Sequence record: PZ445419.1
Length of the DNA stretch: 44,882 nucleotides
Direction: 5' to 3' (one strand)
From: a phage
Shown here: piece by piece, positions 1-44,882 of the stretch
How the letters are laid out: every line of letters starts with the position of its first letter
Numbering within the stretch: the first letter of the stretch is position 1
The notes under the pieces: generated by a model
The model's input: the letters and a program-made list of their open reading frames with translations, nothing else
Told to the model about the DNA's origin: nothing
Databases searched by the model: none
Made by a program: the position numbers and the translations under genes

Positions 1-1386
1 ATGCGTAACTATGCGGCAGAACACCGCGCACTGGAACGCGCGATCGCAAAGCGCAACCGACCGCCGCGCCCGACACGCGTTGCGCAGGCCGTCCGCCTTT
101 ACCAGCCCGATTGCCTTCCCCACCAGGTGGAACTACTGCGCGACACAAAGACCAAAATACTCGGCCTGTGTTCCGGCTTCGGTGGCGGAAAGTCGTGGGT
201 TGCCGCGCGAAAGGTCATCCAGCTTTTAACACTGAACCCCGGTCATGATGGCATCGTGACAGAACCGACTATTCCACTTCTGGTCAAAATCATGTACCCG
301 GAATTGGAAAAGGCATTCGACGAGGCTGGATTTCGGTGGAAGTTCAATAAGCAGGACAAGATTTATAGCGTGCTGGTGAAAGGCAAATGGACGCGCGTAA
401 TCTGTGAGTCAATGGAGAACTACACCCGCCTAATCGGGGTCAACGCCGCATGGATTGTTGCCGACGAGTTTGACACCACGAAACAAGACGTCGCAATGGC
501 GGCATATCACAAATTGCTTGGCCGTCTGCGTGCTGGCTTGGTTCGCCAGTTCGTCATCGTATCCACGCCGGAAGGCTTCCGGGCGATGTACCAGATTTTC
601 GAAGTGGAGAAGGATAGCCAGAAGCGTTTGATCCGGGCGAAGACTACCGATAATCACCATTTACCGGCAGACTTTATCGACACGCTGCGCAGTCAGTACC
701 CGGCTAACCTGATTGATGCGTACCTGAACGGCCTGTTTGTTAACCTTACGTCGGGCGCGGTGTACAAGATGTTCAACCGCGAGGAGAACGCCAGCACCGA
801 AGAAGTGCAGCCGGACGACACGCTGATTATCGGTATGGACTTTAACGTCACGAAGATGGCGGCGGTTGTGTACGTCAGACGGCAGCGAGTCACCGAGAAC
901 AAGGAGTTCCGCGACGAGATTCACGCGGTGGATGAATTTGTGGACCTGTTTGACACCCCAGCTATGATTGAGGCGATCGAAGAGCGCTACCCGGAACATT
1001 GTGCCGCCGGTAGGGTCGTCGTTTACCCGGATAGCAGTGGCAAATCCCGCAAGACGGTCAACGCGTCGTCGTCCGATATCGCGCAACTGGAAGACGCGGG
1101 CTTCGATGTGGAATATGACAGCGTTAACCCGCCTGTGAAAGACAGACTTATCGCGATGAATACGATGATGTGCAACTCGAAGGGCGTGCGCCAGTATTTT
1201 GTCAACCTGGATAAATGCCCTACACTAGCGAAATGTCTGGAACAGCAGGTGTACGACCTGAAGAAAGGCGAACCGGATAAAACAGCCGGTGTGGACCACA
1301 TGAATGACGCGGCGGGCTACCCTATTGCGCACTTGTTCCCTGTGATTCGACCGATCGCCGTTGTTCCAACCGTAGACTTCTACTAA
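1..1386 (+). CDS. terL: terminase large subunit
   Basis: 461-aa ORF with Walker A-like GLCSGFGGGKSW near the N-terminus; first gene of the head block, portal follows; its ATG at base 1 overlaps the stop of the terS-like ORF running off the window end. Confidence 0.85.
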   Translation: MRNYAAEHRALERAIAKRNRPPRPTRVAQAVRLYQPDCLPHQVELLRDTKTKILGLCSGFGGGKSWVAARKVIQLLTLNPGHDGIVTEPTIPLLVKIMYPELEKAFDEAGFRWKFNKQDKIYSVLVKGKWTRVICESMENYTRLIGVNAAWIVADEFDTTKQDVAMAAYHKLLGRLRAGLVRQFVIVSTPEGFRAMYQIFEVEKDSQKRLIRAKTTDNHHLPADFIDTLRSQYPANLIDAYLNGLFVNLTSGAVYKMFNREENASTEEVQPDDTLIIGMDFNVTKMAAVVYVRRQRVTENKEFRDEIHAVDEFVDLFDTPAMIEAIEERYPEHCAAGRVVVYPDSSGKSRKTVNASSSDIAQLEDAGFDVEYDSVNPPVKDRLIAMNTMMCNSKGVRQYFVNLDKCPTLAKCLEQQVYDLKKGEPDKTAGVDHMNDAAGYPIAHLFPVIRPIAVVPTVDFY

Positions 1387-1396
1387 GGAAACGACC

Positions 1397-2917
1397 ATGA
1401 CCGTTAACGTTGACAACCAGCACCCGCTCTATGCGCGCATCGCGCCAGAGTGGAAAATGATCCGTGACTGCGTAGCAGGGGAGCGCGCCGTGAAGGCGTG
1501 CGGCCCCTTATACCTGCCACACCCAGCCAGTGGCGACAACACTGACCCGAAAGCACGGGCGCGGTATAAGGCGTACAAGCAACGCGCTGTATTCCTGAAC
1601 GCCACCGCCCGCACACTTAACGCGCTGTTAGGCGTTGCCTTTGCTAAACCGGTAAGTCTCGACCTTTCCGGGGCGATGGCGGACCTTATTGACGACGTAG
1701 ACGGCAGTGGTATGCCGCTGCCGCAACTCCTGCGCGGTGCTATGTCAGAAGTGCTGCAATCAGGTCGTGCGGGCTTTATGGTGGACTACGATCGCCAGGC
1801 GCATTTTGATGAACTGGGTAACGTAGTGCCGCAGACCGCCGCGGAGATGGCGTCACACCGCCCGCTTATCCGCCTGTACTCGGCAGAACAGATCATCAAC
1901 TGGCGGCAGACCCACGGCGTCGATACGCTAATTGTGCTGAAGGAAACGGACGAAATCAGCACCGAAGACCCGGACGACTTCGCAAACCACGAAGTAACAA
2001 TCTGGACCGAGCTTCGCATGATTAACGGCGCTGCACACGCCCGCCGCTGGTTCTACAACGCGGACACGTCCGAGGTGCAAATGGACTTGCCGCGTGGATT
2101 CACCCGCACCGACCTTGTACCGCTGGTGGATGCTGCCGGTAATGCGCTGACACAACTTCCGTTTTGCTGGTGTGGCGCGGTAGACAACAACGCGACGCCT
2201 GACGCCGCGCCGCTGGCGGATATTGCGTCCATCAACATTAAGCACTACAACGCCGAAGCGGACGTCGCCGAGATTGCGCACATCGTGGGCCAACCTACCC
2301 TGGTTGCGACAGGCTTGACTCAATCGTGGGCGGACAAAAACCTGAAAGGCGGCATCGCGCTCGGAGCTACTAAGGGCGTTATCCTGGGTCAGAACATGGA
2401 CGCTAAACTGATCCAGGCCGAGGAGCGCAACTTGTCTGTTGCACTGTGTGAGCGCCGCGAATTGCAAATGGCTAAACTGGGCGCAGCCCTGGTTGAGAAG
2501 GGGACCGCACCTAAGACGGCAACCGAGGCGGCCTATGATGCGCAGACTGATAACAGTATCCTGTCGCTTATTGCCGGTAACGTTGAGAAGGCTTTCAACC
2601 GTGCGCTGCAAATCGTGCAGCTATTCACGGGCGACACCGCTGATCAACGCGTAACGCTGAATAAGTTCTACACCGAGATCACGGTTGATGCGCAGCTTAT
2701 GACCGCGATGATGTCGGGTGTGCAGACTGGTACGGTCCGCCTGGCTGATTTCATCAAGTGGATGATGGCGCAGGGGGTCATCGACGACTCGCAAACCGTC
2801 GAGCAGGTGGAAGACGAATTGCGAAATCAGAATCCATTGCCTCAAATGTCCCCTGATGCGGTAGAATCTACCGAAGAAGACCCGGACAAGGTAGCGGACA
2901 ATGGCGAAGACAATTAA
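1397..2917 (+). CDS. portal protein
   Basis: 506-aa ORF directly after terL with AAGGA RBS; size, position and acidic C-terminal tail are typical of portal proteins. Confidence 0.75.
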   Translation: MTVNVDNQHPLYARIAPEWKMIRDCVAGERAVKACGPLYLPHPASGDNTDPKARARYKAYKQRAVFLNATARTLNALLGVAFAKPVSLDLSGAMADLIDDVDGSGMPLPQLLRGAMSEVLQSGRAGFMVDYDRQAHFDELGNVVPQTAAEMASHRPLIRLYSAEQIINWRQTHGVDTLIVLKETDEISTEDPDDFANHEVTIWTELRMINGAAHARRWFYNADTSEVQMDLPRGFTRTDLVPLVDAAGNALTQLPFCWCGAVDNNATPDAAPLADIASINIKHYNAEADVAEIAHIVGQPTLVATGLTQSWADKNLKGGIALGATKGVILGQNMDAKLIQAEERNLSVALCERRELQMAKLGAALVEKGTAPKTATEAAYDAQTDNSILSLIAGNVEKAFNRALQIVQLFTGDTADQRVTLNKFYTEITVDAQLMTAMMSGVQTGTVRLADFIKWMMAQGVIDDSQTVEQVEDELRNQNPLPQMSPDAVESTEEDPDKVADNGEDN

Positions 2918-4004
2918 TCAACATTTGGCGGATCGAATGATTCGCCGTCACATCTTCACCCAGCGCCTGAGCAATGAACAGGCGCGGAGGGTGCTGGCTA
3001 TGTGGGAGAAGTTCCGGCCCACTTTACTTGGTAAGCTGACCGAGTTACTTGATGGCAAAAAGTCCATGAGCAACAAGGCACTTACCACACTGTTAACCCA
3101 AATCGACAAGACCGTCAAAACGGAACTGCGCGCCGAGTTTAAAGTGCTGGCGGAGAGCCTTCAGGAGTTCGCCGACACCGAGGCTGATTATCTCGCGGAC
3201 ACACTAACGGCAGCGATCCAGCCCGCGGTCGCCGTACCAGCGGTTGAGGTGGTGGGTGTAGTGACTGGCGCGCAGATTGCAGCGACGGCAATGAAAAACC
3301 CGTTCCAGGGTAATACGATGATGCAATGGCCTGATTCACTTTCCGAGTGGACCAGGACGCAGATCGGCAATCAGGTGCGCGCTGGATTCATCCAGGGCAA
3401 GCCGACGATGGAAATTATTGCGGACGTGAGGCGCGCGCTAGGCGGTCGTAGTGCGCAAGCAATCTCAAGCGTTGTTAAGTCCGCGGTCAACCACTATGCG
3501 GCGACCGCCCGCGAATTAATGGTAAAAGCTAATGACGATATTCTCGAAGGTCGCCAATGGTTGGCTACATTGGACACGCATACTTCTCCCATGTGCCAGC
3601 TACGCGATCGCCTGTTTTATCCGGTTGATGTTACTCCCGACACCAAAGGAAAACGCGGCGGGAAAGTGGTGGCGGGATCACAATATGGCGCTGGTCCGGG
3701 CAAGCTGCATTATTGCTGCCGATCGACGGAGACGTGGAAAGTTAAGGGCATGGAAGATTGGCCCAGTGGTAAGCGTCCGGCACTGAAGGCTGACGCGGGC
3801 AGGTTGCTGAGTGAGCAGGTCGACGCGCAGACTGATTTCTTCTCGTGGGTGCAGCGCCAGCCGCGCCATATCCTGGAGGAGTTATATGGAGTGCAACGCG
3901 CCGACCAGATTATGCGCGGCGTGAAAGTGCCGAAGATGTTTACCGATACGGGCGAACTAATGACTATTGCGCAGCTTAAAAACCGGGGGCTATGGCGTGA
4001 TTAA
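2901..4004 (+). CDS. head morphogenesis protein (SPP1 gp7 / Mu F-like)
   Basis: 367-aa ORF overlapping the portal 3' end; position and sequence character match minor head/morphogenesis proteins. Confidence 0.6.
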   Translation: MAKTINQHLADRMIRRHIFTQRLSNEQARRVLAMWEKFRPTLLGKLTELLDGKKSMSNKALTTLLTQIDKTVKTELRAEFKVLAESLQEFADTEADYLADTLTAAIQPAVAVPAVEVVGVVTGAQIAATAMKNPFQGNTMMQWPDSLSEWTRTQIGNQVRAGFIQGKPTMEIIADVRRALGGRSAQAISSVVKSAVNHYAATARELMVKANDDILEGRQWLATLDTHTSPMCQLRDRLFYPVDVTPDTKGKRGGKVVAGSQYGAGPGKLHYCCRSTETWKVKGMEDWPSGKRPALKADAGRLLSEQVDAQTDFFSWVQRQPRHILEELYGVQRADQIMRGVKVPKMFTDTGELMTIAQLKNRGLWRD

Positions 4005-4305
4005 GTATGCAGCGATTGGGTTGGTAATAGGTCTGGCGGTTGGATTCTGGCAGGGTGACTCCTACCGCACTGGCGTTGAGGCGAGAGCGGCGCAAGAAGC
4101 GCAAGCGAAAGCCCAACGGCAGCAAACTAAGGTTGTCGAGGGGGCCGTGCAGGCAGAACAGGCCCGCGACGTGGAATACCGGACTATCACGAAAGAGGTT
4201 GTAAAATATGTTACGCGTCCTAACCGTCCTGATTGCCGTTTTGATGATGAGCGCGTGCGGATCAAGCAAAGCGCCATCGACGCCGCTAACCGAGTCGGTC
4301 TATAG
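3997..4305 (+). CDS. i-spanin (Rz-like), inner-membrane lysis protein
   Basis: N-terminal TM segment YAAIGLVIGLAVGFW followed by an A/Q/E/R-rich coiled-coil; GTG start at 3997 has a GGGGG RBS (ORF track opens at TTG 3967); contains an embedded +1-frame lipoprotein ORF. Confidence 0.5.
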   Translation: MIKYAAIGLVIGLAVGFWQGDSYRTGVEARAAQEAQAKAQRQQTKVVEGAVQAEQARDVEYRTITKEVVKYVTRPNRPDCRFDDERVRIKQSAIDAANRVGL

Positions 4306-4438
4306 ACCGCCTTGCACCTTTGAGAATGCCTCGGCAGATCCAGACGAAGACTTGCTGGTTGATGTTAAAAATATGGAATGCGGGGCTAAGCTAAGGGCGC
4401 AAGTGCTGGATTTGCAGAAAATAATTCGGGGGCCGTAA
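4208..4438 (+). CDS. o-spanin (Rz1-like), outer-membrane lipoprotein
   Basis: 76-aa ORF starting inside the Rz-like gene in the +1 frame and extending past it; signal peptide with lipobox-like LMMSAC; Pro-rich mature part with Cys residues. Confidence 0.5.
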   Translation: MLRVLTVLIAVLMMSACGSSKAPSTPLTESVYRPPCTFENASADPDEDLLVDVKNMECGAKLRAQVLDLQKIIRGP

Positions 4439-4451
4439 TGGCCCCCCTTTT
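4428..4451. terminator. intrinsic terminator hairpin between convergent genes
   Basis: Perfect 7-bp G/C stem GGGGGCC-gtaat-GGCCCCC followed by CTTTT on the plus strand; U-rich (GAAUUAUUUUC) after the stem on the minus strand; the Rz1-like stop codon lies in the loop. Confidence 0.6.
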
Positions 4452-4452
4452 G

Positions 4453-5217
4453 TTAGCGCGGAATACCGCAAATCTCGTTTAACGTCTTCACGTCCAGCGC
4501 CACCGCCGTGGACTTCGGCTTGTCCGGGTAAGGAATGAACTGTTCCACTTCAGGCCACGCCTTGATCAGCTTCTTATCGGTATTGTGCATATCCAGCACG
4601 CCAGTAACCGTTAGTTTGAACGCGTCATACTTCGCGCGCAATTCGCGGCGGGCCTTGTCGTTACGGTCCAGGCGCTTGCAGAAATCATGATCCGCCGGGT
4701 AGTCCGCGCGACCGCGAGGAAGATATATCGGCAACGCTTTCCCGTCCTCGTCCACTTCGCACACTGACGCGAGCATAACAGCCTCGAACCCCGGAACGAT
4801 ATCGCCGAGATCAGGCGCGAGCTTATTCATATATTTCTCTTCCCAGTATCCGCGATGTATGCGGTGTTGGCGACCGTCGCCGCTCAATGACAAGGTGCGA
4901 ACATTGCCGCCTGCGTTGATTTCAAAGGTGGCGTTGTAAACGCTGCCGATACCTTTCTGGCGGTCGGTGTTATAGCTATACGTCGCCTTGTTGGTGTATA
5001 CGCTGACGCCGTACATCTGCGACTGGTCGTCGAGGATTGCCTTGATATGCTCGCGGAGCGCTGCGAACGTGCGAATGCCTTCCGGCATACAGTCCAGCGT
5101 GATTGCGTACGCCAGATCGCGTGAGTCCATCATGATTTGTTTGGCTTCGGTTGCGATTTCGTGGTCGCGCAGGATGTTAGCCAGAATCTGGTTTTTAATG
5201 TCTTTTGTCAGTCTCAT
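4453..5217 (-). CDS. hypothetical protein; reverse-oriented moron in the head module
   Basis: 254-aa ORF on the opposite strand from all flanking structural genes; ATG at 5217 with GAGGA RBS (track ORF starts 15 codons upstream); own sigma70-like promoter and terminator; no recognisable domain. Confidence 0.6.
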   Translation of the reverse strand: MRLTKDIKNQILANILRDHEIATEAKQIMMDSRDLAYAITLDCMPEGIRTFAALREHIKAILDDQSQMYGVSVYTNKATYSYNTDRQKGIGSVYNATFEINAGGNVRTLSLSGDGRQHRIHRGYWEEKYMNKLAPDLGDIVPGFEAVMLASVCEVDEDGKALPIYLPRGRADYPADHDFCKRLDRNDKARRELRAKYDAFKLTVTGVLDMHNTDKKLIKAWPEVEQFIPYPDKPKSTAVALDVKTLNEICGIPR

Positions 5218-5246
5218 TTTTGTGTCCTCGTTGTTGGTGTGCAACC

Positions 5247-5276
5247 AATATAGCGCAACCAATTCCCGCAGTGCAA
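5247..5276 (-). promoter_or_regulatory. candidate sigma70-type promoter of the moron with two ATTGGTTGC motif copies
   Basis: Minus strand reads TTGCAC-18 nt-TATATT; ATTGGTTGC copies in the spacer and overlapping/just after the -10 (plus-strand GCAACCAAT at 5241-5249 and 5255-5263). Confidence 0.4.
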
Positions 5277-5365
5277 GCGAATTTTGCGATTATTTTTATC
5301 GCTGATAATATTAAGGCGTGAAGTCAAGCGGGTGGCCCGCTTTGCCACAATCCCAGGGGGATAGC

Positions 5366-6070
5366 ATGAAACTTACTAAAGCAGAATATGACGCGTTGCC
5401 GGAAGGCATGAAGGCGCTTTTTGTTGCCGATGGCGACGGGTATAAATCAACGTTCATGACCGCAGAAGAAGTACAGGCGGAAATCAAGGGTCTGAAAGAC
5501 AACAACGCGAAGCTGGTGAGCGAGAAGAAAGCAGAAGCTGAACGCCGCGCCGAAGCTGAGCGCCTTGCGAAAGAGAAAGAGGAAGCCGCCGCGCGCAAAA
5601 ATGGCGACCTCGAAGCGATCGACAAGTCCTGGAAAGATAAGTTTGCGAAACACGAAGCAGACACATCGGGAAAAATCGAAGCCTACCGCAAGCAGATCCA
5701 CGATCTAACCATCGGCAGCGCTGCCAAAGACCTGGCGTCGAAGCTGTTCGGTAAGAATGCGGGCATCATGCAACGCCACGTAATGGACCGCCTGACGCTG
5801 GAAGACGGCGAAGACGGCAGCTTGAAAGTGCGTGTCTTACAGGATGGCAAACCATCCGCGCTGACTATGGAAGAGCTTGAAAAAGAGTTCCGTAATAACG
5901 CCGATTTTGCATCCGTCCTGGCGGGCACGCCAGCAGGCGGCGCGCCTAGCAAACCGACGCAGGTTGTCGAAGATGTGAAGTCTAAAATTACGATGGGCCA
6001 TAGCTTCGGTATCACCGATCTCACCAAACAGGCGGGGGATATCATCGCGAAGATGGGCGACGACGAGTAA
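5366..6070 (+). CDS. scaffolding protein (putative)
   Basis: 234-aa charged, coiled-coil-rich ORF (KAEAERRAEAERLAKEKEEAA) immediately upstream of the major capsid gene; ATG 5366 with AGGGGGA RBS. Confidence 0.6.
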   Translation: MKLTKAEYDALPEGMKALFVADGDGYKSTFMTAEEVQAEIKGLKDNNAKLVSEKKAEAERRAEAERLAKEKEEAAARKNGDLEAIDKSWKDKFAKHEADTSGKIEAYRKQIHDLTIGSAAKDLASKLFGKNAGIMQRHVMDRLTLEDGEDGSLKVRVLQDGKPSALTMEELEKEFRNNADFASVLAGTPAGGAPSKPTQVVEDVKSKITMGHSFGITDLTKQAGDIIAKMGDDE

Positions 6071-6074
6071 GCAG

Positions 6075-6099
6075 ATCGCCCGCTTTCGCGGGCGATTTT
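6075..6099 (+). terminator. intrinsic terminator after scaffold gene
   Basis: ATCGCCCGC-tttc-GCGGGCGAT stem-loop followed by TTTT. Confidence 0.5.
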
Positions 6100-6167
6100 G
6101 CTAGCGCGGAAATCTAAGGTAACATTAACGTCACTGGGCGAATGCTCACAACTCAAAGGATTTCGAT

Positions 6168-7268
6168 ATGTCTTTAACAGTGTTCCAGCGTAAACTCGTT
6201 ACCGCGGTTACGCAAATGATCCCCGACAACCTGAACGTTTTCAACGCCGCCGCCAATGGCGCTGTTGTTCTCGGTACTGGTGAAGTGCTGAAGGATGTTA
6301 TTGAGAAAATGTCCGTAGGCTTGATCGCCAACCTCGTTACCGACCGTAACGCCTATGCCCCCGTCGGTACTCCGGCGACCGCAAAAGTGCTGGCGCGTAT
6401 GCTGACCAACTCGGTAAACCTTTCCGCGAAAGTGGGTCCGGTAGCAATCACTAAGGCTATGATGGCTAAGATCGAAACCAACGTTAACAGCGTTGCGGCG
6501 GAGATTGCGGCACAGGCTACTCAAGCGATTATGCTGCACTACCTGAAAGCTGGTATCGGCGCAAGTAAAGCGGCGATCGAAAGCAACGCAGCGGCAAAAT
6601 ACACCCAACCGGCGCGCGTTGACGGCGTTGGCGGTCGTACCTTCCCGACCCTGGCAGACTTCCCGCTGGCGGCTTCTAAGTTCGGCGATCAGGCGTCTTT
6701 GATTAAGTCCTGGTTTATGGACGGCGTTACCTGGGCAAACTTCATTGCGTACCAGGCACTCCCTTCCGCTGAACAGGTATTCGCAATTGGCGATCTCCAG
6801 GTAATGGGTGATGGCCTGGGTCGTCGCTTCATTATCTCCGATGCCGCTGCCGATGCTATGGGCGCTGGTAACATGCTGGGTCTGGTCCCTGGCGCGGTTG
6901 CAGTTACCACCAACGGCCTTGATATGCTGGCGCAGGAGAAAGGCGGTAACGAGAACATCGAACGCTGGTGGCAGGGCGAGTTCGACTTCAACGTGGCTGT
7001 TAAAGGCTATCGTCTGAAGGCGTCTGCTCGTACCCCGATCGAAGGCGTCCGCTCTTTCAAGCTGTCAGATATCACCACTAAGGATAACTGGGAGCTTGAC
7101 CAGGGCCAGGTAGACAACGCACCGGCAACCGTGCAGGACGTTGGCGCTGTGGGTGATGGCGATACTAAAGGTCGCCGTAAAACCCAGGCCGCACAGGAAG
7201 TGCCAACCCGTCACATCAAGGAAACCGCAGGCGTACTGGTTACGCTGACTGCGACCACAGCGTCCTAA
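6168..7268 (+). CDS. major capsid protein
   Basis: 366-aa ORF after the scaffold gene with AAGGA RBS, followed by a strong terminator; composition typical of HK97-fold capsid proteins. Confidence 0.8.
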   Translation: MSLTVFQRKLVTAVTQMIPDNLNVFNAAANGAVVLGTGEVLKDVIEKMSVGLIANLVTDRNAYAPVGTPATAKVLARMLTNSVNLSAKVGPVAITKAMMAKIETNVNSVAAEIAAQATQAIMLHYLKAGIGASKAAIESNAAAKYTQPARVDGVGGRTFPTLADFPLAASKFGDQASLIKSWFMDGVTWANFIAYQALPSAEQVFAIGDLQVMGDGLGRRFIISDAAADAMGAGNMLGLVPGAVAVTTNGLDMLAQEKGGNENIERWWQGEFDFNVAVKGYRLKASARTPIEGVRSFKLSDITTKDNWELDQGQVDNAPATVQDVGAVGDGDTKGRRKTQAAQEVPTRHIKETAGVLVTLTATTAS

Positions 7269-7285
7269 CAGGCGCACATCCCAAA

Positions 7286-7311
7286 GGGGCGGGCTTATGC
7301 CCGCCTTTTTT
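7286..7311 (+). terminator. intrinsic terminator after major capsid gene
   Basis: GGCGGGC-ttat-GCCCGCC stem followed by TTTTTT. Confidence 0.65.
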
Positions 7312-7326
7312 ATAGGAGTGAATACA

Positions 7327-7827
7327 ATGTATGGCGACCCGCAAACCTTTGTCGATTATGCCTCTGCGCGAGGCGTTGAAATTACGCTAGGCGACGCAAC
7401 GCGACACCTTACCATCGTTAATGACTTCCTTAACGGCATCAATTGGGTCGGCGAACAAGCGGACCCGACCGGAATCGACGCATGGCCCCGCATCAATTAC
7501 CAATCGGACGGGAAGCCGGTGCGCGACACGCTAACCGAAGTCGTGGCGGTAGTGCCTGTCGGGCAAATCGTAGACTTTGCATCAATCCCCGTTGCCGTTG
7601 AGCAAGCTGTTTACCGGCTGGCGCTGTTGGTGGCGGACGAGATCGATATTTCTCCTGTTGGCAGTGGTAAGGAGACTATCCGCGAAACTGTCGGCCCGAT
7701 CACGATGGAATATGACCCCGCGACGATTGGTAGCGGTGTCTCGTTCCCGTGGTGGGATGGCTTGCTGGGCCACTGGATTGACTCAGACGGCAACGCAGCG
7801 GGTAATTTTGATGTATTCCGGGGGTAA
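7327..7827 (+). CDS. head-tail connector / head completion protein (putative)
   Basis: 166-aa ORF with GGAG RBS, between capsid and tail genes; function inferred from position only. Confidence 0.45.
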   Translation: MYGDPQTFVDYASARGVEITLGDATRHLTIVNDFLNGINWVGEQADPTGIDAWPRINYQSDGKPVRDTLTEVVAVVPVGQIVDFASIPVAVEQAVYRLALLVADEIDISPVGSGKETIRETVGPITMEYDPATIGSGVSFPWWDGLLGHWIDSDGNAAGNFDVFRG

Positions 7828-7828
7828 T

Positions 7829-7945
7829 ATGAATCCTGCATTACTGGCGGCTATTATCGCCGCAAATACTAAACGCCAACCAGAACCGGAACCAGCGCCA
7901 GAACCGGAACCACCGGTACAGGAGGATGATAATGGCGGGCTTTAA
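7829..7945 (+). CDS. small Pro/Glu-repeat protein (hypothetical)
   Basis: 38-codon ORF MNPALLAAIIAANTKRQPEPEPAPEPEPPVQEDDNGGL, abuts the upstream gene and overlaps the next start. Confidence 0.3.
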   Translation: MNPALLAAIIAANTKRQPEPEPAPEPEPPVQEDDNGGL

Positions 7946-8285
7946 TTACGCGGGGTTAAAGCGGAAAGTCAATCCGTTGATTAAAAAGTTCGGCATGACG
8001 GCTACGGTGACGCGTCCGGGGTCGGTTGACCGCGTAGACGGCGACGAAGTGATAATCCCGCCAACGTCGTTCGACGTCATCGGTCTTCGAGAGGAGTACA
8101 ATCCGAGCGAGATCGACGGGACGCGTATCGTTGCCGGAGATGTGAAGTTTTTGTGTCAGGCCGTCAAGCAGGTAAAGGTCGGGGATTTGGTTAGCCTGAA
8201 CAATACAGACTACCGGGTTATCAATCCCAACCCCCTGCAACCGGCGGGCCAGACCATGCTGTTTCAACTACAGCTAAGGGGCTAA
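7932..8285 (+). CDS. head-tail joining protein (putative)
   Basis: 117-aa ORF with AGGAGG RBS in the connector region. Confidence 0.5.
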   Translation: MAGFNYAGLKRKVNPLIKKFGMTATVTRPGSVDRVDGDEVIIPPTSFDVIGLREEYNPSEIDGTRIVAGDVKFLCQAVKQVKVGDLVSLNNTDYRVINPNPLQPAGQTMLFQLQLRG

Positions 8286-8286
8286 C

Positions 8287-8880
8287 GTGGCTGAAGTCTA
8301 CTCGTTCGCCGCCACTATTGCTACGTGGGTGGATAAGACGAAGGAGAACAACGACAAGGCGGTGCGGGCGTACGGTATGCAAATACTCGGACGCCTGATC
8401 GAGATCTCCCCAGTGGGCGACCCGCGCCGATGGAAAATTAACAGGGCTTACGCGCTCGCCCGCCAGCACGCAAACAAGGTGAACGCCGCACAGCGTCGCA
8501 AGAATGGCGGCAAACTGAAGCGCGGTCAGAAGAAGCACGCCAGTGTGCTGGTATCATTCAAAACTAAAAACGGCAACGTCACGTTCCGCCAGCGCGGCTG
8601 GGCCGCGAAGAATTACACCGGGGGGCGCTTCCGGGGGAACTGGCAGGTGACGTTCGACCGCCCGGCTGTGGGCGCTATTGACCGCGTGGACAAGGCCGGA
8701 ACGGCAACATTAGCCGCTGGGCGTGAAGTGCTGGCACATTACGATTCGAGTGAATACGGGTCGATCTGGTTTACTAACAACGTGCCATACGCGCAGCGCC
8801 TAGAGTATGGCTGGAGTAAACAAGCGCCCGCGGGGATTGTTCGCGTAGTAGCGGCAGAAATTAATTCGAAGGTGAAATAA
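8287..8880 (+). CDS. HK97 gp10-like tail/neck component
   Basis: 197-aa ORF (GTG start) with C-terminal NNVPYAQRLEYGW motif resembling the HK97 gp10 family signature. Confidence 0.55.
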   Translation: MAEVYSFAATIATWVDKTKENNDKAVRAYGMQILGRLIEISPVGDPRRWKINRAYALARQHANKVNAAQRRKNGGKLKRGQKKHASVLVSFKTKNGNVTFRQRGWAAKNYTGGRFRGNWQVTFDRPAVGAIDRVDKAGTATLAAGREVLAHYDSSEYGSIWFTNNVPYAQRLEYGWSKQAPAGIVRVVAAEINSKVK

Positions 8881-9302
8881 TGAGCAATACTCTAATCCGC
8901 AAGGCGCTTAACCGCGTGGTAGAAGATTTATCGGTAAGCCTGAGCACCAGCCAGCGACCGATCCTTGTTAACTGGGAGAACGTGCAAGGGGACCACGCAA
9001 ACGGCAGCGGTGTCTACCTGGAACCATATCTGCTTCCGGCCCCTACCCAGTTTGTGGGCTTCCAGCAGAAGGGCCGGATCTATGCAGGCGTGTATCAGAT
9101 TGCCGTGGTATTTCCTGCGGGCACTGGCACACAGTATGCGAGCGAATTGGCGGACGCCATTGCGACGTCAGACAAGTGGCAGGCCGTAAGGCTTACCGGC
9201 GCTGCATTCCAGCTTCAGGACGCGCCATACACCAGTTCAGTGATTGAGGATGTTGACCGCGCCCGCATCGTGGTTACAGTGCCCTATTCCTGTTGTGCCT
9301 GA
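8880..9302 (+). CDS. tail terminator / tail completion protein (putative)
   Basis: 140-aa ORF with ATGA start/stop overlap to the upstream gene, immediately before the major tail protein. Confidence 0.45.
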   Translation: MSNTLIRKALNRVVEDLSVSLSTSQRPILVNWENVQGDHANGSGVYLEPYLLPAPTQFVGFQQKGRIYAGVYQIAVVFPAGTGTQYASELADAIATSDKWQAVRLTGAAFQLQDAPYTSSVIEDVDRARIVVTVPYSCCA

Positions 9303-9362
9303 TTTGGCGCAATTCTGCGCGTGCTGTATCATTAAACCGTATATCTAAACAGGAGCTTTATT

Positions 9363-10088
9363 ATGGGTTATCAACTTCCCAACGGGTCCAGCGTCCAGAT
9401 CGGGTCCGTATTAGGCAGCGGCATCGCGGTTACGGCAGCTACCAACGCCGCCGCGTCGATCTCCGACCTTACGCAAGGTTGCGTAATTACCTGCGCGGCT
9501 TCGCATGGTCTGGTTGTTGGCGACGTTGTTATGTTCACTAAAACCCCGTGGGTTCGAGCGCTTAACCGCGCGTTCATCGTGGGTAAAGTGGACACCAACG
9601 ACGTTACGCTGGCGCGCTTCGACACCGAAGACGTCACAAAATACCCGACCGGCGCTTTCAGCGTAGGCACTCCAGGCGAAGTGGTGAAGGTGTCGGGCTT
9701 TATCGACTTCCCTTTCATTACTAACGTTGCCGTGTCTGGTGGCGACCAGCAGACGACTACCTTCCAGCCGTTGCAGGTGAACACCGCAATCAGTCTGAAC
9801 ACCACGAAAAACCCGTTGGTACAGACTTACACTTTCACCCACGACGAAGAAGACCCGATCCGCCCAATCCTGGAAGACCTGGACGACACACAGAAAACCA
9901 CTGTGATCAAGTTCACGAACCCAGCGGCAGCAAGCGGCAAAGGTGAGATCCGTATTTACCCGGCAAAGGTATCTTTCCAGAAGATTCCTTCCGCTGAAGT
10001 AAACAACGTGGAAACGGTGCAGTCCACTCTGACCATGCAGTCTGATATGGTTATCTACCGTAAGGACCTGGTCGAGGCGTTGTCTTGA
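9363..10088 (+). CDS. major tail protein
   Basis: 241-aa ORF upstream of chaperone G/GT and tape measure; followed by a strong terminator. Confidence 0.7.
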   Translation: MGYQLPNGSSVQIGSVLGSGIAVTAATNAAASISDLTQGCVITCAASHGLVVGDVVMFTKTPWVRALNRAFIVGKVDTNDVTLARFDTEDVTKYPTGAFSVGTPGEVVKVSGFIDFPFITNVAVSGGDQQTTTFQPLQVNTAISLNTTKNPLVQTYTFTHDEEDPIRPILEDLDDTQKTTVIKFTNPAAASGKGEIRIYPAKVSFQKIPSAEVNNVETVQSTLTMQSDMVIYRKDLVEALS

Positions 10089-10118
10089 TTTGGTCGCTTA
10101 AATAGCGAGTGTTAATAT

Positions 10119-10142
10119 GGGGCCAGCAAGGCCCCTTTTTTT
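10119..10142 (+). terminator. intrinsic terminator after major tail gene
   Basis: GGGGCC-agcaa-GGCCCC followed by TTTTTTT. Confidence 0.65.
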
Positions 10143-10158
10143 ATTGGAGAATACTACA

Positions 10159-10521
10159 ATGGCTAAAGCACCACTCTTTACACTTGACCCTAAGCCGACC
10201 TTTAAGCTGCCGATTGAGATCCCGCGCCCTGGTGAGAACGAACCAGGCAAGATGACGTTTACCGTCCGCCACCGCCCTATCGACGAATTTTCGCAGACCA
10301 TGCAGGACACCGAACGCAAGTTGTCGGAGTATGACGACAATGACCCGGACGGCTTTAACGTTATGGTCGAGGCCATCATGCACGTCGCAGAAGGCTGGAA
10401 TCTGCCGGACGAATTTAACGCGGAGAACGTCCGCCGCCTGGTGGTCAACTATCCACGCGCGTTCGGTGTGTTCCACACTTCGTACTATCTCGAACTGATG
10501 GGATTGCGTGAAAAAAACTAA
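10159..10521 (+). CDS. tail assembly chaperone (G-like)
   Basis: 120-aa ORF between major tail and tape-measure genes; ATG 10159 with GGAG RBS preferred over the track start 10117, which lies inside the upstream terminator hairpin. Confidence 0.65.
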   Translation: MAKAPLFTLDPKPTFKLPIEIPRPGENEPGKMTFTVRHRPIDEFSQTMQDTERKLSEYDDNDPDGFNVMVEAIMHVAEGWNLPDEFNAENVRRLVVNYPRAFGVFHTSYYLELMGLREKN

Positions 10522-10835
10522 TTGAGGCGGCGCGACGCTTTTATGGTCCGCCGCCACCCTCCGAAGATTTAGCCGCAAGTTTATGGGGTGCGACCCCCGA
10601 AGATGTTTGTCCGCCTGTTGCGCTGTGGCCTGACAACGCGAAGATAGTCGCAGTCTTCACAGATTGCGCCACGCAATGGCGCACCGGATTTGGTGGCGCA
10701 TACGGCATCGACTACGGCGTGCTGGAGTGGTTATTTAAGATGCACGGTATCGAAAACGAGCAGCGCGCGTTTAAAGATATCAAGCTAATGGAACGAATCG
10801 CGCTTGATGAGATGGCGCAGCAGAACCCCGCATAA
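10159..10835 (+). CDS. tail assembly chaperone GT-like fusion made by -1 programmed ribosomal frameshift
   Basis: Slippery heptamer A_AAA_AAC at 10512-10518, two codons before the G stop; the -1 frame is open for 106 further codons to TAA 10833-10835 and has no ATG of its own. Confidence 0.55.
10512..10518 (+). other. -1 programmed frameshift slippery site (A AAA AAC)
   Basis: X_XXY_YYZ heptamer inside the run GAAAAAAAC at the 3' end of the G-like gene. Confidence 0.55.
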
Positions 10836-10839
10836 TGAA

Positions 10840-11156
10840 GCGGGACAGGCGGGACGTCCCGTTTTGTCCCACCCCTGTGAAACTGCATACCTACTCACTT
10901 CCATTGCATAATATAAAAGCGGGACAAGCGGGACGTCCCGTTTTGTCCCACCCCACAAAAGTGCATACGTATTCGGTTTTCGTGCATAAAACAAACGGGA
11001 CAAAAAGCGGGACAAACACTAGGCGGGACAAAGCGGGACAGCACCCCGTCCCAGCCAGTGCTGCCGCGGTTTTCAGCCGATCGGGACAGCGGGACAGCAC
11101 CCCAGTCTTTCAGACTAGACGGGGGTCAATGGCCCCCCTCGTCTGAGACTGAATAA
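10840..11156. repeat. iteron-like array of GCGGGACA repeats with GGGACGTCCC dyads, ending in a conserved 57-bp palindrome (module copy 1)
   Basis: About 13 GCGGGACA/GGGACG/TGTCCC copies at 9-12 bp spacing; an imperfect 80-bp tandem duplication (10846-10995); the last ~140 bp is homologous to 38930-39069. Confidence 0.8.
11100..11156. repeat. 57-bp palindromic element, copy 1 (identical to 39013-39069)
   Basis: CCCCAGTCTTTCAGACTAGACGGGGGTCAATGGCCCCCCTCGTCTGAGACTGAATAA; nested dyads CAGTCT/AGACTG, AGACG/CGTCT, GGGGG/CCCCC around a TCAATGG loop. Confidence 0.8.
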
Positions 11157-11219
11157 GGTTTGTTTTGAAATCGCTGATACAATATACATCGGCAACTGCA
11201 TAAAAAAGGGGACTGCATA

Positions 11220-13862
11220 ATGGCAGATCAGGCAGCAGGCATCACGCTAAAGGCTGATGTTGCACAAATCAGAACGGCAAATACTGTGCTGGACTCCTTC
11301 GCACAGAAATCCGAGAACACAGAAAACAAGGTTAAGAAATTAAACGACACCCTCGGCAAATCCAAAAAGGTGACGAGTGACGCCGCGGGCGGAATGGAAA
11401 AGCTGGCAAACGAATCGCAGCGCGCCGCCGATGGCATGACGAAACAGGAGCGACTCGCCAACAGGTTAGGGATGTCGACTAAAAACCTGGGCTTTGCCTC
11501 GCGTAACGCCGCATTCCAGCTACAGGATATTGCGGTAACGCTTGAGATGGGTATGCCGGTTCACCGCGTCATGCTTCAGCAGTTACCGCAGCTAACTGGG
11601 GCGTTCGGTGGACTGGGTAACACGCTGCGTTATGTTGCGGGCTTCCTCGGCCCAGTAGGGATCGGCCTCGCCGCCGTAACGGCAACGTTAGGCGTGGGCG
11701 TGGCAATTACGTCCCGCGCAGAGAACCAGGTCGCCGCGCTTAACAAGACGCTGGCGCTGTCAGGTAACATTTCCGGCCTGACGGCAAACCAGATCCTGGT
11801 GCTATCCGAGAACGCCGAGCGCATGGGCGGGTCGTTCCGCAAGACGCGTGACACAATCCAGGCGCTGGCGGCGGCGGGTGTGAAAGCGGGTGGTGACTTC
11901 GGCGCATTGGCTAAGGTAGTTAATGACTTTGCGAAGGTGTCCAGCCAGCCGATCGAGGATGTGGTAGCGGCGGTGGCGAAGCTGTCAACCGACCCCGTTG
12001 GCGGACTGCGTGCGCTGGCGGATAAGTATCACGTCGTAAACGAAGCGCAGATCCAGCAGGTACAGTCGCTCGTTGATGCGGGTCGTGAGACAGACGCAGT
12101 TGCGCTGGCTAACAAAACAGCCGCCGCGTCGTTTACCACTATGACCAATGAGATCAAGTCCAACATGGGTACGCTTGAGCGGTCGATGAACGTCGTTACA
12201 TCGGCAGCTAAATCTATGTGGGATGCCATCCTGGATGTCGGGCGCGCGCAGTCCTCGAATGAGTCAGAGATGAAAGCGCGTGAATCATTGCAGCGACTGA
12301 CCACGGCTTACTATGCCGAGATGAAAGCGGTAAACGCTGCCGGTGGGGTGATGACCGAAGCGCAGAAAGCGCGTATTAACATGCTTTACAGCGAACTGGT
12401 AGCCCAGGAAAAAGTAGTGGCGTCGCTCACCCTGCGCAACCGTGCCGAGCGGGACAACGCCAGCGCCGCGGACGCAGCAGCAAAGGCGAACGAAGAGGCA
12501 AACCGCACCGCCCGCGACCGCGCTGCGTTCGAGAAGGAGTACGCAACCAACGCGAAGAGGCGCGCCGACGAGATCGCCCGCCTAAATTTGCTTAATAAGC
12601 GCGGCGTGATTGACGAGAAAGAGCTTGCCGAGGCGGTGAAGCAGGTAAACGAGCGTTACAAAGACCCCGCCCCGAAGAAGGCCGCCGCTGTTCGAGTCGA
12701 TGCCGGGCTGAAAATGCTGGAAGTCGCGCGAAGCGAATTAGCCCAGCTTCGTGAGTCTGGAAAGCAGATCGAAGCCAACGCATCGACGCAGACCCGCACG
12801 CAACGCGCGCAGGCGGCCCTAAACAAGCTGATCGCGGATAATGAGCAGTTAATCGCAGCAAGCAAAGAAAGAGCACTAACGGCAGCAGAAAAGCAGCAGA
12901 TGGTCGAATTCGGACGCGTGAAGGAAGTACGCGAGCAGATCGTCGAAGAAGCCAAATTGCTGGACGCGAAAGAGAAGCAGGTCAAGGCGCACGCGCAGAT
13001 CGACGCCTTCGTTAAGAACCAGAACGCCGAGCTAAAAGCCACCGCGGCGGGATATGCGCTTTCCACTCGCGAAGCGGCTAACCTGCGCGAAGAATTGCAG
13101 CTGATTGACCGCCTTAAGCGGGTGGGTGCTAGCGATACCGATATTGATCTGGCGGTGTCTAAGCTGCGCGAAGTGCAGGAAGCACAGACCGGTGCTAACG
13201 CCTCGCTGTGGGATGGCTTCAGCCGCGGGCTTAAGGATAGCGTGGATGAAATGGGTAACGGTTACACGCAGATGACGTCACTCACAAAATTCACGTTCGG
13301 CGCTATGCAGGACACAATGAATGAGTTTTTCGAGACTGGCAAGCTGAACGCAAAAGATATGGTTAAGTCCATCCTGAGCGAATTAATCAAGCTGGCTACA
13401 TCGCAAGCATTCAAGTCCATCGTTAGCGCTTTCGGTGGCGACGGCGGCAAAAACGGATTGTTCGGCGCTATCTTCTCCGGCCTCACTAAGAATGCGGACG
13501 GCGGAGCGTACGCAGGGGGCAATCTCGCGGACTATTCGGGGCAGGTGGTAAGCCAGCCCACCTTTTTCAGTTATGGCGTACAGGCGTTCGCTAAGGGCGC
13601 AGGATTGATGGGGGAGGCCGGACCCGAGGCCATCATGCCGCTGAAGCGCGGGCCAGACGGGAAACTGGGCGTTGCCGCTGCCGGTGTAGGCGGGGGGATG
13701 ATTGTAACGACCAACGTTAACATGGGGACCGGTAAGACGGATACCAGTGTTAGCGGACCAGACCCGCGCACCGCGCAGGCGTTCGGGAAGCAAATCACCG
13801 AGTCGGTCAAGGCCGAGATCGTGAAGGCGACGAAACCGGGTGGTGTACTTTACAAACGGTGA
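11220..13862 (+). CDS. tail tape measure protein
   Basis: 880-aa ORF, Ala/Gln/Lys/Glu-rich helical composition, located after chaperone G/GT and before the distal tail genes. Confidence 0.85.
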   Translation: MADQAAGITLKADVAQIRTANTVLDSFAQKSENTENKVKKLNDTLGKSKKVTSDAAGGMEKLANESQRAADGMTKQERLANRLGMSTKNLGFASRNAAFQLQDIAVTLEMGMPVHRVMLQQLPQLTGAFGGLGNTLRYVAGFLGPVGIGLAAVTATLGVGVAITSRAENQVAALNKTLALSGNISGLTANQILVLSENAERMGGSFRKTRDTIQALAAAGVKAGGDFGALAKVVNDFAKVSSQPIEDVVAAVAKLSTDPVGGLRALADKYHVVNEAQIQQVQSLVDAGRETDAVALANKTAAASFTTMTNEIKSNMGTLERSMNVVTSAAKSMWDAILDVGRAQSSNESEMKARESLQRLTTAYYAEMKAVNAAGGVMTEAQKARINMLYSELVAQEKVVASLTLRNRAERDNASAADAAAKANEEANRTARDRAAFEKEYATNAKRRADEIARLNLLNKRGVIDEKELAEAVKQVNERYKDPAPKKAAAVRVDAGLKMLEVARSELAQLRESGKQIEANASTQTRTQRAQAALNKLIADNEQLIAASKERALTAAEKQQMVEFGRVKEVREQIVEEAKLLDAKEKQVKAHAQIDAFVKNQNAELKATAAGYALSTREAANLREELQLIDRLKRVGASDTDIDLAVSKLREVQEAQTGANASLWDGFSRGLKDSVDEMGNGYTQMTSLTKFTFGAMQDTMNEFFETGKLNAKDMVKSILSELIKLATSQAFKSIVSAFGGDGGKNGLFGAIFSGLTKNADGGAYAGGNLADYSGQVVSQPTFFSYGVQAFAKGAGLMGEAGPEAIMPLKRGPDGKLGVAAAGVGGGMIVTTNVNMGTGKTDTSVSGPDPRTAQAFGKQITESVKAEIVKATKPGGVLYKR

Positions 13863-13869
13863 TAAAATG

Positions 13870-13897
13870 GCCCTCACTACAACGTGGGGGCTTTTTT
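13870..13897 (+). terminator. terminator-like hairpin between tape measure and distal tail genes
   Basis: GCCCTCAC-tacaac-GTGGGGGC (one G-U pair) followed by TTTTTT, ending at the ATG of the next gene. Confidence 0.45.
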
Positions 13898-14497
13898 ATG
13901 TCACAAGGTACAATCACACTAACTAAGGGAAGTAAGACCATCACAGGCGTGGGAACCGCGTTCCTGAGCGAGATCGGGAAGGTCCGCGTATTTACCCACA
14001 TCGACGGCAACGACTACACCGGAAAAATTGCGGAATTCAACTCTAACACCGTCATCACCCTGGCGGATAACTGGGCCGGACCGACAAAAGCCGGTGCAGC
14101 TTATGAGCTAATCGAAGCGCACGACCCGCGATCAAACGAATGGCCCTATTACTGGCACATGCAATTGCAAGGCGGCGGGGACGTGCAGTTAGCTTTCCGG
14201 TCCGAGGAATTGCAATTTGGTAACGGTTACGGTCAGAACATCGCGGACGGCCCGAACGCCGAAACGAAACAGTTCCCCGTGCAATTCATCGGACTGACTA
14301 CTGACAAGTGGTGCAACCCTAAACTGGTTTACAACTTCCTTCGCGGGCACTTCGTCAAACCGTTTGTCGTCACCGCGCCGGATGGCGAAACAGGTTTATT
14401 CGTGGTCGAGCGTTCGAGCTTGTCGTACACTGACAACGGGCACTACACGGCAACGGTATCCGCCACCCTTAAGACTGCTATTGGATTCGTAAGATGA
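13898..14497 (+). CDS. minor tail protein (lambda gpM-like position)
   Basis: 199-aa ORF after the tape measure gene; ATG 13898 chosen over track start 13859; N-terminal 22 aa resemble the tail-fibre N-terminus. Confidence 0.55.
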   Translation: MSQGTITLTKGSKTITGVGTAFLSEIGKVRVFTHIDGNDYTGKIAEFNSNTVITLADNWAGPTKAGAAYELIEAHDPRSNEWPYYWHMQLQGGGDVQLAFRSEELQFGNGYGQNIADGPNAETKQFPVQFIGLTTDKWCNPKLVYNFLRGHFVKPFVVTAPDGETGLFVVERSSLSYTDNGHYTATVSATLKTAIGFVR

Positions 14498-15282
14498 ATA
14501 AACTATATCGCGAGGCGACGCGCTTTGACCCATCGGGACGCGTTCGCCTGATTCACATTGACGCGCAGGACGTGGAACCCGGCGACGGCGCGATCGGCGC
14601 GGGTCATCACTATTTTCACTATTGCTTTATCCCGCACACTGCCGAGGATATTGCCGCCGCAGGCGGTGACGAGGACAAGCTAAAACCTAAATCCATCTTC
14701 TTCGGAGGGCAGGAGTTCGAATTTTGGCCCTTCGATTTGTCTGGCCTCAACTTCTCCACATCAACGGCAGCAGAACCGCAGCTAACTATTGTCGATATTG
14801 GTGGCATAATCACCCGGCTATCACTGAATCACGACCAGCTACTTGGCGCGAAGGTTGAGATCATTGATACGTTCGCGAAGTTCCTGGATAACGGGACAGA
14901 TCCAGACCCGACGCAGAAACGAGTTCAGGAGTATTACATCGACTCCCAGGTGGGCCGAAATCCGGGCAAGCAAATTACCTTCGCACTATCCTCGCCTGCG
15001 GATATGGAAGGGCAGGTCGTTCCCCGTCGCCAAATCATGAATATGTGCGAGTGGGCGCTCAACGGGAAGTACGCCAGCGGGGACGGGTGCACCTGGAACC
15101 TTGCGAAGCCTGGTATAAAGTATTATGACGAGCGAGGTAATGAAGTCATCGCGATGAACATGGACCGATGCGGCGGCTGTTTGTCCGACTGTTATCTTAG
15201 ATTTGGGCAAGGGCTTGCGGACCCTAAAGCGGCGGTGCTGGACTTCGGCGGCTTTCCGGGGTCCAGATTAATTAAGGGGTAG
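14494..15282 (+). CDS. minor tail protein (lambda gpL-like)
   Basis: 262-aa ORF overlapping the previous stop, in conserved M-L-K-I-J order. Confidence 0.65.
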   Translation: MNKLYREATRFDPSGRVRLIHIDAQDVEPGDGAIGAGHHYFHYCFIPHTAEDIAAAGGDEDKLKPKSIFFGGQEFEFWPFDLSGLNFSTSTAAEPQLTIVDIGGIITRLSLNHDQLLGAKVEIIDTFAKFLDNGTDPDPTQKRVQEYYIDSQVGRNPGKQITFALSSPADMEGQVVPRRQIMNMCEWALNGKYASGDGCTWNLAKPGIKYYDERGNEVIAMNMDRCGGCLSDCYLRFGQGLADPKAAVLDFGGFPGSRLIKG

Positions 15283-15284
15283 TC

Positions 15285-16025
15285 ATGTTAACGAAGAAGG
15301 TTAAAAGCGATATCGCCGCACACGTCGCGGCATGTCTGCCGGAAGAAGCCTGCGGCCTGGTTGTCATGGTGGGCCGTAAGCAAGTATTCGTCCCGTGCCT
15401 TAACGTGTTTGAAGACCCCACCGGCGCGCGCTCGCGAAAGGACGCGTTTACAATTAGTGATATGGCCTGGATGGATGCCGAGGATATGGGCGACGTAGTG
15501 CGCGTAGTCCACTCGCACCCAGGTCAGCGCGAGTTAACCCCGTCGTTGGGCGACGTTAACGGATGCAACGGCAGCGGCGTCGTCTGGACCATCACTAACG
15601 AATATGGCGACTTTATCGAGATCGACCCGGAAGACCCGCCGCTGGTGGGTCGCCGATTTGTTCTCGGAATTACGGATTGTTATGGCCTCGTTATGGACTG
15701 GCACAAAAAGCAGGGAGTAAATTTGCCAGACTTCCGCGTGCCGTACAACTGGTGGGAGACCGGGGAGAACCTGTACATGGATAACTGGTACGGTGCAGGC
15801 TTCAGAGAATGCGAGGAGAATACGCCTGGGGCGATGGTCATCATGCAGATTAGCGCGCCAGTGCCTAACCATGCCGGAATCTACCTTCCGGGCAACCAAC
15901 TACTACACCATATCTACGGCAGCCTGTCGAGCGTGATACCCTTCCGGGCAGGATTTTTCCGCGACAATGTGGTTAAATGGGTACGTCATAAAGACCTACC
16001 GGGGAATATCACAGAATGGCAATGA
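15285..16025 (+). CDS. tail assembly protein (lambda gpK-like, JAB/MPN plus NlpC/P60-like)
   Basis: 246-aa ORF with JAMM-like metal motif HSHPGQRELTPSLGD and a downstream Cys/His-containing region. Confidence 0.7.
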   Translation: MLTKKVKSDIAAHVAACLPEEACGLVVMVGRKQVFVPCLNVFEDPTGARSRKDAFTISDMAWMDAEDMGDVVRVVHSHPGQRELTPSLGDVNGCNGSGVVWTITNEYGDFIEIDPEDPPLVGRRFVLGITDCYGLVMDWHKKQGVNLPDFRVPYNWWETGENLYMDNWYGAGFRECEENTPGAMVIMQISAPVPNHAGIYLPGNQLLHHIYGSLSSVIPFRAGFFRDNVVKWVRHKDLPGNITEWQ

Positions 16026-16633
16026 CCACATTTAAATTGTACGGCGTCTTAGGACGTCGTTTTGGTAAAGTGCATAAGCTGGACTGCTTCACTCCGGGCG
16101 AGGGTATCACCGGCCTGTGCGTGAAGTTACCCGGCTTACAGGACTTTCTAATGTCGGCCCACCTGGACAATATGATGTTCAAGGTGCGCAAAGGCGACCA
16201 CACGATGACCGGCTATGATGAGCTGGGCGAGTTCCACGGCAACCGCGTAGTGACCATCGCGCCGGTTATGACTGGTGCAAAAAGCGGACTGGGCCAATTG
16301 CTGGCGGGTGTAGCAATCGTGGTGGCGTCGTTCTATACCGGCGGGCTTGCGACTGCCGCTTTCGGAGCTTCAGCCGCAACCGCGGCCTCTATCGGCGCAG
16401 CGACGTTTTCGTTCGGGATGTCGATGGCGCTGGGGGGCGTTATGCAATTGTTATCACCGCAACCGAAAGGATTGCAGACACGGCAGGACGTGGATAACAA
16501 GGCGTCGTACGCGTTTGGCGGACCGGTGAACACAACCGCGCAAGGCACGGCACTTGGTGTATTATGGGGCGAGCGTGAGATCGGCGGCGCTATTATTTCA
16601 GCCGGAATCGTAACCGAGGACTTGAACGAATGA
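16016..16633 (+). CDS. tail assembly protein (lambda gpI-like)
   Basis: 205-aa ORF with Gly/Ala-rich hydrophobic C-terminal half, overlapping K-like and J-like genes. Confidence 0.6.
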   Translation: MAMTTFKLYGVLGRRFGKVHKLDCFTPGEGITGLCVKLPGLQDFLMSAHLDNMMFKVRKGDHTMTGYDELGEFHGNRVVTIAPVMTGAKSGLGQLLAGVAIVVASFYTGGLATAAFGASAATAASIGAATFSFGMSMALGGVMQLLSPQPKGLQTRQDVDNKASYAFGGPVNTTAQGTALGVLWGEREIGGAIISAGIVTEDLNE

Positions 16634-19600
16634 CGATTATCTACGACGTCACTGGGCATAAAGGCGGCGGCGGCAAACAGCACACCCCGCAGGAAACGCC
16701 GGATAGCCTGCATTCCCTGGCTAAAATCCGCATCTTGCTTGCGCTAGGGGAAGGGGAATTCGAAAGTATTACCAGCGCAAGCGAATTGCGGCAGCGTGTA
16801 TACCTGGACGGCACGCCGATCCAGAACGCCGACCTGTCGGAAAACTTCCCCGGCGCTCGTGTGGAGTTCCGCCCCGGCACACAGCACCAGGATGTGATCC
16901 ACGGATTTTCAGCGGTGGAAAGTGAGCAGTCAGTCGGAGTAAAACTGGAAAACGGCACGCCGTGGGTGCGCCAGATTAATGACACCAGTCTTGACGCCGT
17001 GCGCATTCGAATCGGCATTCCAGCTCTGTACACAAACGAAGATAATGGCGACCTGGTGGGCGGGCGCATCGACTATAAGATCGTTGTGTATACGGATAAC
17101 GCAGACCCGCGTGAGTTCAGATTCGCCGCCGTTGGTAAAACAATGTCGCTATATGAGCGCGACCACCGCATCGAATTACCGCCGAACGTGAATACCGGCT
17201 GGCGGGTGGAGGTGCACCGCATAACGGCAGATTCCACATCGGCGAAAGTGGTGAACGATATTCAGGTACAATCAATCACTGAGATTATCGACGCCCGCCT
17301 GCGATACCCGCTAACCGCGCTGTTGTTCGTGGAGTTCGACGCTAAAGCGTTCCAGAACATCCCGCGCGTATCCATTAAGTGTAAAGGCCGCAAAGTGCTG
17401 GTTCCGAACAACTACGACCCGATTAATCATACCTATTCGGGCGACTGGGACGGTACGTTTAAACGCGCATGGACGGATAACCCCGCGTGGCACTGGTACG
17501 ATATTTGTATTACTGAGCGCTTCGGCCTCGGTCGGCGTATCAAACCGCAAATGTTAAACCGCTACGCGCTTTACCAGATTGCGCAGCGCTGCGATCAGCT
17601 GGTCAGTGACGGCAACGGCGGACGGGAAATCAGATTTAAGAATGATATGTACATCCAGTCACAGACGGATGCCTGGACCGTGCTTAAGGATTTAGCCGCT
17701 ATCTTTGCCGGTATGACCTGGTGGGGAAATCAGATGTTGAATATCGTCAGTGACCAACCGGTCGCAGCGGTGTCGCACACTATCACCAACGCCTCTGTCA
17801 TTGATGGTCGATTCGACTACGCATCTGGCAGCCAGAAAACTCGCTATTCCACATTCGCGGTAGCATACGGCAATCCGAAAAACCACTACGAAGACGCCAT
17901 CGCAACGGGCCAACGTGTCGAACTGGTGCGCCGCCATAAGATTAACCGTCTTGATATCACGGCGATCGGCTGTACGCGTGAGTCAGAAGCGCAACGACGT
18001 GGGCACTGGGCGCTAATCTCCAACCAGCTTGACCAGCAAGTTAGCTTTAAGGTTGGCATGGAGGGACTTTTCTTTATTCCGGGTAGCGTAGTCGCGATCG
18101 CGGATACAAACATTTCTGGCGGCTTCGAGACACGCGGCGGTCGCCTGTTGTCAGATCCTGGCACGCGGACTGTGCTGAACACAGACAGCGAAATCACGTT
18201 CCGCCCTGGGGATAAATTCCTGGTACGCACCGATAGCGGTAATGTGGAGACTCGCGAGATTGCCAGCGTCAACGGCAACAAGGTTACGCTAAAAACCGCA
18301 CTGGACGCCGACCCGATTCCTGATCAGCCGTTTTGCGTCGATGGCAACGATATCCAGTTGCAGAAGTTCCGCATCACCGACCTGGAATATGACGACTCTA
18401 CCAGCACTTTTTCAGTGCGCGGGATCGAATACAACGATAGCAAATATGATGCCGTTGATAATGGCGCTCGCCTTGACCCAGGCATCTTTACGCAAGTTCC
18501 TGACGGCGTAATGAAGGGGCCGGAGTCCGTGACCATTACCCCGTCGCAGATTTCATCGCAAGGCCAGCTAATCACCAACGTGGATATTGTGTTCCCGCCG
18601 GTGAAGGATGCCGTTGTTTATGAGATCCAGTGGCGACGTACCAGCTTGCAGAATATGGCGGTACAGTGGGGAAACGACTGGGTAAACATCCCACGTACGG
18701 CATCGAACGGCGCGCACATCCCTAACGTGTTTTCAGGCAATTATCAGGCACGCGTCCGCGCGATCGGTATGGGCGAGATTTCATCCCCGTGGGTGTCTTC
18801 TGCCATCACGCCGGTGGAAGGTCGTCTCGGCGGTCTTAACGCGCCTATCATCACCAACGCGATTTCGGGCCTTCACCAGATTTTGTGGAAGTGGAACCAC
18901 AATAACGCCGCGACGGATATTTCGTATACCGAGCTTGAGGTCCGCAAGACGGGCGAAACGGAATGGAAGTTCTTAACCAACGTCCCATATCCAGGGGCGG
19001 AGTATGCACAAACGTCGCTGGAGTTCGGCATCTATCAGCAGTTGCGCGCCCGTGTAGCGGATAAAATCGGCAACCTGTCGGACTGGTCGGACCCGTTTGA
19101 AGGGCAGGTGAGTGACAATGTTGACGAGTATATGAAGGGGCTGGACGACGAGTTCTTGACTTCTGAGGACGGTAAACGCTTCCAGGAAGCGATCGACACC
19201 ATGCCGCAAGGCATTTATGAGGCTATGCTCACCGACGCACAGCAATTGTTTAACGCCCGCGCCGAGTACAAGGGGATTTATGCAGAAATCTCGGTCGCGT
19301 ATAACGTGGCGGCAGATGCCCACCAGGCGGTAGCGCAACTGGAAACGTTGATCGGTACTCGCCTTGACGATGCGGAAGCGGCAATCCACACGTTGCAGAC
19401 CGCGCAGAGTACGCAGGAACAAGCGTTCGCCCAGTACCAGCAAACGGTTGCCGCTAAGTTTTCGGAACAGGAAGCCGCCATCCAGTCAGTGCAAACGGCA
19501 ACGGCGGACGTAGCGGGCGCTCTGGCGGAGTATAAGACCCAGGTCGCGGCACAGTTCGGTCAGCAGTCCGCCGCGATCGAGCAGAAGATGACGTCTTCGT

Positions 19601-20076
19601 TTAACCACTCCGGTGGTAGCGCAACGTACAGCCTTAAGGCGGGCGTGACGTACAACGGGACTTACTACGATGCAGGTATGCAGCTTTCCGTTGTGACGTC
19701 GGGCAGCGCTGTTAAATCCCGCATCGCGTTCAAGGCGGACCAGTTCTACATCATGCACCCGTCTAACGGCACTCTGTCGTCTGCGTTCATTGTTGACGGT
19801 GGGACAGTGTATATTGACACGGCACGCATCAAGAACGCGTCCATAAACTTCGCGCAGATCACGGACACGCTGCAATCGAATAACTTCGCATCAGGGTCAC
19901 GCGGCTGGCGTATCTGGAAAGGCGGCGCTGCGGAGTTTAACGAAGTAACGGTCCGCGGCAACCTGTACGCCACATCGGGTAACTTCGGGTTTTCTGGTGG
20001 GACCGTGACGATCGATAAGACAGGCGTAAACGTTCCGTTACCCGGCGGGGGACGGGTGAAAGTGGGGACTTGGTAA
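16630..20076 (+). CDS. central tail fibre / host specificity protein (lambda gpJ-like)
   Basis: 1148-aa ORF at the end of the tail-tip block, followed by a terminator. Confidence 0.8.
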   Translation: MTIIYDVTGHKGGGGKQHTPQETPDSLHSLAKIRILLALGEGEFESITSASELRQRVYLDGTPIQNADLSENFPGARVEFRPGTQHQDVIHGFSAVESEQSVGVKLENGTPWVRQINDTSLDAVRIRIGIPALYTNEDNGDLVGGRIDYKIVVYTDNADPREFRFAAVGKTMSLYERDHRIELPPNVNTGWRVEVHRITADSTSAKVVNDIQVQSITEIIDARLRYPLTALLFVEFDAKAFQNIPRVSIKCKGRKVLVPNNYDPINHTYSGDWDGTFKRAWTDNPAWHWYDICITERFGLGRRIKPQMLNRYALYQIAQRCDQLVSDGNGGREIRFKNDMYIQSQTDAWTVLKDLAAIFAGMTWWGNQMLNIVSDQPVAAVSHTITNASVIDGRFDYASGSQKTRYSTFAVAYGNPKNHYEDAIATGQRVELVRRHKINRLDITAIGCTRESEAQRRGHWALISNQLDQQVSFKVGMEGLFFIPGSVVAIADTNISGGFETRGGRLLSDPGTRTVLNTDSEITFRPGDKFLVRTDSGNVETREIASVNGNKVTLKTALDADPIPDQPFCVDGNDIQLQKFRITDLEYDDSTSTFSVRGIEYNDSKYDAVDNGARLDPGIFTQVPDGVMKGPESVTITPSQISSQGQLITNVDIVFPPVKDAVVYEIQWRRTSLQNMAVQWGNDWVNIPRTASNGAHIPNVFSGNYQARVRAIGMGEISSPWVSSAITPVEGRLGGLNAPIITNAISGLHQILWKWNHNNAATDISYTELEVRKTGETEWKFLTNVPYPGAEYAQTSLEFGIYQQLRARVADKIGNLSDWSDPFEGQVSDNVDEYMKGLDDEFLTSEDGKRFQEAIDTMPQGIYEAMLTDAQQLFNARAEYKGIYAEISVAYNVAADAHQAVAQLETLIGTRLDDAEAAIHTLQTAQSTQEQAFAQYQQTVAAKFSEQEAAIQSVQTATADVAGALAEYKTQVAAQFGQQSAAIEQKMTSSFNHSGGSATYSLKAGVTYNGTYYDAGMQLSVVTSGSAVKSRIAFKADQFYIMHPSNGTLSSAFIVDGGTVYIDTARIKNASINFAQITDTLQSNNFASGSRGWRIWKGGAAEFNEVTVRGNLYATSGNFGFSGGTVTIDKTGVNVPLPGGGRVKVGTW

Positions 20077-20082
20077 ATGCGA

Positions 20083-20104
20083 AGGGGCCATCCGGCCCCT
20101 TTTT
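20083..20104. terminator. terminator hairpin between convergent genes (near-identical to 23198-23221)
   Basis: AGGGGCC-atcc-GGCCCCT followed by TTTT; 3 bp after the J-like stop and overlapping the stop of the minus-strand gene. Confidence 0.65.
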
Positions 20105-21068
20105 AATACATATTCGGGATGACGAGTAGCGGGGTAGGTACGGCAATATTTTTACCTGGCATCTGGAATTGCCGCCGTGAGTAGTTGCCGATGACGCGGT
20201 TTTTAGCGACGCGCACATTATTACCCGCCATGCGTATCCCGTTCATTCGAACGTGGTTATAGCCCCCGTTGTTCTGAATCAGCGCGCCGGTGTATGAAAG
20301 CTGGATCAGGCTGTTTCCAATATTCTGGTCGCTCGTTCCGATGTTAATAGTGCGGTCATATACGAACGGCTTGTTCACCGTCGAGAACGTGACCTGATTC
20401 TGGTTATTCGTCATGGTGATGCCAGTCCCCGGAGTGGGGGGTGTATTGTTGAATATTACAAGGTCCATGTCCACCGAAGCCGCCACATCGTCGATGCCAC
20501 CGTAGGACGCGTTGCGGACGATAATACTGCCGCCATCGAAGCCTACTGATACGTTGCCGTCATCCCAGCGGGCGAACGGAACACCACTAACAGGCAAGGC
20601 CATACTCCCGTTGACGCGCACGCGCTTTGCGTATCTGCAGGTCATCAGCTTCGCCACGTTGGATATTGCGGTGAAGTCCGTCGAGTTTGCCACCAGTAAA
20701 CCAGCGTTACGCGACCCAACCGGCAGCACTTCCATTATGACGCCCGCCCATTGTGGTAAACCAGAGTACGCGCCATACGCATCATCCCCGCGCAGGGTTA
20801 TTCCGCTATTACCGTTGCGCGTAACCGACGTAACGTAAAACGGATCGGGTATTACCAGGGTCTGGTCGAATACCTCAATCACTTCTACCGGGCGAGTGAG
20901 AGCGACGACGACCTGCGACCCCGCCGTAAGAGGGGTGTTAATGGTTAGCGTCTTGTTGGACTGTGCCCGCTGGTTAAAGCTGGTGCAGTATGACGGCGCG
21001 CGAAGTCCCGCGGTGATCTCCATGCGCGGTCTTCCGTCGTTATAGTCGATAAGTATTCCAGCGCCCAT
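20103..21068 (-). CDS. hypothetical Asn/Gly/Ser/Thr/Val-rich beta-type protein (possible receptor-binding or exclusion partner)
   Basis: 321-aa ORF from ATG 21068 with GGGAG RBS (track starts at GTG 21077); opposite strand to the tail genes, directly downstream of the lipoprotein gene; no catalytic motif recognised. Confidence 0.55.
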   Translation of the reverse strand: MGAGILIDYNDGRPRMEITAGLRAPSYCTSFNQRAQSNKTLTINTPLTAGSQVVVALTRPVEVIEVFDQTLVIPDPFYVTSVTRNGNSGITLRGDDAYGAYSGLPQWAGVIMEVLPVGSRNAGLLVANSTDFTAISNVAKLMTCRYAKRVRVNGSMALPVSGVPFARWDDGNVSVGFDGGSIIVRNASYGGIDDVAASVDMDLVIFNNTPPTPGTGITMTNNQNQVTFSTVNKPFVYDRTINIGTSDQNIGNSLIQLSYTGALIQNNGGYNHVRMNGIRMAGNNVRVAKNRVIGNYSRRQFQMPGKNIAVPTPLLVIPNMY

Positions 21069-21070
21069 TA

Positions 21071-21292
21071 TTACCACTCCCGTGATTTAACTGATACTGT
21101 GCCTGAGAAATTGCCGTCGCTATCTGAAGACAGCCCCGTGAATCGCATGTCCACATCTCCTGCCGGGACTTTTTGCCCATCAACGTAGCGCAACATGCAG
21201 CTACCGTACGCAACCGTAATGCAATCGCCGTTGTTGCGTTCTACGGCGCAACCGGATAAAAGAACCGCACAAATCATAATTAAAGTTTTCAT
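21071..21292 (-). CDS. small lipoprotein; candidate Cor/Llp-type superinfection-exclusion protein
   Basis: 73-aa ORF with signal peptide and lipobox MKTLIMICAVLLSGC, AGGGGA RBS; reverse-oriented next to receptor-recognition genes. Confidence 0.6.
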   Translation of the reverse strand: MKTLIMICAVLLSGCAVERNNGDCITVAYGSCMLRYVDGQKVPAGDVDMRFTGLSSDSDGNFSGTVSVKSREW

Positions 21293-21372
21293 GGTATCAT
21301 CCCCTATATTTGGTTGAGTTTTAGTATTACACCGCTCAACCAGGATTGCAACCAATTTAAGAGGATTCAGCT

Positions 21373-23193
21373 ATGGCAGCGGGTACGCTATCGGTAACGA
21401 ATAATAGCAAGGCGGTAGTAGGGGTCGGCACAACGTTTACCGCGTTTAAAGCGGGCGACTTCTTAACGCTGGTGGTAGGACAAGTCCCATACACCGTGGC
21501 AATCGCGTCCATTGAAAGCGCAACCGCGCTCACGCTGGTACTGCCGTTCGACGGCCCAACGGCAACCGGCCTTGCGTGGGATGGCGTTAAGCGCGATACC
21601 ATGTCGCTGGCAACGATGGGCGTTACCGTACAGGCCCAAAAAGCATTGCGCTTGATGATTGCAGATGAAAACAACTGGCGTGCAATCTTCGGCGATGCTG
21701 AAGAAATCACAGTCACGCTCCCGAACGGGCAAGTTATGCAGGGTATGTCGTGGGGCTACCTGTCGTCTTTGCTGAAGGAAGTAGACCCCGTTGAGATGCG
21801 CAACCTGCAACAACAAGCCGCCGCATCGGAAGCAGCCGCGCAAGGATTCCGTAACGAGGCGGAAGGCTTCAAGAACGACGCCAACACCATCAAGACGCAG
21901 ACCAGCCAACTTAAGGCAGATACGCAGGCGATCAAGGACCAGACCACTCAACTTAAGGCAGATACGCAGGCGATCAAGGACCAAACGAATCAGATCAAGA
22001 CTGACACTGGCGTTATTCGTGATGAAGCCAATACCGCGAAGGAGGACGCGCAAGCTGCCCGCACTGCCGCGCAAGGATTTCGCAATGAGGCCGAACAATT
22101 CGCTAATAGTGTTAACCCGGAAAACCTACTTGCGAAGGCCAACAACTTAAGTGATGTTGCGGATGTGGCTGTGGCGCGCGAAAACATTGGTGTAGACCGC
22201 CTAACGCAAAACATAACCAGCGGCGAAACACAAATCAGGACTGCGGCGAAGAATAAATGGATCTTCGTTAAGGAAAATGGCGACTGGGGCGGGTGGGATA
22301 ATGCCAACAATAAAGCCATGCCGCTGCCGATTGCATTCGGTGGTACGGGGCGCGGCGATAACGTCGCCGAGTTCCGCCAATTCAAATCAAACGGCGACAC
22401 CCAAGATGGGTTAATCATTACGCAGAACGGGTCTGGATTTGGTGGTGTATGCTGGGGGGATTCCGCCGATAAAGTACGCTGGCGCATGGGGATTAACGAC
22501 GCCGCGGGTAATTTTAAGTTGCACTCATATGACGCGTCGGGCGCGTACCGCGATACCTTTATGGAGATCTCTGGATCGGGGATAAGCGGCATGGTGTGTC
22601 ATCGAGATATCACGGTCCGCCCAACAGCGACAGCTCCAGTGTTGTCTTTCGTCCTAAACAACGGAAAAGCTACCGTCCCGGCTGGTAACGTCCGCACGAT
22701 GTGGGATACGGTTAGTATCAAGAGTAACCTGATCTATAAATATTTTGAGAAGGGAGACGGCACTGGCTTCACAGTCAACTGGCCCTCATCTGGTGGTGTT
22801 ATTGCCCTCCAGGGTACATCGGGGCGGGACTTTAAGAAAGATATTACCGACGCGGACGTTACAGAAGCGGTTGCACGCATTGAACAAATGCGCATGGTGC
22901 GCTACGTGTATAAGGACGATGTGCAGGAGCGCGTCCGCTTCGGCATCATTGCCGAGGAAGCAGAAGAGATTGCGCCTCAATACATCAAACACCGTGAGGA
23001 GACGTACGATGTGGAGGTGGACCCCGAGACTAACGCTATCATCGGCGGTAAAACCCGAGACAGGCCATCGGTGGACGTAAACCCGATCGTTATGGATTTA
23101 ATGGGGTGCGCACAATATGCGATCGCTGAGTGTAAACGCCTGGCGGCGGAAGTGGAGGATTTGAAAGCCGAGATCGCGGCGTTGAAGAAATAA
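21373..23193 (+). CDS. side tail fibre protein with possible C-terminal intramolecular chaperone domain
   Basis: 606-aa ORF with Q/T/K-rich tandem repeats (QLKADTQAIKDQT x2) and a C-terminal region resembling self-cleaving S74-type fibre chaperone domains; followed by a terminator. Confidence 0.7.
   Translation: MAAGTLSVTNNSKAVVGVGTTFTAFKAGDFLTLVVGQVPYTVAIASIESATALTLVLPFDGPTATGLAWDGVKRDTMSLATMGVTVQAQKALRLMIADENNWRAIFGDAEEITVTLPNGQVMQGMSWGYLSSLLKEVDPVEMRNLQQQAAASEAAAQGFRNEAEGFKNDANTIKTQTSQLKADTQAIKDQTTQLKADTQAIKDQTNQIKTDTGVIRDEANTAKEDAQAARTAAQGFRNEAEQFANSVNPENLLAKANNLSDVADVAVARENIGVDRLTQNITSGETQIRTAAKNKWIFVKENGDWGGWDNANNKAMPLPIAFGGTGRGDNVAEFRQFKSNGDTQDGLIITQNGSGFGGVCWGDSADKVRWRMGINDAAGNFKLHSYDASGAYRDTFMEISGSGISGMVCHRDITVRPTATAPVLSFVLNNGKATVPAGNVRTMWDTVSIKSNLIYKYFEKGDGTGFTVNWPSSGGVIALQGTSGRDFKKDITDADVTEAVARIEQMRMVRYVYKDDVQERVRFGIIAEEAEEIAPQYIKHREETYDVEVDPETNAIIGGKTRDRPSVDVNPIVMDLMGCAQYAIAECKRLAAEVEDLKAEIAALKK
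21906..21989 (+). repeat. 42-bp in-frame tandem duplication inside the tail-fibre gene
   Basis: CAACTTAAGGCAGATACGCAGGCGATCAAGGACCA present twice in tandem with minor changes. Confidence 0.6.
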
Positions 23194-23197
23194 TTAG

Positions 23198-23221
23198 AAG
23201 GGGCCATGCGGCCCCTTTTTT
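23198..23221. terminator. terminator hairpin between convergent genes (near-identical to 20083-20104)
   Basis: AAGGGGCC-atgc-GGCCCCTT followed by TTTTTT; lies between the fibre stop (23193) and the stop of the minus-strand early operon (23220). Confidence 0.7.
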
Positions 23222-23795
23222 AGTTTGAGTTTTCCCAATCCATTTTGCGCCGCACCAGGGGGCTTTCGTAGTATTCCTTTCCTTCCACTTCCAATAAAGG
23301 CCAGTCATTAACAATCACGTATGGCTCCGCAATATCCTCGATCACGCCATGCGCGCTTTGCGGCCCTAACGACACACCAACCAGGATAACACCGGCAACA
23401 CGACGGGCAAGATACTCGCGAGCGCAGCGTGCCTCTACCAGTCCGCGACGGATGCCGCTGGTGGCCTTAACTTCGTAGGTCCATACGGCATCGATCACAT
23501 GCTCGCGGAAGTCTGGACCGGTCTTAACCTTGCGTTTGCCAACCATGATGATATCGCCGCGGTCAATGGTATTGGCGCTAAACAAGCCGGTACGCATAAG
23601 CAAACCTTGCGGTATGCAACTACGCCCGCCCGCCTGCCCTTCAAGGTACATGCCTGCAAACATCTCGCCCAGCACACCGACAAGACGGCTTTGCTTGCAC
23701 GCGTCAGACTTGTATCTCCACTGGTCAAACTCGATGCTTGCTATCATTGCCGCCAGGTGGAATTGTTTACCAGATATTTCGTATTCGCCGTACAT
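23220..23795 (-). CDS. hypothetical protein (possible PD-(D/E)XK-like motif)
   Basis: 191-aa ORF, last gene of the minus-strand block; D...EVK spacing in IDAVWTYEVKAT is reminiscent of a nuclease motif, weak. Confidence 0.45.
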   Translation of the reverse strand: MYGEYEISGKQFHLAAMIASIEFDQWRYKSDACKQSRLVGVLGEMFAGMYLEGQAGGRSCIPQGLLMRTGLFSANTIDRGDIIMVGKRKVKTGPDFREHVIDAVWTYEVKATSGIRRGLVEARCAREYLARRVAGVILVGVSLGPQSAHGVIEDIAEPYVIVNDWPLLEVEGKEYYESPLVRRKMDWENSN

Positions 23796-23837
23796 TGTGG
23801 ATCCTTCATTGATGCGGGCCGAAGCCCGCTATTAGCA

Positions 23838-24359
23838 TTATTTAAGTGCGCCAGTCACCAGTGTTTTTTCCATGTTACGGAAATCTTCCTGCGTCATGCA
23901 GATTTTCGATCCGTCTTCGCCGGTGAGTACGACCATAGGCTGGACGTCCTGGGATACGACGCCGAAATCGGCGGCTTTGACAGTCTTGCCCGCAGATGCC
24001 GAAGGACGCCACGTTCCGCCGGTGGAGATGGGCCAGCCTTTGAGGCTGTCGAATTGTGCTGCCGTTGTATCGATCTGAATCTCGTCATGCACGGTCATGT
24101 AAGACTCACCCAGCAGTGCGGCATATGCTACCAGGTCAACGATGTTATCGTCCTGGTGCTTACGGTGCTGGCGTACCAGCTTCAGGCAGATCAGGAAGGT
24201 CCAGGCTTCTTGCTCGGTAAGGTCGCGACCGGTAAGCGCGTTAAACACGGCAGCGATCTGCTTAGCACTGCGTTCTTCTTTCGCGTTGTCATAGCCATTC
24301 TCTTTCCCGCGCTGTTCCATAGTGGTGGCGGCGTTTTTGCAGTATTCGTATGCTTTCAT
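23838..24359 (-). CDS. hypothetical protein
   Basis: 173-aa ORF with AAAGGAAA RBS directly downstream of a palindromic promoter/operator. Confidence 0.55.
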   Translation of the reverse strand: MKAYEYCKNAATTMEQRGKENGYDNAKEERSAKQIAAVFNALTGRDLTEQEAWTFLICLKLVRQHRKHQDDNIVDLVAYAALLGESYMTVHDEIQIDTTAAQFDSLKGWPISTGGTWRPSASAGKTVKAADFGVVSQDVQPMVVLTGEDGSKICMTQEDFRNMEKTLVTGALK

Positions 24360-24401
24360 GATGTTTTTCCTTTAGCGGGGCCGTATTGCCCCGACGAGTT
24401 A

Positions 24402-24431
24402 AATATAATGCAACCAACCTATTGGTTGCAA
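24402..24431 (-). promoter_or_regulatory. candidate sigma70-type promoter overlapping a palindromic ATTGGTTGC operator
   Basis: Minus strand TTGCAA-18 nt-TATATT; spacer is the perfect inverted repeat TGCAACCAA-tagg-TTGGTTGCA (24409-24430); GC hairpin in the leader at 24376-24395. Confidence 0.45.
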
Positions 24432-24889
24432 GTGAATTTTGCAACGTTAATTGCGTAAATTTTCGGGACCAGATCGCTGCACGCCCGACGAATTGCCGCG
24501 ATGTTCTTCGGGCAGTCCTCAATGATGACCAGTTCAGACACGTCCGCGTAGCAGACCATTTTGAACACGGCGCACGCCTTAAACTCAGGCGGTGGGGTGT
24601 CGTCCAACATGTGGCGCATAAACAACCGGCCTGTCGGGAATACTTCCAGTTGCTCGGCGGTAGTCTCCCAACATTCGCGCTGCCGGTTAGTCAGATACGC
24701 TATCTCGAAGCCTTGCTCTTTGTACATGCGCAGCAGCGGCAGCATATCCATGTTCAGGTCTTCGCGGACGTGCGCTTTGTGCCACTTTGCCCAAAAGGTT
24801 GATTTCGTTTTTATGCCCGGCACCAGGTCGGCGCGTGCATCACTCGAACCATTAATAACGCCATCCAAATCGCAAATCAGTAATTTCAT
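24419..24889 (-). CDS. HAD-superfamily phosphatase-like protein
   Basis: 156-aa ORF beginning MKLLICDLDGVING (HAD motif I DxDGx). Confidence 0.55.
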   Translation of the reverse strand: MKLLICDLDGVINGSSDARADLVPGIKTKSTFWAKWHKAHVREDLNMDMLPLLRMYKEQGFEIAYLTNRQRECWETTAEQLEVFPTGRLFMRHMLDDTPPPEFKACAVFKMVCYADVSELVIIEDCPKNIAAIRRACSDLVPKIYAINVAKFTCNQ

Positions 24890-25110
24890 TTTAAGCTCTC
24901 AATAAGGGTTTCTCGGGCGCTTCGCGCAGTAAAGGAGTTGCATACGAAATGGCAACGCTGGGTCATGACAAGCCAACCGGTGAGATCAAGGCCCATGATG
25001 CGTCCGGGGTGAGACGCGCGCACCACATGATTGCGTCGCGGGTCAATGCCGTAGTCTTTTTGCATTTGGTCTACGACCGCTGGGTCGCGGTCAACGATTA
25101 AGATATTCAA
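24886..25110 (-). CDS. hypothetical protein
   Basis: 74-aa ORF, translationally coupled to neighbours on the minus strand. Confidence 0.4.
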   Translation of the reverse strand: MNILIVDRDPAVVDQMQKDYGIDPRRNHVVRASHPGRIMGLDLTGWLVMTQRCHFVCNSFTARSARETLIESLK

Positions 25111-25576
25111 GGAGTTCTCCTTCGCTCATTATTTCAATTTGTGCGCTGCCGATTGGTGGCGCTTCGTCAAATATTATCAATTGCTGGCACTTGTTATTGC
25201 TTGGCCCGACTTCGCCGGTGACGGCGTGAATGAATCTAATCCGCCAGTCCAGAAGAATTATCAGGTTTGCAGTCTTCCTGGCCAGCTTCGCCCACTTCGT
25301 CGACGTATCCTGATTCAGTAGCATGACCGTCCGGCGTCCGTGCGCTGCGCACTCTACCCACGGCAGCGGATCGGAATACGGCGGATTGCACCACTTCCAC
25401 CCTTTCAACTCGGACCAGTCCACATCAAGCGCGCTGTGTTCCGCCGTGAAGTAACGCGGTAGCAGATGATTGGCGTCGCTTGCCGCCATATCGTAACGGA
25501 ATCGGTACTTCCGACGAAGCGGTTTAAATAAAGCTGGCGGCGTGCGCCAGCTATCTTTTTGCTCACTCTTCTGCAT
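25091..25576 (-). CDS. dam: DNA N6-adenine methyltransferase (phage Dam-like)
   Basis: 161-aa ORF with WRTPPALF, DMAASDANHLLPRYFT and the catalytic NPPY motif (WCNPPYSD). Confidence 0.75.
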   Translation of the reverse strand: MQKSEQKDSWRTPPALFKPLRRKYRFRYDMAASDANHLLPRYFTAEHSALDVDWSELKGWKWCNPPYSDPLPWVECAAHGRRTVMLLNQDTSTKWAKLARKTANLIILLDWRIRFIHAVTGEVGPSNNKCQQLIIFDEAPPIGSAQIEIMSEGELLEYLNR

Positions 25577-26021
25577 GATCTGGATCTATCGCGTACAGGG
25601 CAATTTTCTTGTCGCTGGACAGAACGCGCCGGACTCGGGCCATATCCGCCGGACCCAGCGGTCGGCTATCGGAATAGTAGCTGCCGTTAGCACGCCACGC
25701 TATCAGCACCAGATCTTTCCGGTCGATCTTAGACTGGCGGCCCTTCGGGCGCACGTATTCCTCGGCCCGTTTGCAATGCTCGCGCAGACCTTCGGCAGTG
25801 ATGCGGTTTAGTGCAACGCTGGTTGTGTATCCGGTGCGCTGCATAATCCCCATCAATTCGAAAAGCAGTTCGAAGCGCTCCTCTAGCTCCTGGCGCACTT
25901 TCTTCTCACCTTCATATAGCGCCTGTTTGGTGTCCGCCAGCGCGTTCGCACGTTCGGCCTGTTCGCGGGCTTCGAGGCATTGCGCGGCCCAGTAATTTTT
26001 CTCTTCTTGTAAAATTTTCAT
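25563..26021 (-). CDS. hypothetical protein
   Basis: 152-aa ORF with coiled-coil-like N-terminus. Confidence 0.5.
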   Translation of the reverse strand: MKILQEEKNYWAAQCLEAREQAERANALADTKQALYEGEKKVRQELEERFELLFELMGIMQRTGYTTSVALNRITAEGLREHCKRAEEYVRPKGRQSKIDRKDLVLIAWRANGSYYSDSRPLGPADMARVRRVLSSDKKIALYAIDPDHAEE

Positions 26022-26264
26022 TTATTTAATCTCCGTAGTGCGAATCTCTTTGCGTGGAATAAATTTGCCGTCCATCTCCACCCAGCAGACTCCGTATCGC
26101 CATTGGGTATTTCGTCCCGTTTGCTCGGGGTATACGGTCTTGCATTCGTAGCGTTCCGTGTAGTAAATAGCCGCGGTAGGTACGCAAATACAAACGGCAA
26201 ACATGAGGAGGAGTATCACCCAAAATCGAAGGTCGCCGTCGTAGTCGAAAAATAATGATTTCAT
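26022..26264 (-). CDS. small membrane protein (hypothetical)
   Basis: 80-aa ORF with one TM segment WVILLLMFAVCICVPTAAIYY and AGGAGA RBS. Confidence 0.5.
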   Translation of the reverse strand: MKSLFFDYDGDLRFWVILLLMFAVCICVPTAAIYYTERYECKTVYPEQTGRNTQWRYGVCWVEMDGKFIPRKEIRTTEIK

Positions 26265-26283
26265 CGCGTTGTCTCCTGGTATT

Positions 26284-26309
26284 AAAAAGGGCGTCCAAAC
26301 CGGACACCC
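26284..26309 (-). terminator. terminator-like hairpin in intergenic leader
   Basis: Minus strand GGGTGTCC-ggttt-GGACGCCC followed by TTTTT, between two tandem ATTGGTTGCAT motifs and the RBS of the downstream gene. Confidence 0.45.
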
Positions 26310-26345
26310 TCAATATAATGCAACCAATATGATTATGCAACCAAT

Positions 26346-26669
26346 TTACGCATAAAAGTTCGGGTCGCGTGCAACGTCTACCAGGTAAAGGTTGCTTATG
26401 CGGTTGCCGTAGTGCCCTGGAGTGCGCTGGCGGCACACAACGGCGAAGCCTGGAGGGATTGTATTGCCCGTCTCAATAATCCACGCCACGCGTGCGCCAG
26501 ACAGCGTCTTTCCGTTGCATTCGATACGTGTTCCGCCGTCGGCAGTATTGATGTTGCCAATCTTGCAGCCGGTGGACTTCAGACGGATGACTCCGGTTTT
26601 GCTGTCGTAGGTGAATAGCTGGTTAGTCATTGCGACCGAAAAATCAATGGTTTCGTATGTAGCGTTCAT
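26346..26669 (-). CDS. HNH-family endonuclease-like protein (putative homing endonuclease)
   Basis: 107-aa ORF; C-terminal PGHYGNRISNLYLVD resembles the HNH_3 signature and the N-terminal half resembles NUMOD4-type modules; His/Asp catalytic residues not cleanly identified. Confidence 0.45.
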   Translation of the reverse strand: MNATYETIDFSVAMTNQLFTYDSKTGVIRLKSTGCKIGNINTADGGTRIECNGKTLSGARVAWIIETGNTIPPGFAVVCRQRTPGHYGNRISNLYLVDVARDPNFYA

Positions 26670-27376
26670 TTTAAATTTTCCTCGTTAACCGCTATCGCGA
26701 AGCCGCGCGGAGTGAGCGACCGGATTAATTTTGTGCGGGCTGATTTACCACCGAGGCGACTATACTGTTTCGAGTACCCTTTTTCAACGAAAACAGGTCT
26801 CTTCTCTGGCATACGGAAGCCGTTGCCGGTCCATAAGCAGGTCAGCTTCGGATATGAATCGCGGGCGTTGATGTATTCCGGGAAGAGCGGGTGTACGTCA
26901 TCCTCCGGCAGATAGCCCCCATACTCCCACGGGTCGAACGAGTGATCCGGCTTGCGCCACTGGGTGGAAAGCACACTGCGCGGATTCTCAATCATATATG
27001 GCACTTCGAAGAAGTCACCCAGGTAAGCGGCGATCTTCGCGGTGCGCACCGCCTTAAGCTGAAAGGCTGGGTCTTTCGCACGCTTGCGCGGGAAAGCTGG
27101 CGCGCCGCTCACTGCCAGATCCGTACACGGAGGGAACGCGTAGATGATATCCGGCGTACCGAAATCGCCATTCATCGCGCGGTCCACGAAGTCCAGATCG
27201 ATAAACTCATTGCGATAGCGGATTCCGCGACCATAGATCCGGTAGTCAAGGTAAGACCCGTGGTCGGCTTCGGAGTAGTTGAAGCAATAACACTTATGCC
27301 CCATCTCGGCGGCACGCTCAATCATCAAGCCGCTGCCGTCAAACAGTGACCAGATTGTCATTTTAGCAATAGTCAT
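26666..27376 (-). CDS. SAM-dependent DNA methyltransferase-like protein (C5-cytosine-type motifs)
   Basis: 236-aa ORF with motif I-like SLFDGSG, a PC dipeptide in FPPCTDLAVSG and an ENV-like IENPRS; shorter than typical C5 methyltransferases. Confidence 0.45.
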   Translation of the reverse strand: MTIAKMTIWSLFDGSGLMIERAAEMGHKCYCFNYSEADHGSYLDYRIYGRGIRYRNEFIDLDFVDRAMNGDFGTPDIIYAFPPCTDLAVSGAPAFPRKRAKDPAFQLKAVRTAKIAAYLGDFFEVPYMIENPRSVLSTQWRKPDHSFDPWEYGGYLPEDDVHPLFPEYINARDSYPKLTCLWTGNGFRMPEKRPVFVEKGYSKQYSRLGGKSARTKLIRSLTPRGFAIAVNEENLK

Positions 27377-28797
27377 TTGCGCGCCTTTTTAGCTTTCATG
27401 TATTCCATCAAGTCGTCCTGGATATCTCGCTTACTGTCGCGGCGCTCGGCGACCAATTCGTCCAGTGTCCCGCGCGCCTGGATAATGTAGACGAATACCG
27501 GTCGAGGGTGTCCGGCCTGCATCTGGCGAACCGGCCCGATACGTTCAACGATCTGCGAAAAGTGCTCAAAGTTCCAGGTATCGGAGAAGATTGCCAGGTG
27601 ATGACCGCCGTCCTGCAAGTTAAGGCCGTGGCCCGCCGATGCCGGGTGCGCAAACATGATGGGGATCTCGCCCCTGTTCCACGCTTCCATATCCTTATTG
27701 CCCTGCTTACCCTTACCCAACGCAACGCCGTGCGGAAATTTCTTCTTAAGACGTGCCAGATCATGCTTATACTGATACGCAACGAGCAACGGGGCGCCGT
27801 TCAACTCCTCTACGATACTTTCCAGCGCGTCCAGCTTGGCGTCGTGGATCTTCACCCACTCGTCGGTCCGTTCGCCGTCTTCGTCCACCTTATATACAGC
27901 GCCGGAAGCAAGCTGAAGGCACTTGATGGTCTTCGACGCCGCGTTCGCCGCTTCCACTGTTCCGCTTTCCAGTTCTGCAAATAGCTCGCTTTCAAACTGG
28001 TCATAAATCTTGCGCGCTTTCTTCGGCAGGTCCACAACAACCGGCGTATAGATTGGCTTGTCGCACCCGAAGTATTCCGCCGCGTCAACGGTGAGGGATA
28101 CATCTGACAGACGTTGTTGTATCTCTTTCTCGGAGTTCTTTAGCGGGGCGTGCTGCATAGTGAAGCTGCCAGGCTTAACAGGCTTGCTAATGAACCAGCG
28201 GTCGGTAAATGCCTTATAACTACTGCCGAGTCGTTCGCCACCGTCGACAAACCACGTCTGACCCCATAAGTCTTTTAGCCCGTTTGGCGCTGGTGTGCCG
28301 GTAAGGTTAATCCAGCGCTTGACGTGTTTATGTGCAATCGCTGCCAGTGCGCGGGCGCGCTTGCTCCCCTGCTTGCTACGATAGCCTTTCAGCTTAGTCG
28401 ATTCATCGGCAACAACGACCGTAAAGGGCCACGCATCGCCGTAATAGTCGACCAGCCACTCGACCACATCGTAGTTAACACAAACCACGTTAGCGTCGCT
28501 CTCAAGCGCAGCGATGCGGTCCTTCTCTGACCCAGTGCCGTCTACTACCAGCAAGGCTGGGAAGCGCCATTTCTCCTGTTCCGGGGGCCATGTACCGGAC
28601 GCAACGCGCAGCGGGGCCAGCACCAGTACGCGGTCATCCTGGTTGGACAGGATGCCGGTCTGGAACATTTTATTCAGCGCCCACATGGTCGCGCCGGTTT
28701 TACCCGACCCCATTGTCGCCCAAATATTGCAGCGCTTATGCTTGAGGATGAACGCGGTTATCAACTTCTGATATTCGCGGCGTCGGAATCGTGCCAT
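27373..28797 (-). CDS. SNF2/DEAD-like superfamily 2 helicase
   Basis: Walker A MGSGKTGAT, DExx box VVADESTKLKG and LTGTP motif; ATG 28797 preferred over track start 28887 because it avoids overlapping the upstream gene. Confidence 0.75.
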   Translation of the reverse strand: MARFRRREYQKLITAFILKHKRCNIWATMGSGKTGATMWALNKMFQTGILSNQDDRVLVLAPLRVASGTWPPEQEKWRFPALLVVDGTGSEKDRIAALESDANVVCVNYDVVEWLVDYYGDAWPFTVVVADESTKLKGYRSKQGSKRARALAAIAHKHVKRWINLTGTPAPNGLKDLWGQTWFVDGGERLGSSYKAFTDRWFISKPVKPGSFTMQHAPLKNSEKEIQQRLSDVSLTVDAAEYFGCDKPIYTPVVVDLPKKARKIYDQFESELFAELESGTVEAANAASKTIKCLQLASGAVYKVDEDGERTDEWVKIHDAKLDALESIVEELNGAPLLVAYQYKHDLARLKKKFPHGVALGKGKQGNKDMEAWNRGEIPIMFAHPASAGHGLNLQDGGHHLAIFSDTWNFEHFSQIVERIGPVRQMQAGHPRPVFVYIIQARGTLDELVAERRDSKRDIQDDLMEYMKAKKARK

Positions 28798-28801
28798 TTC
28801 T

Positions 28802-29020
28802 TTATTCCGCCTTTTTCCAGACTTCGGTTTCACTGTTCCAGTTCCTTTTTGTAGCGTCGTAGTTGGTGGCGTGTCCGATGTGCACACCGGTAGCCCGGAA
28901 GCTCTTAAATTTTTGCCAGCACACCGTCAACGGCAGCGGATCATTCATACCAGCGATAAACCATACGCGATCACCCGGTTTACATTCGCCCAGCTTGGTG
29001 AGTCGGTAATGTTCTTTCAT
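28802..29020 (-). CDS. hypothetical protein
   Basis: 72-aa ORF from ATG 29020 with GGGAGA RBS. Confidence 0.45.
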   Translation of the reverse strand: MKEHYRLTKLGECKPGDRVWFIAGMNDPLPLTVCWQKFKSFRATGVHIGHATNYDATKRNWNSETEVWKKAE

Positions 29021-29063
29021 CGTCATGTCTCCCAAAAATGGCGGGACAAGCCCGCCGTATTAA

Positions 29064-29237
29064 TTATTTTTGTTCTGCACGGTAGCGGCGCTGCCGTTCG
29101 CGCTCTTTTTTATTGCGGCACGATTTGCACTCTGCCCGATACCCGTCTGGACTGCGCGCAGTCTTACCGGTGTATTTGTGGAACTGGGATAGCGGCTTTA
29201 CACAGCCGCAATTACTACAACGTTTTTCTTCAATCAT
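29064..29237 (-). CDS. small zinc-ribbon protein (hypothetical)
   Basis: 57-aa ORF with CSNC...CKSC pairs, ATG 29237 with GAGGA RBS; the track TTG start at 29297 is rejected. Confidence 0.5.
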   Translation of the reverse strand: MIEEKRCSNCGCVKPLSQFHKYTGKTARSPDGYRAECKSCRNKKERERQRRYRAEQK

Positions 29238-29277
29238 CTCTAAAATCCTCGATATGGCTAACCGGCACACTATACCG

Positions 29278-29556
29278 CTATGCGACCAATTCAGCAACCA
29301 ATAAATCGCAGTCGGCTATGTTGTCGATAACGCGAACGTCCGCACCGCGGCGGGCCATTCGATCATGTTCACGTACTTGGTGCGGCTTCGGTTTTCCTCC
29401 GGGGCGCTTCACTTCGACGAACACTATTTTGCCGTTGATGATAATAATCAGGTCGGGAGCACCTGCGCGCCCCTCCCATGCCAGTTTTCTGCAGAATCCG
29501 CCGACCTCTTTAACCCGTTTCATAAGGTGACGCTGCACCTTGCCTTCTGGTGTCAT
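29278..29556 (-). CDS. VRR-NUC domain nuclease
   Basis: 92-aa ORF with PD-(D/E)XK-type core APDLIIIINGKIVFVEVKRPGGKP. Confidence 0.65.
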   Translation of the reverse strand: MTPEGKVQRHLMKRVKEVGGFCRKLAWEGRAGAPDLIIIINGKIVFVEVKRPGGKPKPHQVREHDRMARRGADVRVIDNIADCDLLVAELVA

Positions 29557-29662
29557 TTAGTTTGCAATTCCACGTTACGCAGACGAAGGTCTACCGGTAT
29601 ATCCGATCGACCGGTTAGCGCCAGCGCCAGCGCGCATAATGCTCATTTCTGCTTTCATAATC

Positions 29663-31954
29663 TTACTTCCTGTACCTGTACATAATGTCGCCTTCGGCGG
29701 CAAGTGGGAAGCCTTTCGCCCAAATAGGCAGGTCGCACATCAGCGCGCAAAGCTCCTCTGTCGTGTAGTCGTCGGTGTCCGGCACTTCTGTGATCAATTC
29801 ATCATGCACCGATAGAACGATTTCATAGCCCGCAGCTTCAACGCCAGGCATTGACCAGGCGAGAATATCACGGCACAACGCCTGTACTATGTTCTCCGTC
29901 AGTTTGCCGCCGTAGGTATACTGGAAGCCCCACTGGCGCGTCGTCTGATTCTCGCCCTGATATTTAATGCGTGTGCTGGTGCGCTTCTTGCCGGTGTCTT
30001 CGTCAATCTCGGTAGTGACAGACAGCGCTATGCCGGGGTAGCTCATGATGCGCCCCGACGGCAACTCAATTTTCAACCACCACCCCGCGGCGTTCGGGTC
30101 GTCGCGCTCCTCGTCAAAGGTTGGGTCGTGCTTCGCCTTCGTACGGACAATCTTGAGCGCTTTTCTACCGTCCGGGCGAACGTTCGCACCAGCCCAGTAT
30201 GCTTTGCCCGGATTGCGGATTGCACACAACACCGCGTCCTCAAGCTCGGCCCAAAAGGCTACCGTCTTCGGGTGAGCCTCGCGCCACATACGTTTGATCG
30301 CGTCGCAGGTCAGCCAAACGTTTTTAGGCAGTATGTAAGTCGGGCGCTCGTCCTTCTTGCCCGGCTTCGGCGGTCGCTTCGCTTCGTTAATGCGGGCGTA
30401 CTCATAACCCCGTTTAGCCGCTGCCCAAATGTGATCGGGGAATGTGCCCTTCATGACGTCCGCCATCGCGTAAAGGTCGAGGCCCAGGTTTTTAGCGAAC
30501 TGCAAGAACGCAGCCACGCCGCCGCCATAGCCAAGTCCCAACTCACACGCCTTACCAATCTGGCGTAGGTCTTTGCGGTTGGCTTTAATGTATTCCGGGT
30601 CAAGGCCGAACATCTTACCGGCAGTTTCACAATAAATATCGCGACCGGCCCTAAACACCATTAGCGCGGTTTTCTCACCAGCGATCCAGGCGAGGCCACG
30701 CCCTTCCACGTTAGAGTAGTCCGCTACGACAAACTTCTTGCCCTTAGCCGGGATAATGCACCCGCGAACGGTCGAGGCTGTTAGCTTAGATATGTCATAC
30801 GCCCAGTGCGCGGTCCCGCGTAACAGGGAATTGATGCCGTTGGTGAGCATGTGCGACCGGACCCAAAAAGCAACGTCGCTCTCGCCTTCGCGGCGCTTAA
30901 TCTTCCCTTCGTGATCGTCGCTATACTCGCCGCGTGCCAGGTTTTGAGGCTGGAAGCCTTTACCAGCCCAGCGCAGCGTGCGCTTTGCGCCGCCATACTG
31001 AAGACACCCACGGCGGCGACCATCTGCTGATAAGCCGTTAACTAGCGGATTGTACTTAGTCGATGCCGTTGATGACGCACCGAGGCGCATTTCGATAAGC
31101 GCTTTGCCTTCGTCGGGGAAGTCCGGGTCTTCAAGCAGGTCGTTAAGTGTGGATTTCTGCGCGTTGTGGATCGTGAACGCCGGGGCGATATCACGCAGGA
31201 TTGGCAGGAAGTCATTGCCGGTCAGCTTACCGCCAAATCGCTCCCAGGCTTCCTCCTTCAATTCTTCCTTATGCGCCTGCACCGCTTTGATCGCGGCGTT
31301 CGCCAGGTCAACGTCCACATAGAAGCCGCGGTCGTTGATCAACTGGTCGATAAGCAGGATTTCATCTTCCTTCGGAGTATTACCCCAGTCCGGTATGCGC
31401 CAGTAGACCTCACGCATCGCGATAATATCCAGCGCGGCATATCGCAGAAATTTGGCCCATTCTTCAGGGTGAGTCTCGCGAGTGTAGCGGCGGATTTTGT
31501 AAGTCTTAGGGGTCGGCTTACAGAATCGTTTGATCAGCGCCTTGCCTGCCTTATCCTTCGCGTGATCTGCGTCAACGCCCAGCACCTGACACTGCATATC
31601 GAGGCTGCCCGGCAGCGCGTGCCGAAAGGCCATAATCATGGTATCTTCGATCTGGCTTACCGGCAGGTCGATTCCCCACTTCTCACGGATAACCAGGCGG
31701 TCAAACAGGAGGCCGTTAGCCATCACGATTTTTGCTTTCTTGCGGGATACCTGACGGAGCGCCTTGCGCAGTTCACGCGGCATTGTTGGGGATTCAGTGG
31801 CATCCCATGTCTGCACGCGGCCTTCGTCGATGGCGTAGGTGCAAATCATAATCTCGGTGGTTGGGTGCTCTGCGTAGGCGTACGCCCCTACTTTCTTCAG
31901 GTCCACCCCGCTAAATGTCTCGGTGTCGAGAAACAGACGTTCGAAGTCTTTCAT
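29663..31954 (-). CDS. DNA polymerase I-type (family A) with 3'-5' exonuclease domain
   Basis: 763-aa ORF; N-terminal exo motif FLDTETFSG, C-terminal polymerase region including VHDELITEV. Confidence 0.85.
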   Translation of the reverse strand: MKDFERLFLDTETFSGVDLKKVGAYAYAEHPTTEIMICTYAIDEGRVQTWDATESPTMPRELRKALRQVSRKKAKIVMANGLLFDRLVIREKWGIDLPVSQIEDTMIMAFRHALPGSLDMQCQVLGVDADHAKDKAGKALIKRFCKPTPKTYKIRRYTRETHPEEWAKFLRYAALDIIAMREVYWRIPDWGNTPKEDEILLIDQLINDRGFYVDVDLANAAIKAVQAHKEELKEEAWERFGGKLTGNDFLPILRDIAPAFTIHNAQKSTLNDLLEDPDFPDEGKALIEMRLGASSTASTKYNPLVNGLSADGRRRGCLQYGGAKRTLRWAGKGFQPQNLARGEYSDDHEGKIKRREGESDVAFWVRSHMLTNGINSLLRGTAHWAYDISKLTASTVRGCIIPAKGKKFVVADYSNVEGRGLAWIAGEKTALMVFRAGRDIYCETAGKMFGLDPEYIKANRKDLRQIGKACELGLGYGGGVAAFLQFAKNLGLDLYAMADVMKGTFPDHIWAAAKRGYEYARINEAKRPPKPGKKDERPTYILPKNVWLTCDAIKRMWREAHPKTVAFWAELEDAVLCAIRNPGKAYWAGANVRPDGRKALKIVRTKAKHDPTFDEERDDPNAAGWWLKIELPSGRIMSYPGIALSVTTEIDEDTGKKRTSTRIKYQGENQTTRQWGFQYTYGGKLTENIVQALCRDILAWSMPGVEAAGYEIVLSVHDELITEVPDTDDYTTEELCALMCDLPIWAKGFPLAAEGDIMYRYRK

Positions 31955-32121
31955 TGCTTTATCCTCACTACGGCGTCAGCGCTGCCGATCATGGAGAAGA
32001 TGCCGTCGGACAGGGCGATCTCTTCTCCATTGTTGCGAATCTCGGCAACTGTGAAATACTCGCCCAGCAATCTGGACCATACCTGCATTCCGACTTTTAC
32101 TTCGCTGGCTTTAATACGCAT
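31951..32121 (-). CDS. small protein translationally coupled to DNA polymerase (hypothetical)
   Basis: 56-aa ORF MRIKASEVKVGMQVWSRLLGEYFTVAEIRNNGEEIALSDGIFSMIGSADAVVRIKQ absent from the ORF track; its TGA overlaps the polymerase ATG (ATGA). Confidence 0.45.
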   Translation of the reverse strand: MRIKASEVKVGMQVWSRLLGEYFTVAEIRNNGEEIALSDGIFSMIGSADAVVRIKQ

Positions 32122-32136
32122 TTTTCATTGTCCTAT

Positions 32137-32160
32137 TAAAAAGCCCGCATTAAGCGGGCT
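32137..32160 (-). terminator. intrinsic terminator after the ssDNA-binding protein gene
   Basis: Minus strand AGCCCGC-ttaat-GCGGGCT followed by TTTTTAAT, 20 bp after the stop at 32180. Confidence 0.6.
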
Positions 32161-32179
32161 TGAATAGTGGGCTTTGCCC

Positions 32180-32962
32180 TTAACGGCGGCGACGTTTACG
32201 TGGCGCTTCGTCTTCGTCGTCGTCCTCATCTTCGTCATCGCGTGGCTTACGACGCTTGCGAGGTTTTTCATCTTCCTCATCGTCGTCGTCATCGCGGCGC
32301 TTGGATTTCTTGGACTTGCGCGGCTTGTCATCTTCATCATCGTCATCACGACGTTTTGACTTTTTGGACTTGCGCGGTGCTTCGTCTTCGTCGTCGTTGT
32401 CCAGGTCTTCATCGGAGCAAGAAGACCCGCCACCTCCGAAGGCTTCGCCGTCTTCACGGAATCGCAGACCCAGCAAGCCAGCCCCGAGACCCTTGCCGTT
32501 GGTATTGTTCCATGCCCAAATATCAAGGGACACGTTGCAATAACAACCGGAGTAGATCTCCTGGCCTTCAATCTCGTCGCCGTCGATGGTCAGACCTTGT
32601 TCAGTCTGCTTCTCGCCGAGTGACGTTTGAATGATTGGTTGTTTGAACGATTTGGCGTTGATATACAACATGCCTTCGAATTCTTCGGTTACTTCATCGC
32701 GCTCGTCACCGTCGCGAACTGCACATTCCTTAGAATCCTGGGCGTAGTGGCGGTCCATCCACTTATCGGCATTCTTCTCGGATTTCAGCTTGTCGGTGAG
32801 CACTGCGCGTGCTGCCGCTTCCACTTTGTCCACCTGCGGATCTTCTTTATCCAGAAGAATCACGGCACGGTATGCCGGTTTTTGTCCATCCTGTTTAGGG
32901 GTATCACGTTCCCAAATTTTCAGGAAACATACGCGCACATTTTTCAGGTTGACTTTAGCCAT
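32180..32962 (-). CDS. phage ssDNA-binding protein-like (DUF2815-like) with repetitive charged C-terminal tail
   Basis: 260-aa ORF from MAKVNLKNVRVCF (GAGGA RBS); N-terminal globular region resembles DUF2815 proteins; C-terminal ~70 aa alternate basic (RKSKKSKRR) and acidic (DDDDEDD) blocks. Confidence 0.55.
   Translation of the reverse strand: MAKVNLKNVRVCFLKIWERDTPKQDGQKPAYRAVILLDKEDPQVDKVEAAARAVLTDKLKSEKNADKWMDRHYAQDSKECAVRDGDERDEVTEEFEGMLYINAKSFKQPIIQTSLGEKQTEQGLTIDGDEIEGQEIYSGCYCNVSLDIWAWNNTNGKGLGAGLLGLRFREDGEAFGGGGSSCSDEDLDNDDEDEAPRKSKKSKRRDDDDEDDKPRKSKKSKRRDDDDDEEDEKPRKRRKPRDDEDEDDDEDEAPRKRRRR
32195..32400. repeat. imperfect ~57-60-bp tandem repeats encoding the charged C-terminal tail
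   Basis: Repeated GACTTGCGCGG...CTTCATCATCGTC units on the plus strand encode KPRKSKKSKRRDDDD(E)DD repeats on the minus strand. Confidence 0.6.
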
Positions 32963-33027
32963 TTTCCAATTCCTCATTTTCACATGCATCGGGGTTATTG
33001 GAAGCCACCCCGTTCGGCTTGGTTGCC

Positions 33028-33056
33028 AATTTACTTGGTTGCGCCTGAGCGGTCAA
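33028..33056 (-). promoter_or_regulatory. candidate sigma70-type promoter for the ssDNA-binding protein gene with ATTGGTTGC-family motifs
   Basis: Minus strand TTGACC-17 nt-TAAATT; motif copies at 33035-33043 (in spacer) and 33019-33027 (just after the -10). Confidence 0.45.
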
Positions 33057-33295
33057 GCATTTTCATTAAAAAGATTTCTGGTCACGTAGTTGGTAGCGTT
33101 CTCGATCCAGCTTAACGGCGGGCGGTTGATGTTCTTCTCCACCCAATCGACGGCAGCTTCGCTATAGCCGTCATCCAACCAGCGGGTCGGATGTCGAATC
33201 ATCCACGCCACCATTAATACGCCTTGTACGCAATGCAGGATAAAGCCCAGCGCGCCGATAACAAACATCAATAAGATTGCGAATACTTTATTCAT
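33053..33295 (-). CDS. small membrane protein (hypothetical)
   Basis: 80-aa ORF with N-terminal TM segment FAILLMFVIGALGFILHCV. Confidence 0.5.
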   Translation of the reverse strand: MNKVFAILLMFVIGALGFILHCVQGVLMVAWMIRHPTRWLDDGYSEAAVDWVEKNINRPPLSWIENATNYVTRNLFNENA

Positions 33296-34718
33296 TGCTT
33301 AAGTCCTCGTCAGTAGCTTCAGACCACGCAGGGCGCGGGTCGTCGATTGGTGCTAATACCGGTTTTGCCGGTGCGCGCGTGATTTTATCACACAGCTTCG
33401 CCCACACTTTCGGTTTTTCGTCCTTCAGTACCGTCTCGGCATCCGTAGGGCTGAGCAATGTTTCTTTGTACATCACATCGCGCTTGATCCGGGCCTTCGT
33501 GAAGATTTCAATCACTTCGCTTTCGTCTGCCCACTTGCGAATCCCTTCCTTACCGGCAACCATCTTGAGGCCCAGCGATTCGCCATCGCCCGCCATAACC
33601 GCTTTGAATACCGCTGACTCGATAGCCTTGATGTGCTGGCGCATTGCGTCAAGACCTTCATAAGCCTTGCGCAGTTCCGCGGCGGTCATAGCGCCGTGGG
33701 CCGCTTCTTTCTTGCCACGCTTCGCACGTCGTGCCGCTTTGCGAGCTTCGCGGGCCATATTGCGGTCGTGATTGGCGCATTCTTCCTCTGTCGCAATACT
33801 CACGTCGTCGCCCAGGTCTTCGTCTGTTGCCGTTGGTGGGGTCATCGTGTCGATTGCAGCCTTAGCGCGGGCGCTACACTGATCCGCAAATCTGCACCAC
33901 TGACACGCATCAACGCTCGGTCGGAAGTCGGCGCGGGTGAGTCCCTTTTTGCCTCGGGCGTACGCTTCCAGCGCGGCGATAGCGCGCTTGGATGCAAACT
34001 TCGCGAATATCTCCAGGGCTTCTACCGAAATATCCCACTCCGACGCCCCGCCGCAATACGGCTGGAAGATAACCAGGCGCACGGTCGTGATGTCGTACAT
34101 GGATTGCAGCTTGCGCAGCAGGCCGAGCGCGTACAACATAAGCTGTTTGTTTTCTTTCGCCTCGACCTTATGCCGCCCAGTCTTAAGGTCGCCAACAATC
34201 AGCATGTACGTGCCGTCGGTCTTCTTCATGACCATGACCATATCGGCAGTACCGAACGTTTTAATCCTGTTGCCGTCGATCTCGAAGCCAGAGTGAAGGA
34301 CGCGGGTCAGGTCGGCGCGCATCTCAAGCTGAACAAACTCCGCCACTTCGAGGAGCGGTCGCCAGTGGTCGATGTATGCATCGCACTGTTTCACCATATC
34401 GTCGTTGACCAGTACGCCGCCTTTCGGTGCTTTCGGGTGTGCCTTTACTGGCCCCTTTCCTTCGTTCTCGACGTAACACCCTTTATACGTCTTTGCGGTT
34501 ATCAGCTTTTCACCGGCGATAATGCGGTTTAGCACGACTTCAGATACGGTGTGCATACTCGTACCGTTAATCGCGGCTTGCCCGGATTCGTTTGGGATAT
34601 CTTTTTCTACCACCAGAGCGGCAGGGCAACCCATCCATTTTTTAGCACCGGACGGCCCGAGTAATGAGTGTTCGGTATTGCTACCGGATTGCGTCTTACG
34701 TTTTGGTTTAATCGCCAT
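33288..34718 (-). CDS. PD-(D/E)XK nuclease (DUF2800 / Cas4-RecB-like) with Cys cluster
   Basis: 476-aa ORF with D...D-L-K/E-x-K-type core (GTADMVMV, GDLKTG, ENKQLMLYALG) and C-terminal CQWCRFADQC typical of Fe-S Cas4-like nucleases. Confidence 0.6.
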   Translation of the reverse strand: MAIKPKRKTQSGSNTEHSLLGPSGAKKWMGCPAALVVEKDIPNESGQAAINGTSMHTVSEVVLNRIIAGEKLITAKTYKGCYVENEGKGPVKAHPKAPKGGVLVNDDMVKQCDAYIDHWRPLLEVAEFVQLEMRADLTRVLHSGFEIDGNRIKTFGTADMVMVMKKTDGTYMLIVGDLKTGRHKVEAKENKQLMLYALGLLRKLQSMYDITTVRLVIFQPYCGGASEWDISVEALEIFAKFASKRAIAALEAYARGKKGLTRADFRPSVDACQWCRFADQCSARAKAAIDTMTPPTATDEDLGDDVSIATEEECANHDRNMAREARKAARRAKRGKKEAAHGAMTAAELRKAYEGLDAMRQHIKAIESAVFKAVMAGDGESLGLKMVAGKEGIRKWADESEVIEIFTKARIKRDVMYKETLLSPTDAETVLKDEKPKVWAKLCDKITRAPAKPVLAPIDDPRPAWSEATDEDLSNE

Positions 34719-34906
34719 TATTCCACCCTTGAAAATTGAGCAATGTAATAATCGTGTTCAACATTGGCCCGCTTCGCGGCTTCGTTCATGGTCGAGGCGA
34801 GTTCGCAGGCTTGCGTCCAGCAACGGATACAGTCCACATTCATAACAATTTCCGGTTGCTCGTCGCCGGTAATACGGCAACGAAATAAAACAAAGAATAT
34901 AGCCAT
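34718..34906 (-). CDS. hypothetical protein
   Basis: 62-aa ORF, tightly packed in the early operon. Confidence 0.4.
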   Translation of the reverse strand: MAIFFVLFRCRITGDEQPEIVMNVDCIRCWTQACELASTMNEAAKRANVEHDYYIAQFSRVE

Positions 34907-35158
34907 TTATTTTGTCTCCCAGCGGTCAATTGTTTTTGCTTCGGATGCAACTGCGAAGCGAACATATTCCAGATTGGAATCAGCCCAAATATAAAAGTCT
35001 GGATTAATAAAGGTGGTGCGCTTAATTTGCGCGGGGGTGTTGCGGCGTTTGTCTATTACGGCAACGCGTGACTGAAAATTGCCGATGCGTTCGAATAGCC
35101 AATAGTACGGGCGCTGGTCGCGGGAGTCCACCGCCTCGATTAGCGTGAAGCGCGCCAT
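34907..35158 (-). CDS. hypothetical protein
   Basis: 83-aa ORF in the early operon. Confidence 0.45.
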   Translation of the reverse strand: MARFTLIEAVDSRDQRPYYWLFERIGNFQSRVAVIDKRRNTPAQIKRTTFINPDFYIWADSNLEYVRFAVASEAKTIDRWETK

Positions 35159-35206
35159 TGTCTCGTCCTCTAAAAATAGGCCCGCAGATTAGCGGGCCGG
35201 AATATA

Positions 35207-35740
35207 TTAATCTTCCAGTTCGAAATAGGTTTCGACGATTTCTTTTAAATCTTTGTGGAAGTCTTCAACGTCGTCGTCTTCCAGCTTGGCGATGGATTTA
35301 ATTTCGAACGCGTCCAGCAGATCATCAAATTCGTCGTTCGCATCATCATCATCACCGCCTGCAATGATAGCGGCATACTGTTTGATTTCGTCGCGCATCT
35401 CTGCCAGCGGGTCGGCATCTTTCTTACCTTTGCCTTTCGCTTTTTTAGCCTTAGCCGGTTTTTCGTCTTCGGCGTCTTCGTCGTCGTCATCTTCTACGAC
35501 TTCTTTTTTGGCCTTACCTTTAGACTTGGTTTCTTTTGCAGCGCCTTTTTTCGCTTTAGGCGTATCTTCGACTTCGTCCTGATCATCGTCTTCGACTTCG
35601 GTCTCCGGCTTGGCCTTGCCTTTCTTAGCGGTGCCGTTTGCTTTCGGTTCTACGGCCGCGCCAGCAGTTTCATAATGCTTAGCGATGACTTCCAGTGCTA
35701 CTACGCCGCGAGTGATCAGGTTTACGATTTGCTCAAACAT
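35207..35740 (-). CDS. highly charged Lys/Glu/Asp-block protein (hypothetical; first gene of leftward operon)
   Basis: 177-aa ORF from ATG 35740 (GGAG RBS); alternating K-rich (KAKKAKGKGKK) and D/E-rich (VEDDDDEDAEDE) blocks; track ORF starts further upstream without RBS. Confidence 0.55.
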   Translation of the reverse strand: MFEQIVNLITRGVVALEVIAKHYETAGAAVEPKANGTAKKGKAKPETEVEDDDQDEVEDTPKAKKGAAKETKSKGKAKKEVVEDDDDEDAEDEKPAKAKKAKGKGKKDADPLAEMRDEIKQYAAIIAGGDDDDANDEFDDLLDAFEIKSIAKLEDDDVEDFHKDLKEIVETYFELED

Positions 35741-35936
35741 GGTATATCTCCGATTGGTTAAGTTTAGGTGTCGGCAGTTAACTTCGTCGGTGGCCTTAAC
35801 ATATTGCCAGGTTACGCGTTCTCCCGTTCGGGTAGTGGACCTGGTTATATAATCACGGTTGGGAATCCTGACACTTCGATCCGGCCCCTGCGTTGCCCCT
35901 CTCCAGTTTGCGTCCTGCATCCTGTCGACGGAGTGA

Positions 35937-35966
35937 ATGATAGATTGGTTGCAGGATGGGTGTCAA
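35937..35966 (-). promoter_or_regulatory. candidate leftward early promoter
   Basis: Minus strand TTGACA-18 nt-TATCAT with ATTGGTTGCA (35944-35953) in the spacer; about 190 nt upstream of the first leftward gene. Confidence 0.5.
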
Positions 35967-35977
35967 CAACTAATTTC

Positions 35978-36011
35978 AAAAAAAAAGCGCCGAGGCAAAA
36001 TGCGACGGCGC
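35978..36011 (-). terminator. orphan terminator-like hairpin in the divergent region
   Basis: Minus strand GCGCCG-13-nt loop-CGGCGC followed by nine T; lies upstream of the leftward -35 with no minus-strand gene to its right. Confidence 0.4.
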
Positions 36012-36082
36012 TAACCAATAAGAGACAATGAGACGGGAATTATTATTACACGCGTGCGCGCCCGTTTCAATATCCAAAGGAT

Positions 36083-36111
36083 TTGACACCATGCAGTTTT
36101 AGGTGTAGTTT
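36083..36111 (+). promoter_or_regulatory. candidate rightward early promoter
   Basis: TTGACA-17 nt-TAGTTT about 30 nt upstream of the HTH gene. Confidence 0.4.
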
Positions 36112-36142
36112 CGTTGGTCATTAACCAACAGGAGACTGAATT

Positions 36143-36472
36143 ATGAATATCAAAGAAGCAATTGAAGTGTTATCTAATGCAATCCGCGGCGAAGCGGGTA
36201 AATCCTGGTATTACACAAATGCGGTGGATACTCTGTTATTTGAAGTGTCCAGATTATCGCGTGCTGAGAAGGAGCTTACCGCGAAGCTGGAATTGCTCAA
36301 CGGCACGGCAGCAAGCAAGCTGCAAAAACACAATGAAGAAATGGAAGAATACAAAAAGCAGGTTATCCGTTTGCGCAATGAGGGAAAGTCATGGGCAATG
36401 ATCGCCGAGTTGACCGGAATTAATCAGAGCACAGTGCGCTCCTGGGTACGCAATAATAAAACTTCAAAGTAA
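36143..36472 (+). CDS. helix-turn-helix DNA-binding protein (putative transcriptional regulator)
   Basis: 109-aa ORF; C-terminal SWAMIAELTGINQSTVRSWVRNN resembles a sigma-70 region 4/LuxR-type HTH; RBS context GGAGACTGAATT. Confidence 0.55.
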   Translation: MNIKEAIEVLSNAIRGEAGKSWYYTNAVDTLLFEVSRLSRAEKELTAKLELLNGTAASKLQKHNEEMEEYKKQVIRLRNEGKSWAMIAELTGINQSTVRSWVRNNKTSK

Positions 36473-36482
36473 GGCCACGGCA

Positions 36483-38747
36483 ATGAGCTTAATTAAATTC
36501 GCTGTAACACGACCCGCTAAAAAAGGCGAAAAAGCCAGGGCGGAAAACTTCCAGATGACTACCGAAGAGTTTTTCGAATTTATCAATGATGCGAAAGAAA
36601 TCTCCTCGGTGCATATCAACAAGACGGAAGATAAAGCGGAGTATGCGCGCCGCAAGCGTAAGGCCGATGGCATCGTGGCATATACCAGTGACGGCTTACG
36701 CCGTAAGACCAGCGCGGTGGACCGCTCGATCCTGTTCTTTGATATTGACCGCACCGACACTCGCACCCTGCGCCGCTGCCGTAAGGCGTTCATCGACGCG
36801 GGTCTGGAACACGTATTTCACACCACAACCGGCGACCGCCACCCGCTGAAAGGGGGCACGCGTTGCGCCCGTTTCCTGGTGCTCACGGACAAGCCGGTAC
36901 CGGCTGAAGACCTGGGCCGCGTCCAGTATGCACTATTACACCAACTGGGTCTGTCAGATGTGGACTTCGACGACTGTACAAAAGACACTAACCGCCTTAT
37001 GTACCTGCCACATCAGCAGTCTGTCGTTAAGTGCCACTACGGCAAGCGCGCCCGCGTCCGTCGTCTGCTCCGCCTGGCTGATAAGCTGGGAGTGGAAAAA
37101 GAGGAAGTACGACGCGAACTGACCCAGGGCGATGACGGCGTGGCTGACGGTATTCTGGATTGGTGCTTCCAGGCGGGATTCGAACCGCTGTCGTCTGGTC
37201 GTGGTTATGAAGTACCGTGTCCGAACGAACATCTGCACTCTGGTGAAGGGTCCACCGCTATCATGGTTAAGGATGGCGAGATCCGTTTCAAGTGTATGCA
37301 CACCGGCAACGAGTGCTGTTCCGAACTGAACAGACACCAGCACCTGGCGCTACGTCTTATCGGGATCCCGGACCACCTTAACGTCGAACCGCACAACATG
37401 TCACGTAAGCAAATCGCCGCCATCCTTCCGGGACTGGACGATGAGGAAGTGGAATCGTGCTATGAACATATCGTTGATGCGGTCGGTGACGGCGACGAGT
37501 ACGGCGGATGTACGGACGCAGACCTGGACAACGAGCCGGTTGCGCTGTTCAGTAAGCACGACCCGATCATCGAGGGGCTGATTAACTTCAAATCGACCTG
37601 GTATCTCGCCGGTGAGTCGAACATTGGCAAGTCGTTCTACGTGCTGGGCCAGATGGCGTCAGTATCTGCCGGTATTCCGTTCGGCGGCGCGAAGGTCGTC
37701 CAGTGCCACAACTTCTATTTCGACGCGGAAGGTGGTGAAGCCTCCAACCAGCGTAAAGAAGCATTGCAGATCAAATATGAGCACGACCTGGACAAGCTGC
37801 ACATTATCGATCTGCAGTCACGCGGCTGGGATATCACCAGCAAGTCAGGATTGCGTGAAGTTATCAGCTTCATCAACCGCACCGCTAACGGCGAACCGGT
37901 TGGCCTGGTGGCGTTCGACTCTCTCAACCAGACTGTTGCGCTGCGGTCCGCCGATGCTAAACCGTTCGACGAGAACAACGCCAGCGATATGGGCGAAGTG
38001 GTAAAAGCGCTGAAAGCCATCGCGGAAAATACCGGCGGCAGTGCTGGCGTCATCCACCACCCGGCGAAGGGTGCAAACGGCAGCAGATCCCCCCGCGGGT
38101 CCGGCGCGCTGCATGGTGCTGTTGATTCTGCGTTCTTCCTGGAGCAACCGGACGACAACCAGCCAGGCCAATTGAACCTGTATCACGAAAAGGCACGTAA
38201 CGGCATCAAGCAAGCGCCGCGTGGCTTCGTCCTGCTCAAGTGCAAGGTGAAGGTAGATCTCCGCAAGTCAGAAGCGTTCGCGTCGCACCAGTCCACCAGC
38301 ACCGGTCCGGACTTCGGAGACGTAGTTGCCGGTTGGGACGTCAAACCAATTGCGTCCACCCCGCGCGACGAGACTTTATACCTCGTACCGGTCGCCCTGG
38401 CACCGTTCGCTATAGAACAGGCGAAGGCCGCAGGAAAAGCCGCAGTTAAGGAAGAGAACACCGCCGGACCGCGCACCGAAAAAGAAAAGGTACTTTACGC
38501 GGCCCTGGAAAAACTGATGGAAGATAACCCGGACCATACCGGATTCAGTAAATCGGCAATTGTCCGCCAGGCTGGGCTTGCGAAAGGTGGAACATCGACG
38601 AAGGCAATCGACGATATGATCGAGCGCGGAGTGTTAGGTTTTTATACCGATCCGCACACTGGGGCCATCTATGGGTCGTCGAATATCGTCATCAAAACAA
38701 ATATACCCATCACGCTTTCGGCGACCGATGACGACCTGAAAGATTAA
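36483..38747 (+). CDS. primase/replicative helicase-like protein (AAA_25/RepA-like ATPase with N-terminal primase-like region)
   Basis: 754-aa ORF; Walker A-like AGESNIGKSF followed by a RecA-fold-like region; N-terminal half contains FFDIDRTD. Confidence 0.55.
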   Translation: MSLIKFAVTRPAKKGEKARAENFQMTTEEFFEFINDAKEISSVHINKTEDKAEYARRKRKADGIVAYTSDGLRRKTSAVDRSILFFDIDRTDTRTLRRCRKAFIDAGLEHVFHTTTGDRHPLKGGTRCARFLVLTDKPVPAEDLGRVQYALLHQLGLSDVDFDDCTKDTNRLMYLPHQQSVVKCHYGKRARVRRLLRLADKLGVEKEEVRRELTQGDDGVADGILDWCFQAGFEPLSSGRGYEVPCPNEHLHSGEGSTAIMVKDGEIRFKCMHTGNECCSELNRHQHLALRLIGIPDHLNVEPHNMSRKQIAAILPGLDDEEVESCYEHIVDAVGDGDEYGGCTDADLDNEPVALFSKHDPIIEGLINFKSTWYLAGESNIGKSFYVLGQMASVSAGIPFGGAKVVQCHNFYFDAEGGEASNQRKEALQIKYEHDLDKLHIIDLQSRGWDITSKSGLREVISFINRTANGEPVGLVAFDSLNQTVALRSADAKPFDENNASDMGEVVKALKAIAENTGGSAGVIHHPAKGANGSRSPRGSGALHGAVDSAFFLEQPDDNQPGQLNLYHEKARNGIKQAPRGFVLLKCKVKVDLRKSEAFASHQSTSTGPDFGDVVAGWDVKPIASTPRDETLYLVPVALAPFAIEQAKAAGKAAVKEENTAGPRTEKEKVLYAALEKLMEDNPDHTGFSKSAIVRQAGLAKGGTSTKAIDDMIERGVLGFYTDPHTGAIYGSSNIVIKTNIPITLSATDDDLKD

Positions 38748-38758
38748 ATTTTGCGTGT

Positions 38759-38867
38759 ATTGGTTGCCTATATGGGAATCCCCATATCGCTAAACGATTA
38801 ATTTGTGCGCGAATTGGTTGCCATTTTGAGTGTTTTTATCTGGTCGCATTGGTTGCCGTGTAGCGTG
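38759..38867 (+). repeat. three direct ATTGGTTGCC motif copies in an AT-rich spacer
   Basis: Exact copies at 38759-38768, 38813-38822 and 38858-38867; the first is followed by the palindrome TATATGGG-aat-CCCCATAT. Confidence 0.7.
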
Positions 38868-38907
38868 ATTATTATGAATAGTTATGCAATAAAACTGCAT
38901 AAAGTAA

Positions 38908-39069
38908 GCGGGACAGAAAGCGGGACAGACATGGGGCGGGACAAAGCGGGACAGCACCCCCGTCCCGCCCCGGATGGCGCGGCCTGGCGTGGGGCGGGAC
39001 AAGCGGGACAAACCCCAGTCTTTCAGACTAGACGGGGGTCAATGGCCCCCCTCGTCTGAGACTGAATAA
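38908..39069. repeat. iteron-like GCGGGACA array ending in the conserved 57-bp palindrome (module copy 2)
   Basis: Six direct GCGGGACA/CGGGACA copies plus an inverted GTCCCG copy; 38930-39069 is homologous to the 3' part of 10840-11156. Confidence 0.8.
39013..39069. repeat. 57-bp palindromic element, copy 2 (identical to 11100-11156)
   Basis: Same 57-nt sequence as copy 1, base for base. Confidence 0.8.
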
Positions 39070-39224
39070 AATCCGGGGATTGCAAAATACACGGCAGCAT
39101 GAGGCGAAGTGCGGTCGCGGATGAACTTGGCAACCAATGCGGGTTGTATTATGCTGAGTGAAAAATGCGGTTTGCAGTCACAGCAGATAGCGATCAACTT
39201 TTTCATGCGCATGATTAATATTGG

Positions 39225-39253
39225 TTGCATTCGTTCCAGCACCCTGCTAGATT
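39225..39253 (+). promoter_or_regulatory. candidate promoter for the rightward small-gene operon with ATTGGTTGCA motifs
   Basis: TTGCAT-17 nt-TAGATT; motif copies at 39220-39229 and 39251-39260; leader ATTGGTTGCACACCAACAAGAGGAC closely matches the moron leader at 5217-5250. Confidence 0.45.
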
Positions 39254-39283
39254 GGTTGCACACCAACAAGAGGACTGCACAAA

Positions 39284-39763
39284 ATGAAATTTCCAGTAAT
39301 CATCAAAGACGGTAAATCAACTATCACCTTCACCGGCAACGACCACGGCACTTACGAGAGCGGCGCGGCTTGCATGTCCACCCTGGAAGATATGATGATT
39401 CGTGTTAATTCCGGTAAAGCCTCGATTGTTGACGACAACACTAAGAAGGACCGAACAATGAGAGCACTAATCTGGAATTACTCACTGGCCCTGGCAAAGC
39501 TGAACGAAGCGAAGGCGCTGAACGGCAACGTAGACCGTGCGCGCCAGTTTGCGACACTGGCACACCAGTCAATCATGTGTGCGCTAGACGATATGGACGC
39601 CAGCATGGATGGCCTGGGTCCGCTGCGTAAGGCAATCCATGAATACGCGCTGGCATTCTCCCGTGAGCGCCTGGCTTATCGCTTCGGTATTGGCGAGAAG
39701 GCAGTGACAAACGTCGCCAGGATTAAAGCCCAGCGTGAGCTATTCGCCCAGCTTGCGAAATAA
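39284..39763 (+). CDS. hypothetical protein
   Basis: 159-aa ORF, first gene after the long regulatory region. Confidence 0.55.
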   Translation: MKFPVIIKDGKSTITFTGNDHGTYESGAACMSTLEDMMIRVNSGKASIVDDNTKKDRTMRALIWNYSLALAKLNEAKALNGNVDRARQFATLAHQSIMCALDDMDASMDGLGPLRKAIHEYALAFSRERLAYRFGIGEKAVTNVARIKAQRELFAQLAK

Positions 39764-39772
39764 GGGGCCAAA

Positions 39773-40042
39773 ATGCGCCGGAGACGAGCAAAACAGCTTT
39801 CGTGGCATATTCCCCTGCATTGCATACGAATATGGGCTAAGAATGCGAATGCGGGGGATTCTGTGTACTGGTGCTATCGCGACGACGTAAAGCCACTGAC
39901 GCAGACTCGCTACTTACACCAGTTCGCAGCACAACACGATTTCAGGGTGCGGACTTCCTTGCAACCAATGGGAATACGTATTACATTACGCCAGAAGCCC
40001 GCCATTGAGCGGGTGGGCAAACACTGGAGACTGAGCAAATGA
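39773..40042 (+). CDS. hypothetical protein
   Basis: 89-aa ORF with AAGGGG RBS, ending in the conserved junction GGAGACTGAGCAAATGA. Confidence 0.45.
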   Translation: MRRRRAKQLSWHIPLHCIRIWAKNANAGDSVYWCYRDDVKPLTQTRYLHQFAAQHDFRVRTSLQPMGIRITLRQKPAIERVGKHWRLSK

Positions 40043-40191
40043 TCAAAGTTCAGAGCAAGGCAACCGGTCTGATTTATCTTGTGGTGTGGGAGGGGAACGG
40101 AAGCGTAACGCTCATGCACCCAAAAACCAAATCACGCCACACTATCAGCCAATTTACCCTGAACCAGAACTATCGGAGACTGAGCAAATGA
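40039..40191 (+). CDS. small hypothetical protein
   Basis: 50-aa ORF absent from the ORF track; start and stop both lie in copies of the conserved junction cassette. Confidence 0.45.
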   Translation: MIKVQSKATGLIYLVVWEGNGSVTLMHPKTKSRHTISQFTLNQNYRRLSK

Positions 40192-40340
40192 CACCAATGC
40201 AAAGAGCACTAATGGCGGGATTCTCGCAGAAGTTTATTTCGGTAGACGCCTGCATAGCTGATTATGAGATGGACGGCATCGCTACGGTATGCGATGGCGA
40301 CTATAAGACTGTTGACGAGATTGAGGAGACTGAGCAATGA
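40188..40340 (+). CDS. small acidic hypothetical protein
   Basis: 50-aa ORF, same length as the preceding gene, bounded by junction cassette copies. Confidence 0.45.
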   Translation: MTPMQRALMAGFSQKFISVDACIADYEMDGIATVCDGDYKTVDEIEETEQ

Positions 40341-40891
40341 GATTACTATTCCGCCGCAAATCAGACGGGCGCATACTGAAGCCGATCCAGACCCTGGATT
40401 CCTACGTCCGCTTGCACCACGCGGCAAGCGATCGGGTATTCCGCGCATCGAAGGGCACATTGCCGCAGTTCTTCGAAGTCCTCACACACGATATTGAGCG
40501 CGGCGATGTGTTGCGTGATATTCGCGACGGGCAATTGTGGGTCGTGGAGCACACCTCCCAGCACGGCTTGCGGTTGAAGTCCGGTATCTTGTTGAAGGGG
40601 ATGACGTACTTCGGCCTCGTAAATTACGAGCGAGTGGGTCGCAAATACAGCCTTCGGGACCGCCAGCCTCATGAGCGCGTGGAGTTCCGCAAGTCGCAGC
40701 CCGCGTATGCCACTTACGACGCGAGCAAAGTGATGGAGCCGATCCGCCAGGCCACGCGTGAGATAGTCAATCGCTTTGATGCCGTGACGAATGCACAGCG
40801 CCAGGCGCGGGAATACGGTGTGGGATTTATCCGTGTCGAACCAGACGGCAGCATGAAGGCCATCGACCCGCGCTCGGTGATTCTGAAATGA
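40337..40891 (+). CDS. hypothetical protein
   Basis: 184-aa ORF, translationally coupled at both ends. Confidence 0.5.
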   Translation: MRLLFRRKSDGRILKPIQTLDSYVRLHHAASDRVFRASKGTLPQFFEVLTHDIERGDVLRDIRDGQLWVVEHTSQHGLRLKSGILLKGMTYFGLVNYERVGRKYSLRDRQPHERVEFRKSQPAYATYDASKVMEPIRQATREIVNRFDAVTNAQRQAREYGVGFIRVEPDGSMKAIDPRSVILK

Positions 40892-41034
40892 GTGCGTCTA
40901 TCCGTGATATGCTCATGCACAACCGCTTTGAGATAGGCGGTCGGGTGTTTCGCAATTACTTCGTGGCGCGAGCATGGGCGCGCCATATTGGCAAACCGGA
41001 AGGGGCAATTCGATGCTATACGTCTTCGCGGTAG
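40888..41034 (+). CDS. small hypothetical protein
   Basis: 48-aa ORF starting at an ATGA overlap. Confidence 0.3.
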   Translation: MSASIRDMLMHNRFEIGGRVFRNYFVARAWARHIGKPEGAIRCYTSSR

Positions 41035-41110
41035 TATGTGGCGGTAGTCTGGCGGCCCTGGTGCTGTTGGCGTCGGTTATTAGTCTGGTTAAATACCTAT
41101 GGGGCAGATT

Positions 41111-41398
41111 ATGATTCATGATGTGATTTATTGGTTTGGTATGGCCAGCATGTTATTCCTGCTTACCGCGGTGCTGTTGGGCATCCTGATGTTCGTCGTA
41201 TGGCCTGCAGTGGAAGCCGCCAGTATTACCCGCATGACGTTCGAGGTATACAAGCGCCGCGGGATCACGGAGCACCCGACCAGGTTGCGCATGTGGTGGC
41301 TGTGGTATCGGGATATGATAGGCGGGCGAACATTCGAGGCCGTCCGGTCGAGTGGATGGGAGTGGAAAGGCGTCGGCAAGTGGTCCATTTTCGATTAA
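41111..41398 (+). CDS. small membrane protein (hypothetical)
   Basis: 95-aa ORF with TM segment WFGMASMLFLLTAVLLGILMFVVW; alternative start at 41099. Confidence 0.45.
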   Translation: MIHDVIYWFGMASMLFLLTAVLLGILMFVVWPAVEAASITRMTFEVYKRRGITEHPTRLRMWWLWYRDMIGGRTFEAVRSSGWEWKGVGKWSIFD

Positions 41399-41415
41399 TT
41401 ATGCAAGCGTGATAT

Positions 41416-41450
41416 AGTCCCAGTGAGCTAAAACTTACTGGGACTTTTTT
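41416..41450 (+). terminator. intrinsic terminator immediately upstream of the lysis cassette
   Basis: 9-bp stem AGTCCCAGT/ACTGGGACT with a 12-nt loop, then TTTTT abutting the holin-like ATG. Confidence 0.6.
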
Positions 41451-41741
41451 ATGGATAAGCTAAACGAGTGGTTATTTGCCCTCGCATGTCTGGCTGGCGG
41501 CTTCGTAGGCGCACGCATTCATGGCGAGGCTACGAAAGGGCCGCTAAACTTCGTTTTATATATCGTGGTCGGCTTCCTGTGTGCCATATTTGGCGCACCG
41601 GCTATTGCCGAGTGGGCTGGTTTGTCGGGGGAGCGCACTGTTGCCGGGTTGGGCTTCGTAACCGCAATCTTCTGGATGCCAATCGCCGACCGGATCAGGG
41701 AGACTATTGCGTCGTTCCGACTTCCGGGGGGTGCAAAATGA
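41451..41741 (+). CDS. holin (putative)
   Basis: 96-aa ORF with three hydrophobic segments and a charged C-terminus, directly upstream of the endolysin. Confidence 0.5.
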   Translation: MDKLNEWLFALACLAGGFVGARIHGEATKGPLNFVLYIVVGFLCAIFGAPAIAEWAGLSGERTVAGLGFVTAIFWMPIADRIRETIASFRLPGGAK

Positions 41742-41983
41742 TTATCTCCGTCCTGTTGTTTGTTATCATCGGGGCTTCGTCCCTGTTTAACGTGTATGCG
41801 CCGTCCGTCCAGGATGGCATTTTCGGTCGGGTGCTGTATCTTCTAACGGCAATGGTCTGTATTATCGGACTGTTGCAAACAGGAGACGTATCGGATACCA
41901 CCTGGACCGCGTTAATATGGCTGTTTGCGTTGCGCACGCTGCGTAATGCTGTTTTGAATGGGGTAAAACATGCGATTCAGTGA
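41738..41983 (+). CDS. small membrane protein (second holin/antiholin-like)
   Basis: 81-aa ORF with 2-3 TM segments, ATGA overlap with the holin-like gene, overlaps the endolysin start. Confidence 0.4.
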   Translation: MIISVLLFVIIGASSLFNVYAPSVQDGIFGRVLYLLTAMVCIIGLLQTGDVSDTTWTALIWLFALRTLRNAVLNGVKHAIQ

Positions 41984-42461
41984 CAACGGTCTAAGATTTA
42001 CGGCAGCATGGGAGCAATTCAGCCCAGTGCCGTATTTCGCGACTAAGAAAGAGCAGGCCCGCGGCCTGTACACCTGGGGCTATGGGCATACTGGCACTAA
42101 CCCGCCTCGAAGCATTACCCGTGCAGAAGCGCTGGAACTGCTCAAGCGAGATGTGGCGTATGCCGAGGACTGGGTGAACAAATACGCTCATAAGAGCATT
42201 AACCAGGCGCAATTCGACGCGCTGGTGGATCTGGTAATCAATGCCGGTCCGGGTCCGATCGTACCGGATGACGTCGCGAATGATTTCGATGATGCGGTGC
42301 GACTGGGAGACTGGGCGAAGGTACGAGCTACTCTGCCGCAGTTCCGCAAGCAAGGTGGCGAAGTGCTTAAGGGTCTGGTGCGCCGTGCAATCGGCAGGCA
42401 AGCGCTATTCGATGGTAAGCAGTGGGACGTTGCCGAGCGAATCGGGCGTAACGCAGCATAA
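41970..42461 (+). CDS. endolysin (phage lysozyme, GH24/T4-lysozyme-like)
   Basis: 163-aa ORF; WEQF...YTWGYGHTG matches the catalytic Glu and GYGH core region of T4-type lysozymes. Confidence 0.75.
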   Translation: MRFSDNGLRFTAAWEQFSPVPYFATKKEQARGLYTWGYGHTGTNPPRSITRAEALELLKRDVAYAEDWVNKYAHKSINQAQFDALVDLVINAGPGPIVPDDVANDFDDAVRLGDWAKVRATLPQFRKQGGEVLKGLVRRAIGRQALFDGKQWDVAERIGRNAA

Positions 42462-42477
42462 TACGAGGTAACACAGT

Positions 42478-42645
42478 ATGTTAAAAAGCATTCTTGATCA
42501 TAACGCTGACGCGCTCGCCGCGCTGGCTAAAACCGAAGACCCTGGCGCTCGCGCCATTATCGCGGACACAATCAGCCACGCTGGCATCTTCGACGCTAAG
42601 TTGCCGAGTCCGCCACCGCCGGAAGAACCAGGCCCAGCGGCCTAA
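42478..42645 (+). CDS. small hypothetical protein
   Basis: 55-aa ORF after the endolysin, followed by a terminator. Confidence 0.35.
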   Translation: MLKSILDHNADALAALAKTEDPGARAIIADTISHAGIFDAKLPSPPPPEEPGPAA

Positions 42646-42650
42646 ACACG

Positions 42651-42676
42651 AAGCCCGGTTAATTCCGGGCTTTTTA
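42651..42676 (+). terminator. intrinsic terminator after the lysis cassette
   Basis: AAGCCCGG-ttaatt-CCGGGCTT followed by TTTTT. Confidence 0.65.
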
Positions 42677-42680
42677 TTGC

Positions 42681-42710
42681 TTGACTTGCAACCAACATAG
42701 ACGCCATACT
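42681..42710 (+). promoter_or_regulatory. candidate sigma70-type promoter with ATTGGTTGC-family motifs
   Basis: TTGACT-18 nt-CATACT directly after the terminator; TGCAACCAA in the spacer (42687-42695) and GCGACCAAT just after the -10 (42711-42719). Confidence 0.45.
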
Positions 42711-42740
42711 GCGACCAATCAACAAGAGGAGTATTACACT

Positions 42741-42830
42741 ATGGCACGTAATGATATTTGGGTATTGGCAATCTGGTCCGCCGCGGCATTTATTGGAATG
42801 GTAATTTGTGAGGTGACTTATGGCATTTAA
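42741..42830 (+). CDS. small membrane peptide (hypothetical)
   Basis: 29-aa ORF MARNDIWVLAIWSAAAFIGMVICEVTYGI with AAGAGGAG RBS. Confidence 0.3.
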   Translation: MARNDIWVLAIWSAAAFIGMVICEVTYGI

Positions 42831-42993
42831 ACCGCAACGCGATTCCCGCCCTATGGCGGAACGACCGCGGGCCTCCCAAATGGAGGCGTCATTCTTCCGG
42901 GGTCTTTCGTTCCTGACAAAGAAAGAGCAGGGGAAAGTCATGGGTGAGTTCCGCCGCGTATTGGCGGAATTCAAGCAGCAAGACGCAGAATAG
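42820..42993 (+). CDS. small hypothetical protein
   Basis: 57-aa ORF overlapping the previous stop. Confidence 0.3.
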   Translation: MAFKPQRDSRPMAERPRASQMEASFFRGLSFLTKKEQGKVMGEFRRVLAEFKQQDAE

Positions 42994-43057
42994 TGCCTCG
43001 CCGCCATACTGACCGTGGTATATTGTCCACGGTCCACTAATCAGGAATTAATTAAAT

Positions 43058-44200
43058 ATGCACCCGCAAACTAAAATTACCGATGAGCAATTGATCGCAG
43101 AAATTCAGGCAGGGACTACGGTTAAAGAGATTGCGAAGAAATACGGGATTGCCCTGCGCAATGTCTATATGCGCAAAGCCCGCCTGTCGAAAAAGGGGAT
43201 TGGTCACGGCAATGATGCAGTGATCCGTAAGCGCGTTGCAGATGGGTTTGGGGTTAAGCGCGTGTCTGCCCTGGTGCGCGGCAATGGCGAGGAGGTCATG
43301 TCGTGGGTAATCACTGAGCAGGACAAAGAGCGCCAACTCGAAGCCATGCGCGCTGTTGTCGAGGGTATGAACAGCGAAATCACACCGGCAGCGCCAGTAA
43401 AAGCCCCGCCAGTACCGATCCAGGCGCTCGACTTGCTCAACCTGTACACCGTGTCAGACTTCCACCTGGGCATGTTGGCATGGGGCGAGGAGACTGGCGA
43501 AGACTGGGATATGGCGATCGCCGAAGACCTGTTCTACCGCTGGTTTGTCGAAGCCTTCGCACGCGCCCCGGACGCAGGCACTGCCGTAATTAATATCCTC
43601 GGTGATATGGCCCACTTTGATAGCCTCGATGCTGTCACTCCGGCAAGTGGTCACGTACTGGACGCGGATACCCGTTACCAGAAGCTGGTCCGCTACATGA
43701 TTCGCATGGTGCGCAACGTGGTAGACCTGGCGCTGCAAAAACACCACAAAGTCAAACTTCTAATCGTCCAGGGGAATCATGACGAGTCGGGTATGATTTG
43801 GCTTGCGGAGATGTTCAATACCCTGTATGAGAACGAGCCGCGCGTCGATGTGGACACGTCCCCGGACGTATACAAGATGGTGCAGCACGGCAAGACCACG
43901 CTGTTTTTCCACCACGGGCACAAAGCACGCTTTGACGCAATCGAGACGGTTATGATTGCTAAGTTCAGGAAAGCATTTGGCGAAAGCGAGTACAGCTACG
44001 CGCATGTCGGTCACTTGCACCACCAGAAGATTGTAGAATCCCGTAACATGATAGTTGAACAGCACCGGACACTCGCAGCGAAAGACGCATATGCAAGCCG
44101 CGGCGGTTGGATGTCCGGTCGCAGTGCCAACGTCATCACCTACAGCGCCAATTACGGCGAAGTGGCGCGCTTAACCATTAGCCCGGAGATGTTGAAGTAA
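43058..44200 (+). CDS. HTH domain fused to calcineurin-like metallophosphoesterase (putative nuclease/phosphatase)
   Basis: 380-aa ORF; N-terminal HTH-like TVKEIAKKYGIALRNVYMRKAR; metal-binding motifs SDFHLG, GDMAHFD, GNHDE, FHHGH, GHLHH. Confidence 0.6.
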   Translation: MHPQTKITDEQLIAEIQAGTTVKEIAKKYGIALRNVYMRKARLSKKGIGHGNDAVIRKRVADGFGVKRVSALVRGNGEEVMSWVITEQDKERQLEAMRAVVEGMNSEITPAAPVKAPPVPIQALDLLNLYTVSDFHLGMLAWGEETGEDWDMAIAEDLFYRWFVEAFARAPDAGTAVINILGDMAHFDSLDAVTPASGHVLDADTRYQKLVRYMIRMVRNVVDLALQKHHKVKLLIVQGNHDESGMIWLAEMFNTLYENEPRVDVDTSPDVYKMVQHGKTTLFFHHGHKARFDAIETVMIAKFRKAFGESEYSYAHVGHLHHQKIVESRNMIVEQHRTLAAKDAYASRGGWMSGRSANVITYSANYGEVARLTISPEMLK

Positions 44201-44210
44201 CGGCAACCCG

Positions 44211-44246
44211 TAAGCCTCCCAGCCTGCCGATTTGGTGGGCTTTTTT
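44211..44246 (+). terminator. terminator-like hairpin upstream of terS
   Basis: Imperfect stem AGCCTCCC...GGTGGGCT followed by TTTTTT. Confidence 0.35.
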
Positions 44247-44331
44247 GTGCCTGTTATAATCCCCCCTTAGATGGCTGGGCCGTCTCCTATGTTGCCGATG
44301 GTCGGCGCATATGAACAAAAGGGCATATATC

Positions 44332-44882
44332 ATGGCAGAAATCAAAGTTAAGGGTCGACGCGCCAAACTGGACGGACGAGTAGCAGTTACCCCGCGCCGT
44401 AAACCAGGAGAGCAAACCGAGCATACCAATCTCGGACCTGAAATCGAGTACGGTAAGCGCCGTAAAGGCGGCAAATGTGGACGCCCTACTGACTACAGAT
44501 CCGTTTACTGCGACCAGCTTCGCCGCTATTTTGCCGACGCAGTCGCATGGCAGGTCAACTACTCCGATAAAGGCGCTGCGCAAGTAATCCCCCGCAACAA
44601 AATGCCAACCTTCGGTCGATTTGCCGCTGAAATCGGCGTAGGCGTAGCTTGCCTGTACCGCTGGGCGCGAGCACATGAGGAGTTTGCCGAAGCGATGGCG
44701 GACGCAATGGAACTGCAGAAAACTTTCCTGATGGAAGCCGGTGGCGTGACCATCGCGGCAGGCTTCGCTACGTTCCTGCTTAAAGCAAACCACGGCGTCC
44801 GCGACGATGTGCCGCTGGATGACGACGAAGATGATAACGGCGACGTCGTAGTGGAACCTACCGGCAAAGGCCAGGGTGAATA
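44332..44882 (+). CDS. terS: terminase small subunit (3' end runs off the window; stop completed by base 1 if circular)
   Basis: At least 183 codons; HTH-like FGRFAAEIGVGVACLYRWARAHEEF typical of small terminase DNA-binding domains; acidic C-terminus; final TA plus base 1 gives TAA overlapping the terL ATG. Confidence 0.65.
   Translation, partial: MAEIKVKGRRAKLDGRVAVTPRRKPGEQTEHTNLGPEIEYGKRRKGGKCGRPTDYRSVYCDQLRRYFADAVAWQVNYSDKGAAQVIPRNKMPTFGRFAAEIGVGVACLYRWARAHEEFAEAMADAMELQKTFLMEAGGVTIAAGFATFLLKANHGVRDDVPLDDDEDDNGDVVVEPTGKGQGE

Follow-up and report, generated by a model that had tools for sequence, protein, structure and literature searches.

Nmad5 of Escherichia phage Oekolampad: a separate leftward gene unit in the head-gene block and a possible binding factor related to Tmn escape

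The closest described counterparts of the gene analyzed here are the nmad5 genes of the sister Dhillonviruses SM_A8 (CDS7) and SMS22 (CDS6), which have been connected with the bacterial defense Tmn by escape genetics. The K216E change in SM_A8 nmad5 leads to escape from Tmn (Yamashita 2025, Commun Biol 8:290, PMC11846954). K216E/K296E changes have this effect in SM_A8 and SMS22, and the equivalent lysine was changed in independent escape mutants of the two phages (PMC11846954). Deletion of nmad5 from SMS22 is viable and leaves the Tmn sensitivity unchanged, and cloning of the gene is toxic (PMC11846954). Yamashita et al. suggested that the escape mutation is neomorphic and called Nmad5 "a DNA modification enzyme" (PMC11846954). 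The anti-Tmn gene of SMS22 is ORF35, which lies at another genomic locus and is not nmad5. The defense triggers of SECphi18 and SECphi4 are also other genes, namely Ksap1 (KpAvs2), the portal gene (RAZR), and SSB or DNA polymerase (Retron-Eco8, Borvo). T2 RIIB, an early phage protein, activates Tmn by direct binding, and a single residue is decisive for this activation (PMC13001434). RIIB resembles Nmad5 as an early non-structural phage protein, as Nmad5 probably is, in which one residue settles the Tmn outcome; however, loss-of-function mutants of RIIB escape Tmn, whereas the nmad5 deletion does not. In genomic organization, nmad5 is comparable with the lambdoid morons (Hendrix/Juhala concept), which likewise have their own promoter and terminator, lie between late-operon genes, and are dispensable. 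No published biochemical assay of any Nmad5 protein was found in the literature.

The window, that is, the whole stretch of DNA analyzed here (44,882 nucleotides), corresponds to the full genome of Escherichia phage Oekolampad (Bas18, Dhillonvirus) with a rotation of 551 bases. The gene under study is Oekolampad gp07, which is labeled "hypothetical protein" in NC_073089.1 (CDS 5004–5768). It is flanked by the i/o-spanin genes (gp05/06) on one side and by gp08, a head scaffolding protein by annotation in relatives, on the other side, with the major capsid gene after gp08. The first-pass annotation had described a lone minus-strand gene between the spanin pair and the scaffold gene, and the ORF, its translation, and the NC_073089.1 annotation agree on this point; no other minus-strand gene is present in the first 20 kb of the window. 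The gene is the ortholog of the already described Dhillonvirus nmad5, and the public databases use the Nmad5 name as well. The SM_A8 and Oekolampad proteins are 87% identical, both consist of 254 amino acids, and they share the identical TDKKLIKAWPE segment including K216. The slot next to the scaffold gene and the promoter layout are also the same, but SM_A8 and several other Dhillonviruses have an extra 104-aa ORF (PHROG 24635) between the promoter and nmad5, which Oekolampad lacks. Oekolampad nmad5 encodes a stand-alone single-domain protein and forms a predicted leftward transcription unit of its own, antisense within the head-gene block. The features of the locus are listed in Table 1.

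Table 1. Features of the nmad5 locus and of the related leader in the window
Feature	Position	Strand	Description
Bidirectional intrinsic terminator	4428–4446	both	hairpin GGGGGCC-gtaat-GGCCCCC, flanked by the stop codons of the convergent genes o-spanin and nmad5
nmad5 CDS	4453–5217	(−)	254 aa + stop; ATG at 5217, TAA at 4453–4455
Signature codons	4549–4581	(−)	T213-D-K-K216-L217-I-K-A-W221-P222-E223; K216 codon 4570–4572
Shine-Dalgarno	5225–5229	(−)	GAGGA, 7 nt 5' of the nmad5 ATG; read from sequence
Two ATTGGTTGC copies	5241–5249 and 5255–5263	(−)	one overlaps/follows the -10, the other in the spacer
Leftward nmad5 promoter	5247–5276	(−)	-35 TTGCAC 5271–5276, 18-nt spacer, -10 TATATT 5247–5252; read from sequence
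Candidate divergent rightward promoter, scaffold/capsid genes	5284–5311	(+)	TTGCGA 5284–5289, 16 nt, TAATAT 5306–5311; read from sequence
Sister promoter and leader	39220–39286	(+)	TTGCAT-17-TAGATT; ATTGGTTGC at 39220 and 39251; leader GGTTGCACACCAACAA-GAGGA-ATG

The leftward promoter is sigma-70-like; it was not called by a generic promoter scan because only 8 of its 12 consensus positions match. Its TTGCAy-17/18-TATAkT layout is kept in SM_A8, LM40P1, and contig L002, the latter two having homologs of 63% and 45% identity at the protein level, respectively, and ATTGGTTGC 5' of nmad5 is kept in these three other phages. The earlier proposal of a dedicated promoter with two ATTGGTTGC copies is thereby borne out for both promoter hexamers and for the motif. 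Throughout the genome, ATTGGTTGC has 30 matches at no more than one mismatch, compared with 13.3 ± 3.3 in shuffled sequences. Intergenic DNA makes up 6.6% of the genome, yet it contains 12 of the 15 exact copies (p about 3e-12). The two copies at nmad5 aside, every exact copy lies in the non-structural region at about 21.3–40.0 kb of the window, where the other ATTGGTTGC promoters are placed at 21.3, 24.4, 26.3, 29.3, and 39.2 kb. Because ATTGGTTGC is elsewhere found only at promoters of the non-structural genes, which are those for replication and small ORFs, nmad5 is probably expressed with the early/middle genes and not with the late head genes, as judged from the common cis motif. More speculatively, and rather unlikely in our estimate, ATTGGTTGC might be an operator of a Dhillonvirus regulator that co-ordinates nmad5 with the replication genes. 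A leader match to a rightward operon had been pointed out previously and was found again here: the nmad5 leader GCTAnATTGGTTGCACACCAACAA and the Shine-Dalgarno are common to 39247–39286, where the sister leader precedes a 159-aa ORF (39284–39763). The Shine-Dalgarno is kept in LM40P1 and in this leader (at 39270). At the other end of nmad5, the terminator was called by the scan on both strands with free energies of -17.5 and -18.5 kcal/mol and is kept in SM_A8 and LM40P1, in agreement with its previously assigned role as a bidirectional insulator. An Rfam search of 4200–5500 gave no match. The candidate rightward promoter is back-to-back with that of nmad5 in a stretch that is nearly invariant in four aligned phages, and it might drive the scaffold/capsid genes.

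The only point in favor of a function in head morphogenesis or another structural function is where the gene lies, with minor capsid/spanin genes on one side and scaffold/capsid genes on the other. This explanation is effectively refuted: the gene is oriented against the head genes and has a terminator of its own and a promoter of the predicted non-structural type, its deletion is viable in SMS22 (PMC11846954), and homologs are found in the early/replication regions of unrelated phages. The first-pass annotation had named a routine structural role assigned by profile search as one finding that would speak against its proposal, and the profiles gave Nmad5 and PHROG 1965 (category "unknown function"), to which the Oekolampad protein was assigned, and no structural family. 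The gene had also been termed a moron, which at the sequence level is appropriate for an autonomous, non-structural unit on the opposite strand with a conserved promoter and terminator. The implied sporadic insertion does not hold, since about 150 of 159 Dhillonvirus-like records (those having the Dhillonvirus capsid gene) carry nmad5, and a 45%-identical homolog fills the same genomic slot in a more distant phage. Unlike the lambdoid morons, nmad5 is near-universal in the genus, is syntenic in a more distant relative, and resides in a virulent phage; because Oekolampad is virulent, nmad5 has no role in lysogenic conversion.

The protein had been reported to contain no assignable motif, which proved incorrect. 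Residues 1–253 matched positions 1–206 of the Pfam Nmad5 profile (PF18757) with an E value of 6.9e-60 and a score of 203.1 bits (cutoff 27), and all 88 aligned relatives matched the same profile. The family signature consists of an N-terminal R-L-T-x-x-I-[RK] element and a C-terminal T-x-K-K-L-x-x-x-W-P-E ... L-N-x-x-x-G-[LI]-P element. The signature residues are all present in the Oekolampad protein (R2, L3, T4, I7, K8, T213, K215, K216, L217, W221, P222, E223, L246, N247, G251, I252, and P253). L217, W221, and N247 do not vary at all in the alignment of 88 sequences, P222 and E223 hardly vary, and position 216 is Lys, Arg, or Gln in 91%. Within the genus, residues 181–254 are almost invariant, and residues 50–90 and 111–125 are variable; the middle insert (about residues 50–165) is lineage-specific and fast-evolving. 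Judged from the comparison with the SM_A8 ortholog, nmad5 is under purifying selection, with dN/dS values of 0.13 for the whole gene, 0.05 for residues 166–254, and 0.20 for the middle. The 73 profile matches are single-domain proteins of about 100–300 amino acids, mostly 180–254, with PF18757 alone in 73/73 and no domain fusions, and a Pfam scan of each family member for further domains returned scattered noise only. The fold of the Oekolampad protein was predicted with a pLDDT of 90.5, and its comparison with solved structures gave no match, including cofactor-binding or catalytic folds. A profile search of the PDB sequences gave nothing below E = 0.68, and an NCBIfam search gave noise only (E ≥ 0.07). 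A DNA-mimic function was rejected on account of the neutral pI of the protein (7.0) and the median pI of 7.7 in the family. The "NMAD" domain of the DefensePredictor defense systems is Nmad2, not Nmad5, and is irrelevant here.

The genomic neighborhoods bear on the reading of Yamashita et al., in which Nmad5 would be an enzyme or a specificity subunit of nucleotide or DNA modification, perhaps acting with the phage Dam/Dcm, and the Tmn outcome would hang on the modification. The family was named after its neighborhood in a thymidine-hypermodification cluster, and the strict order of HMUDK kinase, Nmad5, and thymidylate-synthase homolog in M6/LK3-like phages and metagenomic contigs (PMC9476957) is consistent with this reading, as are the Dam-like and Dcm-like methyltransferases encoded by Oekolampad. 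The M6/LK3-like proteins of Mesyanzhinovviridae belong to the same PF18757 family and have the same N- and C-terminal signatures as the Oekolampad protein, with about 35–40% identity over the last 80 residues, but they are shorter (about 186 amino acids) and lack the Dhillonvirus middle insert. In M6-like phages, the Nmad5 gene lies between the 5-hmdU kinase (HMUDK) and dU-hydroxymethylase genes, both of which are absent from Oekolampad: no hydroxymethylase (thymidylate-synthase-like), HMUDK kinase, or aGPT-Pplase is annotated in its 65-gene record. For M6 itself, the in vitro reconstitution used gp51–55 and did not include Nmad5, whose gene adjoins aGPT-Pplase1, and gp51 and gp54 were enough for the first steps (PMC8989533). 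Furthermore, Dhillonviruses were reported to be RM-sensitive compared with 7-deazaguanine phages (PMC8594841).

Most family members were observed without nearby modification genes. A locus search of IMG/VR with a 14-sequence sub-alignment returned only lambdoid prophages (80/80), and the Nmad5 gene directly follows N in the pL operon in 69 of these 80 loci. The association with base-modification genes is absent in these prophages and in several other phages as well. Several other phages have the gene adjoining replication genes, and the 45%-identity homolog shares a transcription unit with a RusA-like gene. Judged by gene content, the common theme of the neighborhoods is early DNA metabolism and not base modification. 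The lambdoid/Stx prophage protein of E. coli and Salmonella (207 amino acids, E = 3e-71 to PF18757) shares about 33% identity with that of Oekolampad over the C-terminal 100 residues. Both are encoded by stand-alone early genes, as far as the cis motif indicates for Oekolampad, in phages without hypermodified DNA. The prophage gene is N-antiterminated from pL in a temperate phage, whereas Oekolampad nmad5 has a dedicated promoter. No published function for the prophage protein was found in the literature. This form is widespread: one 90%-identity cluster contains 2,436 sequences, one of which alone occurs on 623 contigs in E. coli and Salmonella. Together with the missing match to a cofactor-binding or catalytic fold and with the unchanged Tmn sensitivity of the deletion mutant (PMC11846954), these observations make a modification function unlikely, and the neighborhood and predicted-fold data do not support the label of DNA modification enzyme for Dhillonvirus Nmad5.

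The first-pass annotation had regarded the gene as a typical carrier of a defense, antidefense, or host-takeover function. The published escape genetics do tie the ortholog to Tmn; evidence for an antidefense role of the wild-type protein was not found, and the deletion leaves Tmn sensitivity as it was. In a broader form of this idea, Nmad5 would be a dedicated counter-defense or host-takeover protein. It would inhibit an immune or essential factor of the host, perhaps other variants of Tmn/KAP-NTPases, and K216E would do no more than redirect it to the Tmn allele that was tested. The dispensability of the gene, its toxicity on cloning, and the evasion of immunity by a single surface change and not by deletion (PMC11846954) are in line with such a function. 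The promoter appears to be of an early type, the middle domain diverges fast, and the whole gene has changed more quickly than that of the capsid (nucleotide identities mostly 80–90% versus 90–99%). In the lambdoid prophages, the gene occupies the first slot after N, a region where lambda carries accessory genes, ral and sieB among them. Nevertheless, wild-type Nmad5 is not known to inhibit any defense system, its association with replication/modification modules is atypical of known antidefense genes, and a search with PADLOC, which covers defense proteins and not antidefense proteins, gave no match. The motif that contains the escape lysine is the best conserved one in a family that extends across very different hosts, which argues for a conserved ligand and not for a fast-changing immune target. 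We therefore regard the counter-defense function as rather doubtful.

Another explanation takes RIIB of T2 as the precedent: Nmad5 would be the molecular pattern sensed by Tmn, and K216E would remove the recognized epitope. The repeated change of the equivalent lysine in the escape mutants of two phages (PMC11846954) and the activation of Tmn by a directly bound early protein with one decisive residue (PMC13001434) are compatible with sensing. However, the phage without nmad5 is still Tmn-sensitive (PMC11846954), and therefore, Nmad5 is not the sole trigger; if there were a second one, a simple loss-of-recognition mutation would not be enough for escape. A relationship between Nmad5 and T4/T2 RIIB was rejected, as it was undetectable by hhalign (probability 0.3%). 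Sensing of Nmad5 by Tmn is thus very improbable.

Here, we propose a function for Oekolampad nmad5 based on these comparisons and the published genetics. With moderate confidence, we consider nmad5 to be a leftward unit of its own with early/middle expression, whose product would be a dispensable, non-catalytic binding or adaptor factor in phage DNA replication or metabolism and would become neomorphic by K216E. Nmad5 would be neither a head component nor, in Oekolampad, probably a base-modifying enzyme. The non-catalytic nature is suggested because catalytic hallmarks are absent: there is no solved-structure match, there are no fusions, and the invariant polar residues of the family are few (N247, E223, R2, and T213). 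The conserved R/T/K/E/N residues might nonetheless form a small active site, and the assignment as a binding factor tied to replication or metabolism is the least certain part of the proposal. The working surface would be formed by two nearly invariant elements, R-L-T-x-x-I-[RK] at the N-terminus and T-x-K-K-L-x-x-x-W-P-E ... L-N-x-x-x-G-L-P at the C-terminus. Charge reversal at K216 may change this binding surface in a neomorphic manner, as Tmn immunity is abolished by the substitution and not by the deletion. The mutant protein may mask the real trigger or block Tmn, and wild-type Nmad5 would not be the trigger.

The "nucleotide modification" label of Nmad5 is passing into experimental papers as if it were established. 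The early/replication settings of most members without modification genes, the lack of a solved fold relative, and the position of the escape lysine in the signature redirect the question to a binding function. For phage therapy, K216E in a near-universal Dhillonvirus gene would represent a transferable Tmn evasion, and the Oekolampad motif is identical to that of SM_A8. More speculatively, and rather unlikely in our estimate, the Nmad5 proteins may be misnamed altogether and constitute widespread early phage proteins that dock via the invariant WPE/LN motif on a conserved part of the replication or membrane-associated DNA-metabolism machinery and in this way set the firing of Tmn-type membrane NTPase defenses. 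If such docking is true, Nmad5(K216E) would be a ready-made, portable Tmn inhibitor. The phages spanned by the docking model are the Dhillonviruses, thousands of lambdoid/Stx prophages, Vibrio phages, and M6-like phages.

In a megablast search, nucleotides 3900-5700 matched Escherichia phage Oekolampad (Bas18, BASEL collection; Dhillonvirus; 44,882 bp) at 100%, and the window is the whole Oekolampad genome in rotated form (window coordinate = record coordinate - 551). The gene under study, gp07 (hereafter nmad5), is the sole minus-strand gene of the first 20 kb. It is flanked by the i-/o-spanin genes on one side and by gp08, annotated as head scaffolding protein in many relatives, on the other; the major capsid gene follows gp08. 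The minus-strand frame is the selected one because dN/dS is 0.13 against the ortholog of the sister Dhillonvirus SM_A8 (0.05 for residues 166-254). ORF, position, and dN/dS agree with the reverse gene that the first-pass annotation had placed between the spanin and scaffold genes; at the sequence level, the feature is real and was well described there. The spanin pair lies within the head module, ~37 kb from the holin/endolysin cassette, and the o-spanin carries a lipobox (LMMSAC).

The same annotation found no assignable motif in the protein, but residues 1-253 match PF18757 (Nmad5, "nucleotide modification associated domain 5") with E = 6.9e-60 (203 bits versus a cutoff of 27). PHROG 1965, of unknown function, is matched at 1e-62, and the Nmad5 name is already attached in UniRef and RefSeq to the Oekolampad protein or to its ortholog in SECphi18 (95% identical). 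The gene is not new: it belongs to a Pfam family and has been the subject of experiments in Dhillonviruses. When 1.84 billion representatives were searched exhaustively with HMMER, 101 relatives emerged, mostly of ~200 aa. In an 88-sequence alignment, L217, W221, and N247 are invariant and P222, E223, and L246 nearly so; the consensus comprises an N-terminal RLTxxI[RK]xxI and a C-terminal TxKKLxxxWPE...LNxxxGLP. The middle of the Dhillonvirus proteins contains lineage-specific insertions (around residues 70-95 and 118-165). Nmad5 of Oekolampad has a neutral pI of 7.0 overall; its C-terminal third is basic (pI 9.2).

A confident AlphaFold2 model built from this alignment (mean pLDDT 90.5, pTM 0.83) predicts three N-terminal helices, a six-stranded beta region (79-129), and a long helix (178-209), with the signature motif carried by short helices. 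The first-pass annotation had proposed profile and structure searches; the Pfam profile assigned the family, the BFVD matches were Nmad5 phage proteins only, and the profile search of PDB sequences was empty, so that a solved structural relative was not obtained. None of the 73 profile hits is a domain fusion; all are single-domain proteins of ~100-300 aa, the majority having 180-254 aa. Conserved polar residues are few (R2, T4, K/R8, T213, K216, E223, and N247), and no catalytic signature was seen at the level of sequence and overall fold. This family anatomy suggests a non-catalytic binding or adaptor protein, in which the invariant terminal motifs would form the binding surface and the lineage-specific insert would evolve fast.

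The family name derives from thymidine-hypermodification clusters; this association exists but does not extend to the family as a whole. In M6/LK3-like phages (PMC9476957) and two metagenomic contigs, Nmad5 lies between an HMUDK kinase and a thymidylate-synthase homolog. This order would favor a genuine modification enzyme or subunit, a reading that we nevertheless consider unlikely: the M6 pathway was reconstituted in vitro from gp51-55, without Nmad5 (PMC8989533), Dhillonviruses have been described as restriction-sensitive versus 7-deazaguanine phages (PMC8594841), and no hydroxymethylase, HMUDK, or aGPT-Pplase is annotated in Oekolampad. An IMG/VR pattern scan with a sub-alignment gave 258 confirmed loci, of which 80 were kept; all 80 are lambdoid prophages (Nmad5, E = 3e-71 to PF18757). 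The N antiterminator (PF11438, E = 5e-25) lies upstream of Nmad5, immediately before it (-1) in 49 loci and at -2 in 20. A second family without a Pfam match, presumably HK022 Nun-like, occupies -1 in 10 loci, and a CI-like repressor and CII are found farther upstream. Nmad5 also follows N in Stx phages such as SH2026Stx1. In enterobacterial lambdoid and Stx prophages, the Nmad5 gene (207 aa) is the first one after N or the second family in the pL operon, with variable downstream neighbors (DUF2528, small ORFs); its cluster has 2,436 members, for which no published function was found. Elsewhere, Nmad5 adjoins replication protein O (Vibrio phage Athena1), follows DNA polymerase III alpha genes, or lies inside a PolA/ssDNA-binding/DUF2800 module or among small early genes. 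In L002, a metagenomic contig of a more distant phage with a 45%-identical Nmad5, the leftward cassette pairs nmad5 with a RusA-like Holliday-junction resolvase gene (PHROG 3007, E = 3e-53) in the place where Oekolampad has a terminator. What these contexts share is not base modification but early expression beside genes for DNA replication or metabolism, and the predicted adaptor would be linked to these processes. The "nucleotide modification" label does not suit most family members.

The regulatory elements reported in the first-pass annotation were all borne out. The nmad5 promoter with its two ATTGGTTGC copies was read at its positions, although a generic scan missed it because only 8 of 12 consensus positions match. 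The -35/17-18/-10 layout with ATTGGTTGC in the spacer is kept in SM_A8, in LM40P1 (63%-identical protein), and in L002, where the upstream intergenic DNA is more conserved than the protein; such phylogenetic conservation is a stronger argument for this putative promoter than the scanner result. The bidirectional terminator corresponds to a hairpin that is also present in SM_A8 and LM40P1 and has the o-spanin stop codon in its loop, and the leader resembles that of the rightward operon in sharing GCTAnATTGGTTGCACACCAACAA, GAGGA, and ATG in this order. A candidate rightward promoter, back-to-back with that of nmad5 and equally conserved, is followed by a conserved hairpin in the scaffold gene leader. 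Together with the terminator, these elements imply that the head genes beyond nmad5 may be transcribed as a unit separate from the terminase/portal/spanin block.

Coordinates of the features (Oekolampad window unless marked as record or as another sequence)
Feature	Position	Strand	Details
nmad5 ORF (gp07)	ATG at 5217 to TAA at 4453-4455; record 5004-5768	minus	254 aa; annotated "hypothetical protein"
K216 codon	4570-4572		
nmad5 promoter	TTGCAC 5276-5271, 18 nt, TATATT 5252-5247	minus	read from sequence
ATTGGTTGC at nmad5 promoter	5241-5249 and 5255-5263		
nmad5 Shine-Dalgarno	7 nt upstream of ATG		GAGGA
Terminator-like hairpin	4428-4446	called on both	-17.5 and -18.5 kcal/mol
i-/o-spanin pair	3997-4438	plus	
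Holin/endolysin cassette	record 42002-43012		
Candidate rightward promoter	TTGCGA 5284-5289, 16 nt, TAATAT 5306-5311	plus	
Scaffold leader hairpin	5328-5340		GCGGGTGGCCCGC
Leader shared with nmad5	39247-39286		
ORF after shared leader	39284-39763	plus	159 aa; good Shine-Dalgarno
gp53 as annotated	record 40009-40314		last 101 codons of this ORF
Other ATTGGTTGC sites	21348, 24410-24429, 26320-26345, 29282-29302, 35944, 38759-38856, 39130, 39220-39259, 39961		
ATTGGTTGC promoters	26337 and 39220		-35 TTGCAT within the motif, 17 nt, TATATT or TAGATT
ATTGGTTGC promoter	29294		TTGCTG within the motif, 17 nt, TATAGT
ATTGGTTGC pair	24410/24421		inverted
gp31	~24886-25110; record 25437-25661	minus	74 aa
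104-aa ORF of SM_A8 (L008)	L008:1146-1460		PHROG 24635, unknown function
RusA-like gene	L002:5251-5763		170 aa
Nmad5 of SH2026Stx1 (L006)	3695-4318		

The genome contains 15 exact copies of ATTGGTTGC and 30 with at most one mismatch, versus 13.3 +/- 3.3 in shuffles. Twelve of the 15 fall in annotated intergenic DNA, which makes up 6.6% of the genome (binomial p ~3e-12). Apart from the two at nmad5, all lie in the non-structural region (21.3-40.0 kb), where several coincide with the -35, the spacer, or the -10 of operon promoters that share one architecture; six crowd 38759-39259, a stretch that separates the helicase gene from the small-ORF operon. ATTGGTTGC could serve a putative phage regulator as its operator set, or the copies could form an origin-like iteron cluster. 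Because its promoter elements match those of non-structural genes, nmad5 is probably expressed early or at middle times, within the replication and small-ORF regulon and not the surrounding late head operon. A structural role, suggested by the location among head genes, is extremely improbable given this regulation.

The gene had been called a moron. It does behave as an autonomous unit, but sporadic insertion does not hold: the Dhillonvirus capsid gene occurs in 159 phage records and nmad5 in ~150 (tblastn, >=60% identity) or 146 (megablast), and the 45%-identical homolog occupies the same antisense slot adjoining scaffold and capsid genes, so nmad5 is near-core. Its divergence outpaces that of the capsid gene (nucleotide identity mostly 80-90% versus 90-99%), with within-genus variability concentrated at residues 50-90 and 111-125 and 181-254 almost invariant. 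The truly sporadic, moron-like element of the locus is a 104-aa ORF that in SM_A8 separates the conserved promoter/leader from nmad5 and has a small hairpin after it. Oekolampad does not have it; a same-sized (~360 bp) alignment gap suggests its presence in at least eight other records (welsh, Haito_Bas83, RuthEpting_Bas85, Shigella phage 1b, and vb_EcoS_bov phages 11C2, 25_1D, 22_1, and 16_1).

Yamashita et al. (2025; PMC11846954) studied the Dhillonviruses SM_A8 and SMS22 with Tmn, a transmembrane KAP/YobI-type P-loop NTPase defense. In escape mutants, nmad5 had the change K216E (SM_A8) or its counterpart K296E (SMS22); reverting this change alone made the phage sensitive again, and the change by itself was enough to confer resistance. 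The deletion was viable and did not escape Tmn, and cloning was not achieved owing to apparent toxicity (PMC11846954). Since SM_A8 Nmad5 is also 254 aa, 87% identical, and has the same TDKKLIKAWPE segment, K216 of Oekolampad is the corresponding residue. This lysine falls within the most conserved motif of the family (K/R/Q in 91% of the 88 sequences). The early T2 protein RIIB activates Tmn by binding it directly, with one residue being decisive (preprint, PMC13001434); a relationship of Nmad5 to RIIB was rejected (hhalign probability 0.3%). By analogy, Nmad5 might itself be the direct trigger, which is very unlikely as the deletion does not escape, and the wild-type protein would not be the sole trigger. 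A dedicated counter-defense or host-takeover factor, in line with the first-pass expectation, would suit the resistance and toxicity; the place of K216 in the most conserved family motif and the replication-associated contexts make this fairly unlikely. The gene itself is an autonomous and conserved member of the Nmad5 family, non-structural and dispensable. Here, we favor, at about even chances for the whole, early or middle expression of this gene and a non-catalytic adaptor as its product, in which K216E would be a neomorphic surface change that masks the real trigger or blocks Tmn. What the analysis adds to the known gene is the placement of the escape lysine in the family signature, the conserved promoter/operator layout tying nmad5 to the non-structural regulon, the lack of a solved structural relative, and the evidence against the "nucleotide modification" label for most of the family. 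What deserves further work is the function of this early phage protein, which is very widespread.

In the rightward operon, PHROG 9839 covers only residues 59-159 of the 159-aa ORF, and the annotated gp53 start is probably too far downstream. To judge by its position, gp31 is probably orthologous to Ksap1 of SECphi18, an activator of Klebsiella Avs2 (bioRxiv 10.1101/2024.01.31.578182); its neighbors are phosphatase and Dam-like methyltransferase genes.

Follow-up and report, generated by a model that had tools for sequence, protein, structure and literature searches.

A predicted programmed −1 ribosomal frameshift of the lambda G/GT type in the tail region of Escherichia phage Oekolampad

The gene for a G-like tail assembly chaperone in Escherichia phage Oekolampad ends in a run of adenines directly before its stop codon, and at that point a second reading frame, displaced by −1, becomes open. 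Is this second frame expressed, and if so, do ribosomes enter it by slipping backwards at the end of the first? In long-tailed phages, frameshifting of the G/GT kind is textbook knowledge (Levin et al, 1993; Xu et al, 2004; as cited in PMC5009743), and the chaperones of lambda are its reference case (Levin, Hendrix & Casjens, 1993; Xu, Hendrix & Duda, 2004; as cited in PMC5313236 and PMC5009743). The DNA analysed here (the window) is the complete genome of Oekolampad (Bas18, genus Dhillonvirus; MZ501095.1/NC_073089.1), 44,882 bp in length, and the numbering used differs from that of the Oekolampad record by an offset of 551 bases. A megablast search with positions 9300–11300 returned Oekolampad at 100% identity over the full query, together with 157 further related records. 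The features discussed below are collected in Table 1.

Table 1. Features of the G/T region, in window coordinates
Feature	Position	Strand	Details
Major tail (tube) protein gene, lambda V equivalent	9363–10088	+	Phage_tail_3 7.5e-32; PHROG 584 6.6e-74
Intrinsic-terminator-like hairpin and T run	10119–10144	+	GGGGCCAGCAAGGCCCC then TTTTTTTATT; interval between tube gene and G
G-like tail assembly chaperone gene, 120 aa, zero frame	10159–10521	+	TAA 10519–10521; Phage_TAC_4
TGA closing the −1 frame 5′ of the slip site	10509–10511	+	Confines the shift to the heptamer
Slippery heptamer A_AAA_AAC	10512–10518	+	X_XXY_YYZ register; zero-frame stop directly 3′
T-like extension, 105 codons and TAA	10518–10835	+	DUF1799; PHROG 680; −1 frame
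Predicted GT fusion, 225 aa	join(10159..10518,10518..10835)	+	Ribosomal slippage
Candidate stimulating hairpin	10526–10555	+	GGCGGCG 10526–10532/CGCCGCC 10549–10555; 7-bp G+C stem, 7-nt spacer
Non-coding spacer, 384 nt, CGGGAC(A) array and strong hairpin	10836–11219	.	Interval between T and tape-measure gene
Tape-measure protein gene, 880 aa, lambda H equivalent	11220–13862	+	TMP_2 2.3e-43; PHROG 24 1e-180

Gene order and the spacer before the tape-measure gene

Neighbouring genes were assigned with Pfam and PHROG profiles, and a tail terminator is among them. PHROG 584, which is matched by the gene upstream of G, carries the label "major tail protein", and MZ501095 annotates that gene likewise; the gene on the far side gives a second Pfam match, to Tape_meas_lam_C (7.6e-14), in addition to those listed. 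The order of tail tube gene, G, T and tape-measure gene is the classical V–G–T–H order. Both overlapping ORFs lie between the major tail gene (5′) and the tape-measure gene (3′), the position that characterizes the G/GT class, and a sequence-only reading of this DNA had been right to place such a frameshift relative to the tape-measure gene. The G product matches the Pfam family Phage_TAC_4 (PF08748) with E = 1.4e-23 and 83.9 bits against a gathering cut-off of 21.1, and the alignment is full-length, with G residues 1–120 on profile positions 1–124. A GGAG motif lies 10 nt 5′ of the G start codon (ATG 10159), and among 18 unique Dhillonvirus sequences the substitutions of the G region, counted in its own frame, are 323 synonymous to 18 non-synonymous. 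Terminators are annotated in the relatives CS16, MM01 and AKS96 at the site equivalent to the terminator-like hairpin upstream of G, and such a hairpin would lower chaperone expression relative to that of the tube protein.

The same reading had held that the usual downstream neighbour of the chaperone genes is displaced by repeats, and this is borne out: the tape-measure gene starts 384 nt past the T stop, and the gap carries CGGGAC(A) repeats. About 12 CGGGAC motifs (10–14) occur there in both orientations, ten on the + strand and two inverted. A 38-nt unit of the gap is duplicated at 10838 and 10917, and AACTGCATA-like motifs are also present, two of them just 5′ of the tape-measure ATG. In 14 Dhillonvirus relatives the gap length and the motif cores are kept, while the spacers between the motifs vary. 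The array probably represents binding sites for a phage DNA-binding protein, and "iteron" is a putative label for its repeats. The annotated ORF within the gap, Bas18_0018, is probably spurious.

A second CGGGACA array, of six copies, is located at 38909–39069. After it comes a near-identical copy of the hairpin segment CCCCAGTCTTTCAGACTAGACGGGGGTCAATGGCCCCCCTCGTCTGAGACTGAATAA, the segment with which the first array terminates (11100–11157); at both sites the module of array and hairpin lies 5′ of a gene start. Genome-wide, CGGGACA occurs 18 times with 6 expected, and 0 of 100 shuffles reached 18. Around the second array (38760–39260) there are several scattered copies of ATTGGTTGC(C/A), a possible promoter or regulator motif specific to this phage. 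In other phages, the interval downstream of T holds additional genes: in OP1 and Loki, T is separated from the tape-measure gene by an extra ORF, and Pseudomonas PS-1 (NC_029066.1) has annotated partition ATPase and anti-repressor genes downstream of T, with no tape-measure gene within NC_029066.1 34689–36393. Insertions into the T/tape-measure interval are thus recurrent.

The slippery heptamer and the coding −1 frame

Positions 10507–10521 read CGT GAA AAA AAC TAA in the G frame (R E K N stop), which confirms the A_AAA_AAC motif that had been proposed directly before the G stop and places it in X_XXY_YYZ register. The −1 frame is stop-free from 10512 to the TAA at 10833–10835, and its overlap with the G frame is exactly seven bases, namely the heptamer itself. 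Since the −1 frame is closed by a TGA on the 5′ side of these bases, the heptamer is the sole place where a −1 shift joins the two frames. Of the earlier description of this frame as a 106-codon stretch from 10518 to 10832, the freedom from stops up to the TAA stands, whereas the length requires correction to 105 codons (107 if counted from 10512). Heptamers of the form X_XXY_YYZ occur in register at 10 of 5862 codon positions in 17 structural genes (0.17%); with only one admissible position for the slip site, the chance of finding an in-register heptamer there is about 0.002. AAAAAAC is present twice on both strands of the 44.9-kb genome, compared with about 8 occurrences expected from dinucleotide shuffles, and A_AAA_AAC is identical in the 18 unique Dhillonvirus sequences.

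The coding status of the −1 frame was assessed with these 18 sequences, which are 83–98% identical and align without gaps. The 103 variable sites of the T region are distributed 23/9/71 over codon positions 1/2/3 of the −1 frame, and the ratio of synonymous to non-synonymous substitutions is 246:82 in this frame, as against 53:283 and 25:313 in the other two. The T region is under purifying selection in the −1 frame and is genuinely protein-coding. Its product matches the Pfam family DUF1799 over residues 25–101 (6.1e-21) as well as PHROG 680 (1.7e-30); FYGPPPPSEDLAASLWGATPEDVCPPVALWPDNAK is an example of a peptide from this domain. The sequence-only reading had tied its own rejection in part to a −1 frame with neither similarity nor codon signal, and both signals are present. 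A comparison with T-domain sequences, which it had also suggested, gave a divided result: DUF1799 and PHROG 680 were matched, but the lambda T family was not (Pfam scan at E <= 0.1, with DUF1799 as the sole match). The T part is therefore analogous to lambda T by position, rather than demonstrably homologous to it, and its putative function is taken only from gene position and analogy.

Profiles and databases were also searched for the two parts together. PHROG 17368, a profile of 213 positions, aligns with G on positions 1–107 and with T on positions 148–212; because it spans both parts, fused G–T products already belong to a phage protein family. The T part was also run in a full HMMER scan against 1.84 billion cluster representatives and returned 1058 relatives, the best 150 of which are 38–150 aa long and start at scattered points of the query, with no in-frame G–T fusion among these 150. 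Scattered starts are the expected output of gene callers where there is no conserved start codon. A homologue search with the fused GT protein yielded two relatives, both G-only and so uninformative on fusions, and against PDB sequences the fused protein gave nothing at E <= 1.

The −1 frame had been said to have no ATG of its own. It does contain ATGs, at codons 77 (10740), 93 and 101 only, but the substance of the claim holds in that there is no usable start: the first ATG, GTG or TTG is the GTG at 10719, codon 70, within the DUF1799 domain. No Shine–Dalgarno sequence for separate translation of T was found in the −1 frame. As the first possible start lies inside the domain, the T domain cannot be translated alone.

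The junction in relatives and its candidate stimulators

Conservation beyond the genus was examined in two samples. An IMG/VR set of 78 loci with 67 unique junctions was found largely through the junction peptide KKLIEAAR and is thus biased towards conservation of the slip site; with this biased ascertainment, AAAAAAC is present in 67 of 67 unique junctions and is followed by a stop codon in 63. Two of the loci, in G+C-rich genomes with long open alternative frames, read AAAAAAC-TGA. To obtain a sample unbiased with respect to the junction, tblastn was run with the core of T, omitting the junction residues. This search found 1152 phage records, from which 13 diverse GenBank records were taken, including Drexlerviridae, Pseudomonas PS-1, Xanthomonas OP1, Ralstonia and Pectobacterium phages. 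In all 13, T lies in the −1 frame across the end of a Phage_TAC_4-like G, and in eight a canonical heptamer is found at the G stop: A_AAA_AAC abuts the stop in IME347, IsaakIselin, MM01, F20 and BananaBelafonte, and G_GGA_AAC does so in Pseudomonas PS-1, Xanthomonas OP1 and Ralstonia YO101_2. The remaining five (Pectobacterium Ymer; Klebsiella 1513, LF20 and phiKp_7-2; E. coli AKS96) carry a non-canonical A_AAA_G or A_AAG at most one codon from the stop, and their sequence suggests slippage of a single tRNA-Lys beside the stop codon. The −1 arrangement is kept down to about 30% protein identity and across several types of slip site, which argues for selection on the shift itself. The five non-canonical junctions read CAA AAG TAA, GCA AAA GTY TAA, GCA AAG GTC TAA or CAA AAG CCT TAA.

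Seven nucleotides 3′ of the heptamer, the G+C-rich arms listed in Table 1 form a candidate hairpin with a minimum free energy of −20 kcal/mol. Compared with dinucleotide shuffles of this G+C-rich stretch, its energy is unexceptional (z = −1.35; z = −0.06 for a 161-nt window). Comparative data speak more strongly: none of the 18 unique Dhillonvirus sequences departs from the heptamer, the spacer or the stem, and there is no covariation within the genus. After the heptamer, 10 of the first 12 third-codon positions are invariant, against a background of 27% (P = 7e-5); another constraint at the nucleotide level could be an alternative cause of this suppression of synonymous change at the hairpin. 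In the wider family, the 50 nt that follow the heptamer are more stable than control windows from the same locus in 38 of 53 members (Wilcoxon p = 2e-4), and clear stems at +7 to +9 are seen in T1-like phages and several metagenomic lineages. A perfect complement of the member's own 5′ arm is found downstream in 15 of 45 family members, compared with 11% for foreign arm variants. Because a matching arm occurs in only 15 of the 45, the hairpin is lineage-specific and not universal. An Rfam scan of positions 10000–11300 gave chance-level matches only, far below gathering scores. The hairpin is a plausible frameshift stimulator, and the zero-frame stop codon directly after the slip site, which is near-constant in the family, may add a further pause.

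We tentatively extend this to a broader proposal, which we consider possible but rather unlikely: that the junction is a family-wide stop-adjacent cassette, in which A_AAA_AAC or G_GGA_AAC is combined with the strongly conserved KKLIEAAR stretch and lineage-specific hairpins across more than 1000 DUF1799 clusters, and in which the rate of shifting would depend not on the heptamer alone, which is intrinsically weak in E. coli, but on the stop codon beside it and the RNA that follows.

Proposed mechanism, competing explanations and annotation

The analysis showed directly how the sequence is laid out, that the −1 frame is coding and cannot be initiated on its own, and that the arrangement is conserved. 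The view that this is a G–T-like chaperone pair is supported by the Phage_TAC_4 match of G, the conserved coding −1 frame and the −1 arrangement in distant homologues. We assign a probability of about 0.86 to the reading that ribosomes undergo a programmed −1 shift of the lambda G/GT type at the A_AAA_AAC site, with a predicted fusion product. According to this model, most ribosomes would terminate at the TAA of the G gene, yielding a G protein of 120 aa. On the heptamer, a small minority would slip back by one base, the tRNA-Lys paired with AAA and the tRNA-Asn paired with AAC both shifting to AAA AAA, and would continue in the −1 frame to the TAA at 10833–10835, producing a 225-aa GT protein whose C-terminal 105 residues constitute the DUF1799 domain. 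The adjacent zero-frame stop and the G+C-rich hairpin 7 nt downstream would pause the ribosome and raise the rate of shifting. By extension from lambda, G together with the G portion of GT would coat the tape-measure protein, the T part would recruit the tail tube protein, and both G and GT would end up outside the virion. We infer that the fusion is produced, that its abundance is low, and that the hairpin, the stop codon and the assembly function act as described.

The efficiency of the site may be very low, as A_AAA_AAC slips far less readily in E. coli than A_AAA_AAG does (PMC5009743). A low tendency to shift is consistent with little GT relative to G and with a dependence on helper elements. 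E. coli dnaX, the gamma/tau gene, possesses a stimulator of its own upstream, a Shine–Dalgarno-like sequence. The Oekolampad site resembles dnaX in its A-rich heptamer, its predicted −1 tandem slip and its candidate downstream stem-loop (PMC5009743), but the dnaX heptamer is A_AAA_AAG, which is far more shift-prone in E. coli than A_AAA_AAC (reviewed in PMC5009743), and the dnaX shift truncates the protein whereas the shift proposed here extends it. With lambda G/GT it shares two overlapping ORFs between the major tail and tape-measure genes, the second of them startless and in the −1 frame, an X_XXY_YYZ heptamer near the end of G, and an expected minor GT beside abundant G. It differs from lambda in having A_AAA_AAC instead of G_GGA_AAG, in a heptamer that abuts the G stop and is followed by a G+C hairpin, in a T part of the DUF1799 type and in the 384-nt repeat-filled spacer before the tape-measure gene.

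Close parallels exist with T1-like phages (Drexlerviridae; Citrobacter Stevie, E. coli U136B, IME347, IsaakIselin), which have homologous G (Phage_TAC_4) and T (DUF1799) and are annotated with a "conserved translational frameshift" (PMC4319613, PMC8104045), so that annotators already recognize the T1-like case. IME347 and IsaakIselin have an identical AAAAAAC-TAA junction, with a hairpin 6 nt downstream. However, identity over the T core is about 40–50%, the T1-like junction peptide is KKLKRAVY rather than KKLIEAAR, and T1-like T almost directly adjoins the tape-measure gene. In Acinetobacter phage vB_AbaS_Loki, AAAAAAC beside the chaperone stop has been treated as a G/GT shift site (PMC5313236). 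Its gp12/gp13 region is alike in arrangement, in that an extra element likewise separates the chaperones from the tape-measure gene (PMC5313236), but Loki has another host and belongs to another phage lineage, and what intervenes there is a gene, gp14, instead of a repeat array. Within the library of papers that was searched, none describes the frameshift for Dhillonvirus or HK578.

A fusion of G and T could also arise without any ribosomal shift if RNA polymerase stuttered on the A7 run at 10511–10517 and added one A, giving a protein with the junction ...REKKLIEAAR.... The run in Oekolampad is indeed A7 and not A6, A-rich runs are known sites of transcriptional slippage (PMC5009743), and the product would be practically identical to the ribosomal fusion. 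Nevertheless, the 67 unique homologous junctions comprise 33 runs of A6, 33 of A7 and one of A8, and some homologues have G_GGA_AAC, which contains no long homopolymer. Throughout, the heptamer stays in register with the G frame, a property that matters for tRNA re-pairing and not for polymerase stuttering, and a hairpin kept across the genus at a 7-nt spacing would be typical of a ribosomal stimulator. We therefore consider transcriptional slippage improbable. The junction peptide would separate the mechanisms: ...EKNLIEAAR is expected from tandem slippage, and ...EKKLIEAAR from P-site-only or transcriptional slippage.

Alternatively, the T-like ORF might yield a separate small protein, either by re-initiation, for example at the ATT at 10521 that lies in the T frame directly after the G stop, or from an internal start at GTG 10719 or ATG 10740. 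Databases do contain many stand-alone DUF1799 ORFs of 60–150 aa, and relatives annotate ORFs of 96–117 nt in the T region. Yet there is neither a Shine–Dalgarno sequence nor a canonical start before codon 70, a start at that codon would remove two thirds of the domain, and purifying selection extends over the entire −1 frame from the heptamer onwards. The fourth codon in homologues is ATC, ATT, ATA, AAA or others, such that no start codon is conserved, and the ORF annotated in the T region of Oekolampad itself, Bas18_0017 (96 nt, 10693–10788), is in the wrong frame relative to T. Separate expression is accordingly less probable still than polymerase slippage. That the deposited annotation ignores the −1 frame might be taken to mean that the heptamer is a chance occurrence or a decaying remnant and the frame silent. 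Against this stand the 246:82 ratio found in the −1 frame only, the presence of DUF1799-type T domains in 1152 phage records and 1058 protein clusters, the retention of the slip site to about 30% protein identity, and the chance of about 0.002 for an in-register heptamer. The substitution pattern and the distant conservation of the slip site effectively refute a chance or non-expressed frame.

A programmed ribosomal frameshift at this site would make Oekolampad G/GT an unannotated member of a well-known class, and no concept is changed by it. The GT fusion is annotated in none of the five Dhillonvirus GenBank records inspected (Oekolampad, CS16, jat, SECphi18, Opt212), in which G is labelled "hypothetical" or "chaperone" and the T region holds spurious or truncated small ORFs; in SECphi18, a 96-nt fragment is labelled "DUF1799" and the G gene "major tail protein". 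Pipelines built on PHROG assign the name "tail length tape measure protein" to G and T alike. The records could be corrected by entering the 225-aa GT protein as the join given in Table 1, with ribosomal slippage. Oekolampad belongs to the BASEL collection, and its annotation matters for proteomics, studies of defence systems and engineering; synonymous recoding or insertions at the G/T junction could abolish tail assembly. Should the family-wide cassette prove true, it would supply an extensive set of natural comparisons for work on stop-assisted −1 frameshifting in bacteria. For the biology of these phages, the finding places one further lineage under the conserved G/GT rule.

Follow-up and report, generated by a model that had tools for sequence, protein, structure and literature searches.

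Iterons in satellite phage P4 are found at two loci, ori and crr, and are bound by the alpha protein. R6K (gamma, alpha, and beta) and P1 (incC and incA) possess distant extra iteron arrays that are bound by the same initiator and act by looping or handcuffing, as additional origins or control elements. The oriV of RSF1010 (IncQ) consists of direct iterons, a spacer, and then stem-loops (ssiA/ssiB) where an AEP-type primase starts, and it uses three separate proteins (RepC, RepA, and RepB'). In pRN1, a large stem-loop immediately 3' of the ORF904 gene serves as the origin and remains functional when displaced, and a similar arrangement has been proposed for Bordetella phages BIP-1/BPP-1 (PMC4234260). 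The domain logic of a PrimPol or primase joined to a helicase and a winged helix is common to P4 alpha and pRN1 ORF904 (PMC4234260).

We analyzed a window of 44,882 nt, the whole genome of the Dhillonvirus Escherichia phage Oekolampad (Bas18) with its start rotated by 551 bp. Two related repeat arrays were located, one in the gap between the G/GT tail chaperone and tape-measure genes (region A) and one 3' of the primase-helicase gene (region B), and by analogy we read them as a variant of the known iteron-origin type (P4 ori/crr, RSF1010 oriV, pRN1). As in P4, an octamer iteron was present at two separate loci of one replicon, one array adjoined the candidate initiator gene, and a single polypeptide was predicted to unite primase, hexameric helicase, and a repeat-reading C-terminal winged helix, the predicted folds being AEP PrimPol, AAA_25 helicase, and winged helix. 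Regions A and B shared both motif and 12-16-10-48 spacing, and the two loci of eiAU-183 likewise corresponded, with a motif of their own. However, P4 alpha is a Toprim primase with an SF3 helicase, whereas Oekolampad has an AEP PrimPol with a RepA/AAA_25-type helicase; since both enzyme classes differ, the relation is one of architectural analogy, not homology. The phage loci are also 17-28 kb apart versus 4.5 kb in P4, the second locus of Oekolampad lies within the late structural operon, a long hairpin is integral to its module, and there is no sequence similarity to P4. The order of direct iterons, spacer, and stem-loop resembles RSF1010 oriV, as does the RepA-family helicase (here a weak PDB match to 1g8y plus Pfam AAA_25), but RSF1010 keeps its iteron binder RepC separate from the helicase and has two opposed ssi hairpins in place of the one long imperfect palindrome of the phage module. 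Oekolampad shares with pRN1 the gene order of a small DNA-binding protein and then a PrimPol-helicase-winged-helix protein (PMC4234260), but the pRN1 helicase is of the SF3 type and its origin lacks iterons, whereas the Oekolampad module is dominated by iterons and has a natural second copy. An additional iteron array far from the core origin is the likeness to R6K and P1, which differ in being copy-controlled plasmids or prophages with a dedicated Rep; Oekolampad is virulent and its putative reader domain is fused to the primase-helicase.

Phages of Dhillonvirus and Guernseyvirinae (Jerseyvirus, Kagunavirus, Cornellvirus) rank with the coliphages and Salmonella phages that are isolated most frequently, and they find use in therapy and biocontrol. 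In the literature, we found no replication origin described for Dhillonvirus or Guernseyvirinae, and searches on Dhillonvirus, Guernseyvirinae, SO-1, and the motif strings GCGGGACA and GAATAGTTATGC returned no description or functional account of the two regions. 'Region A' and 'region B' are already marked in the GenBank record of SO-1, so the feature had not gone unnoticed.

Anatomy of the two arrays

Region A, between the T-frame stop (10835) and the start of the tape-measure gene (11220), contains CGGGAC(A) 10 times in direct and GTCCC 5 times in inverted orientation, together with a tandem duplication of 79 bp and an imperfect hairpin of 49 nt. The features of region A were as follows.

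10836..11219, no strand: region A, the 384-bp non-coding gap from the G/GT tail chaperone to the tape-measure gene (sequence, ORF list, and record annotation)
10841..11003, + strand: imperfect tandem duplication, period 79, 2.1 copies, 79% matches (TRF; repeat family D5)
10838..10875, + strand: GC block 1, AAGCGGGACAGGCGGGACGTCCCGTTTTGTCCCACCCC, with half-sites in direct (two) and inverted (two) orientation, the 12-bp dyad CGGGACGTCCCG among them (repeat family D5)
10917..10954, + strand: GC block 2, 97% identical to block 1 (repeat family D5)
10983..11156, + strand: copy A of the module shared by both regions (repeat family D2)
10996..11052, + strand: four direct CGGGACA iterons (10996, 11008, 11024, 11034) and the inverted GTCCC at 11048
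11082..11097, + strand: two abutting iterons, CGGGACAGCGGGACAG, directly 5' of the hairpin (motif positions, TRF)
11103..11151, no strand: imperfect hairpin or cruciform of 49 nt, with no U/T tract directly 3' (folding)
11175..11183, + strand: possible restart promoter, the extended -10-like TGATACAAT, 37 nt 5' of the tape-measure ATG (picked by eye)

The octamer GCGGGACA occurred in 15 exact copies in the window, compared with 2.19 +/- 1.53 expected, and 0 of 100 shuffles reached 15. Twelve of the 15 were within the two arrays, six in 10840-11096 and six in 38908-39010. On the + strand of region A, CGGGAC started at 10841, 10850, 10920, 10929, 10996, 11008, 11024, 11034, 11082, and 11090, and inverted GTCCC at 10856, 10866, 10935, 10945, and 11048. 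The sequence-only reading had counted about 13 copies, close to the roughly 15 half-sites observed (10 direct plus 5 inverted). It had also placed them one helical turn apart, which held only approximately, because adjacent direct copies were spaced by 9, 9, 12, 16, 10, and 8 bp, a spread of 8-16 bp, with one gap of 48 bp. The imperfect duplication of about 80 bp that it described was recovered by TRF with a period of 79 at 10841-11003. Each 79-bp unit was composed of a 38-bp GC block and a 41-bp AT-richer spacer with two TGCATA motifs; GC block 1 folded as a single strand no better than its shuffles (z = -1.1). Copy A then ran from the TGCATAAA leader into four direct iterons and one inverted copy and, past a spacer, into two iterons and the hairpin, the inverted GTCCC at 11048 pairing as a dyad with the fourth CGGGACA iteron (11034). 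AT-richness in region A was confined to short spacers.

The corresponding features of region B were as follows.

38748..39283, no strand: region B, the 536-bp non-coding stretch 3' of the primase-helicase gene that holds copy B
38865..38907, no strand: AT-rich leader, about 23% G+C, with a TGAATAGTTATGCA...TGCATAAAG element (picked by eye)
38896..39069, + strand: copy B of the shared module (repeat family D2)
39016..39064, no strand: hairpin of copy B, within 39012-39069, which is identical to 11099-11156

Copy B contained iterons at 38909, 38921, 38937, 38947, 38995, and 39004 and an inverted GTCCC at 38962, and was flanked by ATTGGTTGC promoter/operator-like motifs. Copies A and B (10983-11156 and 38896-39069) were 80% identical over 174 bp without gaps, and their final 58 bp (11099-11156 and 39012-39069) were 100% identical. 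A recurrence of the last 140 bp or so of the block had been claimed near 39 kb; it was found there and was longer, comprising the last 174 bp at 38896-39069. Iteron spacing was 12-16-10-48-8 in copy A and 12-16-10-48-9 in copy B, and all direct repeats at both loci were oriented with transcription. An AT-rich, easily melted element next to the iterons was present at region B, where the leader carries the TGAATAGTTATGC element of relatives; this leader was also found in L104, L108, L119, L121, and L007. As at iteron origins, the direct repeats formed a cluster far above chance, and the earlier suggestion of an array for a multimeric DNA-binding protein was supported, the array having the look of such a site.

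Folded as DNA, the region A hairpin reached -13.4 kcal/mol (z = -3.24), and 1 of 200 shuffles was as good. The palindrome that had been proposed as the end of the block, there put at 57 bp, was present as an imperfect 49-nt hairpin at 11103-11151. Its lower stem was invariant within the genus, and the loop and apex varied while the stem was kept. Stability was about equal on either strand, the minus strand equalling or exceeding the plus, so there was no sign of an RNA-only constraint; strand asymmetry was discarded as a discriminator between RNA and DNA, as no consistent + strand advantage was seen. The + strand terminator scan called nothing at 11103-11151 or 39016-39064. The sequence after the hairpin was GAATAAGG at region A and GAATAAAA at region B, neither of which is a U tract, and both Dhillonvirus hairpins therefore lacked the U/T tract that an intrinsic terminator has directly after its GC-rich hairpin. 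In Guernseyvirinae-like relatives the hairpin preceded the T-rich tract TTATTCATTT, so there it may merely terminate the early operon. Matches to the hairpin motif in IMG/VR outside the Dhillonvirus/eiAU group (L023, L033, L038, and others) were unrelated hairpins or the T-arm of a tRNA.

The sequence-only reading had called the block between the chaperone and tape-measure genes non-coding, and this was confirmed for the gap at 10836-11219, where annotated ORFs were poorly kept in relatives. One ORF is annotated through each array (bas18_0018 and bas18_0052), running across the repeats in shifting frames. In other Dhillonviruses, the start or frame was lost, or the terminal stop was missing, in 9 of 18 copies of the region A ORF and 3 of 15 copies of the region B ORF. 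Neither bas18_0018 nor bas18_0052 had a Pfam match, and the whole window contained no Rfam 15 match at the gathering threshold and no tRNA or tmRNA (ARAGORN). Neither a conserved ORF nor an Rfam family or tRNA accounts for the arrays. The protein by which Dhillonviruses trigger Avs2, Ksap1, was also rejected, its gene being located at another place in the genome.

Conservation and distribution among relatives

Region A was matched in all 159 Dhillonvirus records (coverage of at least 80% in 152), with identity of 80-100%. The chaperone-tape-measure gap was 357-406 bp in all 14 Dhillonvirus loci that could be measured. In about 55 of 60 other relatives it was -26 to +42 bp, G/GT abutting the tape-measure gene. 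The block is therefore an insertion relative to the usual junction, as had been claimed. Insertions at this junction elsewhere consisted of moron genes in four relatives and three minus-strand ORFs in eiAU. Eiauvirus also carried an array between the chaperone and tape-measure genes, and in eiAU-183 both loci shared their own, different motif TCGCCCCG. The match between the Eiauvirus A array and its own B motif requires co-evolution of A and B or independent acquisition. A MITE-like element was disfavored, as there was no presence/absence polymorphism among the 159 Dhillonvirus records and the junction was fixed in 14 of 14 loci. No copy of the region was present in 5,426 E. coli genomes, and a plasmid search yielded no informative characterized replicon.

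Nucleotide diversity within region A was compared with that of third codon positions (0.16-0.25). The hairpin (11104-11151) was the most conserved part at 0.03, followed by the main iteron block (10996-11053) with its adjoining spacer at 0.08-0.09, the block itself being at 0.09. The 79-bp units reached 0.12-0.19, close to third codon positions, and the iterons at 11082-11103 reached 0.22.

Relatives with primase-helicases of 37-49% identity carried a module of the same architecture directly 3' of the gene. It began with a TGAATAGTTATGC leader and continued with 3-5 repeats in direct and one in inverted orientation, then, past a spacer (about 30 nt), with 2 repeats and a hairpin (about 50 nt). 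The repeats were lineage-specific 7-8-mers (CGGACAA, AGGGATAA, GGGGAGA, TTCCGACA, GGGATGAA, and TTGCGAGT). In the lineage of L103, L105, L106, L107, L110, and L113, no module was found within 3 kb of the gene, and a terminator and convergent genes were there instead. From these comparisons, we read region B as the probable ancestral, clade-wide origin-type module, shared by many small siphoviruses, and region A as its duplicate.

The primase-helicase and its predicted winged helix

The gene adjoining region B and its proposed reader domain were as follows.

36483..38747, + strand: primase-helicase, 754 aa (Pfam AAA_25; PHROG 'replicative helicase-primase')
38460..38702, + strand: predicted winged helix, approximately residues 660-740, the proposed iteron reader (AF2 model)

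From N- to C-terminus, the protein was assigned an AEP PrimPol fold, a Cys/His cluster, a RepA-type AAA_25 helicase, a winged helix, and an acidic tail. Fold prediction was needed because Pfam and NCBIfam returned no match for the N- and C-terminal parts even at E = 10, and a PDB sequence search gave only a marginal match to RepA (1g8y, E = 0.036). The N-terminal model (pLDDT 83) matched the AEP domain of the S-2L PrimPol (E = 3e-5). The C-terminal model (AF2 pLDDT 75-89) had the order helix-helix-helix-strand-wing-strand, and its top Foldseek matches in the PDB were all winged-helix proteins (MarR family, histone H1, IclR, Rio2, and ORC2), with weak E-values of 0.01-0.3.

Homologues were collected with the full primase-helicase, the 170-aa C-terminal fragment alone having returned one partial protein. 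The last ~110 residues co-varied with the 7-8-mer, and the putative recognition-helix segment (H2-turn-H3, placed by the model) corresponded one-to-one with the repeat motif across 35 loci in seven lineages. The proteins of L115 and L116, whose motifs differ, were 99% identical over columns 0-640 and 50% identical in the C-terminal part; for L104 and L119 the values were 96% and 50%. In both pairs the nucleotide breakpoint was about 310 nt before the stop codon, and in L115/L116 similarity resumed immediately 3' of the module. These two recombinant pairs show the predicted winged helix and the module to travel as a single cassette. Since the end of the gene that encodes the winged helix adjoins the module, their covariation could partly be an effect of physical linkage.

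The small HTH proteins or the N-terminus of the primase had been proposed as binders of the array. The fold model, the covariation, and the exchange of cassettes make the C-terminal winged helix the likelier candidate. As iteron reader, the small HTH protein (36143-36472) was disfavored, in that the region upstream of the L115 and L116 primase-helicase genes, where the HTH gene is placed according to the Oekolampad layout, was 95-98% identical while the motifs differed.

Proposed origin-type iterons and rival explanations

Because the motif tracked the winged helix and the two were exchanged as a cassette, we interpret the arrays as the iterons of a PrimPol-helicase-winged-helix initiator. The explanation that we consider probable, though with a modest degree of confidence, is that the 8-bp GCGGGACA repeats serve the winged helix of this protein, with region B as the ancestral origin-type module and region A as a duplicate acting as a second origin or enhancer. 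Several initiator molecules would dock on the direct repeats via their winged helices, oligomerize into a helicase ring, open the AT-rich stretch or hairpin next to them, and start priming at that place. Region A, presumably the module duplicate enlarged by two extra 79-bp iteron units, would be a second origin or a cis enhancer looping to region B like crr in phage P4. What the analysis shows is the anatomy, conservation across the clade, a predicted winged-helix fold, the covariation of winged helix and iteron, and the cassette exchange; binding, unwinding, priming, and an effect of region A on replication we infer. Counting against this reading are that a leftward fork from region A would meet late transcription head-on, that the two extra 79-bp units drift at a nearly synonymous rate, and that the L103-L113 lineage has no module within 3 kb of its gene. 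The linkage of winged helix and module, the possible terminator role of the hairpin in Guernseyvirinae-like relatives, and the weak Foldseek E-values weigh against it as well. GC skew merely followed gene orientation and was dropped as an origin indicator. A secondary origin was among the roles listed by the sequence-only reading and is the option favored by the evidence. Nothing was found in favor of its late-activator, antitermination, and packaging-site roles: within the arrays the scans for sigma-70 promoters and + strand terminators came up empty, and there was no Rfam match.

Transcription punctuation would have the hairpin, with or without a repeat-bound protein, terminate, pause, or attenuate transcription and a downstream promoter restart it, setting the ratio of tape-measure and distal tail to chaperone and major tail gene products at region A and ending the early operon at region B. 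The T-rich TTATTCATTT after the hairpin of relatives fits this, as do an alternative upstream partner for the 5' arm of the hairpin (AGTCT/AGACT) resembling an attenuator, the terminator label on GCGGGACGTCCCGTTTT in the WFI record, the promoter-like TTGGCA-17-TATGCT site 3' of region B, and the direct repeats all pointing along transcription at both loci. The extended -10-like TGATACAAT 3' of the region A array was unchanged across 18 aligned region A copies, and the two-hexamer promoter scan did not call it. However, the Dhillonvirus hairpins have no U tract, were uncalled as + strand terminators at both loci, and are at least as stable on the minus strand. The operon already has its attenuating terminator at 10119-10135, after the major tail gene, the only clean terminator in the scans, and punctuation leaves the tracking of motif and winged helix and the cassette exchange unexplained; we regard it as unlikely, if worth keeping in view. 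Somewhat less likely still is that region A is a largely neutral duplicate from illegitimate recombination, functionless or just a sink that titrates the initiator. The junction does tolerate insertions, such as the moron genes in four relatives and the minus-strand ORFs of eiAU, the drift of the 79-bp units is what neutrality would give, and other clades manage without region A. But every Dhillonvirus record has kept region A at 80-100% identity, its shared module is more conserved than synonymous sites, and the Eiauvirus array is matched to the different region B motif of its own genome.

Repeat arrays flank the pac sites of P1 and SPP1, and pac sites are usually in or near the small terminase gene. 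A pac or recombination site, with a small terminase or recombinase binding the repeats and the palindrome as the point of cleavage or exchange, would accord with such arrays and with the Maverick, CHD5UKE2, Kente, and eiAU-183 records, which start or end inside region A. These record ends are, however, the behavior of assemblers at a 58-174-bp repeat, and the eiAU break is inside a tandem GCAACCAA repeat. Region A is also about 11 kb from terS, which stands at the record start, the annotation has no integrase or site-specific recombinase, and the motif tracks the primase-helicase, which together make this role very improbable. Packaging of Opt-212 was headful by PhageTerm with the pac position unmapped (PMC9022532); with pac unmapped in these phages, headful packaging is not direct evidence against a pac role. 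We consider equally remote a non-coding RNA with a defined structure, such as a protein sponge with repeated GGGAC, or a small protein from the annotated ORFs. The + strands did fold below their shuffles (z = -2.8 and -2.5) and the ORFs are open through both copies in Oekolampad, but the fold signal came mostly from the hairpin, which is equally good on the other strand, and Rfam gave no match. The ORFs, in turn, cross the repeats in shifting frames, have no Pfam match, and are not intact in the 9 region A and 3 region B copies counted above.

Building on origin-type iterons, a broader and rather doubtful proposal is a virulent siphovirus with a PrimPol-helicase-winged-helix origin reader and two cognate arrays, in which loading at region A would couple replication to tail-gene transcription and the cassette would be an exchanged replicon-specificity module. 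Coupling might take the form of gated tape-measure expression or looping of region A to B, and the winged helix plus iteron would be an incompatibility module swapped by co-infecting phages across Dhillonvirus, Eiauvirus, and Guernseyvirinae. The prediction of origin-type iterons is testable, with a defined cis module, a defined reader domain, and natural swap variants (L115/L116 and L104/L119). If true, the origin and specificity cassette would help phage engineering (minimal replicons, recombination control among cocktail phages), and cloned iteron arrays would be usable as phage-specific titration decoys. It also raises the question of why a second candidate initiator-binding array persists in the late structural operon in two genera. 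Since two 'hypothetical proteins' per genome traverse the arrays, their annotation is in need of correction, and the region is flagged as a cause of assembly breaks.

The repeat module and its two locations

The window is the complete genome of Escherichia phage Oekolampad (Bas18, MZ501095.1, genus Dhillonvirus) in rotated form, with window coordinates equal to record coordinates minus 551. Region A (10836-11219) lies between two genes:

G end 10521, T-frame stop 10835: tail assembly chaperone G/GT, directly 5' of region A
11220-13862: tape-measure gene, directly 3' of region A

The region A array was strongly non-random and is a real feature. The motif GCGGGACA was found 15 times in the window against 2.2 expected, a count reached in 0 of 100 shuffles, and 12 of the 15 copies fell in two clusters (10840-11096 and 38908-39010). 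Direct repeats this far above chance agree with the multimeric DNA-binding-protein array proposed in the sequence-only reading, and the repeat array that it placed before the tape-measure gene was recovered as 10 direct (CGGGAC) and 5 inverted (GTCCC) core sites. Its 80-bp tandem duplication corresponded to a 79-bp unit in 2.1 copies (TRF, 10841-11003). The palindrome closing the array was present, but as a 49-nt imperfect hairpin (11103-11151; DNA fold z = -3.2) instead of 57 bp, and one-helical-turn spacing was a rough description only of the observed 12-16-10-48-8. The recurrence of the array end 28 kb away also held, in that the last 174 bp recurred at 38896-39069 with 80% identity, the final 58 bp being identical. 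Since iteron spacing at this second site, region B, was 12-16-10-48-9, regions A and B are homologous copies of one module.

Region B (38748-39283) lies directly 3' of the gene for a 754-aa primase-helicase (36483-38747). Loci encoding relatives of this protein were fetched, and lineages with 37-49% identical primase-helicases, including Cornellvirus PhiSTP1 (Guernseyvirinae), carried the same layout right after the gene: a leader that is AT-rich and contains TGAATAGTTATGC, 3-5 direct 7-8-mers and one inverted copy forming a dyad, followed by a ~30 nt spacer, 2 further direct 7-8-mers and a long imperfect hairpin. The 7-8-mer was lineage-specific (CGGACAA, AGGGATAA, GGGGAGA, TTCCGACA, GGGATGAA or TTGCGAGT; GCGGGACA in Dhillonvirus). 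This shared layout, together with the single such cluster of the PhiSTP1 genome, makes region B the ancestral, clade-wide element and region A a second copy. In one lineage (L103, L105, L106, L107, L110, and L113), no iteron module was found within 3 kb of the primase-helicase gene; a bidirectional terminator and convergent genes lay just after the gene, and a similar C-terminal domain (PGGG-RRPALKALAERG) was kept.

Region A is an insertion compared to other phages and is fixed in Dhillonvirus. Whether the module is kept at this position in related genomes was a check proposed with the sequence-only reading; region A was present in 159 of 159 Dhillonvirus records of the phage collection (80-100% identity, at least 80% covered in 152). 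As had been suspected, the usual junction is an abutting one: the gap between G/GT and the tape-measure gene was 357-406 bp in 14/14 measurable Dhillonvirus loci (IMG/VR), whereas in ~55 of 60 IMG/VR relatives with T domains 42-49% identical the T stop lay within -26 to +42 bp of the start of the tape-measure gene, overlapping or abutting it, and the two also abutted in PhiSTP1 and Aeromonas phage pAEv1818. Ordinary moron genes occupied the junction in 4 of the 60 (L164, L165, L174, and L196). These moron-like inserts between T stop and tape-measure start were 380-830 bp long, with one gene each in the first three and a terminator at the end of all four, so that insertion has recurred at this junction. 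The exception was Edwardsiella phage eiAU-183 (Eiauvirus), with a ~1.1 kb gap at the same junction and a ~0.9 kb gap after the primase-helicase gene. Both gaps shared a different GC-rich repeat, TCGCCCCG, and a hairpin with the same GACGGGGG...CCCCTCGTC core lay just 5' of the tape-measure gene. Region A of eiAU-183 (L009, 42152-42893) also held three short ORFs on the minus strand (70, 117, and 58 aa). Ahead of them came repeated GCAACCAA motifs, and the public record opens inside this run; judged by eye, the 117-aa product appeared to have a helix-turn-helix-like C-terminal segment.

The primase-helicase and its C-terminal domain

The sole Pfam match in the primase-helicase was a RepA-type AAA_25 helicase core (residues 357-531). 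The AlphaFold model of residues 1-360 (pLDDT 83) matched the AEP domain of cyanophage S-2L PrimPol (E = 3e-5) as well as Prim-PolC/LigD polymerase domains. The model of residues 560-754 was confident (pLDDT 75-89) only at ~660-740, with a helix-helix-helix-strand-wing-strand fold whose Foldseek PDB matches were all winged-helix domains (MarR-family PcaV and MepR, histone H1, IclR, Rio2, and ORC2) at modest E-values of 0.01-0.3 and probabilities mostly of 0.8-1.0. Based on these models and the AAA_25 match, the predicted architecture is PrimPol, helicase, and winged helix, followed by an acidic C-terminal tail (...DDDLKD). This arrangement shares functional logic with the initiator alpha of satellite phage P4 and with pRN1 ORF904, both of which have an origin adjacent to or following their own gene (PMC4234260).

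Relatives of the primase-helicase aligned well except for the last ~110 residues. Across 35 loci, classes of the putative recognition-helix segment (H2-turn-H3) corresponded one-to-one to motif classes. Loci L115 and L116 were 99% identical at alignment columns 0-640 and 50% identical C-terminally, with motifs CGGACAA versus TTCCGACA; for L104 and L119 the values were 96% versus 50%, with CGGACAA versus GGGGAGA. The C-terminal parts of both pairs grouped with more distant phages of the same motif. Because the nucleotide break lay ~310 nt 5' of the stop codon in both pairs, and similarity of L115 and L116 picked up again just past the module, the C-terminal domain and the module move as a single cassette, and the tracking of motif and domain goes beyond shared ancestry. 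Linkage through adjacency adds to this pattern of tracking.

Interpretation of the region A array

Region A most likely serves as a binding array for a replication initiator. We lean, with some reservation, toward a model in which the winged helix of the primase-helicase reads both arrays as iterons; the protein would bind them, region B would be an origin-type module where DNA is melted and primed, and region A would be a second origin or an enhancer like crr, the second iteron locus of P4. In kind the feature would belong with iteron origins read by primase-helicase fusions, among which its duplication into the tail operon and its integral hairpin are unusual.

The strongest rival is punctuation of transcription by the hairpin. 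In Guernseyvirinae-like relatives TTATTCATTT follows the hairpin, which may end the early operon there, and a promoter-like site follows region B. The extended -10-like TGATACAAT after region A (11175-11183, 37 nt 5' of the tape-measure ATG), unchanged in 18 Dhillonvirus copies, could restart transcription. However, Dhillonvirus hairpins have no U tract, none was called as a plus-strand terminator, and punctuation leaves the covariation with the winged helix unexplained. The two roles are compatible, and initiator binding does not exclude punctuation. Fixation in Dhillonvirus, matched region A and B motifs in Eiauvirus, and constraint on the module all speak against region A being a neutral duplicate. 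The constraint also supports the iteron model. Nucleotide diversity in Dhillonvirus was 0.03 in the hairpin, 0.08-0.09 in the main iteron block (10996-11053) and adjacent spacer, and 0.22 for the two iterons at 11082-11103, possibly in part an alignment effect; in the flanking genes, third codon positions had 0.16-0.25. Faster drift (0.12-0.19) was seen in the two additional 79-bp units. The hairpin stem was invariant with a variable loop and apex, and folded equally well on either strand.

A pac site in region A is unlikely. Packaging is headful with an unmapped pac site (PMC9022532), and region A lies ~11 kb from terS. Several public assemblies start or end within region A (LR990702.1, MZ234029.1, OX460974.1, and KF772234.1), probably from assemblers breaking at the 58-174-bp repeat shared with region B. 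A non-coding RNA or small protein found no support, and the block reads as non-coding, as had been claimed. The annotated hypothetical proteins bas18_0018 (10982-11146) and bas18_0052 (38874-39059) overlie both copies, end within the hairpin, and match no Pfam family. In other Dhillonviruses, the start or frame was lost or the terminal stop absent in 9/18 region A copies and 3/15 region B copies, with repeats read in shifting frames; both calls are probably spurious. Rfam and ARAGORN gave no match. PhiSTP1_021 looks like the same sort of call.

Prior records and additional features

In GenBank, the SO-1 record of 2009 marks a "region A" and a "region B", mutually similar and made up of direct, inverted, and palindromic repeats, and other records carry small "repeat_region" or "terminator" features there. 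We found no paper on regions A and B, on the module shared across the clade, or on the cassette of winged helix and iterons. Over region A, two records under the names Campylobacter phage A144 and Acinetobacter phage NJ01 were 88-95% identical to Dhillonviruses, making their host labels doubtful.

A second repeated motif, ATTGGTTGC, had 15 exact copies, often paired:

5241, 5255, 21348, 24421, 26320, 26337, 29294, 35944, 38759, 38813, 38848, 39130, 39220, 39251, 39961: copies of ATTGGTTGC

Many lay 25-75 bp 5' of gene starts and faced the gene; those at 24421 and 39961 were within genes, not facing gene starts. The motif resembles either an operator element or a phage promoter (-35-like TTGGTT/TTGCA), with analogues in Guernseyvirinae-like phages (ATGTTGGCTG) and eiAU (TGCAACCAAC). 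A clean intrinsic terminator at 10119-10135, GGGGCCAGCAAGGCCCC then TTTTTTT, just past the gene for the major tail protein, is the attenuator one would expect in the tail operon. For bas18_0053, annotated from 39458, the reading frame is already open at an ATG at 39284 with a good Shine-Dalgarno (aagagga) before it and runs to 39763, and the gene probably encodes 159 aa, not 101 aa. At 32196-32414 and 35313-35600, within minus-strand genes in the area that encodes a putative single-stranded DNA-binding protein and other early products, TCGTC/TCATC-type repeats (repeat family D1) occurred in runs, which on the minus strand would encode acidic Asp/Glu-rich stretches.

Follow-up and report, generated by a model that had tools for sequence, protein, structure and literature searches.

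The near-identical hairpins flanking the host-range locus of Escherichia phage Oekolampad are probably terminators of a widely used design

The receptor-binding protein (RBP) and lateral tail fibre (LTF) locus of small siphoviruses has been described by Maffei et al. 2021 (PMC8594841) and in the report of the RBPOeko-LptDE structure (PMC12685063), and its biology is thus already published. According to the latter, RBPOeko binds LptDE and the lipoprotein bas18_0026 has a superinfection-exclusion (SE) role. In the parts of both papers used here we found no discussion of the terminator hairpins that flank the locus or of their mutual similarity.

Regulatory stem-loops with a part in genome shuffling are known from T4-type phages, where PeSL (promoter-early stem-loop) cassettes mediate modular shuffling. 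A PeSL combines a strong sigma-70 promoter with a stem-loop and is found about 50 times per genome, mostly in hyperplastic regions; indels have their junctions in the motif, and mini-circles have also been observed (PMC2839356, PMC4122927). At convergent genes of E. coli, a stem-loop was reported to be needed for positioning polymerase collisions and to drive bidirectional termination (bioRxiv 10.1101/2022.10.23.513370).

The window (the whole stretch of DNA analysed, 44,882 nt) is the complete genome of Escherichia phage Oekolampad (Bas18, genus Dhillonvirus). It holds two near-identical 24-bp repeats, T1 (GAAGGGGCCATCCGGCCCCTTTTT, 20081-20104) and T2 (GAAGGGGCCATGCGGCCCCTTTTT, 23197-23220), which are identical except for one of the 24 positions, the third loop base (C at 20092 versus G at 23208). 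The interval between them is the published RBP and LTF locus. As an earlier note on this DNA had claimed, and as the gene coordinates confirm, the repeats bracket bas18_0025 (-), the lipoprotein gene bas18_0026 (-) and the LTF gene (+), and both lie at convergent junctions, J(+)/bas18_0025(-) and LTF(+)/bas18_0028(-). The features of the region are:

16630..20076, + strand: J-like tail tip protein gene bas18_0024 (Pfam FNIII-A_GpJ, Phage_Tail_Tip, Phage-tail_3)
20081..20104: T1 hairpin, GC stem 20084-20089/20094-20099, loop ATCC, then TTTTT
20103..21068, - strand: bas18_0025, receptor-binding protein RBPOeko, 321 aa, DUF6453 (Pfam DUF6453 E = 2e-121; PDB 9rpt_C E = 3.7e-212)
21071..21292, - strand: bas18_0026, SE lipoprotein, 73 aa (Pfam Phage_lipoprotein E = 1.8e-21)
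21293..21372: conserved divergent spacer between lipoprotein and fibre genes (homology to all relatives resumes at 21244-21279)
21373..23193, + strand: bas18_0027, LTF, 606 aa, with a C-terminal Peptidase_S74 chaperone domain
23197..23220: T2 hairpin, GC stem 23200-23205/23210-23215, loop ATGC, then TTTTTT
23220..23795, - strand: bas18_0028, 191 aa, phrog_10558, which ends a long leftward operon

The J gene is the final gene of the rightward tail operon, and its 3'-terminal ~110-190 nt co-vary with the RBP type. Directly 3' of this gpJ homologue follows the RBP gene, paired with a small lipoprotein gene, which is the arrangement that defines an RBP/SE locus; the lipoprotein is related to Rtp45 (PDB 9rps_D, E = 2e-8). 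In the LTF, a conserved N-terminal part for attachment extends to about 21800-22130 and is followed by a distal part that is variable and matches T5-like DT57C ltfB and ADB-2, and by the Peptidase_S74 domain. The conserved right flank is formed by bas18_0028 and T2. The divergent spacer holds one copy, at 21347-21356, of the motif TGCAACCAAT, which recurs throughout the genome. An Rfam search of 19500-24000 at permissive thresholds returned only a chance-level MicX match (19 bits versus a gathering score of 75), and hence no known RNA family.

Both repeats have the anatomy of terminators that had been ascribed to them, with stable hairpins of -15.7 to -17.8 kcal/mol followed by 5-6 T on the + strand (5 T directly after the GC stem of T1, 6 T after that of T2). 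The minimum free energies on the + strand are -17.3 (T1) and -17.8 kcal/mol (T2), with 0 of 200 shuffles folding as well, and hairpin z-scores range from -2.4 to -3.95 over both strands of T1 and T2. Each element fills nearly all of a 26-nt spacer (20077-20102 for T1, 23194-23219 for T2), a length that is the same at both sites and likewise in relatives. The T-tracts overlap the TTA stop codons of the - strand genes, namely the RBP gene at T1 (20103-20105) and bas18_0028 at T2 (23220-23222). On the other side, the distance from the stop codon to the GC stem is 7 nt for J and T1 and 6 nt for the fibre gene and T2, and gene orientation reverses there. A consensus terminator scan listed T2 on both strands and T1 on neither; T1 can extend its stem by two A-T pairs, and the scan omits it because Ts are counted after this longest stem, where too few remain. 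In the annotation of phage WFI, the elements orthologous to T1 and T2 are labelled terminators, and hairpins of different sequence at the J/RBP junctions of Rogue1 and SA80RD are also annotated as such.

On the - strand, the tail after the hairpin reads UUCGCAUUU / UUCGCAUUUACC for T1 and UUCUAAUUAUUU for T2. Neither is a canonical U-tract: with an upstream A-tract of only 2 nt (GAA), the run of U read leftward is broken (UUC...). The two elements resemble the bidirectional terminators of E. coli and phages in their GC palindromic stem, tetraloop, T-tract and minimal spacer between convergent stop codons, and in part also in an A-rich 5' flank that mirrors the T-rich 3' flank. The latter feature is clear at T2, whose flanks are A-rich in relatives, and perfectly symmetric in L155 (AAAAAAAAGGGCCATACGGCCCTTTTTTTT). 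They differ from the described terminators in that the upstream A-tract of T1 and T2 is just 2 nt and that their terminator function is predicted.

We propose that T1 and T2 are Rho-independent terminator hairpins and instances of a widely used design, and not the boundaries of a mobile unit, a reading that we consider highly probable. Judged by consensus features, termination at both sites, with the efficiencies suggested for each direction, is likely. In the rightward direction T1 would end the late tail operon after J and T2 the LTF transcript, in a form expected to be strong and canonical (6-bp G/C stem with two further A-U pairs possible, tetraloop, 5-6 U). In the leftward direction the same palindromic stem would close two operons at their 3' ends, the RBP-lipoprotein operon with T1 and the long leftward operon with T2, and may there help to stop or position converging polymerases and protect mRNA 3' ends. 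Since the leftward U-tract is imperfect, termination is probably less efficient in this direction, especially at T1. The earlier claim of bidirectional termination is plausible from the sequence, with the - strand direction looking weaker. T2 is part of the conserved Dhillonvirus backbone; T1 is part of the LptD-type RBP cassette and travels along with it.

A query with T1 against the whole 44,882-nt window, allowing up to 3 mismatches, gave exactly two matches, 20081-20104 (0 mismatches) and 23197-23220 (1 mismatch). None of 100 dinucleotide-preserving shuffles contained a T1-like match, a comparison that ignores function, each repeat being only a hairpin and a T-tract. The likeness of T1 and T2 ends at the boundaries of this hairpin and T-tract element, and their longest uninterrupted identity is 11-12 nt. 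The stem itself recurs at two further sites:

4429..4445: third convergent-junction hairpin, GGGGCC-GTAAT-GGCCCC, then CCTTTTG, between the o-spanin gene (+) and bas18_0007 (-)
10119..10135, + strand: fourth hairpin, GGGGCC-AGCAA-GGCCCC, then TTTTTTT, after the major tail protein gene

The genome thus has four copies with this stem, of which two (4429 and 10119) are in the structural-gene half, far from the mosaic region. The annotated genome has three +/- junctions, and the GGGGCC/GGCCCC stem is present at all three. Further, the exact terminator motif was found in at least 120 IMG/VR contigs; among the matches listed, 119 of 120 had no similarity to the Oekolampad genome, and their GC content ranged from 32% to 64%. 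The resemblance of T1 and T2 thus probably comes from a terminator design, AAGGGGCC-N4-GGCCCCTTTT, which is used at every convergent junction here and is common in unrelated phages.

For comparison we used a set of ~35 relatives and BLAST anchors; a gp26-like protein gave additional loci from IMG/VR (16) and metagenomes (13), several of which duplicate GenBank phages. Dhillonvirus shows three host-range architectures, named types A, B and C; in addition, EP23 has an extended J but lacks a separate RBP. The expectation that both terminators are conserved around variable content held for one of them: T2 is present in most of the Dhillonvirus genomes compared, irrespective of the fibre allele before it, but T1 occurs only with this RBP type. 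It is confined to type A genomes (DUF6453 RBP) and to the non-Dhillonvirus phage XJA18 (50.5 kb), where it accompanies an 80%-identical RBP, and was not found in type B or type C genomes. With other RBP types the J/RBP junction carries other G4C hairpins (AGGGGC-TTCG-GCCCCT, GCCCC-GAAA-GGGGC and AAAGCCCC-GCCA-GGGGCTTT).

Across ~25 genomes the loops vary on an unchanging stem. T1 loops are ATCC, ATCT, AAAC and the inversions of each; T2 loops are ATGC, ATAC, GTGC, ACAC, GTAT, ATTC, ATGT, ATCC and AAAC. In one case, L152 and L164, the stem base shows a compensatory A-T to T-A change. Between relatives of the same RBP type, the T1 loop is inverted (ATCC/GGAT, ATCT/AGAT, AAAC/GTTT) on a constant stem, and the closest loop-inverted pair, L152/L164, has identical 10-nt flanks. 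These flips are like the small hairpin-loop inversions between short inverted repeats that are well documented in plastid genomes (PMC12371153), although here they occur in phage terminators with stems of 6-9 bp.

The loop inversions, at least three events, require DNA strand switching within the hairpin, and the stems are perfect palindromes containing GGCC. Both observations would suit hairpins that act mainly at the DNA level, as cruciform or pause sites or as recognition sites of a phage nuclease or methyltransferase. However, every copy sits exactly at a gene end with the T-tract following on the strand of the upstream gene, and other cassettes replace T1 with hairpins of different sequence and the same architecture, which fits a structural RNA signal and not a sequence-specific protein site. 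We consider a mainly DNA-level role extremely unlikely.

A common origin of the two elements has more in its favour. T1 and T2 could be true paralogues, one copied from the other (for example by cassette insertion at a terminator) and kept alike by occasional gene conversion. In the divergent clade of L147 and L163, T1 equals T2 over 26 nt (GAAGGGGCCAAACGGCCCCTTTTTCA) with a loop, AAAC, unlike both Oekolampad loops, and in their sister LM40P1 the T1 loop is its inverse, GTTT. In CHD5UKE2, 011D5 and Psq-1, extra upstream bases are common to a T1 and a T2, T2 of LF50P3 has the usual T1 loop ATCC, and the 3/4 loop match together with the common GAA prefix exceeds what a generic design needs. When the T1-T2 pairings were permuted among 15 distinct genomes as a test of concerted evolution, the orientation-free loop distance was lower within genomes than in permuted pairings (P = 0.004), but this measure is post hoc and probably driven largely by the LM40P1/L147 clade, and pairs from one genome were no more alike than permuted pairs in their flanks (P = 0.66) or in loops compared in their given orientation (P = 0.57). 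The extra flank identity of 011D5 is two substitutions from another common T2 flank, and the identical design arises in unrelated phages. We regard paralogy of T1 and T2 as unlikely.

Two more specific candidates were also set aside. Gene conversion was not accepted from the permutation test, whose single low value was that of the post hoc orientation-free loop measure. The case for a T1-to-T2 transfer from the 'ATGCGAA' flank (T2 of 011D5/Psq-1, and T1) is weak, and it was rejected because this flank is two substitutions from the common T2 flank 'CGAGAA'.

That the interval is a host-range region was borne out, as the RBP matches PDB 9RPT and the region is mosaic among relatives. The earlier note had further proposed that the whole module is exchanged by recombination at the repeats. 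Recombination between the direct repeats T1 and T2 in one genome would delete the RBP with LptD specificity. No breakpoint was seen at T1 in any of the ~35 relatives. In comparisons with types B and C, homology ends inside J (19885-19970) and resumes inside the 5' end of the lipoprotein gene (21244-21279). T1 is thus part of what is exchanged, and in other RBP types unrelated hairpins take its place; the divergent spacer (21293-21372) is the right-hand homology arm in exchange of the RBP cassette. Among 14 type A relatives, which are collinear through T1, identity shifts at ~19460-19550, 19880-19975 and ~20600, inside J or the RBP gene, and none falls at T1. The LTF has its own breakpoints at 21795-22130 and at 22800 or 23141-23198. 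In SECphi18 the fibre allele is that of Oekolampad over its full length (21245-26000, 91% identity) but the RBP cassette is another one, while WFI, slur05, JL1 and others carry Oekolampad's RBP type with different fibre ends. Whole-module exchange is therefore unsupported: T1 is bound to the RBP type, the breakpoints are elsewhere, and RBP cassette and fibre assort independently.

These results also bear on the possibility that T1 and T2 are short conserved 'linker' repeats serving as crossover points through which RBP, lipoprotein and fibre genes would pass between related phages as a single block. In its favour, the region is strongly mosaic, and in several comparisons conserved sequence begins again at T2 behind unrelated fibre 3' ends, with homology resuming at 23182-23198 in StarDew, LM40P1, JL1, TheodorHerzl, SSL-2009a (L149) and L137/L153/L154. 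KarlBarth retains only the left half of the hairpin (GAAGGGGCCATCC) followed by unrelated DNA, which indicates one deletion or replacement junction inside the hairpin (loop). However, a boundary at T2 would be no less likely if the variable sequence just stopped where the fibre ORF does, because the gap between stop codon and hairpin is only 3-13 nt in most genomes. Against such crossover stand the missing T1 breakpoints, the independent assortment of RBP cassette and fibre and the lack of T1 in type B and type C genomes, and Maffei et al. (PMC8594841) likewise describe two separate similarity dips. Crossover at such linkers is largely refuted for T1, and we hold it to be very unlikely overall.

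Like the T4-type PeSL, T1 and T2 are short conserved regulatory stem-loop terminators, with a G-tract and a C-tract, that adjoin variable genes. Unlike a PeSL, their 26-nt spacers consist of hairpin and T-tract only, with no overlapping promoter-like site: a sigma-70-like promoter scan gave 9 sites versus 11.9 in shuffles, and none inside the T1 or T2 spacers. In further contrast, two of the four copies of the Oekolampad stem are in conserved structural regions, and T1 has no replacement junction in the relatives. At T2, the junctions (23141-23198) reach into the first bases of the motif and are indistinguishable from the ORF end. The palindromic terminators might still be recombination-active as DNA, with loop flips, occasional T1/T2 conversion (L147 clade) and rare internal junctions (KarlBarth), and so form a promoter-less, minimal counterpart of the PeSL in a low-frequency host-range turnover of small siphoviruses; we think this improbable. 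If true, the PeSL concept would apply to small siphoviruses as well as to T4-type phages.

The reading of T1 and T2 as terminators gives the limits of the transcription units around Oekolampad's LptD-binding RBP, a protein already characterised by experiment; its importance beyond housekeeping is small. Natural recombination has swapped host-range parts at four seams: in the 3'-terminal part of J, across the start of the lipoprotein gene and the divergent spacer, and twice in the fibre gene, immediately behind its N-terminal domain and at its 3' end. These seams are useful for engineering RBP and fibre swaps, because the C-terminus of J must move with the RBP.

The sequence, 44,882 bp long, is the full genome of Escherichia phage Oekolampad, also called Bas18, a Dhillonvirus from the BASEL collection. 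It matched MZ501095.1 at 100% across the query in a rotated form, with window coordinates corresponding to record coordinates minus 551. The genes around the two repeats, T1 and T2, are arranged as follows.

16630-20076, + strand, J-like tail tip protein gene (J), followed by T1
20103-21068, - strand, bas18_0025 (RBP), DUF6453 protein
21071-21292, - strand, bas18_0026, superinfection-exclusion (SE) lipoprotein
between bas18_0026 and the fibre gene, divergent spacer of 80 nt
21373-23193, + strand, lateral tail fibre gene bas18_0027 (LTF), followed by T2
23220-23795, - strand, bas18_0028, 3' of T2 in window order

At both repeats the convergent stop-to-stop spacer is exactly 26 nt long, and the final two Ts of the T-tract are at the same time part of the leftward gene's stop codon, which reads TTA on the + strand.

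A search of the window allowing ≤3 mismatches confirmed the two near-identical repeats described in the earlier note: the 24-mer at 20081-20104 (T1) recurs at 23197-23220 (T2) with a difference at 1 of 24 positions, the third base of the loop (C at 20092 in T1, G at 23208 in T2). No further copies were found in the window at this threshold, and none of 100 shuffles gave a match. Both repeats fold as hairpins, with a tetraloop closed by a 6-bp G/C stem that two A-U pairs could extend. Free energies lay between -15.7 and -17.8 kcal/mol for the two strands of T1 and T2 (z = -2.4 to -3.95). Five Ts at T1 and six at T2 come after the stem on the + strand, which is the anatomy of a canonical intrinsic terminator, and all testable features of this class are present in both. 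The - strand tails (UUCGCAUUUACC at T1, UUCUAAUUAUUU at T2) are both imperfect U-tracts. As bidirectional terminators of convergent genes, the elements have the expected position and only part of the expected symmetry. A consensus terminator scan listed T2 on both strands; T1 was not listed because the scan counts Ts only beyond the A-T-extended stem. Their orthologues in the WFI record are labelled putative terminators, and in the records of Rogue1 and SA80RD the corresponding hairpins at the J/RBP junction, of other sequence, are annotated as terminators. An Rfam search found no RNA family. Taken together, anatomy and conservation support well the earlier reading of T1 and T2 as putative terminators between convergent transcripts, at the J/RBP and LTF/bas18_0028 junctions. 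A polymerase collision mechanism has been described for convergent genes (bioRxiv 10.1101/2022.10.23.513370).

The same stem (GGGGCC-loop-GGCCCC with a T-tract) is also found at 4429-4445 and 10119-10135. The annotation contains exactly three convergent + to - junctions (o-spanin/bas18_0007, J/RBP and LTF/bas18_0028), and all three carry it; the fourth copy lies 3' of the major tail protein gene. IMG/VR yielded at least 120 contigs with an exact match to the design AAGGGGCC-N4-GGCCCCTTTT. Among the matches listed, 119 of 120 had no nucleotide similarity to the Oekolampad genome, and their GC content ranged from 32 to 64%. The T1/T2 sequence would thus be a common terminator solution, which weakens any inference from the likeness of T1 and T2 alone.

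The genes between the repeats justify the term host-range module as far as content is concerned, since they encode an RBP, an SE lipoprotein and a tail fibre. The bas18_0025 product matched PDB 9RPT chain C across all 321 residues (E = 3.7e-212), described in PMC12685063 as the Oekolampad RBP, with its structure solved bound to LptDE. For bas18_0026, we found a Pfam Phage_lipoprotein match; it is a relative of Rtp45 (PDB 9RPS, PMC12685063). The C terminus of LTF is a Peptidase_S74 chaperone domain.

Additional features were observed in this region. The coiled-coil part of the fibre gene contains a 42-nt (14-aa) tandem repeat in 2.3 copies (21889-21983), and the fibre gene of Sodalis phage SO-1 is 42 nt shorter, exactly one unit fewer. 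The last ~65 codons of J (19880-20076) co-vary with the RBP sub-allele (20106-21068) among phages with a DUF6453 RBP as in Oekolampad (type A), with identities in those same genomes of about 71-79% versus 93-97%; this co-variation fits a possible role of the J C terminus as RBP docking site. The motif TGCAACCAAT (≤1 mismatch) occurs 20 times in the window versus 3.2 expected, mostly intergenic and often paired, direct or inverted (5240, 5254, 21347, 24409/24421, 26319/26336, 29281/29293, 35944, 38759-39260, 39960 and 42687/42710). The copy at 21347 falls within the divergent spacer 5' of the fibre gene, and the motif probably either binds a phage regulator or acts as a promoter element.

We compared Dhillonvirus loci, about 35 in all, taken from GenBank, IMG/VR and metagenomes. 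Most have T2 after the fibre gene as (A)GAAGGGGCC-N4-GGCCCC-T(4-9), irrespective of which fibre or RBP allele is present, with the loops ATGC, ATAC, GTGC, ACAC, GTAT, ATTC, ATGT, ATCC and AAAC. Exceptions are slur05 (mutated stem), loci L137, L138 and L155 (5-bp GGGCC stem), L150 (a single stem mismatch, GGGGCC/AGCCCC), NJ01 and L161 (different G4C hairpins) and KarlBarth, which keeps the left half alone. In KarlBarth (9930-9964) this half (GAAGGGGCCATCC) is followed by unrelated sequence; counterparts of the genes at 23220-24860 are absent and extra fibre genes are present, so a rearrangement junction lies inside the hairpin loop.

The T1 form is limited to loci with a type A cassette. In the alternative type B cassette, J is followed by two + strand genes and by cor on the - strand, with the hairpins AGGGGC-TTCG-GCCCCTTT 3' of J and GCCCC-GAAA-GGGGC at the convergent junction; type C (HK578, TheodorHerzl) has AAAGCCCC-GCCA-GGGGCTTT. 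The type B loops (five loci: L007, L010, L011, L014 and L016, the last being KarlBarth) are tetraloops of the classic stable kind, with C(UUCG)G 3' of J and GAAA at the convergent junction; those of T1 and T2 belong to no special class. Outside the genus, XJA18 (50.5 kb, RBP 80% identical) carries AAGGGGCC-GACT-GGCCCCTTTT at its J/RBP junction, and other hairpins are found in Seuratvirus SA80RD (RBP 75% identical) and Rogue1 (RBP 42% identical). T2 is therefore part of the backbone, and T1 moves with the RBP cassette. The region is also 86-97% identical at the nucleotide level in SO-1 (Sodalis; 97.3%, with 95-99% in the RBP gene), NJ01 (Acinetobacter) and A131 (Campylobacter; H110), despite their non-Escherichia deposited hosts. 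Either the LptD-type RBP acts across genera or these host labels are doubtful.

Gene conversion between T1 and T2, or shared ancestry, is possible but unproven. In L147 and L163, contigs from IMG/VR and metagenomes that belong to a divergent Dhillonvirus clade, T1 equals T2 along 26 nt (GAAGGGGCCAAACGGCCCCTTTTTCA), and their AAAC loop differs from both loops of Oekolampad. No other observation points clearly to concerted evolution of the two sites. Further, T2 of LF50P3 has the usual T1 loop, and in some genomes extra flank bases are common to a T1 and a T2. However, a permutation test on 15 distinct genomes showed no excess of within-genome similarity (flanks P = 0.66, loops as read P = 0.57). 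Only the orientation-free loop distance was low in the same permutation (P = 0.004, post hoc), which probably owes much to the LM40P1/L147 clade.

The T1 tetraloop (20090-20093) occurs in both orientations, on an unchanged stem, among relatives that share an RBP type (ATCC/GGAT, ATCT/AGAT, AAAC/GTTT), as noted in L161, L164, LF50P3, LM40P1, 011D5 and NJ01. Between L152 and L164 the flipped loop is the only difference, the 10-nt flanks being identical on both sides. These flips look like recurrent hairpin-loop inversions, which are known from plastid genomes.

We mapped breakpoints by BLAST of each relative against window positions 16000-26000. Against type B and C genomes, homology stops within J (19885-19970) and returns at the 5' end of the lipoprotein gene (21244-21279). 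In the fibre, variation begins at 21795-22130 and runs to 22800 or to 23141-23198. Type A genomes stay collinear across T1 without a break; among 14 of them no identity shift was found at T1, the shifts lying inside J and the RBP gene. T1 is therefore not supported as a crossover site, and the proposed exchange of the whole module at T1 was not borne out. Additionally, the longest unbroken T1-T2 identity in Oekolampad is 11-12 nt, and recombination of the two direct repeats within a genome would cost it the RBP gene, which confers LptD receptor specificity. T2 does stand where the conserved right flank begins, but the hairpin comes just 3-13 nt after the fibre stop codon in most genomes, so this signal is indistinguishable from the trivial case in which variation ends with the ORF. 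The nearest known precedent for the recombination idea is the promoter-early stem-loop (PeSL) cassettes of T4-type phages (PMC2839356, PMC4122927), but T1 and T2 lack their defining promoter component and their high copy number in plastic regions, and the junctions here do not map to T1.

The RBP cassette and the fibre are instead two sub-modules that assort independently. In SECphi18 the entire Oekolampad fibre allele (91% identity across 21245-26000) sits beside a type B cassette, and WFI, slur05, JL1, StarDew and LF50P3 combine type A cassettes with unrelated fibre ends. A distal fibre segment (query 2845-3509, window about 22444-23108) is 87-89% identical in nucleotides to ltfB of T5-like DT57C and to the ADB-2 tail fibre, which indicates exchange between phage families within the fibre ORF too. 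The two sub-modules agree with Maffei et al., where similarity is described as dipping twice, at the RBP locus and in the fibre gene past its far 5' end (PMC8594841). The biology of this locus is already part of the published literature.

Follow-up and report, generated by a model that had tools for sequence, protein, structure and literature searches.

A probable terminal-receptor cassette of Escherichia phage Oekolampad pairs its LptDE-binding protein with a putative superinfection-exclusion lipoprotein

Two minus-strand genes in a 44,882-nucleotide phage sequence (PZ445419.1; the window, meaning the whole stretch of DNA analysed) very probably, at roughly 90% by our estimate, constitute the terminal-receptor module of Escherichia phage Oekolampad, in which a receptor-binding protein (RBP) of the LptDE translocon is paired with a lipoprotein that would, by homology, block that same receptor. 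This is already known: both genes have been identified and the RBP's cryo-EM structure has been published and, since that work concerned exactly these genes or close homologues of them, finding the locus again adds nothing new.

Locus and gene content

The window corresponds to MZ501095, in which the genome of the Dhillonvirus Escherichia phage Oekolampad (Bas18) is recorded in full, and from which it differs by a rotation of 551 nt and three substitutions, and its minus-strand 73-aa and 321-aa ORFs coincide exactly with the GenBank coding sequences bas18_0026 and bas18_0025. The features discussed below are as follows.

16630-20076, plus strand: J-like tail-tip protein, 1148 aa
19573..19983, plus strand: PF09327 segment (Pfam E 4.4e-38)
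20081..20102, no strand assigned: GC-rich hairpin with a 9-bp stem and the loop AUCC (RNA folding)
20103..21068, minus strand: RBP_Oeko, bas18_0025, 321 aa, 34.5 kDa, DUF6453 (PF20051, E 2.1e-121)
20172..20174, minus strand: RBP codon 299, CGG (Arg) in the window versus CAG (Gln) in MZ501095 and the PDB chain
21071..21292, minus strand: SE_Oeko, bas18_0026, 73-aa prolipoprotein (PF24052, E 1.8e-21; phrog_4281, E 1.9e-33)
21248..21259, minus strand: lipobox L-S-G-C, residues 12-15, read from the sequence
21323..21351, minus strand: sigma-70-type promoter candidate for the lipoprotein-RBP operon (TTGCAA and, after 17 nt, TGT-AATACT, an extended -10), found by eye
21373-23193, plus strand: lateral tail fibre bas18_0027, 606 aa, with a C-terminal intramolecular chaperone domain (Peptidase_S74, E 4.9e-11; phrog_1980; GenBank)

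The original prediction had described a reverse-oriented lipoprotein and a partner rich in N, G, S, T and V between J-like and side-fibre genes, and as a description of the locus this was accurate: the 73-aa ORF runs from 21292 to 21071 and the 321-aa ORF from 21068 to 20103, between the J-like gene (16630-20076, +) and the side-fibre gene (21373-23193, +), LSGC is read at residues 12-15 of the smaller ORF, and the five residues make up 44% of the larger. The overlap that it gave the two genes is replaced, with the ATG start, by a 2-nt gap (21069-21070). Judged by the strength of their profile matches (PF24052, E 1.8e-21; PF20051, E 2.1e-121), neither ORF is a product of chance and both are real genes. 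Searches in and around the cassette returned no repeats and no Rfam match, PADLOC models gave 0 matches for either protein at E<=0.1, and NCBIfam yielded only sub-threshold TraV signal-peptide matches.

Of the flanking genes, the J homologue carries the Pfam domains FNIII-A_GpJ, Phage-tail_3 and Phage_Tail_Tip, and the segment at 19573..19983 is probably the docking platform for the separate RBP, a reading that follows Maffei 2021 (PMC8594841). The lateral tail fibre, which binds the primary (glycan) receptor, lies outside the two-gene cassette.

The 321-aa protein is the LptDE-binding RBP

The 321-aa protein is identical at 320 of its 321 residues to chain C of PDB entries 9RPT, 9RPW and 9RQI, the Oekolampad RBP in its LptDE complexes, and its match to PF20051 (405 bits against a cut-off of 25) aligns residues 4-297 with profile positions 1-290 of 291. 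It is thus the monomeric RBP of the central tail fibre, which attaches to the LptDE translocon at its extracellular face (cryo-EM, PMC12685063), and the suggestion that the lipoprotein's partner could be a receptor-binding protein is borne out by this identity. In the published 2.8 Å structure, RBP_Oeko contacts LptD loops EL3-5 and EL11 across an interface of ~1700 Å2 with LptDE open, and point mutations in LptD abolish both binding and infection (PMC12685063). Genetically, Oekolampad-resistant E. coli carry in-frame deletions in lptD (Maffei 2021, PMC8594841). In vitro, formation of the RBP-LptDE complex was very slow and partial (PMC12685063).

The other role proposed for this protein, that of a second exclusion factor, is contradicted by the solved LptDE complex. 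We give next to no credence to the related reading that it is a host-cell membrane protein or moron acting in this way, for which annotation would speak, phrog_1265 being labelled ‘membrane protein; moron, auxiliary metabolic gene and host takeover’ and relatives bearing similar RefSeq names. The protein itself has no signal peptide and no predicted transmembrane helix (maximum 19-residue Kyte-Doolittle mean 1.22), its homologue in Salmonella phage S107 is co-directional with tail genes and sandwiched between them, and its Kuravirus homologue lies in a tail module. The ‘membrane protein / moron’ label was therefore rejected, for want of a hydrophobic segment and because the protein was solved as an extracellular binder.

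Conservation within RBP_Oeko is highest at its N-terminus, where the first 20 residues share a mean identity of 71% with distant homologues versus 21-59% elsewhere in the protein, which fits a tail-docking segment; such an N-terminal segment has likewise been proposed by others (PMC13035648). Single-sequence AlphaFold2 modelling of the 321-aa protein gave a mean pLDDT of 30 and a pTM of 0.19, too low to inform on its fold.

The single difference between the RBP of the window and that of 9RPT_C, 9RPW and 9RQI is Q299R. In the published structure Gln299 hydrogen-bonds Ser350 in EL4 of LptD (PMC12685063), close relatives of RBP_Oeko all carry Q at this position, and an IMG/VR scan for the Arg299 allele recovered the Gln allele only, in slur05-like and SO-1-like contigs. 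Located at an LptD-contact position, Arg299 might alter receptor binding or host range.

The 73-aa lipoprotein and its probable target

The 73-aa ORF begins MKTLIMICAVLLSGC and opens with a signal peptide that reads MK, TLIMICAVL and LSGC, with Lys2 in the n-region, a strongly hydrophobic core with a Kyte-Doolittle 11-residue mean of 2.7, and Ala at +2. The lipobox, as [LMV][STV]GC, is kept in 10/10 aligned homologues, and the pair Cys24/Cys32, a VP[AS]GE[VI]D motif and a C-terminal (K/R)EW are conserved among the aligned lipoproteins. Under the Lol sorting rule, Ala at +2 directs a lipoprotein to the outer membrane. Cys15 is accordingly predicted from sequence to become the lipidated N-terminus after LspA cleavage, with sorting to the outer membrane, and the mature form would comprise 59 aa (6.35 kDa, pI 4.7).

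The PF24052 (Phage_lipoprotein) match covers residues 3-73 (76.3 bits, cut-off 27), and SE_Oeko aligns with the Rtp45 chain of PDB 9RPS (9RPS_D, E 2e-8, about 35% identity), its Cys24 and Cys32 falling on the disulfide pair Cys30-Cys38 of Rtp45. In the study that named bas18_0026 SE_Oeko, Rtp45 was solved on the periplasmic side of LptDE, with EL4 displaced by up to 20 Å, a position that would prevent RBP binding and thus constitutes a steric exclusion mechanism (PMC12685063). The same study reported that expression of SE_Oeko failed and that AF3 predictions of the complex were wrong, and its spot assays covered LptD mutants only (PMC12685063), so that the exclusion role rests on structure plus analogy. 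By that analogy, SE_Oeko is most likely a putative superinfection-exclusion lipoprotein of the Rtp45 family, placed on the periplasmic side of LptDE.

Cor of T1, phi80, HK022 and N15 is a small lipoprotein whose gene adjoins those for host recognition and which probably inactivates the receptor of its own phage. The position of the Oekolampad lipoprotein gene recalls that of cor in T1-like phages, and the lipoprotein has a weak PHROG match to the Cor family (phrog_1119, 21 bits, E 6.5e-4). We nevertheless consider it very improbable that it blocks a TonB-dependent transporter such as FhuA or BtuB in the manner of Cor or Llp. The Cor match is restricted to residues 1-30, that is, to the signal peptide and lipobox, for which reason a Cor identity was rejected; the whole lipoprotein matches PF24052 and phrog_4281 far better, and no Llp chain was found for it in PDB sequence searches even at E<=10. 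FhuA and BtuB, the receptors that had been named for testing, are not those of this phage, whose receptor is LptD(E) (PMC8594841, PMC12685063), and in 9RPS it is LptDE to which the homologue Rtp45 is bound.

Junction and expression signals

The junction between the lipoprotein and RBP genes reads GAG TGG TAA TA ATG, with a GGGAG Shine-Dalgarno 8 nt upstream of the ATG at 21068. This start is preferred on account of its Shine-Dalgarno spacing, the GenBank annotation and the N-terminus that the protein had when expressed and solved, and also because M-[GAP]-x-G-[IL] is kept as the N-terminus in all homologues. An upstream GTG at 21077, which would give 324 aa and an overlap with the lipoprotein gene, was rejected as being without a Shine-Dalgarno. 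In all loci compared, the GAGTGG that encodes the conserved C-terminal EW of the lipoprotein is at the same time the Shine-Dalgarno of the RBP gene.

This arrangement bears on a second, unlikely alternative, namely that the lipoprotein serves above all in accessory or assembly functions for the RBP, or as a late guard of progeny against LptDE debris, rather than as an early exclusion factor. Its gene immediately precedes a late structural gene to which it is translationally coupled, the doubling of GAGTGG as the RBP Shine-Dalgarno suggests co-expression with the RBP, and an exclusion phenotype is absent from published work. On the other hand, Rtp45 has LptDE, from the periplasmic side, as its partner and not the RBP, and RBP_Oeko was produced in E. 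coli in the absence of the lipoprotein, folded and bound LptDE (PMC12685063); homologous RBPs occur with no lipoprotein gene beside them, and the Kuravirus lipoprotein is encoded in a group of small genes of the early region, a long way from the RBP homologue. Progeny protection, moreover, shares its molecular mechanism with exclusion, and thus differs from it in timing, not in kind.

The RBP stop codon converges with that of J at a distance of 26 nt, a position repeated in 11 other loci, and the gap between the two genes is filled by the hairpin at 20081..20102, which is probably a bidirectional intrinsic terminator. In RNA folding it gives -17.3 kcal/mol (z -3.6) on the plus strand, where UUUUUAAU follows it, and -15.8 kcal/mol (z -2.05) on the minus strand. 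In SA30RD and ETEP102 a terminator is annotated at the equivalent position, and our consensus promoter/terminator scan missed the hairpin. At the other end of the operon, the lipoprotein Shine-Dalgarno GGGGA lies at 21300-21304, and the 80-nt divergent intergenic region is nearly invariant among four Dhillonviruses. Close to where the operon begins, the scan gave a single promoter-like match, which overlaps the start codon of the lipoprotein gene. The elements at 21323..21351 (8/12 matches plus TG), which fall below the scan threshold and so do not appear in its output, are a weakly indicated candidate for the promoter of the lipoprotein-RBP operon.

Linkage of the two genes and relation to known systems

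Twelve loci, from Dhillonvirus, Drexlerviridae and mEp515, were compared. In nine of them the lipoprotein gene is followed at once, on its own strand, by the RBP gene, the two being joined by a TAATG overlap or a 2-nt gap, and in these nine the pair is downstream of gpJ and convergent with it. Gene coordinates in further records show the two genes side by side as well. RBP loci with no adjacent lipoprotein gene were found in Bas20, Salmonella phage S107 and Klebsiella phage mtp2, and the lipoprotein is therefore not obligatory for RBP function.

The closest known counterpart is Rtp44/Rtp45 of phage Rtp (Drexlerviridae, Rtpvirus), which belong to the same two families (PF20051, E 1.4e-113; PF24052, E 1.3e-37), and loci of the identical type occur in the BASEL phages Bas01, 02, 14, 19, 20 and 25. 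As in Oekolampad, the Rtp lipoprotein gene precedes the RBP gene, the pair converges with gpJ, stop and start codons are coupled, and the receptor is LptD. The Rtp proteins differ in sequence, with 33% (RBP) and ~35-37% (lipoprotein) identity to those of Oekolampad, and the junction is an ATGA-type 1-nt overlap in Rtp and Bas01 but a 2-nt gap in Oekolampad; Bas01 additionally needs NupG, through its J protein. The two systems are also complementary in what could be expressed, RBP_Oeko but not Rtp44, and Rtp45 but not SE_Oeko (PMC12685063).

More distant is the pb5 (Oad)/Llp pair of T5, which similarly combines a monomeric RBP at the central-fibre tip of a siphophage with a small periplasm-facing outer-membrane lipoprotein that alters the receptor's extracellular loops and thereby keeps the RBP from binding. 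In the complexes of both pb5 and RBP_Oeko the tail-proximal part of the RBP is disordered, whereas the lipoproteins differ in mode, with long-range allostery for Llp and physical displacement of EL4 for Rtp45 (PMC12685063). T5 uses the TonB-dependent transporter FhuA as its receptor, not LptDE, and a PDB sequence search with the RBP returned no pb5 at E<=1. Cor, too, acts on FhuA and forms a separate family, its likeness to SE_Oeko being limited to the signal peptide and lipobox. By sequence comparison, then, the Oekolampad proteins correspond to Cor, Llp and pb5 as analogues in function and are not homologous to them. The host-recognition and exclusion interpretation that had been put forward is thus supported, the RBP part by experiment and the exclusion part by homology to Rtp45, with LptD in place of FhuA or BtuB as the receptor. 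As with J of lambda, the J homologue encoded upstream here forms the central fibre, but receptor binding falls to J itself in lambda and in TolC-, LamB- and NupG-targeting relatives, whereas Oekolampad uses a separate RBP encoded downstream.

Kuravirus homologues

Both the DUF6453 and PF24052 families also occur in Kuravirus (SU10, phiEco32 and Bas89), at E 2e-23 and 2.4e-36. In SU10 the DUF6453 gene (gp19) directly follows the gene of the tail needle, gp18, which has a Phage_Tail_Tip domain, the domain of the PF09327 segment. Kuraviruses are podophages, however, in which the two genes are unlinked (~45 kb apart), the phi32_106-like lipoprotein being encoded among small early-region genes, and the N-terminal docking segment is not conserved in their DUF6453 protein. 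Tentatively, the Oekolampad cassette may be one case of a portable, two-part LptDE-targeting kit, consisting of a Phage_Tail_Tip-docking DUF6453 RBP and a PF24052 lipoprotein, that is used across morphotypes. If so, gp19 would sit on the SU10 tail needle and LptDE would be the terminal receptor of Kuraviruses; LptD was not reported as a Kuravirus receptor in the literature searched, and the presence of both families hints at an unreported LptD dependence there.

Proposed mechanism and implications

We posit that the cassette, two co-directional and tightly coupled genes on the strand opposite the tail operon, would work as follows. The J-like central fibre would carry RBP_Oeko, a soluble beta-sandwich protein, at its distal end, with the RBP probably attached to J via its highly conserved N-terminal ~25 residues. 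As cryo-EM of this protein shows, the RBP inserts loops deep into the extracellular mouth of the open LptDE lipopolysaccharide translocon, an engagement that would commit the virion to DNA injection. The prolipoprotein, meanwhile, would be lipidated, cleaved at Cys15 and routed to the outer membrane, into its inner leaflet, from where SE_Oeko, by analogy with Rtp45, would wedge into LptDE from the periplasm and push EL4 outward. From then on the RBP could not bind the LptDE of the infected cell or, once it had lysed, of its debris, so that superinfecting LptD-dependent phages would be excluded and progeny spared dead-end adsorption.

For the phage, this locus makes an essential and highly constrained outer-membrane machine, LptDE, usable as a receptor, and it is through this locus that the first open state of the translocon was captured. 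Superinfection exclusion here, judging from the Rtp45 structure, would be steric rather than allosteric.

Identity and annotation of the two genes

By megablast, window 19800-21600 is 99.9% identical to Escherichia phage Oekolampad (Bas18, genus Dhillonvirus; MZ501095.1/NC_073089.1, 44,882 bp), and a whole-versus-whole comparison revealed the window to be the Oekolampad genome rotated by 551 nt (window position = record position − 551), with exactly three base differences from MZ501095, all transitions, at 7447, 20173 and 28973. The two minus-strand ORFs originally described, a lipoprotein with a lipobox and an N/G/S/T/V-rich 321-aa protein, are present and coincide exactly with annotated CDSs, both carrying the GenBank product name ‘hypothetical protein’.

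Features of the cassette and its flanks (window positions)
16630-20076, plus strand: bas18_0024, ‘J-like tail tip protein’ in GenBank, one flank of the cassette
20081-20102, both strands: GC-rich hairpin, 9 bp, filling the 26 nt between the convergent stops of J (20076) and the receptor-binding protein (RBP) gene (20103)
20103-21068, minus strand: bas18_0025, 321 codons opening at ATG 21068; N+G+S+T+V = 44% of residues
21071-21292, minus strand: bas18_0026, lipoprotein, 73 codons opening at ATG 21292, MKTLIMICAVLLSGCAVERNNGDC...
21293-21372: divergent intergenic region, 80 nt, between the lipoprotein and lateral fibre genes
21351-21323: candidate promoter TTGCAA-17 nt-TGT-AATACT, found by eye upstream of the lipoprotein gene
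21373-23193, plus strand: bas18_0027, ‘lateral tail fiber protein’ in GenBank, the other flank

The lipoprotein matched Pfam PF24052 ‘Phage_lipoprotein’ (E 1.8e-21) and phrog_4281, and the 321-aa protein matched PF20051 ‘DUF6453’ along its entire length (E 2.1e-121) and phrog_1265; on the strength of these family matches, we take both ORFs to be real genes rather than chance frames. PADLOC and NCBIfam contained no model for either protein.

The 321-aa protein is an LptD receptor-binding protein

Searched against the PDB by sequence, the 321-aa protein had a single match, the ‘Tail fiber protein’ (chain C) in entries 9RPT, 9RPW and 9RQI, to which it is identical at 320 of 321 positions (E 3.7e-212). 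The entries were published by Dunbar et al. (PNAS 2025, PMC12685063; preprint 10.1101/2025.07.07.663478). In these structures RBP_Oeko reaches deep into the lumen of the outer-membrane translocon LptDE, captured in an open state not previously seen, through an interface of ~1700 Å2 contributed chiefly by LptD extracellular loops EL3-5 and EL11 (PMC12685063). LptD is the terminal receptor of Oekolampad, as spontaneous resistant mutants carried in-frame lptD deletions, and a ‘bona fide RBP locus downstream of gpJ’ tracks LptD specificity across Drexlerviridae, Dhillonvirus, Nonagvirus and Seuratvirus (Maffei et al. 2021, PMC8594841), an association confirmed across 255 phages by a 2026 preprint that cites the Bas18 structure. 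The protein is thus an RBP, one of two roles first suggested for it, and not the other, a second exclusion factor; its receptor is LptDE, not FhuA or BtuB. Its description as beta-rich is backed by the literature; a single-sequence AlphaFold2 model had a pLDDT of 30.

Several database labels for this protein are outdated or wrong: Pfam ‘DUF6453’, GenBank ‘hypothetical protein’, and PHROGs/RefSeq ‘membrane protein; moron, auxiliary metabolic gene and host takeover’. The ‘membrane protein; moron’ label is a mis-annotation, since the protein has neither a signal peptide nor a hydrophobic segment of transmembrane strength.

The window change at 20173 turns RBP codon 299 (20172-20174) into CGG (Arg), versus CAG (Gln) in GenBank and PDB (Q299R). 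Gln299, among the few RBP residues named, hydrogen-bonds Ser350 of LptD EL4 in the open state (PMC12685063). Gln occupies this position in all close relatives (slur05, Bas85, JL1, SA30RD, SO-1) and in two IMG/VR contigs; among distant homologues the position varies. Of the other differences, one gives I41V in bas18_0010 and one, in bas18_0038, is synonymous. Such changes may stem from variation in the phage stock, from sequencing or from editing.

In an alignment of 13 homologues, RBP residues 1-20 were by far the most conserved, with 71% mean identity to distant homologues versus 21-59% elsewhere, a pattern that fits an N-terminal segment that would dock on the tail tip. Beside the J gene of Citrobacter phage HCF1 (L017:2501-2602 in our comparison loci, which carry their own coordinates; MN545971, UNVERIFIED_ASMBLY) lies a DUF6453-type N-terminus of only the first 34 codons, 82% identical to that of the window RBP. 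This remnant reflects either decay of the RBP gene or faulty assembly, and it underlines the conservation of the segment.

The lipoprotein belongs to the Rtp45 family

At its N-terminus the lipoprotein carries an n-region with a Lys, then a hydrophobic core and an L-S-G-C lipobox, whose cysteine is Cys15. Ala at +2 of a lipoprotein directs Lol-dependent outer-membrane sorting, and from its Ala at this position the Oekolampad protein is predicted to be sorted to the outer membrane via Lol, consistent with the position of Rtp45.

Its best PDB match was 9RPS chain D, ‘Phage lipoprotein’ (E 2e-8), which is Rtp45 of phage Rtp, solved with LptDE and LptM (PMC12685063). Rtp45 also belongs to PF24052 (E 1.3e-37), and the two proteins share 35-37% identity (35% per PMC12685063), with a conserved lipobox, Cys24 and Cys32 aligned with the Rtp45 disulfide Cys30-Cys38, and conserved VP[AS]GE[VI]D and C-terminal (K/R)EW motifs. 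Structurally, Rtp45 lies where the outer membrane meets the periplasm, beside LptD strands 5-8, between LptE and LptM, and its hairpin extends up the lumen, displacing EL4 by up to 20 Å, a position sterically incompatible with RBP binding; its action on LptDE is thus steric, whereas T5 Llp acts on FhuA allosterically (PMC12685063). The same study explicitly names bas18_0026 ‘SE_Oeko’ and assumes a similar interaction; its expression failed, and we found no phage-exclusion assay there, the spot assays covering LptD mutants only (PMC12685063). An exclusion function for SE_Oeko is therefore well founded by analogy with Rtp45 rather than demonstrated.

Comparatively, the cassette belongs with the Rtp44/Rtp45-type LptD modules, as every sequence-level defining feature tested was found in it. 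It works like T5 pb5/Llp and the Cor systems without being homologous to them: similarity to the Cor PHROG was restricted to the signal peptide (residues 1-30, E 6.5e-4), and no pb5 or Llp chain appeared among the PDB sequence-search matches for either protein. The likeness to Cor and Llp in the original prediction therefore holds as analogy and fails as homology. Overall, that interpretation is supported once three points are corrected: LptDE serves as the receptor, the 321-aa protein acts as the RBP, and both proteins are analogues of Cor/Llp systems, not homologues. Since the essentials have been published for these very genes, bas18_0025 and bas18_0026, the finding is already known.

Gene junction and flanking regulatory elements

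The two genes had been thought to overlap; with the ATG start, the junction GAG TGG TAA TA ATG instead places them 2 nt apart. The sole overlapping option, GTG 21077 (324 aa), was rejected, having no ribosome-binding site; ATG 21068 has GGGAG 8 nt upstream, and the expressed and solved protein (PDB chain) begins MGAGIL, in agreement with ATG 21068. The GAGTGG codons of the conserved lipoprotein C-terminus (K/R)-E-W double as the Shine-Dalgarno of the RBP gene, and in every locus examined (the junction at window 21066-21085 and its equivalents in L003, L004, L006-L008, L010, L013 and L014) the lipoprotein stop and RBP start form a TAATG overlap or are separated by a 2-nt gap. The pair is thus almost certainly co-transcribed and translationally coupled, and coupling looks to be shared across the family.

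Downstream, the hairpin at 20081-20102 folds at −17.3 kcal/mol (z = −3.6) on the plus strand, followed by UUUUUAAU, and at −15.8 kcal/mol (z = −2.05) on the minus strand; related phages have terminators annotated at the equivalent position, and the hairpin is probably a bidirectional terminator. Upstream, the 80-nt region 21293-21372 is nearly invariant in four Dhillonviruses whose RBPs differ by up to 13% at the protein level, which points to conservation of regulatory signals serving the two divergent transcription units. A consensus promoter scan returned nothing usable; the 21351-21323 candidate falls below its threshold and is thus weak evidence for a promoter.

Distribution of the cassette

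A tblastn search of 50,697 phage records gave RBP homologues in 360 of them and lipoprotein homologues in 328; siphophages of Escherichia, Shigella and Klebsiella account for most. In 9 of 12 fetched loci (Rtp, AugustePiccard/Bas01, mEp515, Bas85, SA30RD, ETEP102, Msk, slur05 and JL1), the RBP gene is directly preceded by the lipoprotein gene on its own strand, and the pair converges with gpJ. The other three, FritzHoffmann/Bas20 (Nonagvirus, L005), Salmonella S107 (L009) and Klebsiella mtp2 (L012), encode an RBP with no adjoining lipoprotein gene, which shows that the lipoprotein is an optional add-on, dispensable for RBP function. In S107 the RBP gene lies on the strand of J, with a gene for a minor tail protein next in line, an arrangement that again identifies the RBP as a structural part of the tail; reverse orientation is thus not universal. 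In mEp515 (L006:1681-2915, PP180003), which belongs to neither Drexlerviridae nor Dhillonvirus, the cassette lies behind a gene for a lambda-type ‘host specificity protein J’, another sign of horizontal module transfer. If mEp515 is temperate, its lipoprotein gene would be one of lysogenic conversion.

Both families also occur, unlinked, in Kuravirus podophages.

Kuravirus genes of the two families (locus coordinates)
L018:11089-13090: SU10 gp18-gp19, tail-needle gene gp18, then the DUF6453 gene
L016:3159-4190: Bas89_0015, DUF6453
L015:2968-3249: phi32_106 (phiEco32), PF24052 lipoprotein, among small early-region genes
L019:6235-6516: SU10_0104, PF24052 lipoprotein, among small early-region genes

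The DUF6453 family is represented by SU10_019 and Bas89_0015 (343 aa), with E ~2e-23 to the profile and E 4e-13 by BLASTP to RBP_Oeko, and the PF24052 lipoproteins by phi32_106 and SU10_0104 (93 aa), with E 2.4e-36 and, by BLASTP, 1e-15. The DUF6453 genes directly follow gp18, which carries Pfam Phage_Tail_Tip (E 3.7e-27), a domain shared with the C-terminus of the window’s J protein. The SU10 virion structure paper makes no mention of gp19, and the literature searched held no Kuravirus-LptD link. Together, these observations suggest that DUF6453 proteins may dock on Phage_Tail_Tip domains in general, predict that the Kuravirus protein is a needle-tip RBP, and point to LptDE as possibly the terminal receptor of Kuraviruses, a testable lead that concerns phages outside the window.
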